Positions 1 through 48,498 of a stretch of DNA of 48,498 nt are shown piece by piece. The stretch's first letter is position 1, and the number at the start of each line of letters is the position of its first letter. The stretch is from Bacteroidia bacterium. Lineage in GTDB: Bacteria > Bacteroidota > Bacteroidia > J057 > RFSG01. The notes beneath the pieces were generated by a model that was not told the DNA's origin, did not search any database, and saw only the letters and a list, made by a program, of their open reading frames with translations. The translations under genes and the position numbers were made by a program. The stretch is taken from assembly GCA_040381555.1 (NCBI GenBank), contig JBEIHC010000003.1:1-48498 (forward strand). The letters run 5' to 3'.

Positions 1-348
1 GTAGTAGTCATCTGGCCCTCAACCCCTAGTCAGGGAGGGAGTAGCGATACGGTTAAGATTCCGATAGAGGTATCTTTTCCTTTGAGTCAGGAAAATGCTT
101 TTAGGGAAGAGAATCCGTTTTTTTTATATCCAAATCCAAGCACTCATCAGATTTATTTGCCTGATTTTTATAGAGGCCGTTCTTCCACTCGAGTGCTCAT
201 TCGCGATGTTCAGGGAAAAGTCCGGATGACAGGTATTCCGGATGAGCAGAATGCCTTGCAAGTTTCCCAGCTTCCTCCCGGAATTTATTTTGTGGAAGTT
301 TATTGTGAGGGGCAATCTCCTACAGTCTTTCAGTTAATCAAGGTTTAG
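1..348 (+). CDS. 3' end of a secreted protein with a T9SS type-A C-terminal sorting domain (5' partial)
   Basis: Frame 1 is open from base 1 (VVVIWPSTPSQGG...) to TAG at 346-348. The tail FFLYPNPSTHQIYL...LPPGIYFVEVY...FQLIKV has the same YPNP...GxY pattern seen at the ends of the 18777, 22399 and 32589 ORFs. Confidence 0.7.
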   Translation, partial: VVVIWPSTPSQGGSSDTVKIPIEVSFPLSQENAFREENPFFLYPNPSTHQIYLPDFYRGRSSTRVLIRDVQGKVRMTGIPDEQNALQVSQLPPGIYFVEVYCEGQSPTVFQLIKV

Positions 349-440
349 GGTAAACGGAAGTTTAGGGTAAACGGAAGTTTAGGGTAAACGGAAGTTTAGG
401 GTAAACGGAGGTTTAGGGTAAACGGAAGTTTAGGGTAAAC
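343..440. repeat. 17-bp tandem repeat, about 5.8 copies (GTTTAGGGTAAACGGAA)
   Basis: Direct reading shows unit starts at 343, 360, 377, 394, 411 and 428. One unit has an A>G variant (ggaGgttt). The array starts inside the stop codon of the upstream CDS. Confidence 0.95.
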
Positions 441-510
441 CTTGATATTTATCAGTTTTCTTGCCTGCCCTCCTCTGTTTCCGTAACTTTGGTTTTTAAC
501 ACCAAAGATT

Positions 511-897
511 ATGGACCACAAAAGATTTTATAAAGAACTGGGAAAGCTGCTCTATGCTGTTGCTGCTTCTGATGGGAAAATTCAACCTGACGAAGTTTCC
601 AAGTTTCGCACGCTCGTTCGGGAAGAGGTAGTGCCCGTAGAGAAAAGTCAGGATCAGTTTGGAACCGACAATGCTTATTATGCAGAGTTTGAGTTTGAAA
701 CGCTTGCCGACAGAGATTTTCCAGCTGAAGATGCCTATCATTCTTTTATTCTCTATCTAAAAGAGTTTCAAGGAAAAATAGATCCTGAAATGAAGAATTT
801 ATGCCTTCAAGCTGCGGAGAAGGTAGCGGCTGCTTCGCATGGGATTAATAAGAAAGAGTCTCAATACCTGATGGATTTAAAAGCACACTTAAATTAA
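511..897 (+). CDS. TerB-like (tellurite-resistance TerB family) small protein
   Basis: 128-aa ORF. The N-terminal LGKLLYAVAASDGKIQPDEVSKF resembles the TerB-domain signature (hydrophobic-A-x-aDG-x-i-x-x-E). This is a motif-level call only. Confidence 0.45.
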   Translation: MDHKRFYKELGKLLYAVAASDGKIQPDEVSKFRTLVREEVVPVEKSQDQFGTDNAYYAEFEFETLADRDFPAEDAYHSFILYLKEFQGKIDPEMKNLCLQAAEKVAAASHGINKKESQYLMDLKAHLN

Positions 898-901
898 ACA
901 A

Positions 902-1807
902 ATGGAATTTACTGGTTCAATTGACAGAGTATTAGCTGGGGTAAAAGATCCATTTACTCAAGATTCTTTCTATCATTTTGTGCTGTCCACAGCTGAACTT
1001 ACAGGGGCAAAGACTGTCCATTTTTTACATGTGGTGGATGACCTGACCAAGCTCTCTGGAATTGCAGAACCGGGTCATTCTCTATTTGAAACTTTCTTGG
1101 CAAATTTTGAAAAGCAGGTTAGGACTATAGCTTCTCAGTTTCCAAATATAGAAGTGCATTGCGAAGTTCGGGAAGGGGAGGTGGATGAGCTAATGCTTCA
1201 CTGGGTTCGTGTACAAAACATCAATTTATTGGTTTTGGGTCGCCATTCCGGTAAGTTGAAATCTGGGTCTCGCAGTATCAAGGCAACACGCATGGCTCCC
1301 TGTCATGTACTATTGGTACCAGAGCAGGCAGAATGGAAGCCCATCACTTCAGTATTGCTTCCGGTTGATTTTTCAGATTACTCTGAGTTGGGTCTGAAAG
1401 CAGTAGTGAGAATTCACAGCTTGAAAGAGATTACCTGTTTGAATATGTATCAGGTTCCAGATGGATATTACTACTCGGGGGCAAATGAGTTGGAGGCAGA
1501 GGCAAGAATGCTTAAGAATGCCAAAGAGGCATGGGACAGGTTTAAAAAGATTTTACCTGAATCAGCTCCTCCTGTGGTTCCGGCTTTTGTGTTGAAGAAG
1601 GCTTCTTTTGCCGATGATATTCAGGCCTACACCCAAACTAAATCTTTTGACCTAGTGGTGATAGGTTCTAAAGGCCTTACTGGTTCAGTTGGATTTATGC
1701 TGGGTAGCGTCAGTCAGGAATTTATCCGAGAGTTTAATTCTTTACCCGTTTTGATTATCAAAAAACGAGCAGAACGCCTCAGTCTGATTGAAGCACTTAT
1801 TTCCTAA
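902..1807 (+). CDS. universal stress protein, tandem UspA domains
   Basis: 301 aa with two Usp-like halves. The second ends with the typical VVIGSKGLTGSVGFMLGSVSQEFIREFNSLPVLIIK ATP-binding-like motif; the first has LLVLGRHSG...APCHVLLVP. Confidence 0.75.
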   Translation: MEFTGSIDRVLAGVKDPFTQDSFYHFVLSTAELTGAKTVHFLHVVDDLTKLSGIAEPGHSLFETFLANFEKQVRTIASQFPNIEVHCEVREGEVDELMLHWVRVQNINLLVLGRHSGKLKSGSRSIKATRMAPCHVLLVPEQAEWKPITSVLLPVDFSDYSELGLKAVVRIHSLKEITCLNMYQVPDGYYYSGANELEAEARMLKNAKEAWDRFKKILPESAPPVVPAFVLKKASFADDIQAYTQTKSFDLVVIGSKGLTGSVGFMLGSVSQEFIREFNSLPVLIIKKRAERLSLIEALIS

Positions 1808-1824
1808 TTAGTTTATAAATCGGT

Positions 1825-2898
1825 TTATAAAGCTGTTCCGGCTTTTAACTTTTCAGCATTTTCCTCAATTCGTAGAGATTCAATAATCTCATCTAAATCA
1901 CCATCCATAGTAGCGGGAAGATTATAAATGGTCAAGCCGATTCGATGCTCGGTAATTCGGCTTTGAGGGTAATTATAGGTTCTGATTTTGGCAGAGCGAT
2001 CACCAGACGAAACCAAGGATTTTCTCTTAGCAGATTGCTCCCCTAAGCGTTTGTTCATTTCAATATCATAGATTTTCGCTCTCAAATTCCGCATGGCTTT
2101 TTCGAGGTTCTTAATCTGAGATTTCTCATCCTGCATGGAAACGACCACTCCAGTAGGGATATGGGTTAAGCGCACGGCAGAATAGGTGGTATTTACCGAC
2201 TGACCACCTGGTCCTGAAGAACAGAAGGTTTCCTTGCGAATATCTGAATCCTTTAAATCTACTTCAAACTCTTCCATTTCCGGAAGGGCAATTACAGTCG
2301 CTGCAGAGGTGTGAATTCGGCCTTGTGTTTCAGTAGCAGGTACTCTTTGTACCCGATGTACCCCGGATTCGAATTTCAAATAGCCATAAGCTTCCTCTCC
2401 GATAACGGTGGCAATAATTTCTTTATATCCTCCGGAAGAACCTGGTTGAAAATCATTCACTTCAAATTTCCATCCTTTTCGTTCACAGTATTTCTGATAC
2501 ATCCGGAATAAATCGCCCGCAAAAATGGAGGCTTCATCTCCACCTGTGCCTGCACGAATTTCCAGAATTACATTTTTGCCATCTTCAGGATCTTTGGGAA
2601 TGAGCAATTGCTTCAGCTCTTCCTGCAAGGCAGCGGTTTCAGGTTCTAAGGCAATGATTTCCTCTTTCGCCATGTCCCGGAGTTCTTCATCACTTTCCTG
2701 GGAAACAATTTCCCGGCACTGCTCTAACTGCTCCTGTTTATTTAGGAATTTCTGATACACTACATTGAGTTTATCCAACTCTCTGTATTCTTTGGTCAAT
2801 TCCTTAAAACGACGGGTGTCACTCACAATCATTGGGTCTGTGAGCAATCGTTCTACCTCAGCAAAACGGGCTAATATTTCTCCGAAATTATCTAACAT
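1825..2898 (-). CDS. prfA: peptide chain release factor 1
   Basis: 357 aa. It carries the GGQ motif ([11 protein letters not shown]), the RF1-specific PxT tripeptide ([13 protein letters not shown]), and a typical N-terminal coiled region. Confidence 0.95.
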
Positions 2899-3032
2899 AC
2901 TTTACTGCAAAATTACCTGTTTTCCAGATATGAGGGGTGAATTAATCTGCTTCATTCTCCCAAGCACTGAATCAGTTGAGAAAATATCCGGTCTTAACCC
3001 TCAATTGGCTCGAAATACTCAGGGATACTCCT

Positions 3033-3938
3033 CTAACGAAATAATACTATTTCTGTGGCAGTGAGGATACAAAGCATTTTTCTATTGAGAGAAACATCCA
3101 CTATCCTCGATTGCTTCAATTCCGGTTGATAGAAATGATGCCTGTTGGTTACCCGGTTCAATACACAAATTTGATGTGCGTTGTAATAAACGAGATTGTT
3201 TTCCAGAAGGGTGAATCCGGAGAAATGAAACTTTTCGGGAGGATATAAGCTATACAGGTAAACTCCAAACAAGTCATACACTTTAAGCATTTGGCGAATG
3301 GTATCCGAGACATACAATAGGTTATCTTCACTCATGAGTAAATCTGTTGGATCATATAATGAGCCAGCCCCATAATCCAAGCCCCCAAAGGCAACTTGGA
3401 ATTTCCCGTACATATCAGATTTAAGAATTTTATTATCCTCCTGATTCAGTAGAAATAAGTCTCCTGCCGGCCCAGCTTCAAAAGATAAAGGCCAGATTTG
3501 AACATTTGCTTCCAAGGTATTTTCCCTATTTCCTGAGGTTAAAAAGTTGACTTCTCGGATGATTTTTAAGTTGGTATTCAGAACCAGAATTCTCCGATTA
3601 CCGGCATCTAGACAGTAAAGGGTTTGGCGATTTCCGGAACGGATTTTTACCGGTTGATTCAATCCTTCTCCACTCATTCCTTTTCCTCCAATCGATTGTA
3701 GGGAATCATATTGACCTGCGGCGTAATATTTATGAATTCTGTTATTTCTTTTATCCAGTAGAAACAAGTTGCCTTCTTCATCGCATTCTAAATCAGTTGC
3801 CCGATAATCGAGTGGTAGGATAAACCAAGGGGTTTGGAGGGAATCGATAAAAGATTGTGCCTGTAGCAGGGATACCGGAAAAATCAGTATCAGCAGTACT
3901 TTAAGCACAAGGGTAGGAATGGAGTTGGATTGATTCAC
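3033..3938 (-). CDS. secreted NHL-repeat-like beta-propeller protein
   Basis: Recurrent NHL-like blocks are present (GNLFLLDKRNNRIHKY; QTLYCLDAGNRRILVLN; GDLFLLNQEDNKILK; NLLYVSDTIRQMLKVYD). The track start is GTG at 3938, overlapping lpxH by 38 nt. An in-frame GTG at 3908 gives a cleaner signal peptide, MLKVLLILIFPVSLLQAQS. The start is uncertain. Confidence 0.55.
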   Translation of the reverse strand: MNQSNSIPTLVLKVLLILIFPVSLLQAQSFIDSLQTPWFILPLDYRATDLECDEEGNLFLLDKRNNRIHKYYAAGQYDSLQSIGGKGMSGEGLNQPVKIRSGNRQTLYCLDAGNRRILVLNTNLKIIREVNFLTSGNRENTLEANVQIWPLSFEAGPAGDLFLLNQEDNKILKSDMYGKFQVAFGGLDYGAGSLYDPTDLLMSEDNLLYVSDTIRQMLKVYDLFGVYLYSLYPPEKFHFSGFTLLENNLVYYNAHQICVLNRVTNRHHFYQPELKQSRIVDVSLNRKMLCILTATEIVLFR

Positions 3939-4671
3939 GGGTTATTTCGAGGAAAGTATTCAAGCGAATCCAGTCTCCTAAGTTGATGAGTTTCGTGTTT
4001 GCGTTAAACTCAATTATTTCAGCTCTGTGTCTATGCCCAAAAATGTAGGTACTTATTTCAGGATGTTTGGGTGCGTACTCTTGTACAAATTGATATAGAA
4101 ATTCCTTTTCCCCATAGTGCACCTCATCTTTTGCTCGATGGGCTTTTCTGCTCGATCCGGAGAAATATTCTGCTAAAGGAATTCCCCAATCTGGGTGCAG
4201 CCAGCGAAATGCCCACTGAGCCAAAGGATTGGTAAAGAGTTTTTTCATGATTTTGAAGCCATGATCTCCCGGGCCCAATCCATCTCCATGAGCTAAGAAA
4301 CAGGAATGCCCCAAAATATCGGTTGTAATAGCTTGATGGAAAACGGGAATACCAAACTCTTTGGGAAAATACTCTTTCATCCAGAGGTCATGATTTCCGG
4401 TAAAAATATATACGGGTATGCCAGCGTCTTTCCACATTGCCAGTCTGCCTTGAATTCGGGCAAAACCTTTAGGGATGGCATGTTTGTATTCAAACCAAAA
4501 ATCAAAAATATCTCCCAATAAGATTAATCCGGCAGCATTGGACTGAATGGAATCCAACCAATGCACAAAATGTTTCTCTCTTTCACGCGAGCTACTAGCA
4601 TCCGGGGCACCCAAGTGTAAGTCGGATGCCAAGTAAACGGATGGTTTATCAGGCAAAAATTTTAGAGACAT
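3901..4671 (-). CDS. lpxH: UDP-2,3-diacylglucosamine diphosphatase
   Basis: 256 aa with calcineurin-like metallophosphoesterase motifs in the LpxH arrangement: ASDLHLG, LLGDIFDFWFEY, GNHDLWM, GHRH. Confidence 0.8.
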   Translation of the reverse strand: MSLKFLPDKPSVYLASDLHLGAPDASSSREREKHFVHWLDSIQSNAAGLILLGDIFDFWFEYKHAIPKGFARIQGRLAMWKDAGIPVYIFTGNHDLWMKEYFPKEFGIPVFHQAITTDILGHSCFLAHGDGLGPGDHGFKIMKKLFTNPLAQWAFRWLHPDWGIPLAEYFSGSSRKAHRAKDEVHYGEKEFLYQFVQEYAPKHPEISTYIFGHRHRAEIIEFNANTKLINLGDWIRLNTFLEITRESIQLHSYPCA

Positions 4672-4738
4672 TCCTTGTGCGTTATTTCTGCATTATTGAA
4701 GAGTAAATAGAAAGCAGCCACAAGAAGAACAGTCCTTT

Positions 4739-6829
4739 TTACCCTTGTATGGTGGGTTGGGGCGTTTCTTGACTGGAATCCTGCGCTGGGGCATTTCCTT
4801 CGGAAGAATTATTCTGCTCACCCTCACTACTTGGATTTGAGACAGGCACTGTTTCAGTAGGAAACGCAGCGGGGGTAGGGATGGGTTTGTCATCCGAACG
4901 AGGGGAATCCATATAAGCCTGGTAAGTGGTTTGTTGATCAAACGGTCTTTTACCAATCAATATTTCCAAGTCATTTTGGAAGATTACCTCTTTCTCAAGC
5001 AATGCTTTTGCCACTCTTTCCAGCGCTTCCTGCTTATCTGTAATCAATGCTATTGTTCTTTCGTAGGCATCTTTAATGAGCTTACGCACTTCCTCATCTA
5101 TGGTTTGAGCAGTTGCTTCACTATAAGGCCTGGTAACGCTATACTCGCTTTGTGGGTCGTTAAATGATATGTTTCCAACCTTCTCATTCATGCCATACAA
5201 AGTGACCATTCCATAGGCGAGTTTGGTGATTCTTTCTAAATCATTTTGGGCACCCGTAGATACTTTTCCGAAGATTATTTGTTCTGCAGCTCTGCCTCCC
5301 AAAGTCATACAGATGGTATCAATTAATTGGTCATAAGTATAGAGATATTGCTCTTTGGGTAGATATTGAGCATAACCCAAAGCGGCCACTCCTCTGGGTA
5401 CTATCGAAACTTTAACCAGAGGATCGGCATTTTCCAAAAACCAACCTGCGATGGCATGTCCGGCTTCATGATAGGCAACAATTTTCTTTTCTTCCGGAGA
5501 AATGATTTTATTTTTCTTTTCTAATCCTCCAATAACTCGATCTATGGCATCCTGAAAGTCCTGCATGTCCACAGCTTCTTTATTGCGTCGCGCAGCAATC
5601 AAGGCAGCTTCGTTACAGACATTCATAATATCAGCACCTACGAAACCGGGCGTTTGAGCGGCTAATTTACGCGCATCTACATCTGGTCCAGTAGAGATGC
5701 CGGCTAAATGCACCTTGAAAATATACTCTCTGCCTTTAATGTCGGGTCTGTCAACACTAATTTGTCTATCAAATCTACCGGGCCGCAAGAGTGCTGAATC
5801 CAATACATCCGGGCGGTTGGTTGCAGCCATAATAATTACGCCTGTATCCGTACCGAATCCATCCATTTCGACTAGGAGTTGATTCAGTGTATTTTCTCTT
5901 TCATCATTTCCTCCGGTGAAATTGGCTTTGCCCCGGCTTCTTCCGATGGCATCAATTTCATCTATAAAGATAATGCAAGGTGCTTTTTCTTTGGCTTGTT
6001 TGAATAAGTCCCGAACGCGCGCCGCTCCTACTCCTACGAACATTTCGACGAAGTCGGACCCACTCAAGCTAAAGAAAGGCACCTGAGCTTCACCCGCCAC
6101 AGCCTTTGCGAGCAAGGTTTTACCTGTACCTGGAGGGCCAACCAGCAGCACTCCTTTAGGGATATGACCGCCCAATTTGGTGAATTTCTTAGGGTTTTTA
6201 AGAAAGTCCACCACTTCTTTCACTTCTTCTTTGGCTTCTTCTAACCCGGCAACATTATCAAAGGTTACCTTCACCGTGTTTTCGCGGTCAAATAGGGAGG
6301 CTTTACTTTTGCCAATATTGAATATTTGTCCTCCAGGTCCACCCGCACCCATTCGGCGCATGAAGAAAACATAGATTAGGACAATAATTCCGATTGGGAG
6401 TAAAAATGAAATAATGCTGCTTAGATAGTTGGTGCGTTCCACCACTTCGTAGGAGACATTATTTTCAATTAGTTCTTTTTCGAACTCATTTGGAGCTAAA
6501 ATTCTCAGGGTATATTGAGGTTCTAGCTTGCCCATCAAGCCGTTGTTTTGACGGAATTTTTTAAACTCTTCTGTTTCTAGGGCTTCGCGAGTAAGGTAAA
6601 CTTCAACTTCTTCTTTGTTGACAATGAGAACTTTATCTACCTGTTGCTTCCGGACCAATTCAGTGAATTGTTTCCTGTCCAGGTTTTCCCGATTGCCTCC
6701 AGAAGGCATAGTGAGCACGGCAATAAAAAGGAAGAGCAAAATCAAACCATAGATCCAATATAGATTATTGGATTTTTTCGGTTGTTTGTTGTCTTTTGGG
6801 CGGTCTTTGAATAAAGGATTTTCGGACAT
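4739..6829 (-). CDS. ftsH: ATP-dependent zinc metalloprotease FtsH
   Basis: 696 aa. It has two N-terminal TM segments, Walker [14 protein letters not shown], Walker [10 protein letters not shown], the SRH region, and the zinc site HEAGHAI. The C-terminus is a low-complexity Pro/Ser/Glu tail. Confidence 0.97.
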
Positions 6830-6936
6830 TAGGGATATAAAAGTCTTGTTTCTGGGCTAGTAACGCAAGCCCGAGTATGTAAGGTTCAAAAATACTTAAA
6901 AAAGTGAAACAAGACTTGAGAGAATCTCATTCGATT

Positions 6937-7224
6937 CTATAAACTGACGAAGGAAATCGCCGATATGGGAATATGTACGCCTTGTTTCAGGACAATCATT
7001 TCCTCCGAACAATTCCAAACGGTCGTTTTCACCTCATGGGCACCCAAATTACTGATGAATTGTATCGTGACCTTTCCTTTATAGCCATTCCCCAACTGAC
7101 AAGCGCGAGAGAGTCTTTCCGACCTTAATTCTTTAGCTACTGGATCACTCAATACTTCTTTACGGTTAAAAGATAAGTGAGGGATTTCCTCTTTTTCAAT
7201 CGGTTTGAATTCTATTGTTTTCAT
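6937..7224 (-). CDS. hypothetical small protein (95 aa)
   Basis: Clean ORF upstream of ftsH on the same strand, with a plausible promoter in front. I recognised no family motif. Confidence 0.5.
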   Translation of the reverse strand: MKTIEFKPIEKEEIPHLSFNRKEVLSDPVAKELRSERLSRACQLGNGYKGKVTIQFISNLGAHEVKTTVWNCSEEMIVLKQGVHIPISAISFVSL

Positions 7225-7249
7225 AAAAAAAAGTGTAAATAGATTAAAT

Positions 7250-7281
7250 CAAAGTTAGGATATTTTAATTTGTAAAGCAAA
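7250..7281 (-). promoter_or_regulatory. candidate Bacteroidetes sigma-A promoter (-33 TTTG / -7 TAACTTTG)
   Basis: On the minus strand TAACTTTG (plus 7250-7257) fits the TAnnTTTG -7 consensus, 26 nt upstream of the ATG at 7224. TTTG (plus CAAA, 7278-7281) lies 20 nt further upstream, within an AT-rich 272-bp intergenic region. Confidence 0.4.
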
Positions 7282-7496
7282 TTTTATTTCAAAAATATTC
7301 CCTTATAAAAAAGATTTATTTTATCCCTTAAGTGCTGAATTAATTATTGAATTAATTTCTTTCTATGGGTATTTCTACAAAAATCAGGTGTTTTTGGGGA
7401 GCAAGGTAACTCCTAAAAGCCAACCCAATGGTACCCTAGTTTAGGATACCCAATCGGTATATCATCAAAAATAAGTTAGAGGGGGGATAGGGATTC

Positions 7497-8180
7497 TTAA
7501 AAAAACTTTTCTCCCAATTGGCTCATTCGGAGCAACAAGGGACAAACTTTATATCGTTCATCCCCAGTTTCTTGACGAATAGCTTGTAGTGTTTTTACAA
7601 CAAGTTCGAGTCCGATTTCATCCGCCCAAGCTAAAGGACCTTTGGGATAATTTACCCCTAGGAGCATGGCTGTATCAATTCCGGATTGCGAAGCACCTTT
7701 TTCTTGAAGTAAATACGCCGCTTCATTAATGATCATGCAGAGGATTCTGGGGCTGACCATTCCTGCCCGGTCTTCCACTTTGGTATAGGGGATTCCTAGT
7801 AATGACATTAGGTTGTCCAAAGTATCCGCATCCTTTTCTCTCAGAAGAGATACTTCGGCATGCGGTCGGGCCAGTAGGCCGGGCAATAGGTTCATGCCAA
7901 TGAGCACGCATTCTGGATCGATGCCAGAAAGTTGAACGATTGAAGCAAGGGATTGGAGAACCGACCGAACGATAACTGGGCGGTTTAGTAAAGAAGAATA
8001 GATTGCTACTCTATCAGGGAAAGCGTCTAGGTCTAAATCGACAATTAGGTTAAAGTGGCTGGCAAATTCGCTGGTAATAAGCTCAGGCGCGTGCCATTCC
8101 AGGCTATGTCTTTCAGGAATAATAGATTTGAAGGCTTCGAATGAGGCAGGTTGACCGGTAACAAGAATTTTCATCGACAT
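7497..8180 (-). CDS. 3-hydroxyacyl-CoA dehydrogenase family protein (C-terminal domain clear, N-terminal half atypical)
   Basis: The C-terminal half, SPRILCMIINEAAYLLQEKGAS..GIDTAMLLGVNYPKGPLAWADEIGLE, matches the 3HCDH C-terminal domain. The N-terminus MKILVTGQPASFEAF lacks a GxGxxG dinucleotide loop. Confidence 0.6.
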   Translation of the reverse strand: MSMKILVTGQPASFEAFKSIIPERHSLEWHAPELITSEFASHFNLIVDLDLDAFPDRVAIYSSLLNRPVIVRSVLQSLASIVQLSGIDPECVLIGMNLLPGLLARPHAEVSLLREKDADTLDNLMSLLGIPYTKVEDRAGMVSPRILCMIINEAAYLLQEKGASQSGIDTAMLLGVNYPKGPLAWADEIGLELVVKTLQAIRQETGDERYKVCPLLLRMSQLGEKFF

Positions 8181-8267
8181 GGCTCAAAATTAATTAAATA
8201 ATTGGGTGCAGCACGCAATTGTACTAGGGTGCAGCACCCGAGTGATTATATTCTTAATTTTACCTTC

Positions 8268-8648
8268 ATGGACAAGAAAGTTATTTTTACCGATAAGGCG
8301 CCGGCTCCTATCGGGCCATACAGTCAGGGAATACAGTCAGGGAATATGATCTTCCTCTCTGGTCAAATTGCCCTTAACCCAGAGACTGGGGAGCTGGTTC
8401 AGGGATCTATAGAGGCAGAAACCCATCAGGTAATGCGCAATATTCAGGCATTGTTGAGCTCGGCAGGGGTAAGTTTCGGCAATGTTGTCAAAACCACGAT
8501 TTTTCTAAAAGACATGAATGATTTTGGGCAGGTTAACCAGATTTATGGGTCCTACTTTAGTAGTGATTTTCCGGCAAGGGAGACTGTTCAGGTAGCGCGT
8601 TTGCCTAAAGATGTGCGAGTAGAAATTTCTGTTTTGGCTATCGTGTGA
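8268..8648 (+). CDS. ridA: RidA/YjgF family reactive-intermediate (enamine/imine) deaminase
   Basis: MDKKVIFTDKAPAPIGPYSQGI...MIFLSGQIALNPETGELV...PARETVQVARLPKDVRVEI is the canonical RidA pattern. I chose the ATG at 8268 rather than the track start at 8202. Confidence 0.9.
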   Translation: MDKKVIFTDKAPAPIGPYSQGIQSGNMIFLSGQIALNPETGELVQGSIEAETHQVMRNIQALLSSAGVSFGNVVKTTIFLKDMNDFGQVNQIYGSYFSSDFPARETVQVARLPKDVRVEISVLAIV

Positions 8649-10084
8649 TTCTGGGCAATTCCTCTCAACGGAGTCTGTTTGTTTGGTCAGCTATTTTTCT
8701 AAGTATTTGGCCTTTAGTATTTTGGGATAATCCTTTCTTTTGGGATACCGTTTTATTTTCCCGACAGGCTGACTGGTATTTACAATCTGGGTTTAGTACC
8801 TTGATTTTACCCACAGAACTAGATGCTGGTCATCCGCCCTTATGGCCATTGTATCTTGCGCTGGGTTGGAAGATATTGGGGCAGCATTTAATTGTTTCTC
8901 ATTTACTCATGTTACCCATTTTAATCTGGCTGGCATGGGAGTTGAGTCATCTAGTTACTCAATTTGTTTCGGCGCCTCATCGAAATTGGGCAATGGCTTG
9001 TGCAGTGGCAGTACCTGGATTATTGGCTCAGGCAACCCTATTTTCAAATGATATTTTGTTGGCTGCTAGCTTACTGGGGGTATTGAATGCTTTACAGAAG
9101 GAAAAGTATTGGAAAATCGCCTTATGCCTAAGTTTGGCAGGCATGAGCAGCCTTCGAGGCATAATGATTGCACCCGCCGTTCTGATGTACGCATGGATTT
9201 TTTTTCCTCAATTCCGCTTACAATTCTCCCTTTATTTATGGGGTGCTGCAGCCAATATTCCTCTGGTGGTTTGGTTTGGCTGGCATTGGGTGCAAACGGG
9301 TTGGCTTACGCATCCGATCAGTAGTAATTGGAGTTCTCAGCATGAGTTGGGCAATTTAGATACCTGGGTACATAATTTTCTTACCATTGGATTTCGATTT
9401 GCCGATCAGGGGAGAATCGTTTTATGGGTAGGTATCTTTTGGGTTTGGCTACATGGGAAATGGAAGTATAGTTCTGAACTTACTCAACTGATTGGATTAT
9501 TTCTTCTACTGACACTTTGGTTGAGTTTGGTCTTTATTCCATTTCAGAATCCTCCTGGGCATCGGTATTTTTTGTTGGAGTTTATTCTCTTGGCAATCCT
9601 CTCTGTCCAGATAATCTTTCAGACCTGGCCAGATTCCATCAAGGTAAAAATACTGGTGCTGATATCCTTTCTGAGTGGGCATTTTTGGATTTATCCCGAG
9701 TCTATTTCAAAAGGCTGGGATTCAACTCTGTCTTATGTGAATTGGTCACAAGAGAGGCTAGAGGCTGTGAATTATTTGAAAGAAAATCAGATTCCTCCAG
9801 AGTTTGTGGGCTCGGCATTTCCATTGGTTCATTCAGGGAAATACACCCATTTGAATGAGGAGGTTTGGCGTTTTTCTGAAATGGATTTATCTAAAAATCC
9901 TTACATTCTATATTCTAATTTATGCAATGGAGTTTCAGAATCCACTTTAAAGATTCTGAATAGGGAATGGGATGTGGAGCGTAGTTGGGGAAGTTGGCCG
10001 GTATATTTTATTTTGTATCGCAATCCGGAGCAATTTCCTGTAGAACCCAAGCAAACGCCAGAGATGGCTATTGTCGAGCTTTAA
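8645..10084 (+). CDS. polytopic membrane glycosyltransferase, GT39/GT83 (PMT_2/ArnT-like)
   Basis: 479 aa with at least 10 hydrophobic helices. The loop motif ELDAGHPPLWPLYLALGW resembles the PMT_2/ArnT first-loop signature. The GTG start overlaps the ridA stop (GTGA). Confidence 0.5.
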   Translation: MILGNSSQRSLFVWSAIFLSIWPLVFWDNPFFWDTVLFSRQADWYLQSGFSTLILPTELDAGHPPLWPLYLALGWKILGQHLIVSHLLMLPILIWLAWELSHLVTQFVSAPHRNWAMACAVAVPGLLAQATLFSNDILLAASLLGVLNALQKEKYWKIALCLSLAGMSSLRGIMIAPAVLMYAWIFFPQFRLQFSLYLWGAAANIPLVVWFGWHWVQTGWLTHPISSNWSSQHELGNLDTWVHNFLTIGFRFADQGRIVLWVGIFWVWLHGKWKYSSELTQLIGLFLLLTLWLSLVFIPFQNPPGHRYFLLEFILLAILSVQIIFQTWPDSIKVKILVLISFLSGHFWIYPESISKGWDSTLSYVNWSQERLEAVNYLKENQIPPEFVGSAFPLVHSGKYTHLNEEVWRFSEMDLSKNPYILYSNLCNGVSESTLKILNREWDVERSWGSWPVYFILYRNPEQFPVEPKQTPEMAIVEL

Positions 10085-10835
10085 TAATTTCAAAGAAGTC
10101 AGCAGCTTTCAGGCTGGCTCCGCCTACTAGTCCTCCATCGATATCTGCACAAGCAAATAGGGTAGCTGCGTTTGCAGCATTAACACTTCCCCCATATAAA
10201 ATAGGAATGCTCTGCGCCAATGTTCCATATTTTTCTGTCAGCAATTTTCGAATGTAGGCATGAACTTCCTGAGCTTGTTCGGGGGAAGCTGTTTTGCCGG
10301 TACCGATTGCCCATACAGGCTCATAGGCAATGACTACTCCGGCCATTTCCGAGAGGGAAAGATGAAACAGACCTTTCGTTAATTGGGATTCAATAACAGA
10401 GAAAGTTTGGTTGCTTTCTCTTTCGGAAAGGCTTTCGCCGATGCAAAAAATGGGAGCCAGTGCATTTCGAATGGCGGCATTGACTTTAGCTGCCAAAAGG
10501 GCATCTGATTCTCCATAGATTGCTCTTCTTTCGGAGTGCCCAATAAGGGTATAAGCGGCTCCAGTTGATCTTATCATGCCACCAGAGATTTCGCCTGTAA
10601 AAGCGCCTTGGTCTGATTCATGCAAGTTTTGGGCACAAGTTGAAAATGCAGGATGGTCTTCAAGTAAATCGGTAACCTTTGCTAAATGAATGGCAGGGGT
10701 AGCCAGGATAATTCGGACGGATGAATTATTGGATAAAGGCTTATATAGCTCAGTAAGTTGATTGACTAAGTTGATGCCTTCAGAAAGGCTTAAGTGCATT
10801 TTCCAATTTCCGGCAACGATTTTAATTCTTGACAT
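10068..10835 (-). CDS. tpiA: triosephosphate isomerase
   Basis: AGNWKMH, IGHSERR, YEPVWAIGTGKTA and GGASLK motifs are all present. Confidence 0.96.
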   Translation of the reverse strand: MSRIKIVAGNWKMHLSLSEGINLVNQLTELYKPLSNNSSVRIILATPAIHLAKVTDLLEDHPAFSTCAQNLHESDQGAFTGEISGGMIRSTGAAYTLIGHSERRAIYGESDALLAAKVNAAIRNALAPIFCIGESLSERESNQTFSVIESQLTKGLFHLSLSEMAGVVIAYEPVWAIGTGKTASPEQAQEVHAYIRKLLTEKYGTLAQSIPILYGGSVNAANAATLFACADIDGGLVGGASLKAADFFEIIKARQ

Positions 10836-10934
10836 AGGATACCTTAATAAGATTTACAGCGGGCAACGAATTTCTTTCAAAGCCCGGCTGCAAACTTACA
10901 CAGTTAGGGTGAATTTTCAGCTACCTAGGCCCCT

Positions 10935-11354
10935 TCAAAATGGCAAATCATCCTCTTGAGCTACAACTGGGGGGGGAGTTGTTCTCTCCTCAGTTTTGGT
11001 GTAGGAGGATTCCTTTCCATTGTTTTCACTGGAGGAGCTGCCACCGAGTAGTTCTACTCTTACAACTCGAAGGTCCAGGCTGGCAGCGGGTTGATTTTGA
11101 GAGCTGCTCATGTAGGCGTCCACAGAAGGCGTTCCTTCAACAAAAATTTGAGTGCCCGTCCGAAGATAGGGGACAATATTGGTATTGTCATTCCAATAGC
11201 TGCACCTGACCCAAGTTGTCCGGGATTGTTGATTCCCTTGAGAATCCCGATACTTCTCTGAGTGGGCAACATTAAAGGCAATTACCTTCTTTCCATTTAC
11301 ATCGCGAACTTCGGCATCCTTGCCGAGATGTCCAATTACCATTAGTTTGATCAT
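10935..11354 (-). CDS. ssb: single-stranded DNA-binding protein
   Basis: It has an OB-fold N-terminus (MIKLMVIGHLGKDAEVR...TTWVRCSYW), a low-complexity linker, and the acidic C-terminal tip EDDLPF. Confidence 0.9.
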   Translation of the reverse strand: MIKLMVIGHLGKDAEVRDVNGKKVIAFNVAHSEKYRDSQGNQQSRTTWVRCSYWNDNTNIVPYLRTGTQIFVEGTPSVDAYMSSSQNQPAASLDLRVVRVELLGGSSSSENNGKESSYTKTEERTTPPPVVAQEDDLPF

Positions 11355-11551
11355 AAGAATTACAATTAAGTTTGAAAGATGCTGCTAATTTACCTAAAGG
11401 GTCAGAATAAATTTCCGGACATTTTGGGGTAAAAAATGCTCGAAAAAAGGCCATGAAAATCAAGGTGAATGTCAATTATTGTGTAAAATGACACCTGTTT
11501 CGATTCGGATCAATAATCTATAGATTCAATAGGGACGGTACTTTCCGAGAG

Positions 11552-11983
11552 TTATTCCGGCTTTATCCAAGTCATTTTGAAGTGCGGAATTTCGCACTCA
11601 AAAAAACGCTCTCCTTCCTTCATGAAATTATATTTTTCGTAGAAACCAATAGCTGATTCTTGCGCATGTAAGTACACAGGATAGGCAGCAGGCAGCTCTT
11701 GAAGGATTTTGTTTAGCACAGCCGCTCCGATACCTTTTTTACGATAGGGGAGCAGTACGGCAAATCGTTCCAGCTTAATACTCTGCCAGGGCGTAATTCT
11801 CCAACGGGCACATCCGGCAGGTTTTCCTTCGTATAGGGCCAGATAATGGTGAGATATTGGCTCATACCCATCATATTCCTCTATTTCTGGCACCTGTTGT
11901 TCTTCTATAAAAACTTTTCTTCGGATGTCATATACTGCCTCAAACTCTTCATCCTGTGAAGCCTGAAAAACTTCTATATTCAT
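11552..11983 (-). CDS. GNAT family N-acetyltransferase
   Basis: The acetyl-CoA binding motif RKKGIGAAVLNKIL (R/Q-x-x-G-x-G/A) is present. I chose the start at MNIEVFQ (ATG at 11983), which avoids overlap with the upstream gene ending at 11989. Confidence 0.8.
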   Translation of the reverse strand: MNIEVFQASQDEEFEAVYDIRRKVFIEEQQVPEIEEYDGYEPISHHYLALYEGKPAGCARWRITPWQSIKLERFAVLLPYRKKGIGAAVLNKILQELPAAYPVYLHAQESAIGFYEKYNFMKEGERFFECEIPHFKMTWIKPE

Positions 11984-11988
11984 TTTTA

Positions 11989-12828
11989 TTATTTGAGGGT
12001 GAATGGATAGGATTTTCCTTGGATAATCATTGTTGCCTCGTTGTCGCAATTCCCCGTTCCATAATCTAGGGTTCTGACTTCACTGCCATTGCGACGAAGT
12101 TCTATTTTACCCGCGGAGAAATATCGGCAATCGGGGCGGAATTTCAAGGGTTGGGTAATGATGGTTGAGAATAAATTCCCCTTACGGTCGGAGCCACTAG
12201 TAGCCCCTTTGATCAAGAACTCATCATCATTGAATATCATAGGTGTTTCATGCCCACGAACCAGTTCTTGTGTTCTATCCGATTTAAAATCTACAACCCC
12301 ATCGGCGCCCAATATTTTACATTCTAAGACTTCTACTCGCATTACAGGATGACCCATAGGAGGCTTTCTGCCTAGGTTTGTTTCTCTATGCTGATAAGTC
12401 CAACGAACATTATTGATGAAGAAGCTGTCTGCAATAATTTGCTTGTAGGAGAGCGAATCCCATGGATTTCCTGTCCAGGTCATGATCAGCCTTCCCTTTC
12501 TGGTTTTACCATCAAAGCATACGCAACCAGTTTGACCGAAATCAATGATGTATTTTTTGGGGTTACTGAGAGTATCTAAGGTCTCGACAGCACAGGAAGG
12601 AACATCAAAAGTATCTGTTCCATTTGTTTTCGCACCTAAGCGCCTGTCCCATCCCCCCTTACTCATGGTAAAGATGGTATTACTTTCCGTTTCGCCCCGA
12701 TTATTGTCGGTCGCAGTTATTAATTCATCAGTAGAATTGATGCTGTTAGTAGTTTCCTCTTCTTTTTTACAGGCAGCAAACACTAAAAAGGAAGCTAAAA
12801 TGAGGTAGTAAAAGAATTTAGGTTTCAT
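11989..12828 (-). CDS. hypothetical lipoprotein
   Basis: Lipoprotein signal peptide MKPKFFYYLILASFLVFAAC (lipobox FAAC). No family was recognised. Confidence 0.6.
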   Translation of the reverse strand: MKPKFFYYLILASFLVFAACKKEEETTNSINSTDELITATDNNRGETESNTIFTMSKGGWDRRLGAKTNGTDTFDVPSCAVETLDTLSNPKKYIIDFGQTGCVCFDGKTRKGRLIMTWTGNPWDSLSYKQIIADSFFINNVRWTYQHRETNLGRKPPMGHPVMRVEVLECKILGADGVVDFKSDRTQELVRGHETPMIFNDDEFLIKGATSGSDRKGNLFSTIITQPLKFRPDCRYFSAGKIELRRNGSEVRTLDYGTGNCDNEATMIIQGKSYPFTLK

Positions 12829-12869
12829 GAATAAAGTATTTAGGTTAAATTTAAGAAATTTTATAAGGA

Positions 12870-14882
12870 GTGGTTTATAATATTCTAAAAAAAATTAATA
12901 ATCTTTTTTTGAGCCTGATTTTAGGTAGCTGGATGGGTCTTTATGCTCAGTCCAATCCAACTGAATCTCCGGAAGTTAAGGAATTGCTGGGCATATTGGA
13001 TTCTGCCAAAGGAAGTAACCGGGTTACCACTCTGAACAAACTATTTATTGCCACCTATTACACCGATCCTATGCGTGCCTTTGGATTTGTGACGGATGCC
13101 CTATCGACTGCACGAGAGGTTAAGGATGAAAAAGGAGAGGCTTACAGCCATAGCAATCTGGGGATATTTTTTTTAGATCGGGCAAATTACGCTTCTTCTT
13201 TCGAGCAATTTATGGAAGCCTTAAAAATTCGGGAGAGGAGAAAGGATAGTTCTGGCTTATCAGATATTTACACCAATTTAGGAATGCTGTATCAATATCA
13301 GGAATTATTTCCAAAGGCAATTGAATACCTTTATCGGTCATTGGTTTTAGATAGATTGATTGGGGATTCAGTTGCTATTGGCTATACTTGTAATAACTTG
13401 GGTAATGCTTGGATGGCTTTTGAAGAATTGGATTCAGCGCGTAAATATTTGCATTTAGCCTTAATCTATAAAGCTTCGGATGAATATAGTTTGCCCAGCA
13501 CCTTGGATAACCTTGGAAAGTTATATCTGAAACAGGGTAAAGAAACGGAAGCAGAAGAATACTACAATCGCGCTCTTAAGATTCGAAAGAAATCAGATAA
13601 TCTGTTGGGGATAGCAGAAAGTATGATGCGATTGGCAGAGATAGAATTGAATCGGGGTAATGCTGGAAAAGCTATTTCTTATGGGCAAGAGGGTTATACT
13701 ATTGCTGCGCAGCTCAATAGTGCGGAATTGTTACCCGAAGCCGCCCGATTAATTGCACGCGCCTATCATCTATCTAAAAAAAATGCAGATGCTTATATTT
13801 GGCTCGAGCGCTATTTACATTTAAAAGACAGTTTATTCAGCACTGAAATTCTTACCCGTATTGTCGGCATGGAGGCTGCAGGTAAAATACAGAATCAAAA
13901 AACAGAGATTGAACTCTTAAAAAGTCAAAAGGAATTGGCTCAGGCAGAAGCTGACCGAAGGAGATTATTTCTTTGGGCTCTCTTTGGCGGAATGATCTTA
14001 TTGGTCTTACTGGCAATCGTTTATTATAGCAGATACAAAACAAAGAAAAGGGCTAATGCCATCTTGCAAGCCCGAAATAGTGAAATTGAAGAAAAGAATC
14101 TTGTTATCGGGAGGCAACACCAGTTGATAAAAGACAGTATTATTTATGCGCGCAATATTCAGGAGTCTTTCTTGCCATCCAAGCATCTACCGCCTTTAGC
14201 AGGAGGGGAGATGTTTATAATCAATCAACCCCGAGATATTGTGAGCGGGGATTTTTATTGGATTGATTTTATTCAGGGTAAAATGATTTTTGCCTTAGCA
14301 GATGGAACGGGTCATGGGGTGCCGGGAGCCTTTATTTCTTTAATTGGAATAACCCTTATTAAAACTTCCTTAAGAGAATTGCCAGATGCCACACCGGATA
14401 AACGATTAGCCTGGTTGCATGCTGAGGTTATAAAGGCTTTGGGAAATCAGAATCAGCGCGTTGATTTCTCTGAGGGGATGGACATTGCTTTGATTAGCTA
14501 TGACCCGAATACAAAAGTACTGGAATTTGCCGGAGCTCAAAGACCTTTGGTTTTGTTTCAACAACAAGAAATGCGGGTGATTAAGGGCGATCGAATTTCT
14601 TTAGGGGACAAAAGAATGATAGATCCAGCATTTACCCTTCATCGATTTTCCATTCAAGAGGGTGATTCTTTATATCTTTTTACGGATGGGCTGACTGATT
14701 TATTGGGAGGCCCTAAGCGCCGGCGCATCACTACTCCTCATTTCCTGAACTGGTTGGCAGAAATTAACTTGCAAAAATTTGAGTTCCGAGAGGGGGAATT
14801 AAAGCAGAAAATTCACAATTGGAAAGCCGATTCTCCTCAAGCAGATGACATCTTGATTTCCGGAATAGAATTTTTGAGTTGA
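12870..14882 (+). CDS. TPR-repeat sensor / PP2C-type SpoIIE family protein phosphatase
   Basis: An N-terminal signal or anchor is followed by several TPR-like repeats (NLGxxY..., A..YY..AL.I), a coiled region, and one TM helix (LFLWALFGGMILLVLLAIVYY). The C-terminal PP2C/SpoIIE motifs are SGDFYW, ALADGTGHGVPGA and LFTDGL. Confidence 0.8.
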   Translation: MVYNILKKINNLFLSLILGSWMGLYAQSNPTESPEVKELLGILDSAKGSNRVTTLNKLFIATYYTDPMRAFGFVTDALSTAREVKDEKGEAYSHSNLGIFFLDRANYASSFEQFMEALKIRERRKDSSGLSDIYTNLGMLYQYQELFPKAIEYLYRSLVLDRLIGDSVAIGYTCNNLGNAWMAFEELDSARKYLHLALIYKASDEYSLPSTLDNLGKLYLKQGKETEAEEYYNRALKIRKKSDNLLGIAESMMRLAEIELNRGNAGKAISYGQEGYTIAAQLNSAELLPEAARLIARAYHLSKKNADAYIWLERYLHLKDSLFSTEILTRIVGMEAAGKIQNQKTEIELLKSQKELAQAEADRRRLFLWALFGGMILLVLLAIVYYSRYKTKKRANAILQARNSEIEEKNLVIGRQHQLIKDSIIYARNIQESFLPSKHLPPLAGGEMFIINQPRDIVSGDFYWIDFIQGKMIFALADGTGHGVPGAFISLIGITLIKTSLRELPDATPDKRLAWLHAEVIKALGNQNQRVDFSEGMDIALISYDPNTKVLEFAGAQRPLVLFQQQEMRVIKGDRISLGDKRMIDPAFTLHRFSIQEGDSLYLFTDGLTDLLGGPKRRRITTPHFLNWLAEINLQKFEFREGELKQKIHNWKADSPQADDILISGIEFLS

Positions 14883-14964
14883 GGCTAAGGAAGGCCTGTT
14901 ATTATTGATGGTTGGGGCCATTATTTTTATAAAATAATATATTATAAAAAAATATACTAAAAAT

Positions 14965-14983
14965 GGGACGTTTTTTTTCGTCC
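14965..14983 (+). terminator. weak candidate intrinsic terminator hairpin
   Basis: GGACG-T8-CGTCC followed by TATTTTG, 83 nt downstream of the 12870-14882 stop. The stem is only 5 bp. Confidence 0.25.
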
Positions 14984-15040
14984 TATTTTGTCTTCATTTG
15001 TCCGGTAAAGTGAAATAATCTTTAGGTAGCTTCGCAAATT

Positions 15041-16558
15041 GTGAAGTATCTGTATCCCTATTCTGGTTTTCCCCTGCTGAGGGTATGTTTGTTTTTCATA
15101 CCCGGTATTGCTATGGGTAAATACTTTTGGAACCATTCCACTATACTCTTTGCTACCTGTTTGAGTTTGCTTCTTCTTTGGTTTCTCGTCTATGGGATGC
15201 AGATTCGAAAAAAGTATTTTATTCCCGAGACAGGTCTATTTTTATTGATAATTTCCTTCTTTCTGGCTTGGCTGATTTCATCTTCCTGGCATTTTCGACA
15301 TAATACCTGCAAGGATCAATTGCAGGGTAAATGGATCAAGACTCGGGTATTGTTGGAATCTTTTCCTACTCGTAATAAAAAAAATGCTTGGGTGTTGAAA
15401 GGAGGAATTGAGTCTGCTCACTATAAGGGGCATTCCATTCCTGTGAGTTGTGGTATTTACATTTCAACAGACTCTCTCGAACAAGCATTTCGTCCAGGTG
15501 ATTTATTGGAGGCCGAAGTGAAATTATATTCTGTTTCCGATACTGCGGCAGGTTTTCAATCTTATCTATATGGTATTGGAACCGGATTTACCAGCAGAAA
15601 AGGGAATTGGAAAAAGTCCGGGGAATCTAATTCTATCTTTGGTTATGCTCTTAGACTTTCTGCTTGGTTTCATGACCAGTTACTGCTGCATATTGAAGAT
15701 TCTCAAACAGCAGGATTAGCGGTAGCTTTAGTTACAGGTGATCGATCTGGATTAGATAAGGAATTGTCTGAAAGGCATCGTAAATTAGGTACTACGCATA
15801 TTTTGTCTGTTTCGGGGTTGCATGTAGGATTGATTTGTCTGGTTTTAATTAAATTATTGATTTTGCTGGATAAATTGGGCCTGCAGGGTAAAAGAATTCG
15901 GGTAATTGTGGTAATGATTTCTTTAGCCGGGTATGCGCTGATTACTGGTTTAGCACCTTCTGTTTGTCGGGCAGTGCTCATGACTTTGGTGAGTTTGACG
16001 GGCCAATTGTTTAACAGGAAGGCAGATGGAGGAAATGTTCTGGGATTTGCGTGCATACTTGAATTGTCTTGGGAGCCTTGTTGGTTATTTTATCCCGGAT
16101 TTCAACTTTCTTTTGCCGCTTTGGCTGGATTAATTTGGATACAACCTTTATTGTTGGAAATCTGGGAACCTAATCATAATTGGTTAAATCGATTGTGGGA
16201 AATGTCCGCAACTGCATTAGCTGCTCAATGGAGTACGCTGCCGTTTCTGATACCGCTTGCAATTGATTTTCCTCTATATTTTTTGCCTGCGAATATTTTA
16301 ATTGTTCCCATTGCCAGTGTACTGACAGGAGCGGCTTTTGCATTGGTGCTGTTAAGTCCCATTCAATGGATTCCGGATATTTTGGGCTGGGGGATTCATT
16401 GGATTGCGGTAGGAATGGATTGGATTGCAGGGCTTTTAAATCAGTTGCCGATGGTGAGTGTTGGATTGCCTTTAAATTCTGCTTCAGATGCTTGGATGTT
16501 GGGGATTGGGATGTATTCATTGGTATTGCTTTTGAAGTGGAGAAAGGGAGAAAAATGA
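15041..16558 (+). CDS. comEC: ComEC/Rec2 family competence membrane protein (no C-terminal metallo-beta-lactamase domain visible)
   Basis: 505 aa, polytopic. It has the competence-domain signature GTTHILSVSGLHVGL and an N-terminal OB-like (DUF4131-type) region between TM helices. GTG start. Confidence 0.8.
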   Translation: MKYLYPYSGFPLLRVCLFFIPGIAMGKYFWNHSTILFATCLSLLLLWFLVYGMQIRKKYFIPETGLFLLIISFFLAWLISSSWHFRHNTCKDQLQGKWIKTRVLLESFPTRNKKNAWVLKGGIESAHYKGHSIPVSCGIYISTDSLEQAFRPGDLLEAEVKLYSVSDTAAGFQSYLYGIGTGFTSRKGNWKKSGESNSIFGYALRLSAWFHDQLLLHIEDSQTAGLAVALVTGDRSGLDKELSERHRKLGTTHILSVSGLHVGLICLVLIKLLILLDKLGLQGKRIRVIVVMISLAGYALITGLAPSVCRAVLMTLVSLTGQLFNRKADGGNVLGFACILELSWEPCWLFYPGFQLSFAALAGLIWIQPLLLEIWEPNHNWLNRLWEMSATALAAQWSTLPFLIPLAIDFPLYFLPANILIVPIASVLTGAAFALVLLSPIQWIPDILGWGIHWIAVGMDWIAGLLNQLPMVSVGLPLNSASDAWMLGIGMYSLVLLLKWRKGEK

Positions 16559-16564
16559 TTTTAT

Positions 16565-17020
16565 AGATTATACAGATGAGGGGAGGTGAGGGAATGGGGT
16601 TGGAGGGGATTTGCTTTGTTTTTTCCGCAGATTGCACAGATGGTTAAGAATAATTTTGGGCAAGATACGCTGCGCAGATTATACAGATGGGGGGATGTGA
16701 GGGAATTGGGTTGGGGACTTTGTTTTTTCCGCAGATTGCACAGATACTTAAAGAATAATTTTGGGACAAATACGCTGCGCAGATTATACAGATGGGGGAG
16801 GTAAGGGAATGGGGTTGGAGGGGATTTGTTTTGTTTTTTCCGCAGATTGCACAGATGTTTAAAGAATAATTTTGGGAAAGATACGCTGCGCAGATTATAC
16901 AGATGGGGGGAAGTGAGGGAATGGGGTTGGGGGGGTACTTTGTTTTTTCCGCAGATTGCACAGATACTTAAAGAATAATTTGGGGGTAAATACGCTGCGC
17001 AGATTATACAGATGGTGGGT
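16565..17020. repeat. ~110-bp tandem repeat, 4 full copies plus a decayed fifth, each with a G-quadruplex motif
   Basis: Unit starts (AGATTATACAGATGG) are at 16565, 16676, 16781, 16892 and 17001. Each unit contains GCTGCGCAGATTATACAGATGG, a G-tract block (for example GGGGAGGTGAGGGAATGGGGTTGGAGGGG), T-rich CCGCAGATTGCACAGAT, and AAGAATAATTTTGGG. Confidence 0.95.
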
Positions 17021-17235
17021 GTTTGAGGTAGAATAAAAATGGTGCGGGATTATTTTTAATAAATTTTCTTTTGATTTCAATACGATTCGCAGGAAATGCA
17101 GCTTCAATGCGCTATCATTTTGGGACAATATTATGTACTTCTTGTAGGAGAAGGGATAAATTTATTGAGAGTTAATTTTATTATTTTCTCATTTTATTTC
17201 AGCGTAATTTTAAGGATAATTTAATTATTGAATTC

Positions 17236-18762
17236 ATGTCAAAGTATATTATTATTTCTCTCCTGCTTTTTTCCGAATTATTCGCACAGAAGGTACAATT
17301 TTCAATTTTACAGTTTAATGATATTTATGAGACTGGGCCTTTGTCGGGAGGTAAGGAAGGTGGGGCAGCAAGGGTTGCTGAGTATCGGAATCAATTGCTT
17401 AAGAGTAACAATCCTTTGATTACCATTTTAGCGGGTGATTTTTTAAGTCCTTCGGTGATGAATGATGTAGTGTATGAAGGGAAAAAAATTAAGGGCAGGC
17501 AGATGGTGGAATTGTTGAATAGTATGGAGGTTGATTTAGTTACATTTGGCAATCATGAATTTGACTTAAAGGAAGCAGATTTATTGTCTCGAATTAATGA
17601 ATCAAATTTTGAGTGGATATCATCTAATGTGTTACATAAAACTGCGGAGGGGTTAAAGCCTTTTGAGAAAGTATCTAACTCAGGGGTTTACCCATTCAAG
17701 CCTTGCACTACTCTGGTGGTTCAGGATAAAAAGGGTCATTCTTTGAGAGTAGGTTTTATTGGCATTACTTTACAGGGCTTTAAACCCAGCTATGCGGAAA
17801 TTGAATCTTTTACAGAAAAAGCCCGGCAGTATGCTGATACATTGAAGCTTCGGGATGCGGCCCATTTGGTATTGGCTTTATCTCATTTAAATATAGAAGA
17901 AGATCGTCAGTTGGCTCAAGCCGTTCCTGAGCTACGATTGATTATGGGCGGACATGAGCATGAGGCCCATATTGAGGAAGTGGGTAGCACGCGCATTGCC
18001 AAGGCAGATGCCAATGTTCGTTCGATTTATGTACATACCTTCAAGGCTAGATTGCCCAAAGATGCGAATGAAGCTGTTTGGTTTAGGTTGCGTTCGAAGT
18101 TGGTTCAGATTACCGATAAAATGAAAGAATCTGAGCAGACCGCGGCTGTTGATCGTAAATGGAAACAAATTGCATTTGATTCTTTTCGGGCTGCAGGTTT
18201 TAAGCCTGAGCAGTCCGTGATGGTTGCAAAAGAACCATTAAACGGGTTAGAATCCAGTGTCAGAAATCAGGCTACCAATTTAGGGCAATTAGTTGCTGCA
18301 GCCTATAAAGCGGCTTGTCCTAATGCTCAGGCCGGGATTCTAAACTCAGGTTCTATTCGAATTGATGATCAAATTTCAGGAGTCATTACAGAGTACGATG
18401 TATTGCGCATTTTGCCGTTTGGAGGTCAGGTAGTTCAGGTGGAAATGAAAGGAAGTTTATTAAGGCAATTTCTGAATGATGGGCTTGGAAACAAAGGGTC
18501 CGGAGGGTATTTGCAATATTCGGGAGTAGCGTATGTTAACAACAATTGGACTATTCAGAATCAGCCCATTCAAGATGCGGAATGGTATCCTATTGCTGTG
18601 ACAGATTTTTTGTTAACCGGCAAGGAAAAGAATATGGGGTACTTAAAATCCGACAATGAGTCTATTCGTAATATTGTTTTGCCAGGTCCTAATGAATTGG
18701 ATAATCCGGCTCGGGATGTACGGATAGCCGTTATACAACACATGCGCACAAATTATAAATAA
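17236..18762 (+). CDS. bifunctional metallophosphatase / 5'-nucleotidase family protein
   Basis: It has a signal peptide, the metallophosphoesterase motifs GDFLSPS, GNHEFD and GGHEHE, and a C-terminal 5'-nucleotidase substrate domain (LNSGSIRIDD...). Confidence 0.85.
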   Translation: MSKYIIISLLLFSELFAQKVQFSILQFNDIYETGPLSGGKEGGAARVAEYRNQLLKSNNPLITILAGDFLSPSVMNDVVYEGKKIKGRQMVELLNSMEVDLVTFGNHEFDLKEADLLSRINESNFEWISSNVLHKTAEGLKPFEKVSNSGVYPFKPCTTLVVQDKKGHSLRVGFIGITLQGFKPSYAEIESFTEKARQYADTLKLRDAAHLVLALSHLNIEEDRQLAQAVPELRLIMGGHEHEAHIEEVGSTRIAKADANVRSIYVHTFKARLPKDANEAVWFRLRSKLVQITDKMKESEQTAAVDRKWKQIAFDSFRAAGFKPEQSVMVAKEPLNGLESSVRNQATNLGQLVAAAYKAACPNAQAGILNSGSIRIDDQISGVITEYDVLRILPFGGQVVQVEMKGSLLRQFLNDGLGNKGSGGYLQYSGVAYVNNNWTIQNQPIQDAEWYPIAVTDFLLTGKEKNMGYLKSDNESIRNIVLPGPNELDNPARDVRIAVIQHMRTNYK

Positions 18763-18776
18763 ATTTATAGATAATC

Positions 18777-19472
18777 ATGAAAAAAATATTCTCTTATTTC
18801 CTGTTCTTTTTCTTCTCTTCTCAGTTGTTTGCCCAAAGTTATTGCGATTCTGTGTTCCAAGTAGTTCCTGGAAGTGTACGATTTTTTGATTCTCAATTTT
18901 CCGGAGGCGATTCTGTTCTCCAATTGTCTTTAGTGAATATTTCAGCAGGGCAATCTTTGGCTTATCCTACAGCTAAATTTATTCCTTTGACGCCTTTGCC
19001 TACAGGTATGACTCTCTCTTCGACAAGTGTTAGTTTTAATACTGTTTTTGCCTCGTCTTATGTTCCTGGGGATACCAGTCAGGTAAGTTTTTATTTTTCG
19101 GTAAGCCAGCCTATACCGGATAATTATTCTGTTTGGTTTCAGCTGTGGGCAGATGGAGACAATAGCAGCACTCTTATTGATTCCTGTCAGGTACAAGATA
19201 GTTTTTTGGTTAATCTGAAGTTAGTGACTCCCCTTTCTGTTTCAGATCAGTTGGAGGCTCCTAACGGGGTGGAGTTTCGGCAGTTGGGCGAGGAGGTCTT
19301 TATTCGCCTAATTCATTCCCGCGGAAATATCCATATTTATGATAGTATAGGAAGAAAGATGCAAGATTTGAAAGTGGATTCGGATGATTGGTTCGCAGTT
19401 AAGTCGTTACTTCCGGGGGTTTATATTTTTCGATTGGATTCTGGTCAGTCTATTCGGTACCGGATAGAATGA
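18777..19472 (+). CDS. secreted hypothetical protein with T9SS C-terminal sorting domain
   Basis: Signal peptide MKKIFSYFLFFFFSSQLFAQS. The C-terminus ...IHIYDSIGRKMQDL...LLPGVYIFRLDSGQSIRYRIE is CTD-like. Confidence 0.65.
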   Translation: MKKIFSYFLFFFFSSQLFAQSYCDSVFQVVPGSVRFFDSQFSGGDSVLQLSLVNISAGQSLAYPTAKFIPLTPLPTGMTLSSTSVSFNTVFASSYVPGDTSQVSFYFSVSQPIPDNYSVWFQLWADGDNSSTLIDSCQVQDSFLVNLKLVTPLSVSDQLEAPNGVEFRQLGEEVFIRLIHSRGNIHIYDSIGRKMQDLKVDSDDWFAVKSLLPGVYIFRLDSGQSIRYRIE

Positions 19473-19510
19473 AAGTAGGGATAGCCAAAGTTTTAGGAAA
19501 TCCACTATAG

Positions 19511-20470
19511 CTATTTACTTGTTGAATCTGGCGGGCAATAGAATACAGGCAGGCAGAGTTCTGGGTGTGTTTCTATTGGAATATGTCCGGCATTGGGGAT
19601 CAAAGTCAATTTTGCTTGAGGATGGTTTTGTAGAAATTTTTCTCCTGTGGCAAGGGGAATCCAGGTATCTTTTTCTCCCCAAATGATGCTTATTTCTACG
19701 TTTTGGGGAATTTCTTGTTGGGGCATATTTCCTCCGTAGCGGAATTTTTTCAGGATTGCTTCAGGTGTTTCAGGCAGTTGTAGAGGTCTCAAGTAGCCTT
19801 GGACAGCCTCTTCTTCTGCCTCTTTACCATAGGCGGATGTAAGTAGTTTCTGAATTCTACCTGGAGTAATGAAAAAGTAGTTTCCCAAAATCGCAGCCCA
19901 TCTTCGGAATAAGGGTGTAGTGAGTAATCCTCCTGTACCTGCATTTCCAGGCCGAAGGGCAGGTACTCCATCTATGAGAATTAACTTCTGGCATATTCGA
20001 GGATAAGCTGCTGCAAGTTCGGATACAACAGAGGCTCCCATGGAATGACCTGCTAATACCCAAGGGGAATAATCCTCATTTTGGGCATCTATTTTTCTCA
20101 GCAGGATTAGAGATAAAACGGGATCAGGTAAAGTGGAAGCTTGTATATTTCGGTCTGAGAACCCATATGCGGGCAAATCTAGGGCAACAATTTGATAGCC
20201 TAATTCCTGTAGAGGAGCAATTAATTTTCGATACGAAAAGGTGGATCCAGCAAACCCATGAACTAGTAGGATTTTTCCACACGGTTTCTGAGTAGAGGTG
20301 GGTTTCCAAATTCTATAGTGCAAACGAGTGCCATATATTTCGGCGAACTGACTTTCTGCAAATGGTTTTTCAGGAGTAGCTATTCGTTCTGAAATAGGGA
20401 TAAACCAAGGTAGAATGAGGCCGACAAAAAGAATGAATGCTCCCATGATTAGGAAGATTTTTTTTAACAT
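19511..20470 (-). CDS. alpha/beta hydrolase
   Basis: N-terminal anchor, an HG oxyanion motif (LLVHGFAGS), the nucleophile elbow GHSMGA, and a C-terminal GH (PNAGHIP). Confidence 0.85.
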   Translation of the reverse strand: MLKKIFLIMGAFILFVGLILPWFIPISERIATPEKPFAESQFAEIYGTRLHYRIWKPTSTQKPCGKILLVHGFAGSTFSYRKLIAPLQELGYQIVALDLPAYGFSDRNIQASTLPDPVLSLILLRKIDAQNEDYSPWVLAGHSMGASVVSELAAAYPRICQKLILIDGVPALRPGNAGTGGLLTTPLFRRWAAILGNYFFITPGRIQKLLTSAYGKEAEEEAVQGYLRPLQLPETPEAILKKFRYGGNMPQQEIPQNVEISIIWGEKDTWIPLATGEKFLQNHPQAKLTLIPNAGHIPIETHPELCLPVFYCPPDSTSK

Positions 20471-21387
20471 TAGAAATTAAATCCGTAAAGTTTTACTCTA
20501 GGAACAATTCGAATACTAGGGGCGGGGAAGTGCAAATGGTTGAGGTAGTGCAAGGCCCTAGTGATTGTTTTAGATTTTGTTTTTATTTTGGTTAGGTCAT
20601 AATCTAGGGCTAAGAATATTTCATGGCTTCCGCCTCCTTTGCCGTTTAGATTTTCTGCAGAAATACCGGTTGCGATGTTTAGAAATCTAGGCCAGTAGGG
20701 TTTGAGTTTATAGGGAAGAAGCCCGTGTACATTGACGGATAACCAATAATTATGTCTTTCATAATCGTCCATAAAAAATTTGGCTTGATTATTTTCTAAG
20801 GTTTTATAGTGGGAGGGGTTTATGAAGTCATAGCTCCATTTTACTTGGAAGTTACGCATGATGGGGAAATATTCTTGAGCAACTGGGAACAAGGCTCCTG
20901 CAGTATTGGCAGCCATATCTCCGATGCTGAAACCCCAGTAAGGGGCAAGTCCGTCTTTTATTTCAACAATGGCTGTAGTGAGTATGCCATAACTTGCTCC
21001 ATACCACAGTGCTTTTCTTCGAGGTACTCCAGACCAGCTGAGCATATCATAGAATAAATCTGAAGTCAGTTTGGAACTCCAGAAGTGACCAAATTTATCC
21101 ATGCCGAGGGCATAGACCATGTCAGAGCCTTTATCGAAATGAAATTTACTGCTTCCATCTGCCCACCATACTTTTTGGAAGTATAGGAAAATACCGGCTG
21201 TTGTGCCACTCACACCGGTTATAATTCCTGTTAATCGCCAGGGTCGAATACCGGTTCGGGTCGTGTCTTCTGAGAGGGAATGAACTACAGTATCGGGCAA
21301 GTTTTGACCCAAGGAATTTTGTATAAATCCAAAGCTTAAATAGCTTAGGACGAGAACACGCAAGATGAAAGTAAGCCCAAACTTCAT
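20470..21387 (-). CDS. hypothetical exported/outer-membrane protein, possibly DUF2279 (YfiM-like)
   Basis: It has a signal peptide, and the MDKFGHFWSS block resembles the DUF2279 core. The assignment is tentative. Confidence 0.4.
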   Translation of the reverse strand: MKFGLTFILRVLVLSYLSFGFIQNSLGQNLPDTVVHSLSEDTTRTGIRPWRLTGIITGVSGTTAGIFLYFQKVWWADGSSKFHFDKGSDMVYALGMDKFGHFWSSKLTSDLFYDMLSWSGVPRRKALWYGASYGILTTAIVEIKDGLAPYWGFSIGDMAANTAGALFPVAQEYFPIMRNFQVKWSYDFINPSHYKTLENNQAKFFMDDYERHNYWLSVNVHGLLPYKLKPYWPRFLNIATGISAENLNGKGGGSHEIFLALDYDLTKIKTKSKTITRALHYLNHLHFPAPSIRIVPRVKLYGFNF

Positions 21388-21390
21388 AGC

Positions 21391-22125
21391 TTAATCTAGG
21401 ATAAGACAGGCTATGGTAGTCCCTCTGACATTCACTAGTTTTTTAAAGCGATTATCTGTTTTATACAGTTCATTCAAAGCGAGAATGACCTCGTACCATC
21501 CGTAGTCATGCCAAATTAGGATACCTTTTCCATTTTTGAGTAGGGGAAACACTTTTTCGGTGTCACTCATCACATATTCATAGGAATGCGCACCGTCTAC
21601 AAAAATCATATCCATAGTACCCTGCAGGGGGGTATAGTCATAGGAGGCTGAATCTGCATAAATCTGATGAATCCGGTTGGCATATTGGGTTTTTAGGAAG
21701 CGTGTTCCAGACTGGGGTTTATCAATAAATTTACGATCTCCCGTTTTGATACGGAGAGCGGTTTCGGTGATAGCAGACTGAGGCAAATCCAGAGTGTATA
21801 ATTCTGTATCGGGTCGGGCATTGGCTATGAGGTTGAGGGAGGTTCTGCCATCAAAAGTCCCGATTTCAAATATTTTTTCAGGTTGGAATCGAGCAGAAAG
21901 CGAAGCTAAAACGACCAATTCTTCCGGGGTTACATTTCCGTCTTGAGATTCTTTTTCTAGAATTAGGGGTTGAATCGTTCCCACCAAATCTTCCAAACTG
22001 ACTTCCGGAAGTATTTTGATGGCCTCATTTTTTCGTTTTTTGTGTCTGGATTTGGCGGTTATTTCTTCCAGGATTTTTCCGGATTTAAGTACATGCCAAA
22101 GTCTGGGAATCAGGTATTTTTTCAT
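21391..22125 (-). CDS. class I SAM-dependent methyltransferase (Methyltransf_24 / O-methyltransferase-like)
   Basis: The IFEIGTFDGRTSLNL motif I and MIFVDGAHSYEYV block are typical of the TylF/CmcI-like methyltransferase fold. Confidence 0.7.
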   Translation of the reverse strand: MKKYLIPRLWHVLKSGKILEEITAKSRHKKRKNEAIKILPEVSLEDLVGTIQPLILEKESQDGNVTPEELVVLASLSARFQPEKIFEIGTFDGRTSLNLIANARPDTELYTLDLPQSAITETALRIKTGDRKFIDKPQSGTRFLKTQYANRIHQIYADSASYDYTPLQGTMDMIFVDGAHSYEYVMSDTEKVFPLLKNGKGILIWHDYGWYEVILALNELYKTDNRFKKLVNVRGTTIACLILD

Positions 22126-22398
22126 AGGGAATACATTATAAATCAGTAGGAATCAGGCGTTTTTTATGAGTACTAATCTCCCGGTTAGGAAGGGAATTTC
22201 CCGTCAGATTGTCCTTAAATGAATCGCTTCAGAATCCGTTCAAAGTTACAAAGTATCTATTGAACCAGTATTTAGGTTTTTTTTCAGGATTTATGCCAAA
22301 ATATGTTTAACTTTATTACCTTAAACGAGATTGGATAAATGTATCCAATTGATAATAGTGCATAAAACTTAAAATTAAGATTCGTCAGGGTAAAAATC

Positions 22399-25300
22399 AT
22401 GCGTATTCTTTCAGTTATTTCCCTTTTATTATTCTTATTCCTAACCAAGGTTTCTCAGGCTCAGATTACCAATTGGTCTGCCACCTATTCTGGAGGGTCT
22501 AATCAAGCCTGCCCGCATACTCAATCGAATTTCACTTTGCCGGTTGTGTCAGGCTTGACATTTAGTCAGGTTACGAGAGGTGCGGGTTTGGTGTGTGGTT
22601 CAGCCTCCAATGGGTATAGCTCTTCCGACTGGACTTCGGTTGATTCTTTGTCTGCATTCGCTGCTGGGGATTATCATGAAATCAATGTGAGTTCTTCTTG
22701 TCCAGCCTATACACTGGATTCAATCCGGTATTCCACTCAAAGTAGTGGAACAGGAGCTACTTCGGCTTATGTTTTGGTATCAGTTAATGGGGGGACTTTC
22801 ACTTCATTTGGAAATAGGTTTACTATTGGGAATATGGGTAGTGCCTTTTCGATCACGGTAATAGGTACTTCTGTTCAAATTCCTCAGGGAGGAAGTTTAC
22901 GCATACGGATTTTTGGCTTTGGGGCTTCTGCAACGGGTGGCACACACCGGGTGAGTAATGGCACCATCCTGTATATGAAGACAATAGATCCCTCTGCAAC
23001 GCTCTCAGGAACACAGACTATATGCAATGGAAATAATGCCAACCTGATTGTTAACTTCACAGGCACAGGACCATGGGACATCATATATTCAGATGGGTTT
23101 AATTCATCCGCAATAAACGGAATCAACAGCAATCCCTATTTGCTGGTAGTTAACCCAACTGTAACCCGTACTTTCTCGATGGCATCTGTTGTGTCTGTTT
23201 GTTCTGGTTTAGTTTCGGGAACAGCGGTAGTAACTGTTTTGCCAGCTATTACCAATAATCTGGTTACGGCCAGCCAGACTCTATGTGTCGGCAATACCAC
23301 AGCTATATTAACCGGCCTAGCACCAGGTGGTGGCAACGGTATTTATTCCTACCAATGGGAAATGAGCACGGATGGCATCAATTGGAATAGCATCGGCGGG
23401 GCTGTCGGCACTAATTTTAATCCAGGTATTGCTACCTCTACTTTCTCTTACCGAAGAATCGTGAATTCTGGAGCTTGCCCTCCCTCTACCTCTTCTAAGT
23501 TGGATTTGGTTGTCTTGCCAGCTTTCTCCATGAACTCTGTTTCCAGTTCACAAATAATTTGTTCCGGAGTTGCCCCGAATTTGTTTGCAGGGTCTTTACC
23601 AACAGGAGGCAACGGATCATACGGATATCAGTGGCAAAGCAGTCTAACCAATTCCTCTTGGGGCAATGTAATTGGGGCTAATACTCAAGATTATCAGGCA
23701 CCCATACTAACCGCCAATACCTATTATAGACGGATTGCTACCACCACCACTTGCACTCCAACTACAAGTACTTCTATTTCAGTTCAATTGGACCCGGGAA
23801 TAGGCAATAATCTAATCGGAAGTTCTCAGGCAATTTGTGTGGGTTCACCTGCAGCTGCCTTCACTGGTGCTATTCCGACTGGAGGGAATGGATCTTACAC
23901 TTATCTATGGCAAAGTAGTACGGATAATACTGCATTTTATGATTGTGGGGGAGGAAATGGTGTAGGGTATTCTGCTGGGGTAATATTGACTAATACTTAT
24001 TTTCGTAGGGTGATTAGTTCCGGTATTTGCCCCGGAAATACGAGTACAACGGTATTTCTTAGACCAGATGTTCCCGTAAGCGGAAATATCATATCTTCTA
24101 ATCAAACACTTTGTTTAGGCGGAATTGCAACTACCCTGACCGGTACTACTCCAACTGGAGGTTTCGGAGGATACGGGTATCAGTGGCAGACCAGTCCGGA
24201 TGCCTCTACTTGGACAAATATTACAGGAGCTGTGACGGCAAGTTATGCTCCCGGTTCTCCAACAGCTACCCGTTATTATCATCGGATTATTTCCAGTGGT
24301 GCCTGTCCGCCTATTACCTCTGCCCCCATACTTATCCAGATACAAACAGCTATCACGCAAAATACATTGGCAGCCGATCAGACCATTTGTAATGGAAGTT
24401 TAGCCGCTACCCTGTCGGGTAGTATTCCTGCTGGGGGTTCAGGATTGTATACTTATGGCTGGCAAAGTAGTTTTGATGGAATAAATTGGGGCACAGTGGC
24501 AGGGGAGGTGAATCAGGATTTAGATCCCTTTTTTCAATCTAATACTATTCGGTATCGCCGATTAGTATCTGGAGGAGTATGTCCAACTTCTACAAGTGTA
24601 CAGGTATTTGTGGTAGTGAATCAGGCTATTGTTAATAATTTTATTGCAACAGATCAGACCTTGTGTAGTGGGAATACTCCCAATCAACTTACGGGATCTA
24701 CCCCTACGGGTGGTGTAGGTACTTTTTCCTATCAATGGATATCAAGTACAGATAATGCTACTTGGTCCAATCACCCTGGAGCTATAAATCCCTTTTTACA
24801 ACCTGGAGTAATGAGTGTTCAAACTTATTATCGAAGGGTGGTAATTTCAGGGGTATGTAATCCGGATAGTTCATTTTATTTATTGTTGGATGTGTATGGC
24901 TTACCAGCTCCAAATGTTGTAAGTGCAGATCAAACATTATGTGGGACTCCGATAGCTCAACTATTAGATGGCACTCAGGCTACTGGTGGCTTGGGAGGAG
25001 TATTTTATGAGTGGATTTACTCCACCGGTAGCCTAAGTAATTGGATGAGTTATCCAGGAGGTACAGGAGAAGATTTAAATCCAGATCCAATAGTACAAAC
25101 TACCTATTTTAGCCGGGTAGTAAGCTCTGGGACTTGCGTCAATGATACAGCGGCAGCTATTTTAGTTACCTATCAAGCTGCTCCAGGAAATAATTTTATT
25201 AGTTCCAATCAGACAATATGTGCCGGTACTTTGCCAAGTTTACTAACAGGGTCAATTCCAACTGGCGGTAGCGGTTCTTATTTGTTTCAGTGGGAATCTT

Positions 25301-26484
25301 CTGCCGATAGTCTGGTTTGGAGCCCGGTGGTCGATGCAACACTTCAAGATTATCAGCCACAAGTTAATGCCAATGATATTTGGTACCGAAGGGTGGTAAA
25401 TGCAGGATCTACCTGTGTGGCAGACTCCCAGGCTATTTCCTTTGTAGTTGTTAAGAGCCCTCCCAGTGCAGTGTTTACAGGGAACCAAAGCATTTGTGAA
25501 AGTAATTCCGCTCAATTGTCCATCAACCTTTCTGGAGGCACTCCCCCTTGGAATGTTACCTATTTTGACGGTACTTCCAATGTTACAGTATCTGGAATCA
25601 ACACGAGCCCCTATCTGGTGAATGTTACTCCTTCTGTACACACCACTTATAGTCTTCGGGATGCTTGGGATGTTTGTCCTGGATTCTATTCAGGAGAGCC
25701 GGTCGTTATTGTATATCAAAGACCTTGGGCAGTATTGAGTAATGACCAAACAGTCTGTGTGCCTGGTTCGGCGATTATTTCAATTACGATGTATGGACCC
25801 GGTCCTTGGGATTTGAGGTATTCTACGAATGGAGCAGGTATAACCAGTATCAATGGAATTACCTCTAATCCCTATATTCTGAATGTTTTCCCTACTGTAA
25901 CCAGCTCGTATCAAATCACCCGGATTTATGATGGTCGTTGCGCCCGTACCAATTTGCCGAATATCTCAGTGGTAACCGGCTATAATGCCAGTCCTCCAGT
26001 CATTGATTTTACCTATGTTCGCAATGCGAATACAGTTTGGTTCACTAATTTAACCACCAATGCGGATACCTATAGGTGGGAGTTTGGGGATGGGGGCACC
26101 AGTAATTTGATGAGTCCTTACCATTACTATTTCTTTAATGGAAATTATCAGGTAAAGCTGATTGCTTCTAATGTATGCAATACGGATTCAATCTTCAAAG
26201 TGGTCACCAGTGTATCTACGGATGATATGGTGAATGGAACAATTCCAGAACTCTATCCGAATCCTGTGAAGGATCAGTGTTCGGTACGATTAACAGAAGG
26301 TGATGTGCTGATAAGTGCAGAATGGCTTTCGTTAGAGGGCAAGTTAATTCGTTCTGAATCTGAGATTAAGCAGGATGATTCAGGCCTGTATCAATTTGAT
26401 ATTCATGATTTCGCCTCCGGTACTTATTTATTGCTTGTTAAAACGGATAAGGGCACATTGGTAGGTCGGGTACTGAAGCAATAA
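22399..26484 (+). CDS. giant secreted repeat protein 1 (1361 aa), T9SS cargo
   Basis: Domain order:
- Signal peptide (LFLTKVSQAQ).
- A ~190-aa N-terminal domain.
- 1 x 87-aa 'C..PW..DG..C' module.
- 8 x ~92-aa repeats (Q.(I/L)C.G.....L.G..PTGG.G.Y.YQW.SS.D...W....GA.......P......YYRR.V.SG.C).
- 2 more 87-aa modules.
- A PKD-like segment (WEFGDGGTSN...PYHYY...GNYQVKLIASN).
- A T9SS CTD (ELYPNPVKDQCSVRL...GTYLLLVKTDKG). Confidence 0.9.
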   Translation: MRILSVISLLLFLFLTKVSQAQITNWSATYSGGSNQACPHTQSNFTLPVVSGLTFSQVTRGAGLVCGSASNGYSSSDWTSVDSLSAFAAGDYHEINVSSSCPAYTLDSIRYSTQSSGTGATSAYVLVSVNGGTFTSFGNRFTIGNMGSAFSITVIGTSVQIPQGGSLRIRIFGFGASATGGTHRVSNGTILYMKTIDPSATLSGTQTICNGNNANLIVNFTGTGPWDIIYSDGFNSSAINGINSNPYLLVVNPTVTRTFSMASVVSVCSGLVSGTAVVTVLPAITNNLVTASQTLCVGNTTAILTGLAPGGGNGIYSYQWEMSTDGINWNSIGGAVGTNFNPGIATSTFSYRRIVNSGACPPSTSSKLDLVVLPAFSMNSVSSSQIICSGVAPNLFAGSLPTGGNGSYGYQWQSSLTNSSWGNVIGANTQDYQAPILTANTYYRRIATTTTCTPTTSTSISVQLDPGIGNNLIGSSQAICVGSPAAAFTGAIPTGGNGSYTYLWQSSTDNTAFYDCGGGNGVGYSAGVILTNTYFRRVISSGICPGNTSTTVFLRPDVPVSGNIISSNQTLCLGGIATTLTGTTPTGGFGGYGYQWQTSPDASTWTNITGAVTASYAPGSPTATRYYHRIISSGACPPITSAPILIQIQTAITQNTLAADQTICNGSLAATLSGSIPAGGSGLYTYGWQSSFDGINWGTVAGEVNQDLDPFFQSNTIRYRRLVSGGVCPTSTSVQVFVVVNQAIVNNFIATDQTLCSGNTPNQLTGSTPTGGVGTFSYQWISSTDNATWSNHPGAINPFLQPGVMSVQTYYRRVVISGVCNPDSSFYLLLDVYGLPAPNVVSADQTLCGTPIAQLLDGTQATGGLGGVFYEWIYSTGSLSNWMSYPGGTGEDLNPDPIVQTTYFSRVVSSGTCVNDTAAAILVTYQAAPGNNFISSNQTICAGTLPSLLTGSIPTGGSGSYLFQWESSADSLVWSPVVDATLQDYQPQVNANDIWYRRVVNAGSTCVADSQAISFVVVKSPPSAVFTGNQSICESNSAQLSINLSGGTPPWNVTYFDGTSNVTVSGINTSPYLVNVTPSVHTTYSLRDAWDVCPGFYSGEPVVIVYQRPWAVLSNDQTVCVPGSAIISITMYGPGPWDLRYSTNGAGITSINGITSNPYILNVFPTVTSSYQITRIYDGRCARTNLPNISVVTGYNASPPVIDFTYVRNANTVWFTNLTTNADTYRWEFGDGGTSNLMSPYHYYFFNGNYQVKLIASNVCNTDSIFKVVTSVSTDDMVNGTIPELYPNPVKDQCSVRLTEGDVLISAEWLSLEGKLIRSESEIKQDDSGLYQFDIHDFASGTYLLLVKTDKGTLVGRVLKQ
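23242..25455 (+). repeat. 8 tandem ~277-bp (~92-aa) coding repeats inside giant protein 1
   Basis: The motif TGG(N/S/F/V/L)G.Y.YQW recurs eight times at regular spacing in the translation. Confidence 0.85.
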
Positions 26485-26505
26485 TCCTGTTCGGGATTCA
26501 ATAGA

Positions 26506-26898
26506 CTAGGGCAGTATTCTGTGTTGCTGACTGATTAGGCATTGAGATGCGTTCCCAGAGAACAGTCTTTTGCGTAATCTAGCAATTATTCGGTAGAAAA
26601 AATCGCTGATAAATTTCGGGAAATAGGCTAAATAGGATAGATAGCTCCAAGGTTTTTCTAGGTAGCTCAGAATCTTGAAGACAGCTTGGGAGCGGAGGTA
26701 AATATTTCCTTCATTCCATAAAATCAAGGTGTTCATTTTTGCAGAGTGGGCTGAGGGTAGCAAGTTTCTGGCAGTTTCTCCTTGAAGCGGGGCAAATTGC
26801 AAAATGGATTTTTTATCTTTTCGAATCAGCCATTGAACCGAACGACTGCACAAGAGACAGTCGTTATCAAAAAAAATGAGGGGCAATTGGCTATTCAT
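26506..26898 (-). CDS. thiol-disulfide oxidoreductase DCC family protein (DUF393)
   Basis: N-terminal IFFDNDCLLCSRSVQWLIRKD matches the DCC F-D-x-x-C-x-x-C signature. Confidence 0.75.
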   Translation of the reverse strand: MNSQLPLIFFDNDCLLCSRSVQWLIRKDKKSILQFAPLQGETARNLLPSAHSAKMNTLILWNEGNIYLRSQAVFKILSYLEKPWSYLSYLAYFPKFISDFFYRIIARLRKRLFSGNASQCLISQQHRILP

Positions 26899-26948
26899 GC
26901 AGGTAAAACAACATAGATTTACAATTCAATTCCCAAATTGAAAAAAAT

Positions 26949-27476
26949 ATGGTATCAAAAGCATTGTTTTTAGATCGGGATGGGGTGATTAATCAGGAAA
27001 TGGGGGATTATGTATTTAAAAGGGAGGATTTTCATTTTGAGGAAGGGATAGTTGACATCTGTAAAAAAGCGCTGAATAAGGGTTTTCTATTGATTGTTAT
27101 AACCAATCAGGGAGGGATTCAAAAAGGACTGTATTCCATTGAGGAGGTCGATCGCTTGCATGCATGGATGAAAGATCATTTTATTCGGCATCAGTGTCCT
27201 ATCACCGACATTTACTTTAGCCCGTATCACAAGGATTTTGGAAAAAATATTTTGAGCAAACCCTCTAGCTTGATGCTTGAAAAGGCTTGTGCCAAATATG
27301 GCATTGATGCTCGTCAATCTTGGATGATTGGAGATCGGGCAAGAGATGTGGAAGCAGGGAAAGGCGTGGGTTGCAGAACAGTTGGGATAGGGGAGGATTC
27401 TGCTCATGCAGGGGCTGATTATTGGATGCCTACAATTAAAAGCCTCAGTCAGTCAGAATGGTTTGAACAACTTTGA
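26949..27476 (+). CDS. gmhB: HAD-IIIA phosphatase, D-glycero-D-manno-heptose 1,7-bisphosphate phosphatase-like
   Basis: Motif I FLDRDGVIN, motif II VITNQGG, motif III/IV MIGDRARDVEAG. The size (175 aa) is typical of GmhB. Confidence 0.7.
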   Translation: MVSKALFLDRDGVINQEMGDYVFKREDFHFEEGIVDICKKALNKGFLLIVITNQGGIQKGLYSIEEVDRLHAWMKDHFIRHQCPITDIYFSPYHKDFGKNILSKPSSLMLEKACAKYGIDARQSWMIGDRARDVEAGKGVGCRTVGIGEDSAHAGADYWMPTIKSLSQSEWFEQL

Positions 27477-27508
27477 ATTTCAAAAAAATCTACAACACCT
27501 AACTTCAG

Positions 27509-27616
27509 CTTAGGGTAAGTCTTTGCTTAGGGTAAGTGCTTACTTGGGGTAAGTTTTCGCTTAGGGTAAGTCATTACTTAGGGTAAGTCTTTACTTAGGG
27601 TAAGTGCTTACTTAGG
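27509..27616. repeat. 17-bp tandem repeat, about 6.4 copies (CTTAGGGTAAGTNNTTN)
   Basis: Unit starts are at 27509, 27526, 27543, 27560, 27577, 27594 and 27611. The array lies in the convergent gap between gmhB and the Kunitz gene. It shares the TTAGGGTAA core and 17-bp period with the array at 343-440. Confidence 0.95.
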
Positions 27617-27625
27617 AAATCCTAA

Positions 27626-27880
27626 TTAATTTTGGCACTTGCAACTCTTCATACATTCTTCTTTGGAATCGAAAGGAACCACGCCCCCACAACCCCCATA
27701 AGTGAATGATTTACATTTGTTATCTACCCGGTCGAAGTACCATTTGGTGCTGGCATCTGGGCAGGGACCGCTGTTCGGTCGGGTGGCGCAACCGGGGTGA
27801 CGGACGCAATTTCTGCGACATGCCGAAAGGTTTAAAAGGCTGACTACAGCCAAAAAGAGAATAATGTATAAGTACCTCAT
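27626..27880 (-). CDS. BPTI/Kunitz-domain lipoprotein
   Basis: Start chosen at MRYLYIILFLAVVSLLNLSAC (lipobox LSAC; ATG at 27880). The mature part, GC-ATRPNSGP-C-PDASTKWYFDRVDNK-C-KSFTYGG-C-GGVVPFDSKEE-C-MKS-C, reproduces BPTI Cys spacing (8/15/7/11 versus 12/3) and the F.YGGC core. Confidence 0.85.
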   Translation of the reverse strand: MRYLYIILFLAVVSLLNLSACRRNCVRHPGCATRPNSGPCPDASTKWYFDRVDNKCKSFTYGGCGGVVPFDSKEECMKSCKCQN

Positions 27881-27937
27881 ACGCCGATTACAAAAGTAAA
27901 AATACGAAAATTTTCTAAATCTGAATAACTTGCAGCC

Positions 27938-30823
27938 ATGAGACACCTGTTTTTACTCCTGTTCATCAGTCCACTATTCTCCTTGGCCCAATCTACCGGG
28001 AAATATTGGCAACAAAATGTCAATTATGTAATTGATGCTCGATTAGATACCGCTCTGCATCAGATTCATGGGAAATTAGAATTGACCTATCAGAATAATT
28101 CCCCTGATACCCTGGGTTTTATTTGGTTTCATTTATGGCCCAAAGCCTATTCCTCCACCCGTTCGGAGTTTGCCAAAAGAAAAGCCGAATCGGGTAGTGT
28201 GGATTTTCACTTTGCCTCTAAAAACAATTGGGGCGATATGGATAGTCTGGCATTTTTTTCAGCAAATGTTTCTTTGAAAGTCGAAGAACATCCCCATTGG
28301 ATAGATGTAGTAAAAGTTTATTTGGAACAACCTTTATTACCAGGTAAGGAAGTAAGCATTCAAACTCCCTTTCGCACGACTATTCCTACTAATTTTTCTC
28401 GACTGGGCAGAGCTGGTAAAGCGTATCAAATTTCTCAATGGTACCCTAAGCCTGCGGTTTATGACCCAAAGGGCTGGCATCCCATGCCGTATTTAGACCA
28501 GGGGGAATTTTACAGTGAGTTTGGTTCTTTTTCGGTTAGCCTGACAGTTCCAGCAGGATATGTGGTGGCAGCCACAGGAGAATGCCAAACCCCTGCAGAA
28601 AATCAGTTGATGAACGCGCTGGTGGGAGGAGAAAAAATTGTTGCTCCACAAGGAGAGCGAAAATTTGAGTACAAGCTGGATCGTATTCACGATTTTGCCT
28701 GGTTTGCAGATCCTGGTTTTGAGATTTGTCAAAAGGAGTTTTCATTGACCTCGGGGAAAAAAATTACTGCCCGAGCATTTTATAAAAAGGAGAATGAAAA
28801 GGAATGGCAGTATGGATGTGAATTTTTAGAAAGATCGGTTCGATGGTATTCGGAAAAAGTAGGAGAATATCCTTATTCTGTGGTGAGTGCTGTGGATGGA
28901 GCTTTGTTGGCGGGGGGAGGGATGGAATATCCGACAATTACAGTTATTGGGAGTGTGGGCGATACGACAGGTTTGGAGCAGGTGATTTTGCATGAAGTCG
29001 GGCATAATTGGTTTTATGGAATATTGGGCAGTCAGGAAAGACAATTTCCTTGGATGGATGAGGGCGTAAATTCTTACTATGAAGAATTATATATTCAAAA
29101 GAAAATCCAGGATGCTCAAAAGGGAAAAGCAGATTCTTTGAAGCCAACCTTGAATATTAATGGACTGAAGTTGAATGTGGGTATTGGGAATGCTCGAGAC
29201 CTGATGGAAGTAGGCTGGGTTCATACAAGCCGTCAGGGGAATGCCTTGCCTGCGGGTTCTGCCTCTGATGAATTTTCACAGGTTGGATATGGGGTAGTAG
29301 TGTATGGATATTCTGCCCGGTTGATGGATTACCTAGAGGCATGGATGGGGACAGATACTTTTGATCGTGCCATGCAAGAGTACTATCGCAGATGGTCATT
29401 CAAACATCCTTATCCGGAAGATATGCAAGCTGTGCTGGAAGAAGTTTCCGGGAAAAAGTTGGATTGGTTTTTCAAGGGCATAATTGAGCAGGGGGATGCA
29501 CCTGATTTTCGAATTCGAAAATTCAAGCCTAACACACAAGAATTGGTATTAAAAAATAATGCCCCATTGGGTGCACCCGTGCAGGTAAGTTGGATGAATG
29601 GAAAGGAAACGGTTCGCTCAATATGGACAGATCCATTTGTAGGAAAATGGACCCTTACCCAAAAAGTGAAGGAGCCATTTACGCATATACGATTGAATGC
29701 CGACAAGCAAATGCCAGACATTAATGCTAAAAATAATGTTGTGTACAATCGAACCCTTTTTAGGAAAATTAAACCATTAAAAATTTCCGTTTTGCCGGTA
29801 CTGGATCGGTTAGATCATTTTCCGGTATATGTGGTTCCCGTGATAGGAGGCAATACAACAGATGGTTTACTGGCAGGTCTTTGGTTCGGCAATCAGTTTA
29901 TTCCCTCTCCCCGGTTTCGTGTCAGCATTATGCCGATGTATGGATTTAGAAGTGAGGAACTGTTGGGGAGTATCTATTTGAGAAAAGATTTTATTCCGAG
30001 ATCTGGGATATTTTCGAAGATACAGAGTAGTTATTCTCAAGATGCTTATTCTGGTATGCTTCGTGCTAGGCCACAGATACAATTTTTCGGTCGGCGAAAC
30101 GACCATAACAGATCCCTCAAAACTGAATTGAGCTTAGCCTGGAATATGGTTTGGACACAGGCCGGAGATCTAAGTTATTTACCTCAACGCTATGATATAG
30201 GGGAGATGCAAGGTTCTGTATCTGGAGGTACAAAAGTGAGGAATTGGAAAATGCAATCTGGATTGCGTTGGTACCCGGAGCATTTTCTGCTTTGGGAAAA
30301 TACTTTGAGTGGAAAGCTGAGATATTTGAAGAATGATGCCGTGCATTGGAGAGCCTATGCAGGGTATTTTATTGACCGTACAGAAGTGGGTTCAGCGTTT
30401 CAATTAGGGGTATCCGGGAGTACAGATTATTTGATGAATCAGGTGTTTTTGGATAGAGCCATAACCTCAGAGGCCTATCGGGGGATTATCAATCAAACCG
30501 ATGGGTTGCAGGGGGGATTTGCTTCCTGGAATCCCATTCGAAGTGATCAATGGTTGCAGGCTCTGAATGTGCGAGTAGATTTACCCTATATGCCCTTTCA
30601 GATATATGGGGATGTAGCCAATTTTCAGTATGCTGGATTTTTGCCTTGGGATGCCGGTATGGTGTTGAAAGTCATACCCGATATTTGGGAGTTTTACTTT
30701 CCGATTTTGGGATCTCAATATCAGGGAAAAACAGTCAGTTTTAAAGAATATGGCACTCAGATTCGATTTTTGCTTCGCCTAAATTTATTAACTCCGGATA
30801 AACTATCCGAACGATTGAAGTAA
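27938..30823 (+). CDS. M1 family zinc metallopeptidase (aminopeptidase N-like) with long C-terminal extension
   Basis: It has a signal peptide, a GAMEN-like GGGMEYPT, the zinc site HEVGHNWFYG...WMDEG (HExxH-x18-E), and ~550 further residues that look beta-rich. Confidence 0.85.
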   Translation: MRHLFLLLFISPLFSLAQSTGKYWQQNVNYVIDARLDTALHQIHGKLELTYQNNSPDTLGFIWFHLWPKAYSSTRSEFAKRKAESGSVDFHFASKNNWGDMDSLAFFSANVSLKVEEHPHWIDVVKVYLEQPLLPGKEVSIQTPFRTTIPTNFSRLGRAGKAYQISQWYPKPAVYDPKGWHPMPYLDQGEFYSEFGSFSVSLTVPAGYVVAATGECQTPAENQLMNALVGGEKIVAPQGERKFEYKLDRIHDFAWFADPGFEICQKEFSLTSGKKITARAFYKKENEKEWQYGCEFLERSVRWYSEKVGEYPYSVVSAVDGALLAGGGMEYPTITVIGSVGDTTGLEQVILHEVGHNWFYGILGSQERQFPWMDEGVNSYYEELYIQKKIQDAQKGKADSLKPTLNINGLKLNVGIGNARDLMEVGWVHTSRQGNALPAGSASDEFSQVGYGVVVYGYSARLMDYLEAWMGTDTFDRAMQEYYRRWSFKHPYPEDMQAVLEEVSGKKLDWFFKGIIEQGDAPDFRIRKFKPNTQELVLKNNAPLGAPVQVSWMNGKETVRSIWTDPFVGKWTLTQKVKEPFTHIRLNADKQMPDINAKNNVVYNRTLFRKIKPLKISVLPVLDRLDHFPVYVVPVIGGNTTDGLLAGLWFGNQFIPSPRFRVSIMPMYGFRSEELLGSIYLRKDFIPRSGIFSKIQSSYSQDAYSGMLRARPQIQFFGRRNDHNRSLKTELSLAWNMVWTQAGDLSYLPQRYDIGEMQGSVSGGTKVRNWKMQSGLRWYPEHFLLWENTLSGKLRYLKNDAVHWRAYAGYFIDRTEVGSAFQLGVSGSTDYLMNQVFLDRAITSEAYRGIINQTDGLQGGFASWNPIRSDQWLQALNVRVDLPYMPFQIYGDVANFQYAGFLPWDAGMVLKVIPDIWEFYFPILGSQYQGKTVSFKEYGTQIRFLLRLNLLTPDKLSERLK

Positions 30824-31006
30824 AGCGCAAATGAAAAAATGCTCTAATTTGGCTTGTAAAGGGGTTTTTGTTTTCAAGTATGCTGTTGGGGTGAATTTTG
30901 GGGTGGCTGTTTAGGAGTGAGTAGTTCCTGTTTCGGGAAAATAAGTTTGTAGAATAATTGTAATTCCGTTAATTTCGGACTCGGTGTATTCAATTTACCA
31001 ATCATA

Positions 31007-32554
31007 ATGAAAAAATCTGCACTCCTATTATTCTTCTTTTCTTTTCTCCTGAGTAGCGGCGTTTATGCCAATTACATCACCATCCAGAATGGTTCCGTAA
31101 CAGGGGCTACTTCCACTACAGCTCAAATTCAGTATGATATGTTTTGGGAAAATTCCTGGAGGGATGCAATCAATTGGGATGCTGCTTGGGTTTTTGTTAA
31201 GTATAATACTGGTTCAGGATGGAATCATTGTACTTTATCTGCCACAGGACATATAGCCGGAACAGCTACTCCTACACCGACCATTTCGGTTCCGACAGAC
31301 AACAAAGGGGCATTTGTTTTGAGAAGCTCCGTCAGCAATGGTACCTACACAATAACAGGTCAGCAGTTGAGATGGAATTTTCAAGCAGATGGATTAAATC
31401 AGACTCAAGCTACGACCGCACAGATTCGGATTTTTGGGATAGAGATGGTGTATATACCAACGGGAACATTTGCCTTGGGAGACGGGAATGGGGTAACAGA
31501 ATCCCAAAACTCCATTTGGGCTGGTGCTGATAATTACGCGTATGGCGTGAGTGCTAACATGTCTCCTTTGCTTTCTGCAGATGCAGCTTTGGTGAATAGT
31601 ACGGGTGCTGCTACTTCTATTCGAATACATGGAACGCTTGGATTAGATGAAGATGGAAACATGACGGTAGATAATCCTTCTTACCCCTTGGGCTTCACTC
31701 ATTTTTATTCCATGAAGTATGAAATTTCTCAAGGTCAATATGCCGAATTTTTAAATACACTTACTACCGGACAAGCCACAGCAAGATATTATCCTACCTT
31801 GCAAAATCGGTACACTATTTCAGTGTCGAGTAATGTCTATTCAGCAGGCAGACCTGATCGTGCTTGTAATTATATTAGTTGGGTGGATGGCTGCTCTTAT
31901 GCTGATTGGGCTGGATTGCGACCGATGACGGAATTGGAATATGAGAAAATGTGTCGTGGACCCTTAGCGCCAATACTCAATGAAAGACCTTGGGGGAATA
32001 CCAACATTAGTATATTTACTTCAGACAATCCTTCCTTTACTACCTCGGAAAATGGCACTGAGGTCCCTGCCAATACTATCCGTTATGCTCATAATCCAAC
32101 AAGTGTAATCAATGGAGGAGATGGAGGTCAAGGTCCTATTCGTTCGGGGATGTTCGCTCGATCTACTACCACTACTCGAGCAACTTCAGGGGCAACCTAT
32201 TATGGGGTTATGGATGCGGGAGATAATTTACTGGAAAGTTATGTAACCATTGCCCATGTGAATGGTCGTTCTTTCAGAGGGCATCATGGAGATGGCACTG
32301 TATTTGGCACCAATGGGGTTGCTAATGTAGATTTTTGGCCGGGCATAAATGGCCAAACCAATCAGAACAATCCCAATTTGGCATTTGCCGGTTCCTCCGG
32401 AGTCACTGATTCAGCTTGGATGATGCCGAAAAGTGAGGGTAATTGTGTTTACAATTGTGTCTATTCAGTATCTGGCCGACCTAATAATAGTTGGGCAGGT
32501 GGTACAGGTCGTTTACACTACTGGGGTTTCCGTTGTGGTCGCACTGCTCCTTGA
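31007..32554 (+). CDS. secreted FGE-sulfatase-fold (SUMF1/GldJ/GldK-like) protein, partner 1
   Basis: SPI-type signal peptide (FLLSSGVYA/NY), then a ~130-aa N-terminal domain. FGE-fold landmarks follow: MVYIPTGTFALGDG, FYSMKYEISQGQYAEFLN, RPDRACNYISWVDGCSYADWAGLRPMTELEYEKMCRGP, RPWGN, YYGVMDAGDNLLE, YWGFRCGR. Confidence 0.75.
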   Translation: MKKSALLLFFFSFLLSSGVYANYITIQNGSVTGATSTTAQIQYDMFWENSWRDAINWDAAWVFVKYNTGSGWNHCTLSATGHIAGTATPTPTISVPTDNKGAFVLRSSVSNGTYTITGQQLRWNFQADGLNQTQATTAQIRIFGIEMVYIPTGTFALGDGNGVTESQNSIWAGADNYAYGVSANMSPLLSADAALVNSTGAATSIRIHGTLGLDEDGNMTVDNPSYPLGFTHFYSMKYEISQGQYAEFLNTLTTGQATARYYPTLQNRYTISVSSNVYSAGRPDRACNYISWVDGCSYADWAGLRPMTELEYEKMCRGPLAPILNERPWGNTNISIFTSDNPSFTTSENGTEVPANTIRYAHNPTSVINGGDGGQGPIRSGMFARSTTTTRATSGATYYGVMDAGDNLLESYVTIAHVNGRSFRGHHGDGTVFGTNGVANVDFWPGINGQTNQNNPNLAFAGSSGVTDSAWMMPKSEGNCVYNCVYSVSGRPNNSWAGGTGRLHYWGFRCGRTAP

Positions 32555-32588
32555 TTTCTTCTTTCACCAAAAAATAAAACGAGGCTGA

Positions 32589-35500
32589 ATGAAGCATCTC
32601 ACACGATATTTACTATTCCTGCTTTTCTCCTGGAGTGGATTGATTTGGGCTCAAGCCCCATCCGTTACTGTACTTACTCCTAATGGGGGAGAGGTATGGT
32701 CTGGGGCTACTACCCAAAATATTACTTGGTCTAGTGTGAATATTTCCAATGTAGTTATTGAGTATTCTACCAATAACGGCACCAATTGGATTAACATTGC
32801 TACTTGGCCGGCATCCGCCCAAACTTATGCCTGGGTAGTTCCAGGTGCAGGACCATTGGGTTCCAACCTGTGTTTGGTTCGGATTTACGATGCCCTCAAT
32901 ACAGCGGTTGTCGATCAAAGCAATAATACTTTTACGATTCCTCCTTCCTCTATTACCTTATTACAACCCAATGGAGGGGAGCAATGGCCAGTAGGAAGTC
33001 TCCAATCGATCGTATGGACGCATAGCTCTATTCTGAATATTGATATTGAATATTCTACCAATAATGGCACGAACTGGACCAGTATAGCCACCAATATTCC
33101 GGCTTTAAGGGGTTTCCATAATTGGACGATTCCAGCAACCGTAAGCAGCAATTGTATTGTACGAGTCAAAGATGCTGTGAATCCTTTGACGGTGAATGAT
33201 GTCAGTAATTCTACTTTTTCCATTATTGCTGCCCTAACAATAGATCTGGTTAAATATAGGGGCGGTAGCTTTGACGGGTTTACTTTTTGTCAAAATGCAG
33301 CACCCGCAGTCACAGTACTCACTCCCAATGGTGGAGAAGTTTGGCCGGGTGCCACCACCCAGAATATTACTTGGTCTTATACCAATATTCCGAATAATGT
33401 ACTCATTGAGGTGAGTTATAATAATGGCTCCAATTGGACCACTCTTACCACTTGGCCAGCGTCGGCTCAGACTTTTCCTTGGGTAGTTTCCGGAATTGGA
33501 TCTACTACTTGTTTGGTTCGGGTTAGTGATGCTCAAAATTCTACCATTAATGATGTTAGTAATGCGAATTTCACGATTCCGACAGCGACTATTTCTGTGG
33601 TTCAAGCCAATGGTGGGGAGCAATGGTCTGTTGGTAGCCTTCAGTCTATCGTCTGGAATTCTCAAAGTGTGAATAATGTCAATATAGATTATTCCACCAA
33701 TAATGGTACTTCCTGGGTTTCTGTTGCCACCAATCAAACCGCCCAAAGAGGATTCTTTAACTGGACAATCCCTGCTACTGTTAGTGCCAATTGTTTGGTT
33801 CGGGTGACTGATGCCAGCAATCCTTTAGTAACAGATAATAGTGATGCGGTATTTTCTATAATTGCAGCTCTTACGGTTGATGTGGTTAAGTATAGAGGAG
33901 GGAGTTTTGATGGCTTTACTATTTGTTCAAATCAGACCCCCGCTATTACCGTTCTTACGCCCAATGGGGGAGAAATCTGGTCAGGGGCAACTACTCAAAA
34001 TATCACTTGGTCCTACACGAATATCAGTAATAATGTTCTGATTGAGTATAGTACCAACAATGGCTCCAGTTGGAACACCATTACCACTTGGCCGGTTACT
34101 GCCCGGACCTATCCTTGGATGGTTCCTGGAGCGGGTCCTTTGGGCAGTACTCAGTGTTTGGTGAGAGTCAGTGATGCTCAAAATACTCTTGTTACCGATC
34201 AAAGTAATGCCACCTTTACCATTCCCGGTTCTTCGGTTACTGTTATTCAACCCAATGGGGGAGAGCAATGGCAAGTGGGGAGTTTGCAATCCATTGTATG
34301 GAATGTGCAATCTGTTTTGACGGTTAATATTGAGTACAGTACCAATAACGGTTCAAATTGGATAAGTATCGCTACGAATTTTAACTCTTCCATTGGATTT
34401 TATAATTGGATAGTACCCGCCACCATCAGTAGTAATTGTATTGTCCGGGTTTCTGATTTCGCCAATACGACTACAGTTAATGATATTAGTAATGCCGTAT
34501 TCTCCATTATTGGGGCATCAACGGTGGATGTAAATAAATATAGAGGAGGAGGGTACGATGGGTTTACCTCCTGTTATACCGGTTGTGTGCCGCCAACAGC
34601 GTCTATGTCTGGCACTCAAACAATCTGTACAGGTAGTTCCGCCAATTTATCGATTAATTTTACCGGTTCTGGTCCTTATGTAATTACTTATACCAATGGC
34701 ACAACTCCTGTTACCCAATCTGGAATTACAGCCAATCCTTTTGTGATTAGTGTTACCCCTACGGTTACTACCTCTTATTCTTTAACAGCCTTAAGTAATA
34801 CTTGTGTAAGCGGTCCTATTTCTGGGTCTGCTTTAGTTACCCTTACTTCAGGGCCAACCGCTACTTTAACTGGAAACCAAACTATTTGCTCAGGGGCTTC
34901 TGTTACCCTGACAGTTGCTTTGGGTGGCGCTTCTCCTTGGACGGTTGTTTGGACAGACGGCACCACTCCCATTACTCAAACAGGTATTACCGGTTCTCCT
35001 TTGTTAATCTCTCAAACTCCTGCCTCTTCGAGAACTTATTCTTTAGTCAGTGTGAGCTCTCCTTCCTGTACAGGGGGATTGGCAACAGGTACCGCTGCCA
35101 TACAGGTAAACGCTCCACCTGTAGTAGCGCTCAGTGGGGGAAATACCATTTGCTCTGGCAATACAGGAACGCTCACCTTTACGCTTAGCGGGAATTCTCC
35201 TTGGGATATTGTTTGGACAGATGGGACTTCTAACTTTACTCAACTCGGGGTAACTTCCAGTCCATTTTTGACAACAGTCACGCTAAGCCAAAGCATTACC
35301 TATTCCCCTGTTTCGGTCATCAATGTTTGTGGTAGTGGAACTGTAAATGGGAATGCCCCATTTGTATTAAATGCTGCTCCAGTAGCCACTCTAACAGGGA
35401 CTCAGACTATTTGCGTTGGAGGCACTGCTGTTTTATCTGTTGGAATCACAGGTATTGCTCCTTGGAGTTTATCGTGGACAGATGGCACTACTCCTCAGAC

Positions 35501-38500
35501 TCAGACGGGAATAACCAGTTCGCCTTATTTTATGGTCGTAACCCCTGGCAGTCAAACTACCTATTCCTTAGTCAGTGTCAGTAGTATTTGCAGTGGAACA
35601 GTTTCCGGTACGGCCATCGTTACCCCTCAGTCTGGTCCTACTGCCACTTTGAGTGGCACACAGACGGTATGTGGAATTGGAACTGCTCAATTGAGTGTCG
35701 CATTAACTGGCTCTGCACCTTGGTCTCTAACCTGGACGAATGGCACTACCCCTGTAACTCAAACCGGAATTACCGGTAGTCCATTTTTATTTACTGTAAC
35801 GCCTACCCAAACTACCACTTATAGTTTAACCGTTGTAAGTACTTCAGGTTGTCCTTCTGGTGTACTTTCTGGAGGGGCAGTTGTGAGCGTTTTTTCTATT
35901 CCTACAGCTAGCTTGAGTGGCACTCAGACGGTTTGTTCCGGAGTATCTGCTAATTTAACTATAAGCTTAACGGGAACTTCCCCCTATCAAATTGTTTGGA
36001 CAAATGGTACGACTCCCCAAACGCTAACAGGGATTACCGGAAGTTCTTATACTTTTTCCGTTACGCCTATTTCCAATACAACCTATTCTTTAGTTTCAAT
36101 TCAGAATAGTTGCACCGGTACAGTTTCCGGGCAAGCAATAGTAACATTGGCAACCTCACCCACTGCAACCCTGAGTGGAACGCAGACGATTTGTGGTGTC
36201 GGATCAGCTAGCTTATCTATTGCATTTACCGGAACAGGTCCCTGGAATGTAAGTTACACCGATGGTACTACTCCCAATGCGGTAAATGGTTTGACCAGTT
36301 CACCCTATGTGTTTTCAGTAACGCCAAGCAGTTCGGTTACCTTTACCCTTTTATCTGTTGCCAATCCTTATTGTAGCAGTGGCTTAGTTTCCGGACAAGC
36401 AATTGTTAGTCATTCCTCAGTACCTACCGCAAGTATTAGCGGAACCCAAAGCATTTGTTCCGGACAATCCGCATCACTGACTGTGAGCTTATCTGGAATT
36501 GCCCCCTGGAATTTAACTTGGACAGATGGTACCAACCCTCAGTCACAAACTGGCATAACAAGTTCCCCCTTTATTGTATCTGTTACTCCAATCAGTACAA
36601 GTACTTATAATTTACTATCAGTGCAGAATATTTGCACTGGTACAGTATCTGGACAAGCTCCTGTTGCTGTGTTATCCCCGGCTTCAGCAACCCTTACCGG
36701 ATCCCAAACAATATGTGGGTCTGGTGCGGCTAGTTTGACAATCACCTTCTCTGGGGCAGGCCCTTGGAATGTAAGCTGGACAAATGGAACAACACTTGCT
36801 AGTCAGAATGGAATTACGGCCTCCCCTTATGTATTTACGGTCACACCAACTGGTTTAACAACCTATAGTTTGGTATCTGTTACTAATCCATTTTGTAGTA
36901 TTGGTTCAGTATCGGGTACAGCATTAGTGAACCAGATGCCTTTGCCTACTGCGACAATCAGTGGCACTCAAAGTCTGTGTGCAGGTCAGTCAGCCCTGAT
37001 CACGGTTAATTTAACAGGCAGCGCTCCCTGGAACTTTACCTGGACAGATGGTACCAATGCGAACACTGTATTGGCAACTACAGCCTCAGTGCATGTGCTA
37101 TCTGTAACACCTGCATCCACAAGAACTTATACAGTCAGCTCAGTTTCGGATGCTTGTGGACTGGGCACTCAATCAGGCAATGCTGCCATTACGGTTACTC
37201 TTTTACCTACTGCAAGCATTTCAGGTACGCAAACGATTTGTATCGGAAGTGGAGCAACTCTCTCTGCAACTTTAACTGGATCCAGCCCTTGGTCTTTAAC
37301 CTGGACAGATGGGGTTAGCCCGGTAATGGTTACAGGAATTACTAGTACTCCTTATACCTGGTCTATCAGCCCCGCGGTTCAAACATCCTACACATTAACC
37401 AATGTAAGTAATGGTTGTGCTGGCTCAGTTTCTGGAATCGCCCTAGTAAGACCGATTGCCGTACCAACGGCTACATTAAGTGGAAATCAAACTGTCTGCC
37501 CCATTCAGGCTGCTCAATTAAGTGTGGCATTAACAGGCGTTCAACCATGGACAATCACCTGGACAAATGGTACAACCCCAATAACTGTAACTGGAATCAA
37601 TACCAGCCCTTATACTTTTTCTGTAACCAGCATGAGCAGTAGGACCTACACCTTAACTCAAGTCGGCTCACAGGGATGCAGTCCTGGCACTGTTTCTGGT
37701 AATGCAGTGGTTAGTATTCAACCTATGCCGACAGCTGCCTTGTCTGGAGCTGGGTCTATTTGCGCCGGACAAACTTTTCAGTTTTCGGTTGCTTTAACAG
37801 GTAGTTCGCCTTGGACTTTCTCCTATACAGATGGAACCAATACGAATTCGATTATAAATACCACCATGACTCCCTACTGGGTGAGTGTTACCCCTTCCAC
37901 TACGCGTACTTATTCTTTGGTTTCTTTGAATAATGCCTGTGGTTCAGGCACAGTCAGCGGAACGGCAAGTGTGCAGGTAACTCAGGTTGTGTCTGCGACG
38001 CTTTCTGGATCTCAAACAATTTGTAATGGGAATAGTGGCAATATCAGCGCCAGCTTAGTGGGCAATGCTCCCTGGAATCTTACCTGGACGGATGGGGTAA
38101 ATTCATTCCCTGTAAGTGGAATTACTTCCAGTCCTTTTGTCTTTTCTGTTTCCCCTACAGCAACTACCACTTTCGTAGTACTGAATGTGAATGCTGGAGG
38201 TTGCGTTGGCTCTGCATTTGGCAGTCATGTTGTATCGGTGATACCCGGTCCAACCTTGAATGTGAGTGGAGGTCAGAATGTATGTTCAGGCGTTGGGGTT
38301 CAAATGAATTTTAGTATGACAGGAAATCCTCCTTGGAACATCACCTTTACCAATGGAACTAATACCTTCACTCAAACTGGATTAACAAGCAGTCCCTATA
38401 TTTTTAATTTTACGCCATCCGCTTCCGTTACCTATACGCCTATTTCAGTGAGTAATGCTTGTGGTGCAGGAAGTGTGAGTGGAAATGCGATTTATCAGGT

Positions 38501-40553
38501 TACCCCTTTAACGACCGCTAGTATTTCAGGAAGTCAATCTATTTGTCCAGGAGGTTCTGCTACTTTGAGTGTAAACTTTACTGGGAGTGGTCCTTGGAGT
38601 TTTATTTATTCAAATGGATTTAGTAATACCTCCGTGAGCACTGTAACCGCTTCTCCATGGACTGTAACGGTTACCCCTTCTATCTCCACAACTTATACAT
38701 TGGTGAGTTTGATCTCCAATGGATGTGCTGGGGCTATATCGGGGAGTGCAGTAGTTTCGCTCACTCCTACAGCCAATGCCAGTATCAGTGGATCTCACAC
38801 AATTTGTGCTGGAGCCAGTGCCCTACTTACGGTTAATTTAAGTGGAGTAGGACCTTGGAATTTAACTTGGACGGATGGGACGAACTTTACCTCCCAGACA
38901 GGTATTTCTACTTCGCCATACTTGTTTTCTGTCAGTCCGGTAAATTCTACCACTTATAGTTTAAGCAATTTAGTTTCTCAAGGTTGTACAGGATCTGTTT
39001 CGGGCTCAGGAGTGGTTACGCTTCAATCTGGTCCTACAGCCTCCATTAGTGGCAATCAAACCATTTGTATAGGAGATAGCGCTCAAGTCAGCATTCAACT
39101 GACAGGTACTGGGCCTTGGGATATTACCTGGATGCAAGGAAGTTCGACTTTAACTCAGACCGGATTAACCAATTCTCCTTGGGTTATTTCAGTTACCCCA
39201 TCTGTTGCCACAACCTACAAAGTAACCTCTGTTTCTGCCCCTGGTTGTAGTACAGGTACTATCAGCGGAAGTGGTCAGGTGGTTGTTCAGTTGGCTCCGA
39301 TTCCTTCTCCGGCTGTGGTTCAATCAAATCAGTCAATCTGCAGTACCTCTTCTTTGGTGGTTGCCAATACCCCCACTTCCGGAACGGGAGTATGGACAGT
39401 TACAGCTGGTACTTCTACGGTTTTAAATCCAGGAAATGCCACTAGTTCTGTGGTAAGTTTGAGTCAGGGTTTGAATCGCTTTATCTGGACCGTTACCTTA
39501 GGAGCATGTTCCTCTTCCGATCAATTAGATATCTATCGAGAAATACCTCCTGCACCTTCTAATGCAGGACCTTCTCAAGTTATTTGTGGCAGCACAGCAA
39601 CTCTTGCTGGAAATACTCCAACCAATAATGCCACTGGTACTTGGTCTATTGTGAGTGGATCCTGCATTATTACCAATCCGAATTCCTTAAACTCTTCAGT
39701 AACCAATATCGCACCTGGGCAAACGGTGTTGCGTTGGACAATCAGCAATGGTGTTTGCCCCTCTACGCAGGATACTTTGACAATTGTTTCTGCATTAGGA
39801 GTAACTCAAGCCAATGCAGGAGCAGATCAAACCATTTGTATTGGCTCTGCCAACTTGAACGCGAATATGGCTAATCCAGGTCAGGGATTTTGGACGGTTG
39901 TTTCAGGTTCGGGAGTTGTAAGTAATTCCATTTCTAACTCCACTCAATTAACGGGAATAACAGTCGGTACAACCGTATTAGCTTGGACTTTGACCAACGC
40001 TGGATGTATTTCCTCAGATACAATGAGGATAAATAGAATTAGTGCCCCATTGGCCAACTTTACCTATACTCAAGCAGGGAGTTTATTCTCCTTTACCGAT
40101 TTATCACAGAATCCGGTTTCTTGGTTCTGGACATTTGGAGATGGGAATAATAGCAATCAGCAAAATCCCCAGCATACCTATCAGCAGTCAGGGATGTACA
40201 CAGTTACTTTAATTGTGGCCAATGGATGTGGGAGTGATACGGCGGTTTATCAGGTCAATAATTGGGGGGTAAGTACTAGTGTTGATTTAGACCTCTCAGA
40301 TTTAATGGAGATCTGGCCAAATCCATCAAGTGGCAGGACCAGCATATACATAAAAAATGCTGCTTATCAAGACCTAGATTTGAGAGTTTATGACATGCTT
40401 GGCCATTTAGTCATGGTAAATGGCAAGAAGAATTTAACTCCGAATGGTTTACAATGGGACTTAAATTTATCTGATTTAAGTACTGGAGTCTATCAAATAC
40501 GAGTTTCAGGCTCTGGAATGCAGGGTATTGGCAAGCTTTTGCTGGTGAAATAA
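32589..40553 (+). CDS. giant secreted repeat protein 2 (2654 aa), T9SS cargo
   Basis: Domain order:
- Signal peptide (LFSWSGLIWAQA).
- 3 x [A unit VTVLTPNGGE.W.GATTQNITWS..IEYSTNNG..W; B unit QPNGGEQW.VGSLQSIVW...YSTNNG..W...NC.VRV.D; closing KYRGG(S/G)(F/Y)DGFT.C].
- 18 x 87-aa two-Cys modules.
- 3 x ~80-aa modules (Q.IC.......G.W.(V/I).(S/A)G......N......(V/L)......(F/L/V).(W)T(V/I/L).....C).
- A PKD-like segment (WFWTFGDGNNS...PQHTYQQSGMYTVTLIVANG).
- A T9SS CTD (IWPNPSSGRTSIYIKN...GVYQIRVSG...LLLVK). Confidence 0.93.
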   Translation: MKHLTRYLLFLLFSWSGLIWAQAPSVTVLTPNGGEVWSGATTQNITWSSVNISNVVIEYSTNNGTNWINIATWPASAQTYAWVVPGAGPLGSNLCLVRIYDALNTAVVDQSNNTFTIPPSSITLLQPNGGEQWPVGSLQSIVWTHSSILNIDIEYSTNNGTNWTSIATNIPALRGFHNWTIPATVSSNCIVRVKDAVNPLTVNDVSNSTFSIIAALTIDLVKYRGGSFDGFTFCQNAAPAVTVLTPNGGEVWPGATTQNITWSYTNIPNNVLIEVSYNNGSNWTTLTTWPASAQTFPWVVSGIGSTTCLVRVSDAQNSTINDVSNANFTIPTATISVVQANGGEQWSVGSLQSIVWNSQSVNNVNIDYSTNNGTSWVSVATNQTAQRGFFNWTIPATVSANCLVRVTDASNPLVTDNSDAVFSIIAALTVDVVKYRGGSFDGFTICSNQTPAITVLTPNGGEIWSGATTQNITWSYTNISNNVLIEYSTNNGSSWNTITTWPVTARTYPWMVPGAGPLGSTQCLVRVSDAQNTLVTDQSNATFTIPGSSVTVIQPNGGEQWQVGSLQSIVWNVQSVLTVNIEYSTNNGSNWISIATNFNSSIGFYNWIVPATISSNCIVRVSDFANTTTVNDISNAVFSIIGASTVDVNKYRGGGYDGFTSCYTGCVPPTASMSGTQTICTGSSANLSINFTGSGPYVITYTNGTTPVTQSGITANPFVISVTPTVTTSYSLTALSNTCVSGPISGSALVTLTSGPTATLTGNQTICSGASVTLTVALGGASPWTVVWTDGTTPITQTGITGSPLLISQTPASSRTYSLVSVSSPSCTGGLATGTAAIQVNAPPVVALSGGNTICSGNTGTLTFTLSGNSPWDIVWTDGTSNFTQLGVTSSPFLTTVTLSQSITYSPVSVINVCGSGTVNGNAPFVLNAAPVATLTGTQTICVGGTAVLSVGITGIAPWSLSWTDGTTPQTQTGITSSPYFMVVTPGSQTTYSLVSVSSICSGTVSGTAIVTPQSGPTATLSGTQTVCGIGTAQLSVALTGSAPWSLTWTNGTTPVTQTGITGSPFLFTVTPTQTTTYSLTVVSTSGCPSGVLSGGAVVSVFSIPTASLSGTQTVCSGVSANLTISLTGTSPYQIVWTNGTTPQTLTGITGSSYTFSVTPISNTTYSLVSIQNSCTGTVSGQAIVTLATSPTATLSGTQTICGVGSASLSIAFTGTGPWNVSYTDGTTPNAVNGLTSSPYVFSVTPSSSVTFTLLSVANPYCSSGLVSGQAIVSHSSVPTASISGTQSICSGQSASLTVSLSGIAPWNLTWTDGTNPQSQTGITSSPFIVSVTPISTSTYNLLSVQNICTGTVSGQAPVAVLSPASATLTGSQTICGSGAASLTITFSGAGPWNVSWTNGTTLASQNGITASPYVFTVTPTGLTTYSLVSVTNPFCSIGSVSGTALVNQMPLPTATISGTQSLCAGQSALITVNLTGSAPWNFTWTDGTNANTVLATTASVHVLSVTPASTRTYTVSSVSDACGLGTQSGNAAITVTLLPTASISGTQTICIGSGATLSATLTGSSPWSLTWTDGVSPVMVTGITSTPYTWSISPAVQTSYTLTNVSNGCAGSVSGIALVRPIAVPTATLSGNQTVCPIQAAQLSVALTGVQPWTITWTNGTTPITVTGINTSPYTFSVTSMSSRTYTLTQVGSQGCSPGTVSGNAVVSIQPMPTAALSGAGSICAGQTFQFSVALTGSSPWTFSYTDGTNTNSIINTTMTPYWVSVTPSTTRTYSLVSLNNACGSGTVSGTASVQVTQVVSATLSGSQTICNGNSGNISASLVGNAPWNLTWTDGVNSFPVSGITSSPFVFSVSPTATTTFVVLNVNAGGCVGSAFGSHVVSVIPGPTLNVSGGQNVCSGVGVQMNFSMTGNPPWNITFTNGTNTFTQTGLTSSPYIFNFTPSASVTYTPISVSNACGAGSVSGNAIYQVTPLTTASISGSQSICPGGSATLSVNFTGSGPWSFIYSNGFSNTSVSTVTASPWTVTVTPSISTTYTLVSLISNGCAGAISGSAVVSLTPTANASISGSHTICAGASALLTVNLSGVGPWNLTWTDGTNFTSQTGISTSPYLFSVSPVNSTTYSLSNLVSQGCTGSVSGSGVVTLQSGPTASISGNQTICIGDSAQVSIQLTGTGPWDITWMQGSSTLTQTGLTNSPWVISVTPSVATTYKVTSVSAPGCSTGTISGSGQVVVQLAPIPSPAVVQSNQSICSTSSLVVANTPTSGTGVWTVTAGTSTVLNPGNATSSVVSLSQGLNRFIWTVTLGACSSSDQLDIYREIPPAPSNAGPSQVICGSTATLAGNTPTNNATGTWSIVSGSCIITNPNSLNSSVTNIAPGQTVLRWTISNGVCPSTQDTLTIVSALGVTQANAGADQTICIGSANLNANMANPGQGFWTVVSGSGVVSNSISNSTQLTGITVGTTVLAWTLTNAGCISSDTMRINRISAPLANFTYTQAGSLFSFTDLSQNPVSWFWTFGDGNNSNQQNPQHTYQQSGMYTVTLIVANGCGSDTAVYQVNNWGVSTSVDLDLSDLMEIWPNPSSGRTSIYIKNAAYQDLDLRVYDMLGHLVMVNGKKNLTPNGLQWDLNLSDLSTGVYQIRVSGSGMQGIGKLLLVK
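32664..34585 (+). repeat. 3 tandem ~640-bp coding repeats (A-B unit pairs) in giant protein 2
   Basis: Unit starts are at 32664, 33309 and 33945 (VTVLTPNGGE / ITVLTPNGGE). Each ends with KYRGGxxDGF. Confidence 0.9.
34591..39299 (+). repeat. 18 tandem ~261-bp (87-aa) coding repeats in giant protein 2
   Basis: I counted 18 occurrences of G..P(W/Y)...(W/Y/F)(T/S/M)(D/N/Q)G, each preceded by (T/N/S)Q(T/S/N)(I/V/L)C.G and followed by a second Cys about 60 aa later. Confidence 0.9.
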
Positions 40554-40711
40554 GCACTTTTCCACTAATAAATTAGTAAGATCTTGGTCGTAAAAGGCTT
40601 TGATTACAGCCCTTTGTGTTTTCCATAGATTATTTCTCCACAAATATTTGTAATTGTAATATATTGTGGTCATATTTGAAATCTAATTTAATAACGAAAA
40701 ACAATAATTTT

Positions 40712-42439
40712 ATGAAAACTGTTTCTCAATTTCTGTTTGGTGTCCTATTGTTGGCACTTGGTTTTAGCGCAAATGCGAATAACCTGACCATTACCAATGT
40801 TTCGTTGACGGGAGCAACTTCTACCACGATTCAGGTACAATACAATATGTTTTGGGATAATTCCTGGAGAGATTTGGAGAATTGGGATGCAGCTTGGGTT
40901 TTTGTGAAGTATTCTACCAATGCGGGATTAAATTGGGCTCATGCCACTTTAAGTACAACTGGGCATGTAAGTGGTACAGCAACTCCAAGTGCGACAGTTC
41001 AAATTCCACAAGACAACATGGGTGCATTTATATATCGTTCTGCTACAGGTAGCGGGACTTACACCATTACAAGCCAGCAATTGCAATGGAACTTCACGGC
41101 CAATGGTTTAAACCAAACTCAAGCTTCCGGTGCTACTATTCGGGTATTCGGAATGGAGATGGTGTATATTCCACAAGGGGAGTATTATTTGGGGGATGGG
41201 GTGAATTATTCTACCACGCCAACCCCTACGGCAAGTGCGTTTACTAGGTCTAATACCAATAGTAGTGCTGGTTTTATCCCTCCTAATATTTCAGAGACTT
41301 TAAATGACCCCTTTTACGGAGACTTTAGGATTAATGGATTGCTTGGTGTAGATTTAAATAATGATACAGTTGTATCTACTTGGCCGACAGATGCACCAAG
41401 TTTTCCAACTGGATATAAAGCATTTTATTGCATGAAATACAAAGTTACGCAAGGACAATACACGGATTTTTTAAATACGCTTACCTACGATCAGCAATCA
41501 CAAAGGGTCAATAATGCGAATAATACTGCAAATGCTAGTATTTGGGATGGGTCCACAACTGCACTTCCGTCTCATCGTAATAATATATTTGTATTAACCC
41601 CTGGCATTAGTAATACTCAGCCACGCGTTTATACAGCAACTCGTCCGGATCGTGAATGTAATTACATAAACTGGCCTGATGCGGCTGCCTACCTTGACTG
41701 GGCATCTTTAAGACCATATACTGAATTTGAAAAAGAGAAAATTGGAAGAGGTCCAGTTCCTCCTGTTCAGGGAGAAGTAGCTAATGGGACAACATCTTTT
41801 ACAGCTCTGGTTGGTATAACATCGGGTGTTGAAAATGGTACAGAAATAGCAACGAATACAACTCAAAATTTATACAATGTTAGTCAGGAGTATTATCCAA
41901 CTGGCGGGGATAATGGCAATTTTTACAGAGCTCCAATTCGCTCCGGAATCTTCAGCACAAGTTCTTCAACCAGGGTTCAATCTGGTTCAACTTATTATGG
42001 CGTTAAAGATTATGGAAGTGGGTTAATAGAGTGGCAAGTTAGTTTTGCAACACTTGCAGGTCGTTCATTCACAGGACTACATGGAAATGGGGTATTAAAT
42101 TCAAGTGCACAGGCAGATGTAAATTTTTGGCCTGGCGTTAATGGCAATGCTACGACAGGCACTGCCAATGCTACCTATGCAGGCACGACTGGTGTGAATA
42201 CTGGAGCCGGTATCACCTTCACTGGGTTTATGAATTATAATGCTGCTATATATTCCGCAGTATGGGGGCCTTGGCTTGGTACTAGTTATCATAACAATTC
42301 CTATCCTTATTTTATTTCTGCTAGGATGAATCCTGGATACTTGAATGTGAGTACAATTTCTACCTCAACAGGACGACAAACCTCCTACACAACCCGTTAT
42401 CAAACGATGGGTTTCCGTGGTGTAAAATCCAATCTTTAA
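40712..42439 (+). CDS. secreted FGE-sulfatase-fold (SUMF1/GldJ/GldK-like) protein, partner 2 (paralogue of 31007-32554)
   Basis: Start chosen at ATG 40712 (MKTVSQFLFGVLLLALGFSANA). The N-terminal domain is near-collinear with partner 1 (NLTITNVSLTGATSTTIQVQYNMFWDNSWRDLENWDAAWVFVKY...). FGE landmarks are MVYIPQGEYYLGDG, FYCMKYKVTQGQYTDFLN, RPDRECNYINWPDAAAYLDWASLRPYTEFEKEKIGRGP, YYGVKDYGSGLIEW and MGFRGV. Confidence 0.75.
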   Translation: MKTVSQFLFGVLLLALGFSANANNLTITNVSLTGATSTTIQVQYNMFWDNSWRDLENWDAAWVFVKYSTNAGLNWAHATLSTTGHVSGTATPSATVQIPQDNMGAFIYRSATGSGTYTITSQQLQWNFTANGLNQTQASGATIRVFGMEMVYIPQGEYYLGDGVNYSTTPTPTASAFTRSNTNSSAGFIPPNISETLNDPFYGDFRINGLLGVDLNNDTVVSTWPTDAPSFPTGYKAFYCMKYKVTQGQYTDFLNTLTYDQQSQRVNNANNTANASIWDGSTTALPSHRNNIFVLTPGISNTQPRVYTATRPDRECNYINWPDAAAYLDWASLRPYTEFEKEKIGRGPVPPVQGEVANGTTSFTALVGITSGVENGTEIATNTTQNLYNVSQEYYPTGGDNGNFYRAPIRSGIFSTSSSTRVQSGSTYYGVKDYGSGLIEWQVSFATLAGRSFTGLHGNGVLNSSAQADVNFWPGVNGNATTGTANATYAGTTGVNTGAGITFTGFMNYNAAIYSAVWGPWLGTSYHNNSYPYFISARMNPGYLNVSTISTSTGRQTSYTTRYQTMGFRGVKSNL

Positions 42440-42459
42440 TCTTTTAACCCATCCCGGTT

Positions 42460-45400
42460 ATGAATATACTCCTCAACAAAGCGAGGGAGGGAATCCGGGT
42501 TGCATGGGCGATGTTGGTTTTTATTTTGCTGTGTTCTTCTCAGCAGGTAATAGGCCAATCCGTTACTGTCACCAGCCCGAATACAAATGTCATTTGGCAA
42601 AGTGCCACCAGTCAAAATATTACCTGGACTGGAGCAGGTATTTCTAATGTACGAATCGAATATTCGATCAACAATGGTTCTACCTGGATATTAATTGGCA
42701 CCCAATCCTTAACGACATTTACCTACCCATGGACCATCCCTCAAATTCAGGGTGGTTCAACCTTTTGTCTCATTCGCATTAGTGATGCCATCAATCCACT
42801 TACTTTTGATGTATCTAATGTGACTTTTACAATTCCGCCTTCTGTCGTCCTCGATTATCCTAATGGCGGAGAAACACTATATGGCAGTTCGGTGCGAGGC
42901 ATAAGATGGACGCACGACCCCAGTGTATCGAATGTACGACTTGAATATAGTTCGGATAATGGTTCTAATTGGAATTCAATCGTTACTACTGTTAGAGCAT
43001 TACAAAAGTTCTATGCCTGGACGGTTCCTTCTTTGTCTTCTTCTAATGTATTGATAAGGGCAAGTAACGCTGCCAACACAACGATAAATGATATTAGTAA
43101 CCAACCTTTTACAATATCAAACAGTGTCTTAGCAGACCCGGTTCGATATCGGGGAGGAGGCTATGATGGCTATTCTATGCGTTCAAACCTTGTTCCTGCC
43201 GTAACGGTTACTTCTCCTAATACAAATGTGTTTTGGCAGGCGAATACAACCCAGGCCATTACTTGGACTTCCTCCAATGTGGACAATATTCTTATTGAGT
43301 ATTCCACCAATAGCGGCAGTTCCTGGACAACCATTACAACTTCGCCTGCTTCAACCGGGTATTTTAATTGGAATGTTCCTCAGATACCAGGCGGTTCTAC
43401 ACAGTGTCTGATTCGGATGACAGATATTCTAAATGGAGCAGTAACGGATCAGAGTGATGTGACTTTTACCATTCCTCCTTCTATCATTGTCGAGTATCCT
43501 AATGGAGGAGAAAATCTATATTCCGGAACAGTCAGAGGTATAAGATGGATCCATGATCCCAGCGTTACAAATGTTTTGCTGGAATATAGTTCGGACAATG
43601 GCTCGAGTTGGAATACGATTGTATCTTCTGTAAGAGCTTTACAGAAATTCTATGCTTGGACTCTTCCAGGATTAAACTCTTCGAATGTACTTGTGAGGGC
43701 CAGTAATGCTACTAATACTGGAATCAATGACATTAGTAATTCAGTATTTACCATCAATAATTCTGCTTTAGTGGATCCTGTTCGGTATCGCGGCGGAAAT
43801 TATGATGGCTACACAATGCGGTCGAATCTGATTCCCTCTGTTACGGTGACTTCACCTAACACCAATGTGTTTTGGCAGGCGAATACGACTCAGGCCATTA
43901 CCTGGACATCATCAAATATTGATAATGTGCTACTTGAATATTCAACTAATAATGGATCAGCATGGACTACCATTTTGACAACCTCTGCTAGTACAGGCTA
44001 TCATAATTGGAGTGTGCCCCAGATTCCCGGTGGTTCGACCTTGTGTCTGATCCGGATTACGGATGCCTTGAATTCTGTGGTTACGGATATGTCAGATGTA
44101 ACTTTTACAATTCCTCCCTCTATTATTCTGGATTATCCCAATGGAGGGGAACTCTTATACGGAGGTTCTATTCGGGGAATTCGATGGACACATGATCCTA
44201 GTGTCTCCAATGTATTATTGGAATACAGCACGAATAATGGATCCAGTTGGACCACAATTGTTTCGTCAGTAAGAGCTCTGCAGAAATTTTATGCCTGGAC
44301 CATTCCATCAATAGCTTCAAACAGTGTATTGGTTAGGGCAAGTAATGCAAGCAATTCAGGTATTAACGATATTAGTGATGCTGCTTTCTCAATTAGTTCA
44401 ACAACCCTTGTAGATCCCGTTCGCTATAGAGGGGGAAGTTATGACGGGTATGCCATGCGGGAAAATTCCTCTTCTATCGTTACCCTTACGAGTCCGGTCA
44501 CCAATCTGACCTGGCTTAGTAATACTAATGAAAATATCACCTGGACTTCCGCGAATGTGGTGAATGTGATGCTGGAATTCTCCTCTAATAATGGTTCCTC
44601 TTGGACAATCATTGCCAATTCACTTGCTGCGGGATCCGGCTCTTTTACTTGGAATGTGGTCCAGATTTCTGGAGGTTCAACGCAATGTCTGATTAGAATT
44701 TCAGATACCTCAGATCCTTCTATCTTTAGCATTAGTCCGGTTACATTTACGATACCTCCACCCATTACAATTGAATATCCCAATGGCGGTGAAACGCTTT
44801 ATGCAGGCAGTGTTCGTGGTATTCGTTGGATACACGATCCAAGTGTTTCGAATGTACTACTAGAATATAGTGCGGATAATGGCTCCACCTGGAGTACGAT
44901 AGTTTCTTCTGTTCGTGCCTTGCAAAAGTTTTATGCCTGGACAGTTCCCGCTTTAGCTTCTTCCTCTGTTTTGGTGCGCGCCAGCAATGCGTCTAATACC
45001 ACAATAAATGATGTAAGTAATACAGCCTTTACCATTCAGAACTCAGCTCTGGTGGATCCGGTTCGGTATCGTGGGGGAAGTTTTGACGGATATGCGATGC
45101 GAGAGAATACGCTTTCTCTGGTTACCCTGACGAGTCCTGTAACTGCAGTTACCTGGCAAAGTAATACGAATCAAAACATCACCTGGAATTCAACAAATGT
45201 GGTGAATGTGATGATTGAGTTTTCTTCTAACAATGGGTCGAGTTGGAGTACAATTGCACCTTCTCTTGCTGCCGGATCCGGGAGTTTCACCTGGAATGTC
45301 GTGCAGATATCAGGAGGTTCAACTCAGTGTTTAATCCGTGTATCCGATACTTCAGATCCCTCCGTTTTCAGTGTGAGTTCTGTGAATTTTATTATCCCTC

Positions 45401-48400
45401 CCCCCATTACGATTGAATACCCCAATGGTGGAGAGACGCTTTATGCAGGAACCGTAAGAGGAATTCGATGGATTCACGATCCCAGTGTGTCTAATGTTTT
45501 ATTGGAATATACCACAAATAATGGGTCTTCGTGGAATACGATTGTTTCATCTGTTCGTGCATTACAAAAATTTTATGCATGGACCATTCCTTCTATTAAT
45601 TCGGCTTCAGTCATCGTTCGGGCAAGTAATGCAGCCAATACTTCAATAAATGATGTTTCGGATGCTGTATTTACAGTTTCTACTTCAAGTTTTGTAGATC
45701 CGATTCGTTATCGTGGTGGTGGGTATGATGGATATACGATGAGATCCAATGCTCAGCCCTTTATTACCGTTAATAGCCCAAATACCAATGTGTTTTGGCA
45801 AGCGAGTACTACTCAAACCATCACTTGGAGTTCAGGAGATGTGGATAATGTAATTCTGGAGTATTCTACTGACAATGGTAGCAGCTGGAATAACATCATT
45901 ACAACCTCTGCTAGTACTGGATACCATAATTGGTTTGTTCCCCAAATCCCAGGTGGTTCAACCCAATGTTTGATTAAAATCACGGATGCTATTAACCCAT
46001 TGATATCCGATGTCAGTAATGTGACCTTCACCATTCCGCCTTCTATTATTTTGGAGTATCCCAATGGGGGAGAAACCTTACATGCCGGCACGGTTCGGGG
46101 AATTCGTTGGATTCATGATCCTAGTGTAGCTAATGTACTATTGGAATACAGTTCCAACAATGGTTCCAGTTGGACAACAATTGTTTCTTCTGTAAGAGCA
46201 TTACAGAAATTTTATGCATGGACTATTCCGTCTATTTCTGGTTCAGGTATTCTGGTAAGGGCAAGTAATGCCTCCAACTCAAATATCAATGATATAAGTG
46301 ATCAGAATTTTACGATTCAAAATGCTCAATTAGTCGATCCTGTGCGTTACTATGGTGGTTCTTATGATGGATATGCAAGTAATCAAACTTTTACTTGCCC
46401 AATTCCATCCGCTACCTTATCCGGAAACTACAGTCTGTGTCAGTCTGGTACTGTTTCTTTAAGCGTATTCTTTACAGGAAGTCAGCCTTGGGATATCACC
46501 TGGACGGATGGAACTAACTCGTATCCGGTGTCCAATATTACCCAAACGCCTTATATTATTGTTGTGACGCCTAGTGTTTCAACTACCTACAGTGTGGTGA
46601 GTGTAAGTAATAGCTGCGGTAGCGGTCCTGGTTATCTTCAATCAGTTGTGAGTGTCAGCTCCGCGCCTACCGCCTCTATCTCGGGTAGTGAAGCCTTATG
46701 CACCGGCCAAAGCACAACTTTAAGTTTTGTCCTGACTGGTTCTGCACCTTGGGATTTAACCTGGACAGATGGCTTATCTTCCTTTACGCAAACGGGTATT
46801 TCCGCTTCTCCTTATCTTGTTAGCCTGACGCCCGTACAAACAAGAGTTTACGCTCCGGTGGCCGTATCTTCAGGTTGCTCCGGAACAGTGTCCGGTTCAA
46901 GAACGGTAAGCGTTGGAAGTTCTCCAACTGCAGTATTGAGTGGTACTCAGGCTATGTGTCAAAGTGGCACTGCTAATCTGAGTGTAAACTTTACAGGCAA
47001 TTCGCCTTGGAATCTCACCTGGACAGATGGTGTAACTCCATCAACAATTACAGGGATTACAGCCAATCCTTTGCTACTTCCGGTTTCCCCCACGCTGCAA
47101 ACCTCTTATAGTTTAGTTTCTGTAAGTGCCGGTTGTTCGGGTACTGTCAGTGGGAATGCTGTTGTTTCAGTGCTGTCACTTCCATCGGCAACCCTTTCAG
47201 GCAATAATACGATTCTACTGGGTCAAGGAACCACGCTTACGTTTAACTTGACTGGCGCTTCTCCCTGGAGTATTCAGTATAGCAATGGTACGAGTTCTTT
47301 TTCTCAGACCGGGATTAATTCGAGTCCATTCTTTGCAAGTGTCAGTCCAACAGCAAATACAACCTATACACTTGTTTCAGTTAATAACAACGCCTGCCCC
47401 GGTGGTGTTACCGGCAGTGCGGCTATTGTTGTGAATAGTCTTCCCACTGCAGCTCTGAGTGGTGCCCACACGGTTTGTGCGGGAACGCCAGCTACGCTCA
47501 GCGTTAATCTTGGTGGCCCCGGCCCCTGGAATGTAACCTGGACAGATGGCGTCAATACGACCACTCAAAATGGTATTACCTCGACGCTCTACACTTTCAC
47601 TGTAACCCCGACCATCAGTACAACCTATAGTCTGGTGTCTGTTACCAATCCTTTGGTAGGAACAGTAAGTGGCACCGCAGTGGTTAGCGTGACTCCGATA
47701 ATGAATGTAACGCTGAGTGGCAACCAGACGATCACGCAAAATCAAGCGGGTAACCTAAACTTTGCCCTGACCGGTAATAGCCCCTGGTCTTTCAGCTACA
47801 CGGATGGGGTCAATACCATACCGGTGAGCGGTGTTATGCAAAATCCTTATGTGGTAAGCGTCACGCCTATGCAAACGACTACTTATAGCTTAGTGAGTAT
47901 GAGCAGTCCTTGCCCCGGTAGCCTGACAGGTACCGCAGTGGTGGTGGTGAATGTTCCGCCAACAGCGGTGTTGAGTGGAAGCCAAAGTCTATGTGCCGGT
48001 CAGTCTGCGGTTCTGACAGTAACGCTTGGTGGGGGCCCCGGTCCTTACACCCTAAGCTGGACAGATGGTAACAACACCAACACTCAGAATGGGATTACAG
48101 GAAGTACTTACCTGATATCGGTAACACCTTCTCAAAGTACGACCTATAGCTTAATCTCTGTAAGTAATGTTGTGCCCGGTACAGTAAGCGGTACCGCTGT
48201 TGTCAGCGTTACGCCGATAATGAATGTAACGCTGAGTGGTAACCAAACCATTACTCAAAATCAAGCGGGGAACTTAAGCTTTGCTTTGACGGGTAATAGT
48301 CCCTGGTCATTCAGCTATACCAATGGGGTCAATACCATTCCAGTAAGTGGTATCACGCAAAATCCTTTTGTTGTGAGCGTCACGCCTATGCAAACGACTA

Positions 48401-48498
48401 CTTATAGCTTAGTGAGCATGAGCAGTCCTTGCCCCGGCAGCCTGACAGGTACGGCAGTGGTGGTGGTGAATGTTCCGCCAACAGCGGTGTTGAGTGGA
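42460..48498 (+). CDS. giant secreted repeat protein 3 (more than 2013 aa, 3' partial at window edge)
   Basis: This ORF is not in the supplied track because it has no stop in the window. I translated frame 1 at three points. ATG 42460 gives MNILLNKAREGIRVAWAMLVFILLCSSQQVIGQSVTVTSPNTNVIWQ; position 43141 gives VRYRGGGYDGYSMRSN...VTVTSPNTNVFWQANTTQAITWTSSNVDNILIEYSTNSGSSW; the last codons give ...PPTAVLSG. The plus-strand ORFs listed inside are in frames 2 and 3. I did not check every codon. Confidence 0.85.
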   Translation, partial: MNILLNKAREGIRVAWAMLVFILLCSSQQVIGQSVTVTSPNTNVIWQSATSQNITWTGAGISNVRIEYSINNGSTWILIGTQSLTTFTYPWTIPQIQGGSTFCLIRISDAINPLTFDVSNVTFTIPPSVVLDYPNGGETLYGSSVRGIRWTHDPSVSNVRLEYSSDNGSNWNSIVTTVRALQKFYAWTVPSLSSSNVLIRASNAANTTINDISNQPFTISNSVLADPVRYRGGGYDGYSMRSNLVPAVTVTSPNTNVFWQANTTQAITWTSSNVDNILIEYSTNSGSSWTTITTSPASTGYFNWNVPQIPGGSTQCLIRMTDILNGAVTDQSDVTFTIPPSIIVEYPNGGENLYSGTVRGIRWIHDPSVTNVLLEYSSDNGSSWNTIVSSVRALQKFYAWTLPGLNSSNVLVRASNATNTGINDISNSVFTINNSALVDPVRYRGGNYDGYTMRSNLIPSVTVTSPNTNVFWQANTTQAITWTSSNIDNVLLEYSTNNGSAWTTILTTSASTGYHNWSVPQIPGGSTLCLIRITDALNSVVTDMSDVTFTIPPSIILDYPNGGELLYGGSIRGIRWTHDPSVSNVLLEYSTNNGSSWTTIVSSVRALQKFYAWTIPSIASNSVLVRASNASNSGINDISDAAFSISSTTLVDPVRYRGGSYDGYAMRENSSSIVTLTSPVTNLTWLSNTNENITWTSANVVNVMLEFSSNNGSSWTIIANSLAAGSGSFTWNVVQISGGSTQCLIRISDTSDPSIFSISPVTFTIPPPITIEYPNGGETLYAGSVRGIRWIHDPSVSNVLLEYSADNGSTWSTIVSSVRALQKFYAWTVPALASSSVLVRASNASNTTINDVSNTAFTIQNSALVDPVRYRGGSFDGYAMRENTLSLVTLTSPVTAVTWQSNTNQNITWNSTNVVNVMIEFSSNNGSSWSTIAPSLAAGSGSFTWNVVQISGGSTQCLIRVSDTSDPSVFSVSSVNFIIPPPITIEYPNGGETLYAGTVRGIRWIHDPSVSNVLLEYTTNNGSSWNTIVSSVRALQKFYAWTIPSINSASVIVRASNAANTSINDVSDAVFTVSTSSFVDPIRYRGGGYDGYTMRSNAQPFITVNSPNTNVFWQASTTQTITWSSGDVDNVILEYSTDNGSSWNNIITTSASTGYHNWFVPQIPGGSTQCLIKITDAINPLISDVSNVTFTIPPSIILEYPNGGETLHAGTVRGIRWIHDPSVANVLLEYSSNNGSSWTTIVSSVRALQKFYAWTIPSISGSGILVRASNASNSNINDISDQNFTIQNAQLVDPVRYYGGSYDGYASNQTFTCPIPSATLSGNYSLCQSGTVSLSVFFTGSQPWDITWTDGTNSYPVSNITQTPYIIVVTPSVSTTYSVVSVSNSCGSGPGYLQSVVSVSSAPTASISGSEALCTGQSTTLSFVLTGSAPWDLTWTDGLSSFTQTGISASPYLVSLTPVQTRVYAPVAVSSGCSGTVSGSRTVSVGSSPTAVLSGTQAMCQSGTANLSVNFTGNSPWNLTWTDGVTPSTITGITANPLLLPVSPTLQTSYSLVSVSAGCSGTVSGNAVVSVLSLPSATLSGNNTILLGQGTTLTFNLTGASPWSIQYSNGTSSFSQTGINSSPFFASVSPTANTTYTLVSVNNNACPGGVTGSAAIVVNSLPTAALSGAHTVCAGTPATLSVNLGGPGPWNVTWTDGVNTTTQNGITSTLYTFTVTPTISTTYSLVSVTNPLVGTVSGTAVVSVTPIMNVTLSGNQTITQNQAGNLNFALTGNSPWSFSYTDGVNTIPVSGVMQNPYVVSVTPMQTTTYSLVSMSSPCPGSLTGTAVVVVNVPPTAVLSGSQSLCAGQSAVLTVTLGGGPGPYTLSWTDGNNTNTQNGITGSTYLISVTPSQSTTYSLISVSNVVPGTVSGTAVVSVTPIMNVTLSGNQTITQNQAGNLSFALTGNSPWSFSYTNGVNTIPVSGITQNPFVVSVTPMQTTTYSLVSMSSPCPGSLTGTAVVVVNVPPTAVLSG
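42562..46380 (+). repeat. 6 tandem ~637-bp coding repeats (A'-B' unit pairs) in giant protein 3
   Basis: The closing R-Y-(R/Y)-G-G-x-(Y/F)-D-G-Y codons recur at about 43144, 43783, 44421, 45063, 45706 and 46346. Long stretches are clearly alignable at the DNA level between copies. Confidence 0.9.
46405..48498 (+). repeat. 8 tandem ~261-bp (87-aa) module repeats in giant protein 3; the last four form a ~519-bp two-module duplication
   Basis: P(W/Y)-x3-(W/Y)-(T/S)-(D/N)-G codons occur near 46490, 46745, 47005, 47262, 47522, 47783, 48040 and 48300. The stretch 47695-47979 aligns with 48214-48498 without gaps. Confidence 0.9.

Follow-up and report, generated by a model that had tools for sequence, protein, structure and literature searches.

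Gene organization of the locus

The window, i.e. the whole 48,498-nt stretch of DNA analysed here, carries genes for three giant proteins and for two smaller, paralogous 'partner' proteins, all on the forward (+) strand. Giant 1 (G1; positions 22399–26484, 1361 aa) is a T9SS cargo protein with a C-terminal domain (CTD) and has no partner gene upstream. Partner 1 (P1; 31007–32554, 515 aa) ends 34 nt ahead of giant 2 (G2; 32589–40553, 2654 aa), a cargo protein with a T9SS type A CTD (PF18962) as well as Ig-like and PKD domains. Partner 2 (P2; 40712–42439, 575 aa) is separated by 20 nt from giant 3 (G3; 42460–48498), which is longer than 2013 aa and runs off the end of the window. The ORF listed for P2 opens upstream, at GTG 40616; the true start is the ATG at 40712. 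A promoter and terminator scan of positions 30700–42700 was uninformative, since the counts were at the level obtained after shuffling.

Both partners are exported by the Sec pathway. The signal peptides (aa 1–21 of P1 and aa 1–22 of P2) end in VYA and ANA, each followed by N; there is no Cys and therefore no lipobox, and neither protein has a lipid anchor or a T9SS CTD. A periplasmic location is inferred, the only basis being the signal peptide and the absence of a lipobox or CTD.

After the signal peptide each partner consists of an N-terminal domain (N-domain; aa 22–145 of P1, positions 31070–31441; aa 23–148 of P2, positions 40778–41155) and an FGE-type fold (aa 146–515 of P1, positions 31442–32551; aa 149–575 of P2, positions 41156–42436). 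The two proteins are paralogues (BLASTP E-value 4e-125, 45% identity overall). In a global alignment the identity was 67.7% over the N-domain (P2 aa 22–150) vs 40.8% over the remainder, with C-terminal loops being the most variable part, which bears out the view of the initial annotation that the N-terminal block is better conserved between the paralogues than the FGE half. The ~90 inserted residues claimed there for P2 are too many; the same alignment has about 65 extra residues in P2, inserted in its FGE-type fold, and 8 in P1. The consensus given earlier for the N-terminal block is indeed present in both partners, but its end, EMVYIPxGxFxxGD, aligns to FGE MVPIPAGVFTMG and so already forms strand one of the FGE fold. 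This restricts the N-domain proper to the boundaries given above.

A large family of N-terminal domains

No Pfam or NCBIfam model matched the N-domain above threshold (the best sub-threshold matches were Big_6, E-value 0.0028, and Reelin_subrepeat-B, E-value 0.03), and the ESM Atlas yielded only unnamed clusters, so that the block remains unplaced in any described family, as had been supposed. Judging by the homologues collected, the N-domain is a large conserved family and not a local oddity: it has 2034 representative clusters, with members in Bacteroidota, Ignavibacteria, Omnitrophota, Planctomycetia and Verrucomicrobiota (labels as assigned to MAGs). The conserved residues, rich in Trp and Asn, include W47, N49, S50, W51, W61, W72 and W123 (P1 numbering). 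The N-domain was always followed by at least 250 aa more, called FGE-sulfatase by Pfam in most proteins checked; wherever Pfam named a family, the C-terminal companion was the FGE-type fold.

The AF2 model of the P2 N-domain is all-beta (pLDDT 94.4). Its closest structures in VIA-align were generic FN3/Ig matches with Z ≤7.4, and a Foldseek search of the model against PDB gave nothing at E-value ≤1e-3. The model predicts a generic sandwich of FN3/Ig-like type; the search for a specific structural relative was dropped, as the matches from Foldseek, VIA-align and the ESM Atlas were either generic or unnamed. In the AF2 model of full P1 (pLDDT 90.1, pTM 0.91) the N-domain and the FGE half are modelled as one rigid unit.

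The giants carry a ~95-aa repeat of their own, PNGGE...EYSTNNGSSW, with weak Pfam matches to Reelin_subrepeat-B; in our reading this repeat is Kre9/KNH-like. The weak Reelin_subrepeat-B match, along with a hairpin YSTN.G..W common to the N-domain and the giants, gave rise to the idea that the N-domain and the repeats are homologous. This idea was rejected because hhalign gave a probability of 2.9%, for a 17-column hairpin only.

The FGE-type half and the question of catalysis

The FGE profile PF03781 matches both partners above its cut-off of 23.3 bits (38 bits for P1 and 30.5 bits for P2). Among known systems FGE itself (human SUMF1, T. curvata and S. coelicolor enzymes) is the best match of the C-terminal half both in profile comparison (E-value 6e-12) and in Foldseek (E-value 2.7e-8). 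Comparison of the P1 C-terminal half with solved structures of FGE, EgtB, CalU17, PvdO, PorK and TvpA gave Z of about 15.4–17 (16.1 for PorK and 15.4 for TvpA). Landmarks common to the partners and FGE are FYxxxYEVS, WAGxRLPTE.E and the GFRC end. The automatic JGI name of identical or near-identical proteins is 'formylglycine-generating enzyme required for sulfatase activity'; another public name for the family is 'SUMF1/EgtB/PvdO family nonheme iron enzyme'.

In P1, C480-x3-C484 (positions 32444–32458) forms a Cys pair in the loop corresponding to the copper-binding CxxxxC of FGE; the pair is preceded by KSEGN, not by RGGS. The correspondence was inferred by hand only, counting residues backwards from the terminal GFRC motif; in HMMER alignments to profiles A1 and A5 this segment was not reached or barely scored. 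P2 contains just two Cys residues, C240 and C316, and none beyond the latter. In the family alignment the two columns of the P1 pair hold Cys in no more than 4 of the 104 sequences, and the pair is rare across the wider family (24 of 213). It is kept as C-x3/4-C in P1-like orthologues (P0033–P0042) and in short P2-like forms (P0019–P0032); in the Cys-bearing clade RGGS is replaced by KSEG or KDDP. These sequences show that the FGE-type fold lacks the copper-binding Cys pair entirely in P2 and also in most of the family.

A pattern scan of G1, G2, G3, P1 and P2 found no (C/S)x(P/A)xR site, in agreement with the initial annotation, where no FGE substrate motif had been seen by eye in the three giants. 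No sulfatase gene was found in the 98.3%-complete genome; the single match to PF00884 reads, by its N-terminal sequence, as phosphoglycerate mutase. The automatic annotation, by which the partners would be classical FGEs maturing sulfatases or the giants, can draw on the PF03781 score, on the JGI name and on the Cys pair near the right place in P1, while it is already contradicted for P2, which has no such pair, and is at odds with the loss of RGGS in P1, with the missing sulfatase substrates and with the absence of CxPxR or SxPxR from the neighbours. We consider classical FGE activity of the partners very unlikely from these sequence data, and the reading as a whole commands next to no credence. 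The earlier doubt about a classical role stands on these grounds for P2 and the family consensus; for the P1 clade the catalytic status is partly open, because C-x3/4-C is conserved in the counterpart of the FGE copper-site loop.

A glycine-rich motif in products of adjacent genes

Proteins encoded next to partner genes carry the glycine-rich motif [YF]xGGxxDG[FYH] or its variants, for which the Pfam and NCBIfam copies searched gave no match. In G2 the motif has the form KYRGG(S/G)(F/Y)DGF and occurs three times (positions 33255–33281, 33891–33917 and 34539–34565; family D11). In G3 the form is RY(R/Y)GGx(Y/F)DGY, with six copies (43147–43173, 43786–43812, 44425–44451, 45067–45093, 45709–45735 and 46348–46374; family D19). 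The copies in both giants are located in linkers at a spacing of ~213 aa. G2 and G3 are the only proteins of this genome with the motif in multiple copies; G1, which has no partner, has zero copies and provides an internal contrast. In two of the three G2 copies the motif is followed by Cys (GFTFC and GFTIC), not so in G3. This observation is anecdotal; for comparing the Cys pair of a partner with Cys after the motif of its cargo only two partners are informative.

The pattern GGxxDG[YFHWA] was detected in 46 of 120 proteins encoded downstream of partner genes vs 18 of 3080 other ORFs, and most of these 18 also adjoin a partner gene. Among 230 instances, 90% have Y or F at position −2, which lies outside the search pattern. 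With a relaxed motif the counts were 83 of 120 downstream proteins vs 37 of 2896 other ORFs; the figure after residue shuffling was 4.8. The first motif begins at aa 19–30 in 42 proteins, often straight after the signal peptide. The complete genome G079 has two partner genes and 10 motif sites, eight of which are no more than about 2 kb away from these genes. A T9SS CTD was present in the product of the same-strand downstream gene in 46 of 97 complete cases vs 19 of 93 for the upstream gene. The variants show Y/F interchange at both aromatic positions and replacement of Asp by R, S, G or N; subtypes found beside partners include [YF]xGGxGxG along with [YF]xGGxxDG[FYH], and the neighbours can be sorted by motif into DG-aromatic, GRGD, EGSNGDGF and GNGY types.

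These counts demonstrate, at the level of sequence, the gene adjacency and the association of the motif with partner genes, and they overstate the significance because related loci are not independent. Three complete genomes possess a partner gene but no strict motif, and about 30% of the downstream proteins lack even the relaxed motif. At some loci the neighbours are unrelated (a PALP enzyme, DUF4350, a fusion of an AraC-family regulator with a hydrolase). None of 12 long family members inspected was a Rosetta-stone fusion joining a partner to the motif.

The tight pairing of partner genes with genes for motif-bearing proteins would also be expected if the partners were enzymes of new specificity, modifying the neighbour post-translationally at or near the glycine-rich motif, with the FGE-type groove capturing the substrate and the C-x3/4-C of the P1 clade as a redox or metal site. 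The fold itself is used by several enzymes, including FGE, EgtB, OvsA, CalU17 and ToxD. Many polar residues of the C-terminal half are nearly invariant (HGDG, E352, R379 and R391 in P1 numbering) and are compatible with catalysis, which counts against a purely binding role, as does the Cys pair kept in P1 orthologues in a loop where it would suit redox or metal chemistry. Against an enzyme, no reactive side chain of the motif is invariant, given that Y and F alternate at both aromatic positions and Asp is replaceable. The Cys pair, moreover, is missing from most of the family, P2 included, its spacing varies (x3 or x4), it comes with KSEG or KDDP in place of RGGS, and the partners, unlike EgtB, have no DinB-type iron domain. 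We consider the enzymatic reading unlikely, though still a serious alternative.

The motif data bear as well on the possibility that the partners are lectins binding glycans or the envelope, e.g. for anchoring or spacing of surface fibres on polysaccharide, the adjacency to the motif being a matter of co-regulation. Such a role would fit the C-type-lectin-like nature of the FGE fold and the conserved Trp and Asn of the N-domain, as these residues are often abundant in sugar-binding modules; one relative has an additional Fib_succ_major domain, and in a second there is a CBM9-like match, although at 23.0 bits, below the 23.4 cut-off. Co-regulation alone would hardly explain why the motif, in single genomes as well as in different phyla, is found almost exclusively beside partner genes, and no glycan-related genes are consistently adjacent. 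A lectin role appears to us quite improbable.

Comparison with known protein-binding FGE folds

FGE folds without the Cys pair are known as protein binders in PorK, GldK and GldJ (PMC12421860), lipoproteins of the T9SS and of gliding in which the repurposed fold docks proteins (PMC12421860, PMC12365241, PMC12635249). P1 and P2 resemble them in belonging to the Bacteroidota envelope, in having an FGE-type fold without the catalytic Cys pair (structural Z about 16) and in being tied to T9SS cargo; docking of proteins by P1 and P2 is only inferred. The differences are substantial. The known proteins have a lipobox, while the partners have a type I signal peptide; PorK has internal insertions, while the partners have an N-terminal FN3-like domain. 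Furthermore, P1 and P2 are multi-copy proteins specific to their loci, a single partner gene going with a single cargo gene, and their family extends outside Bacteroidota. A scan with NCBIfam models gave a weak EgtB match for P2 and nothing for P1 (the presence of GldJ and GldK models in the library is unconfirmed).

Could the partners be structural T9SS or gliding components of the GldJ/GldK/PorK type, or else variable proteins of diversity-generating retroelements, which often use the FGE-type fold? The Z values for PorK and TvpA and the variability of the C-terminal loops between P1 and P2 would agree with one or the other. For a structural component, the partners lack a lipobox and, apart from the weak EgtB match, NCBIfam is silent; two other FGE-fold proteins of the genome are lipoproteins that combine a lipobox with RGGSW and are likelier candidates for GldJ and GldK, and the family is also present in MAGs labelled Planctomycetia, Verrucomicrobiota and Omnitrophota, groups for which no T9SS is known. 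A variable protein of the Mtd/TvpA type was rejected as a candidate, as no template repeat in the window corresponds to the 3′ ends of P1 and P2 and a search of the genome with PF00078 revealed no reverse transcriptase. This combined alternative is in our opinion highly improbable. The suggestion of the initial annotation that the partners bind or scaffold as GldJ and GldK do survives as the best reading of their role, now with a candidate ligand in the motif of the neighbour; the partners themselves, having no lipobox, do not look like members of GldJ or GldK.

Another precedent is given by the FGE-like immunity proteins of the Tsi3 type, which are periplasmic and non-enzymatic and bind an adjacently encoded protein of the T6SS (bioRxiv 10.1101/2021.05.21.445229). 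The likeness is that an FGE-domain protein is encoded beside its partner's gene, and we claim homology no further than the fold; the Tsi3 partner is a T6SS effector, and there is neither an N-domain nor a repeated tag. In gene order the locus is analogous to sprCDBF of Flavobacterium johnsoniae, where the 'support proteins' SprC and SprD, whose genes precede that of the giant adhesin SprB, are reported to be needed for its function (cited in PMC5879114 and PMC12635249). The analogy consists only in small accessory genes located directly upstream of a giant T9SS adhesin; SprB, unlike G2, is type B CTD cargo with the PorP-like SprF.

Proposed mechanism

We favour the reading in which P1 and P2 are non-catalytic readers of a glycine-rich tag on the neighbouring T9SS cargo, a proposal whose chances we see as evenly balanced; the binding, its site and its role are all inferred. 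The reader would be a unit of the FN3/Ig-like N-domain packed on an FGE-type, C-type-lectin-like fold without the catalytic Cys pair. It would bind the [YF]-x-G-G-x-x-D-G-[FYH] tag of the adjacently encoded protein. At this locus the linker motifs that recur in G2 and G3, both T9SS giants, would be the putative tags; elsewhere, in many genomes, a small T9SS cargo protein would carry the tag immediately behind its signal peptide.

In FGE enzymes the CxPxR peptide is held in a groove, and PorK re-uses the groove for docking. We propose that the tag would likely be held in the FGE-type groove, in the periplasm. Such binding may serve to hold, escort, assemble or anchor the cognate repeat protein.

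In a broader and slightly more tentative form, falling a little short of an even chance, the proposal is that of a widespread two-component module, in which a secreted reader (N-domain plus Cys-less FGE fold) and a glycine-rich tag would act together as a dedicated recognition system in escort, assembly, anchoring or modification, both of T9SS cargo and of further large repeat proteins. By MAG labels the module would occur in Bacteroidota, Ignavibacteria, Omnitrophota, Planctomycetia, Verrucomicrobiota and Lentisphaeria; the tag would be located either at the mature N-terminus or in linkers or repeats of the adjacent surface protein. A literature search for FGE-fold proteins tied to T9SS cargo returned only the work on PorK/GldK and Tsi3, and a description of the module was not found in it.

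Implications

The annotation of this family as FGE or as SUMF1/EgtB/PvdO nonheme iron enzymes is probably wrong for most members. Both the domain family, with its representative clusters, and the short motif are new with respect to the Pfam and NCBIfam copies searched, and the data suggest a previously unrecognised reader-and-tag pair across several phyla. To our knowledge, recognition of T9SS cargo is currently understood via the C-terminal domain only. If the proposal is true, an N-terminal or linker tag together with an FGE-fold reader would constitute a second, gene-specific layer of recognition for giant adhesin-like T9SS proteins, and would extend the theme, known from PorK/GldK and Tsi3, of the FGE peptide-binding groove being re-used for protein recognition.

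Partner proteins and the gene series

Two secreted paralogous partner proteins, P1 (31,007–32,554, forward strand; 515 aa) and P2 (forward strand, ATG start at 40,712), combine an N-terminal domain (N-domain) with a fold of the formylglycine-generating enzyme (FGE) type. P1 lies 34 nt upstream of the giant protein G2 (32,589–40,553, forward strand; 2654 aa), which has Ig-like and PKD domains and a C-terminal sorting domain of T9SS cargo (CTD). P2, located between G2 and the giant protein G3 (42,460 to the window end, forward strand; >2013 aa), is separated from the latter by 20 nt. The P2 ORF as listed begins with GTG at 40,616; the real start is the ATG at 40,712, with a typical signal peptide behind it, as the initial annotation had assumed. 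Both partners carry a Sec signal peptide; a lipobox and a CTD are absent from each. Further upstream on the forward strand are the giant protein G1 (22,399–26,484; 1361 aa, PKD domains and a T9SS type A CTD), a HAD phosphatase gene and then an M1-peptidase-like gene (27,938–30,823; 961 aa), 183 nt upstream of P1.

The full set, in the order M1 peptidase, partner, 2575-aa giant, partner and 2231-aa giant, is preserved in a genome from the same taxonomic family. An M1-peptidase gene (960 aa, locus L016) is equally placed upstream of the orthologous partner–giant cassette in a same-family genome; the M1-peptidase-like gene may belong to the partner–giant unit.

A third paralogue (521 aa, N-domain identity 49%) is encoded outside the window, on contig C50 of the same genome (215–1777, reverse strand). 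The gene downstream of it starts with a signal peptide (MKISLFRLVPVLLTLFTGLISAQS), and is then truncated by the contig end, as one would predict for an assembly interrupted by another repeat-rich giant.

An undescribed N-terminal domain

In the alignment of P1 with P2 (E 4e-125) the N-terminal block is 67.7% identical and the remainder 40.8%, so the block is indeed the better conserved part, as had been proposed from inspection by eye. The insertions attributed to P2 are present, while their estimated size of ~90 residues was too high (we counted 65 extra residues in P2 and 8 in P1). The tail of the block, EMVYIPxGxFxxGD, aligns with the first strand of solved FGEs, MVPIPAGVFTMG; therefore the N-domain proper ends at residue 145 of P1 and 148 of P2 (aa 22–145 and 23–148, respectively). 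Taken over the whole family, conservation of the N-domain barely exceeds that of the FGE half (mean pairwise identity 43% vs 38%).

The block could not initially be placed in any family, and neither Pfam nor NCBIfam names it. In P1 and P2 Pfam detects solely a partial FGE-sulfatase match in the C-terminal halves and NCBIfam gives no meaningful match; the isolated N-domain yields sub-threshold matches only, and the ESM Atlas returns for it only unnamed clusters, with no Pfam family. With 144 residues of P2 as query, a full HMMER run produced 2034 representative clusters at E ≤ 1e-3 (1394 of them at E ≤ 1e-10), and a word-indexed search produced 558 proteins. Among 262 matches examined, the N-domain stands directly behind the signal peptide in 249 and is internal in 13; five long proteins contain it two or three times. 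At least 250 aa always follow C-terminally in the proteins checked, a part assigned by Pfam to FGE-sulfatase in most of them and without a Pfam match in a few.

The AlphaFold2 model of the N-domain (126 aligned sequences) is all-beta, with pLDDT 94.4. Foldseek found no match to this model in PDB at E ≤ 1e-3, and exhaustive structural alignment retrieved only FN3/Ig-type sandwiches (Z ≤ 7.4, ~85 residues aligned), no more than the background for folds of this type. The N-domain represents a family that is large and undescribed, and its fold is a common one. Judging from the full-length model of P1 (pLDDT 90.1, pTM 0.91), its two domains are predicted to form one rigid body. Homology of the N-domain with the ~95-aa repeats of the giants, considered because of a similar hairpin (VKYSTNAGLNW and EYSTNNGSSW), was ruled out (hhalign probability 2.9%).

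The FGE half and its catalytic status

The C-terminal half adopts a genuine FGE-type fold. Its profile matches human FGE (E 6e-12), the best Foldseek matches are the FGEs of T. curvata, S. coelicolor and human, and structural Z scores of ~16–17 are reached equally with EgtB, CalU17, PvdO, pFGE, ToxD and PorK. Though members of the FGE-sulfatase superfamily by fold, P1 and P2 fail two defining enzyme features of FGE, and the JGI name on their cluster-mates is probably a misnomer.

As to the catalytic status, initially left open, P2 and most of the family lack the catalytic pair; the question stays partly open for a P1-like clade that keeps C-x3-C or C-x4-C. P2 has only two cysteines (residues 240 and 316), which makes a C-terminal copper-binding pair impossible. 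In the family alignment the columns of the P1 pair, C480-x3-C484, hold Cys in at most 4 of 104 members, and in P2 and its nearest orthologues a Cys-free insertion replaces this segment. The C-x3-C or C-x4-C pattern is kept in all 10 P1-like orthologues and in shorter P2-like forms. Counting manually from the GFRC end motif and the SxR arginine, we infer that the P1 pair lies no more than one or two residues from the FGE catalytic positions; this equivalence is an inference because the HMMER alignments do not reach the segment. In place of RGGS, the pair is preceded by KSEGN or KDDP, and its spacing varies; a disulfide staple fits these features at least as well as a copper site.

A sequence scan for (C/S)x(P/A)xR found no instance in G1, G2, G3, P1 or P2, in agreement with the earlier reading of the three giants by eye. 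The sole sulfatase-family match in the 98.3%-complete genome looks like a phosphoglycerate mutase, judged by its N-terminal sequence; the other FGE-fold genes of the genome are the C50 paralogue and two lipoproteins of GldJ/GldK type. Since P2 and most of the family lack the Cys pair, the neighbours lack the substrate motif and a sulfatase is missing, a classical role in converting Cys to formylglycine on the neighbour, already doubted in the initial annotation, is very unlikely.

The closest functional analogues are PorK, GldK and GldJ and the Tsi3 immunity proteins, Cys-less FGE folds acting by protein binding. P1 and P2 are not members of GldJ/GldK themselves, because they have no lipobox, a different architecture, no match to these families in the NCBIfam scan and a wider taxonomic range. 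The analogy of the sprCDBF operon to the partner–giant loci is in gene order only. A DGR role of the partners is excluded here.

Distribution and genomic context

Within the order, 27 of 41 genomes encode the partner family; multiple copies are common, and two or three genes sometimes stand in tandem. A sample of 301 genomes from the whole phylum yielded the family in 20. It is also found in MAGs labelled Omnitrophota, Planctomycetia, Verrucomicrobiota, Lentisphaeria and Ignavibacteria (such labels can be wrong).

We read 154 family genes in their loci. The next same-strand gene has a T9SS CTD downstream in 46 of 97 complete cases and upstream in 19 of 93. The former count is a lower bound, as CTDs were scored with an HMM built from 29 Pfam-defined CTDs of one genome, the present one. 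In 17 further cases the downstream gene (at least 600 aa) is cut by the contig end, and in 15 it is another family member. The baseline CTD rate was 10% of other ORFs in the first set of loci. The present genome has ~103 CTD matches in 3.04 Mb, roughly 4% of its genes by our estimate, a secretome unusually rich in cargo for the genome size.

Exceptions downstream of partners include a PALP enzyme, DUF4350, a TonB receptor and an AraC-family regulator fused to a hydrolase. At three loci (L046, L048 and L052, from a family of another class in the phylum) the PALP enzyme, cysteine-synthase-like and not a secreted protein, follows a partner in which the match to the N-domain is split; the role of this subfamily may differ.

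A glycine-rich motif in the neighbouring proteins

Repeats of F-x-G-G-x-x-D-G-(Y/F/H) were seen in aligned small downstream proteins (230–340 aa, homologous over their full length). The linkers of G2 contain three copies of KYRGGSFDGF and those of G3 six copies of RYRGG.YDGY; G1, with no partner gene, has none. In the 154 loci the strict form GGxxDG[YFHWA] occurs in 46 of 120 downstream proteins (2.3 per 1000 aa), as against 18 among 3080 other ORFs (0.056 per 1000 aa); the majority of these 18 are upstream or second-downstream neighbours of a partner gene. Position −2, though outside the search pattern, is Y or F in 90% of 230 strict instances. Where the strict form is absent we found the variants GGxGRGD, EGSNGDGF (about ten copies), GGxGNGY and GGSGSGY.

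The relaxed pattern [YF]xG[GS]xx[DRSGNA]G is found in 83 of 120 downstream proteins vs 37 of 2896 others, and within the first 90 residues in 62 vs 14. Residue shuffling of the same downstream proteins leaves 4.8 and 0.7, respectively; composition therefore does not explain the excess. In 42 proteins the first motif falls at residues 19–30, straight behind the signal peptide (e.g. ..AQ-Y-S-G-G-T-G-D-G-F).

In the reverse test, made with a DNA pattern for the strict motif, 8 of 10 sites in a complete 4.4-Mb genome (G079) map no farther than about 2 kb from its two partner genes. In genome G255 two of four sites belong to the CTD protein encoded downstream of the partner, and no strict site turned up in three other partner-bearing genomes. 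Of 5813 frames in the present genome, 5 contain the strict motif, and G2 and G3 alone have it in multiple copies. The motif region is unnamed by Pfam and NCBIfam, and among the papers searched none describes the N-domain, the motif or their pairing. Because of relatedness among the loci, the counts are not independent trials; the pattern nonetheless recurs across phyla and motif subtypes. The partners are encoded beside proteins with a specific short motif. A lectin or anchor whose role is unrelated to that motif appears improbable to us.

Two or three tandem partners stand directly upstream of one giant or large protein at L068, L069, L070, L071, L083, L093, L095, L097, L110, L111, L128, L132, L142 and L149; several of these large proteins have 7–13 motif copies in 22–27-aa tandem repeats, with one Cys per repeat. 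At L104, L117 and L138 (Bacteroidota and Flavobacteriaceae MAGs, Winogradskyella) the proteins encoded downstream (456–472 aa) are made up of some ten almost identical ~27-aa repeats, LYEGSNGDGF(S/D)xRLLAATTLDNTSLTV, and look like a regular solenoid around the motif.

A Cys follows two of the three motif copies of G2 (GFTFC and GFTIC; 33,255–33,290 and 33,891–33,926 of the window) and none in G3. P1, the partner of G2, has a Cys pair and P2, the partner of G3, has none; these are too few cases for a correlation. With the Cys pair of P1, the arrangement recalls the intermolecular disulfide of GldK–SprF.

A possible role in recognition

FGE holds the CxPxR peptide in a surface groove. PorK docks PorN through regions equivalent to this groove (PMC12421860). 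On these grounds we propose that the partner groove, possibly extended by the rigidly attached N-domain, may bind the glycine-rich tag of the cognate protein. A new modifying enzyme would also act on such a motif, but no reactive side chain is kept throughout: Y can stand for F and vice versa, and other residues can take the place of the Asp. This favours recognition over chemistry; we hold modification to be unlikely, though less so than a lectin or anchor. Non-catalytic binding of the tag, itself inferred, we consider about an even bet, and all remaining explanations together deserve hardly any weight.

In T9SS organisms the interaction would take place in the periplasm, before CTD-dependent export, where it might serve to hold or order long repeat proteins; co-export or a surface role of the partners cannot be excluded. 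Some partner-bearing groups are not known to have T9SS, and there the neighbours of partner genes are again large repetitive proteins. From this we infer that the pair probably does not depend on a single secretion route.

The observation in the initial annotation is confirmed and its interpretation, binding rather than catalysis as in GldJ/GldK, is supported by the loss of the Cys pair in P2 and most of the family, the absence of substrates and the motif-bearing neighbours, with binding itself still inferred. The partners are a repurposed FGE fold, of a kind already known, and there is a reasonable chance that partner and motif form a genuinely new recognition system. What began as an unknown, probably non-catalytic domain thus grows into a candidate reader–tag module, in which the partner would bind a motif of the adjoining protein.
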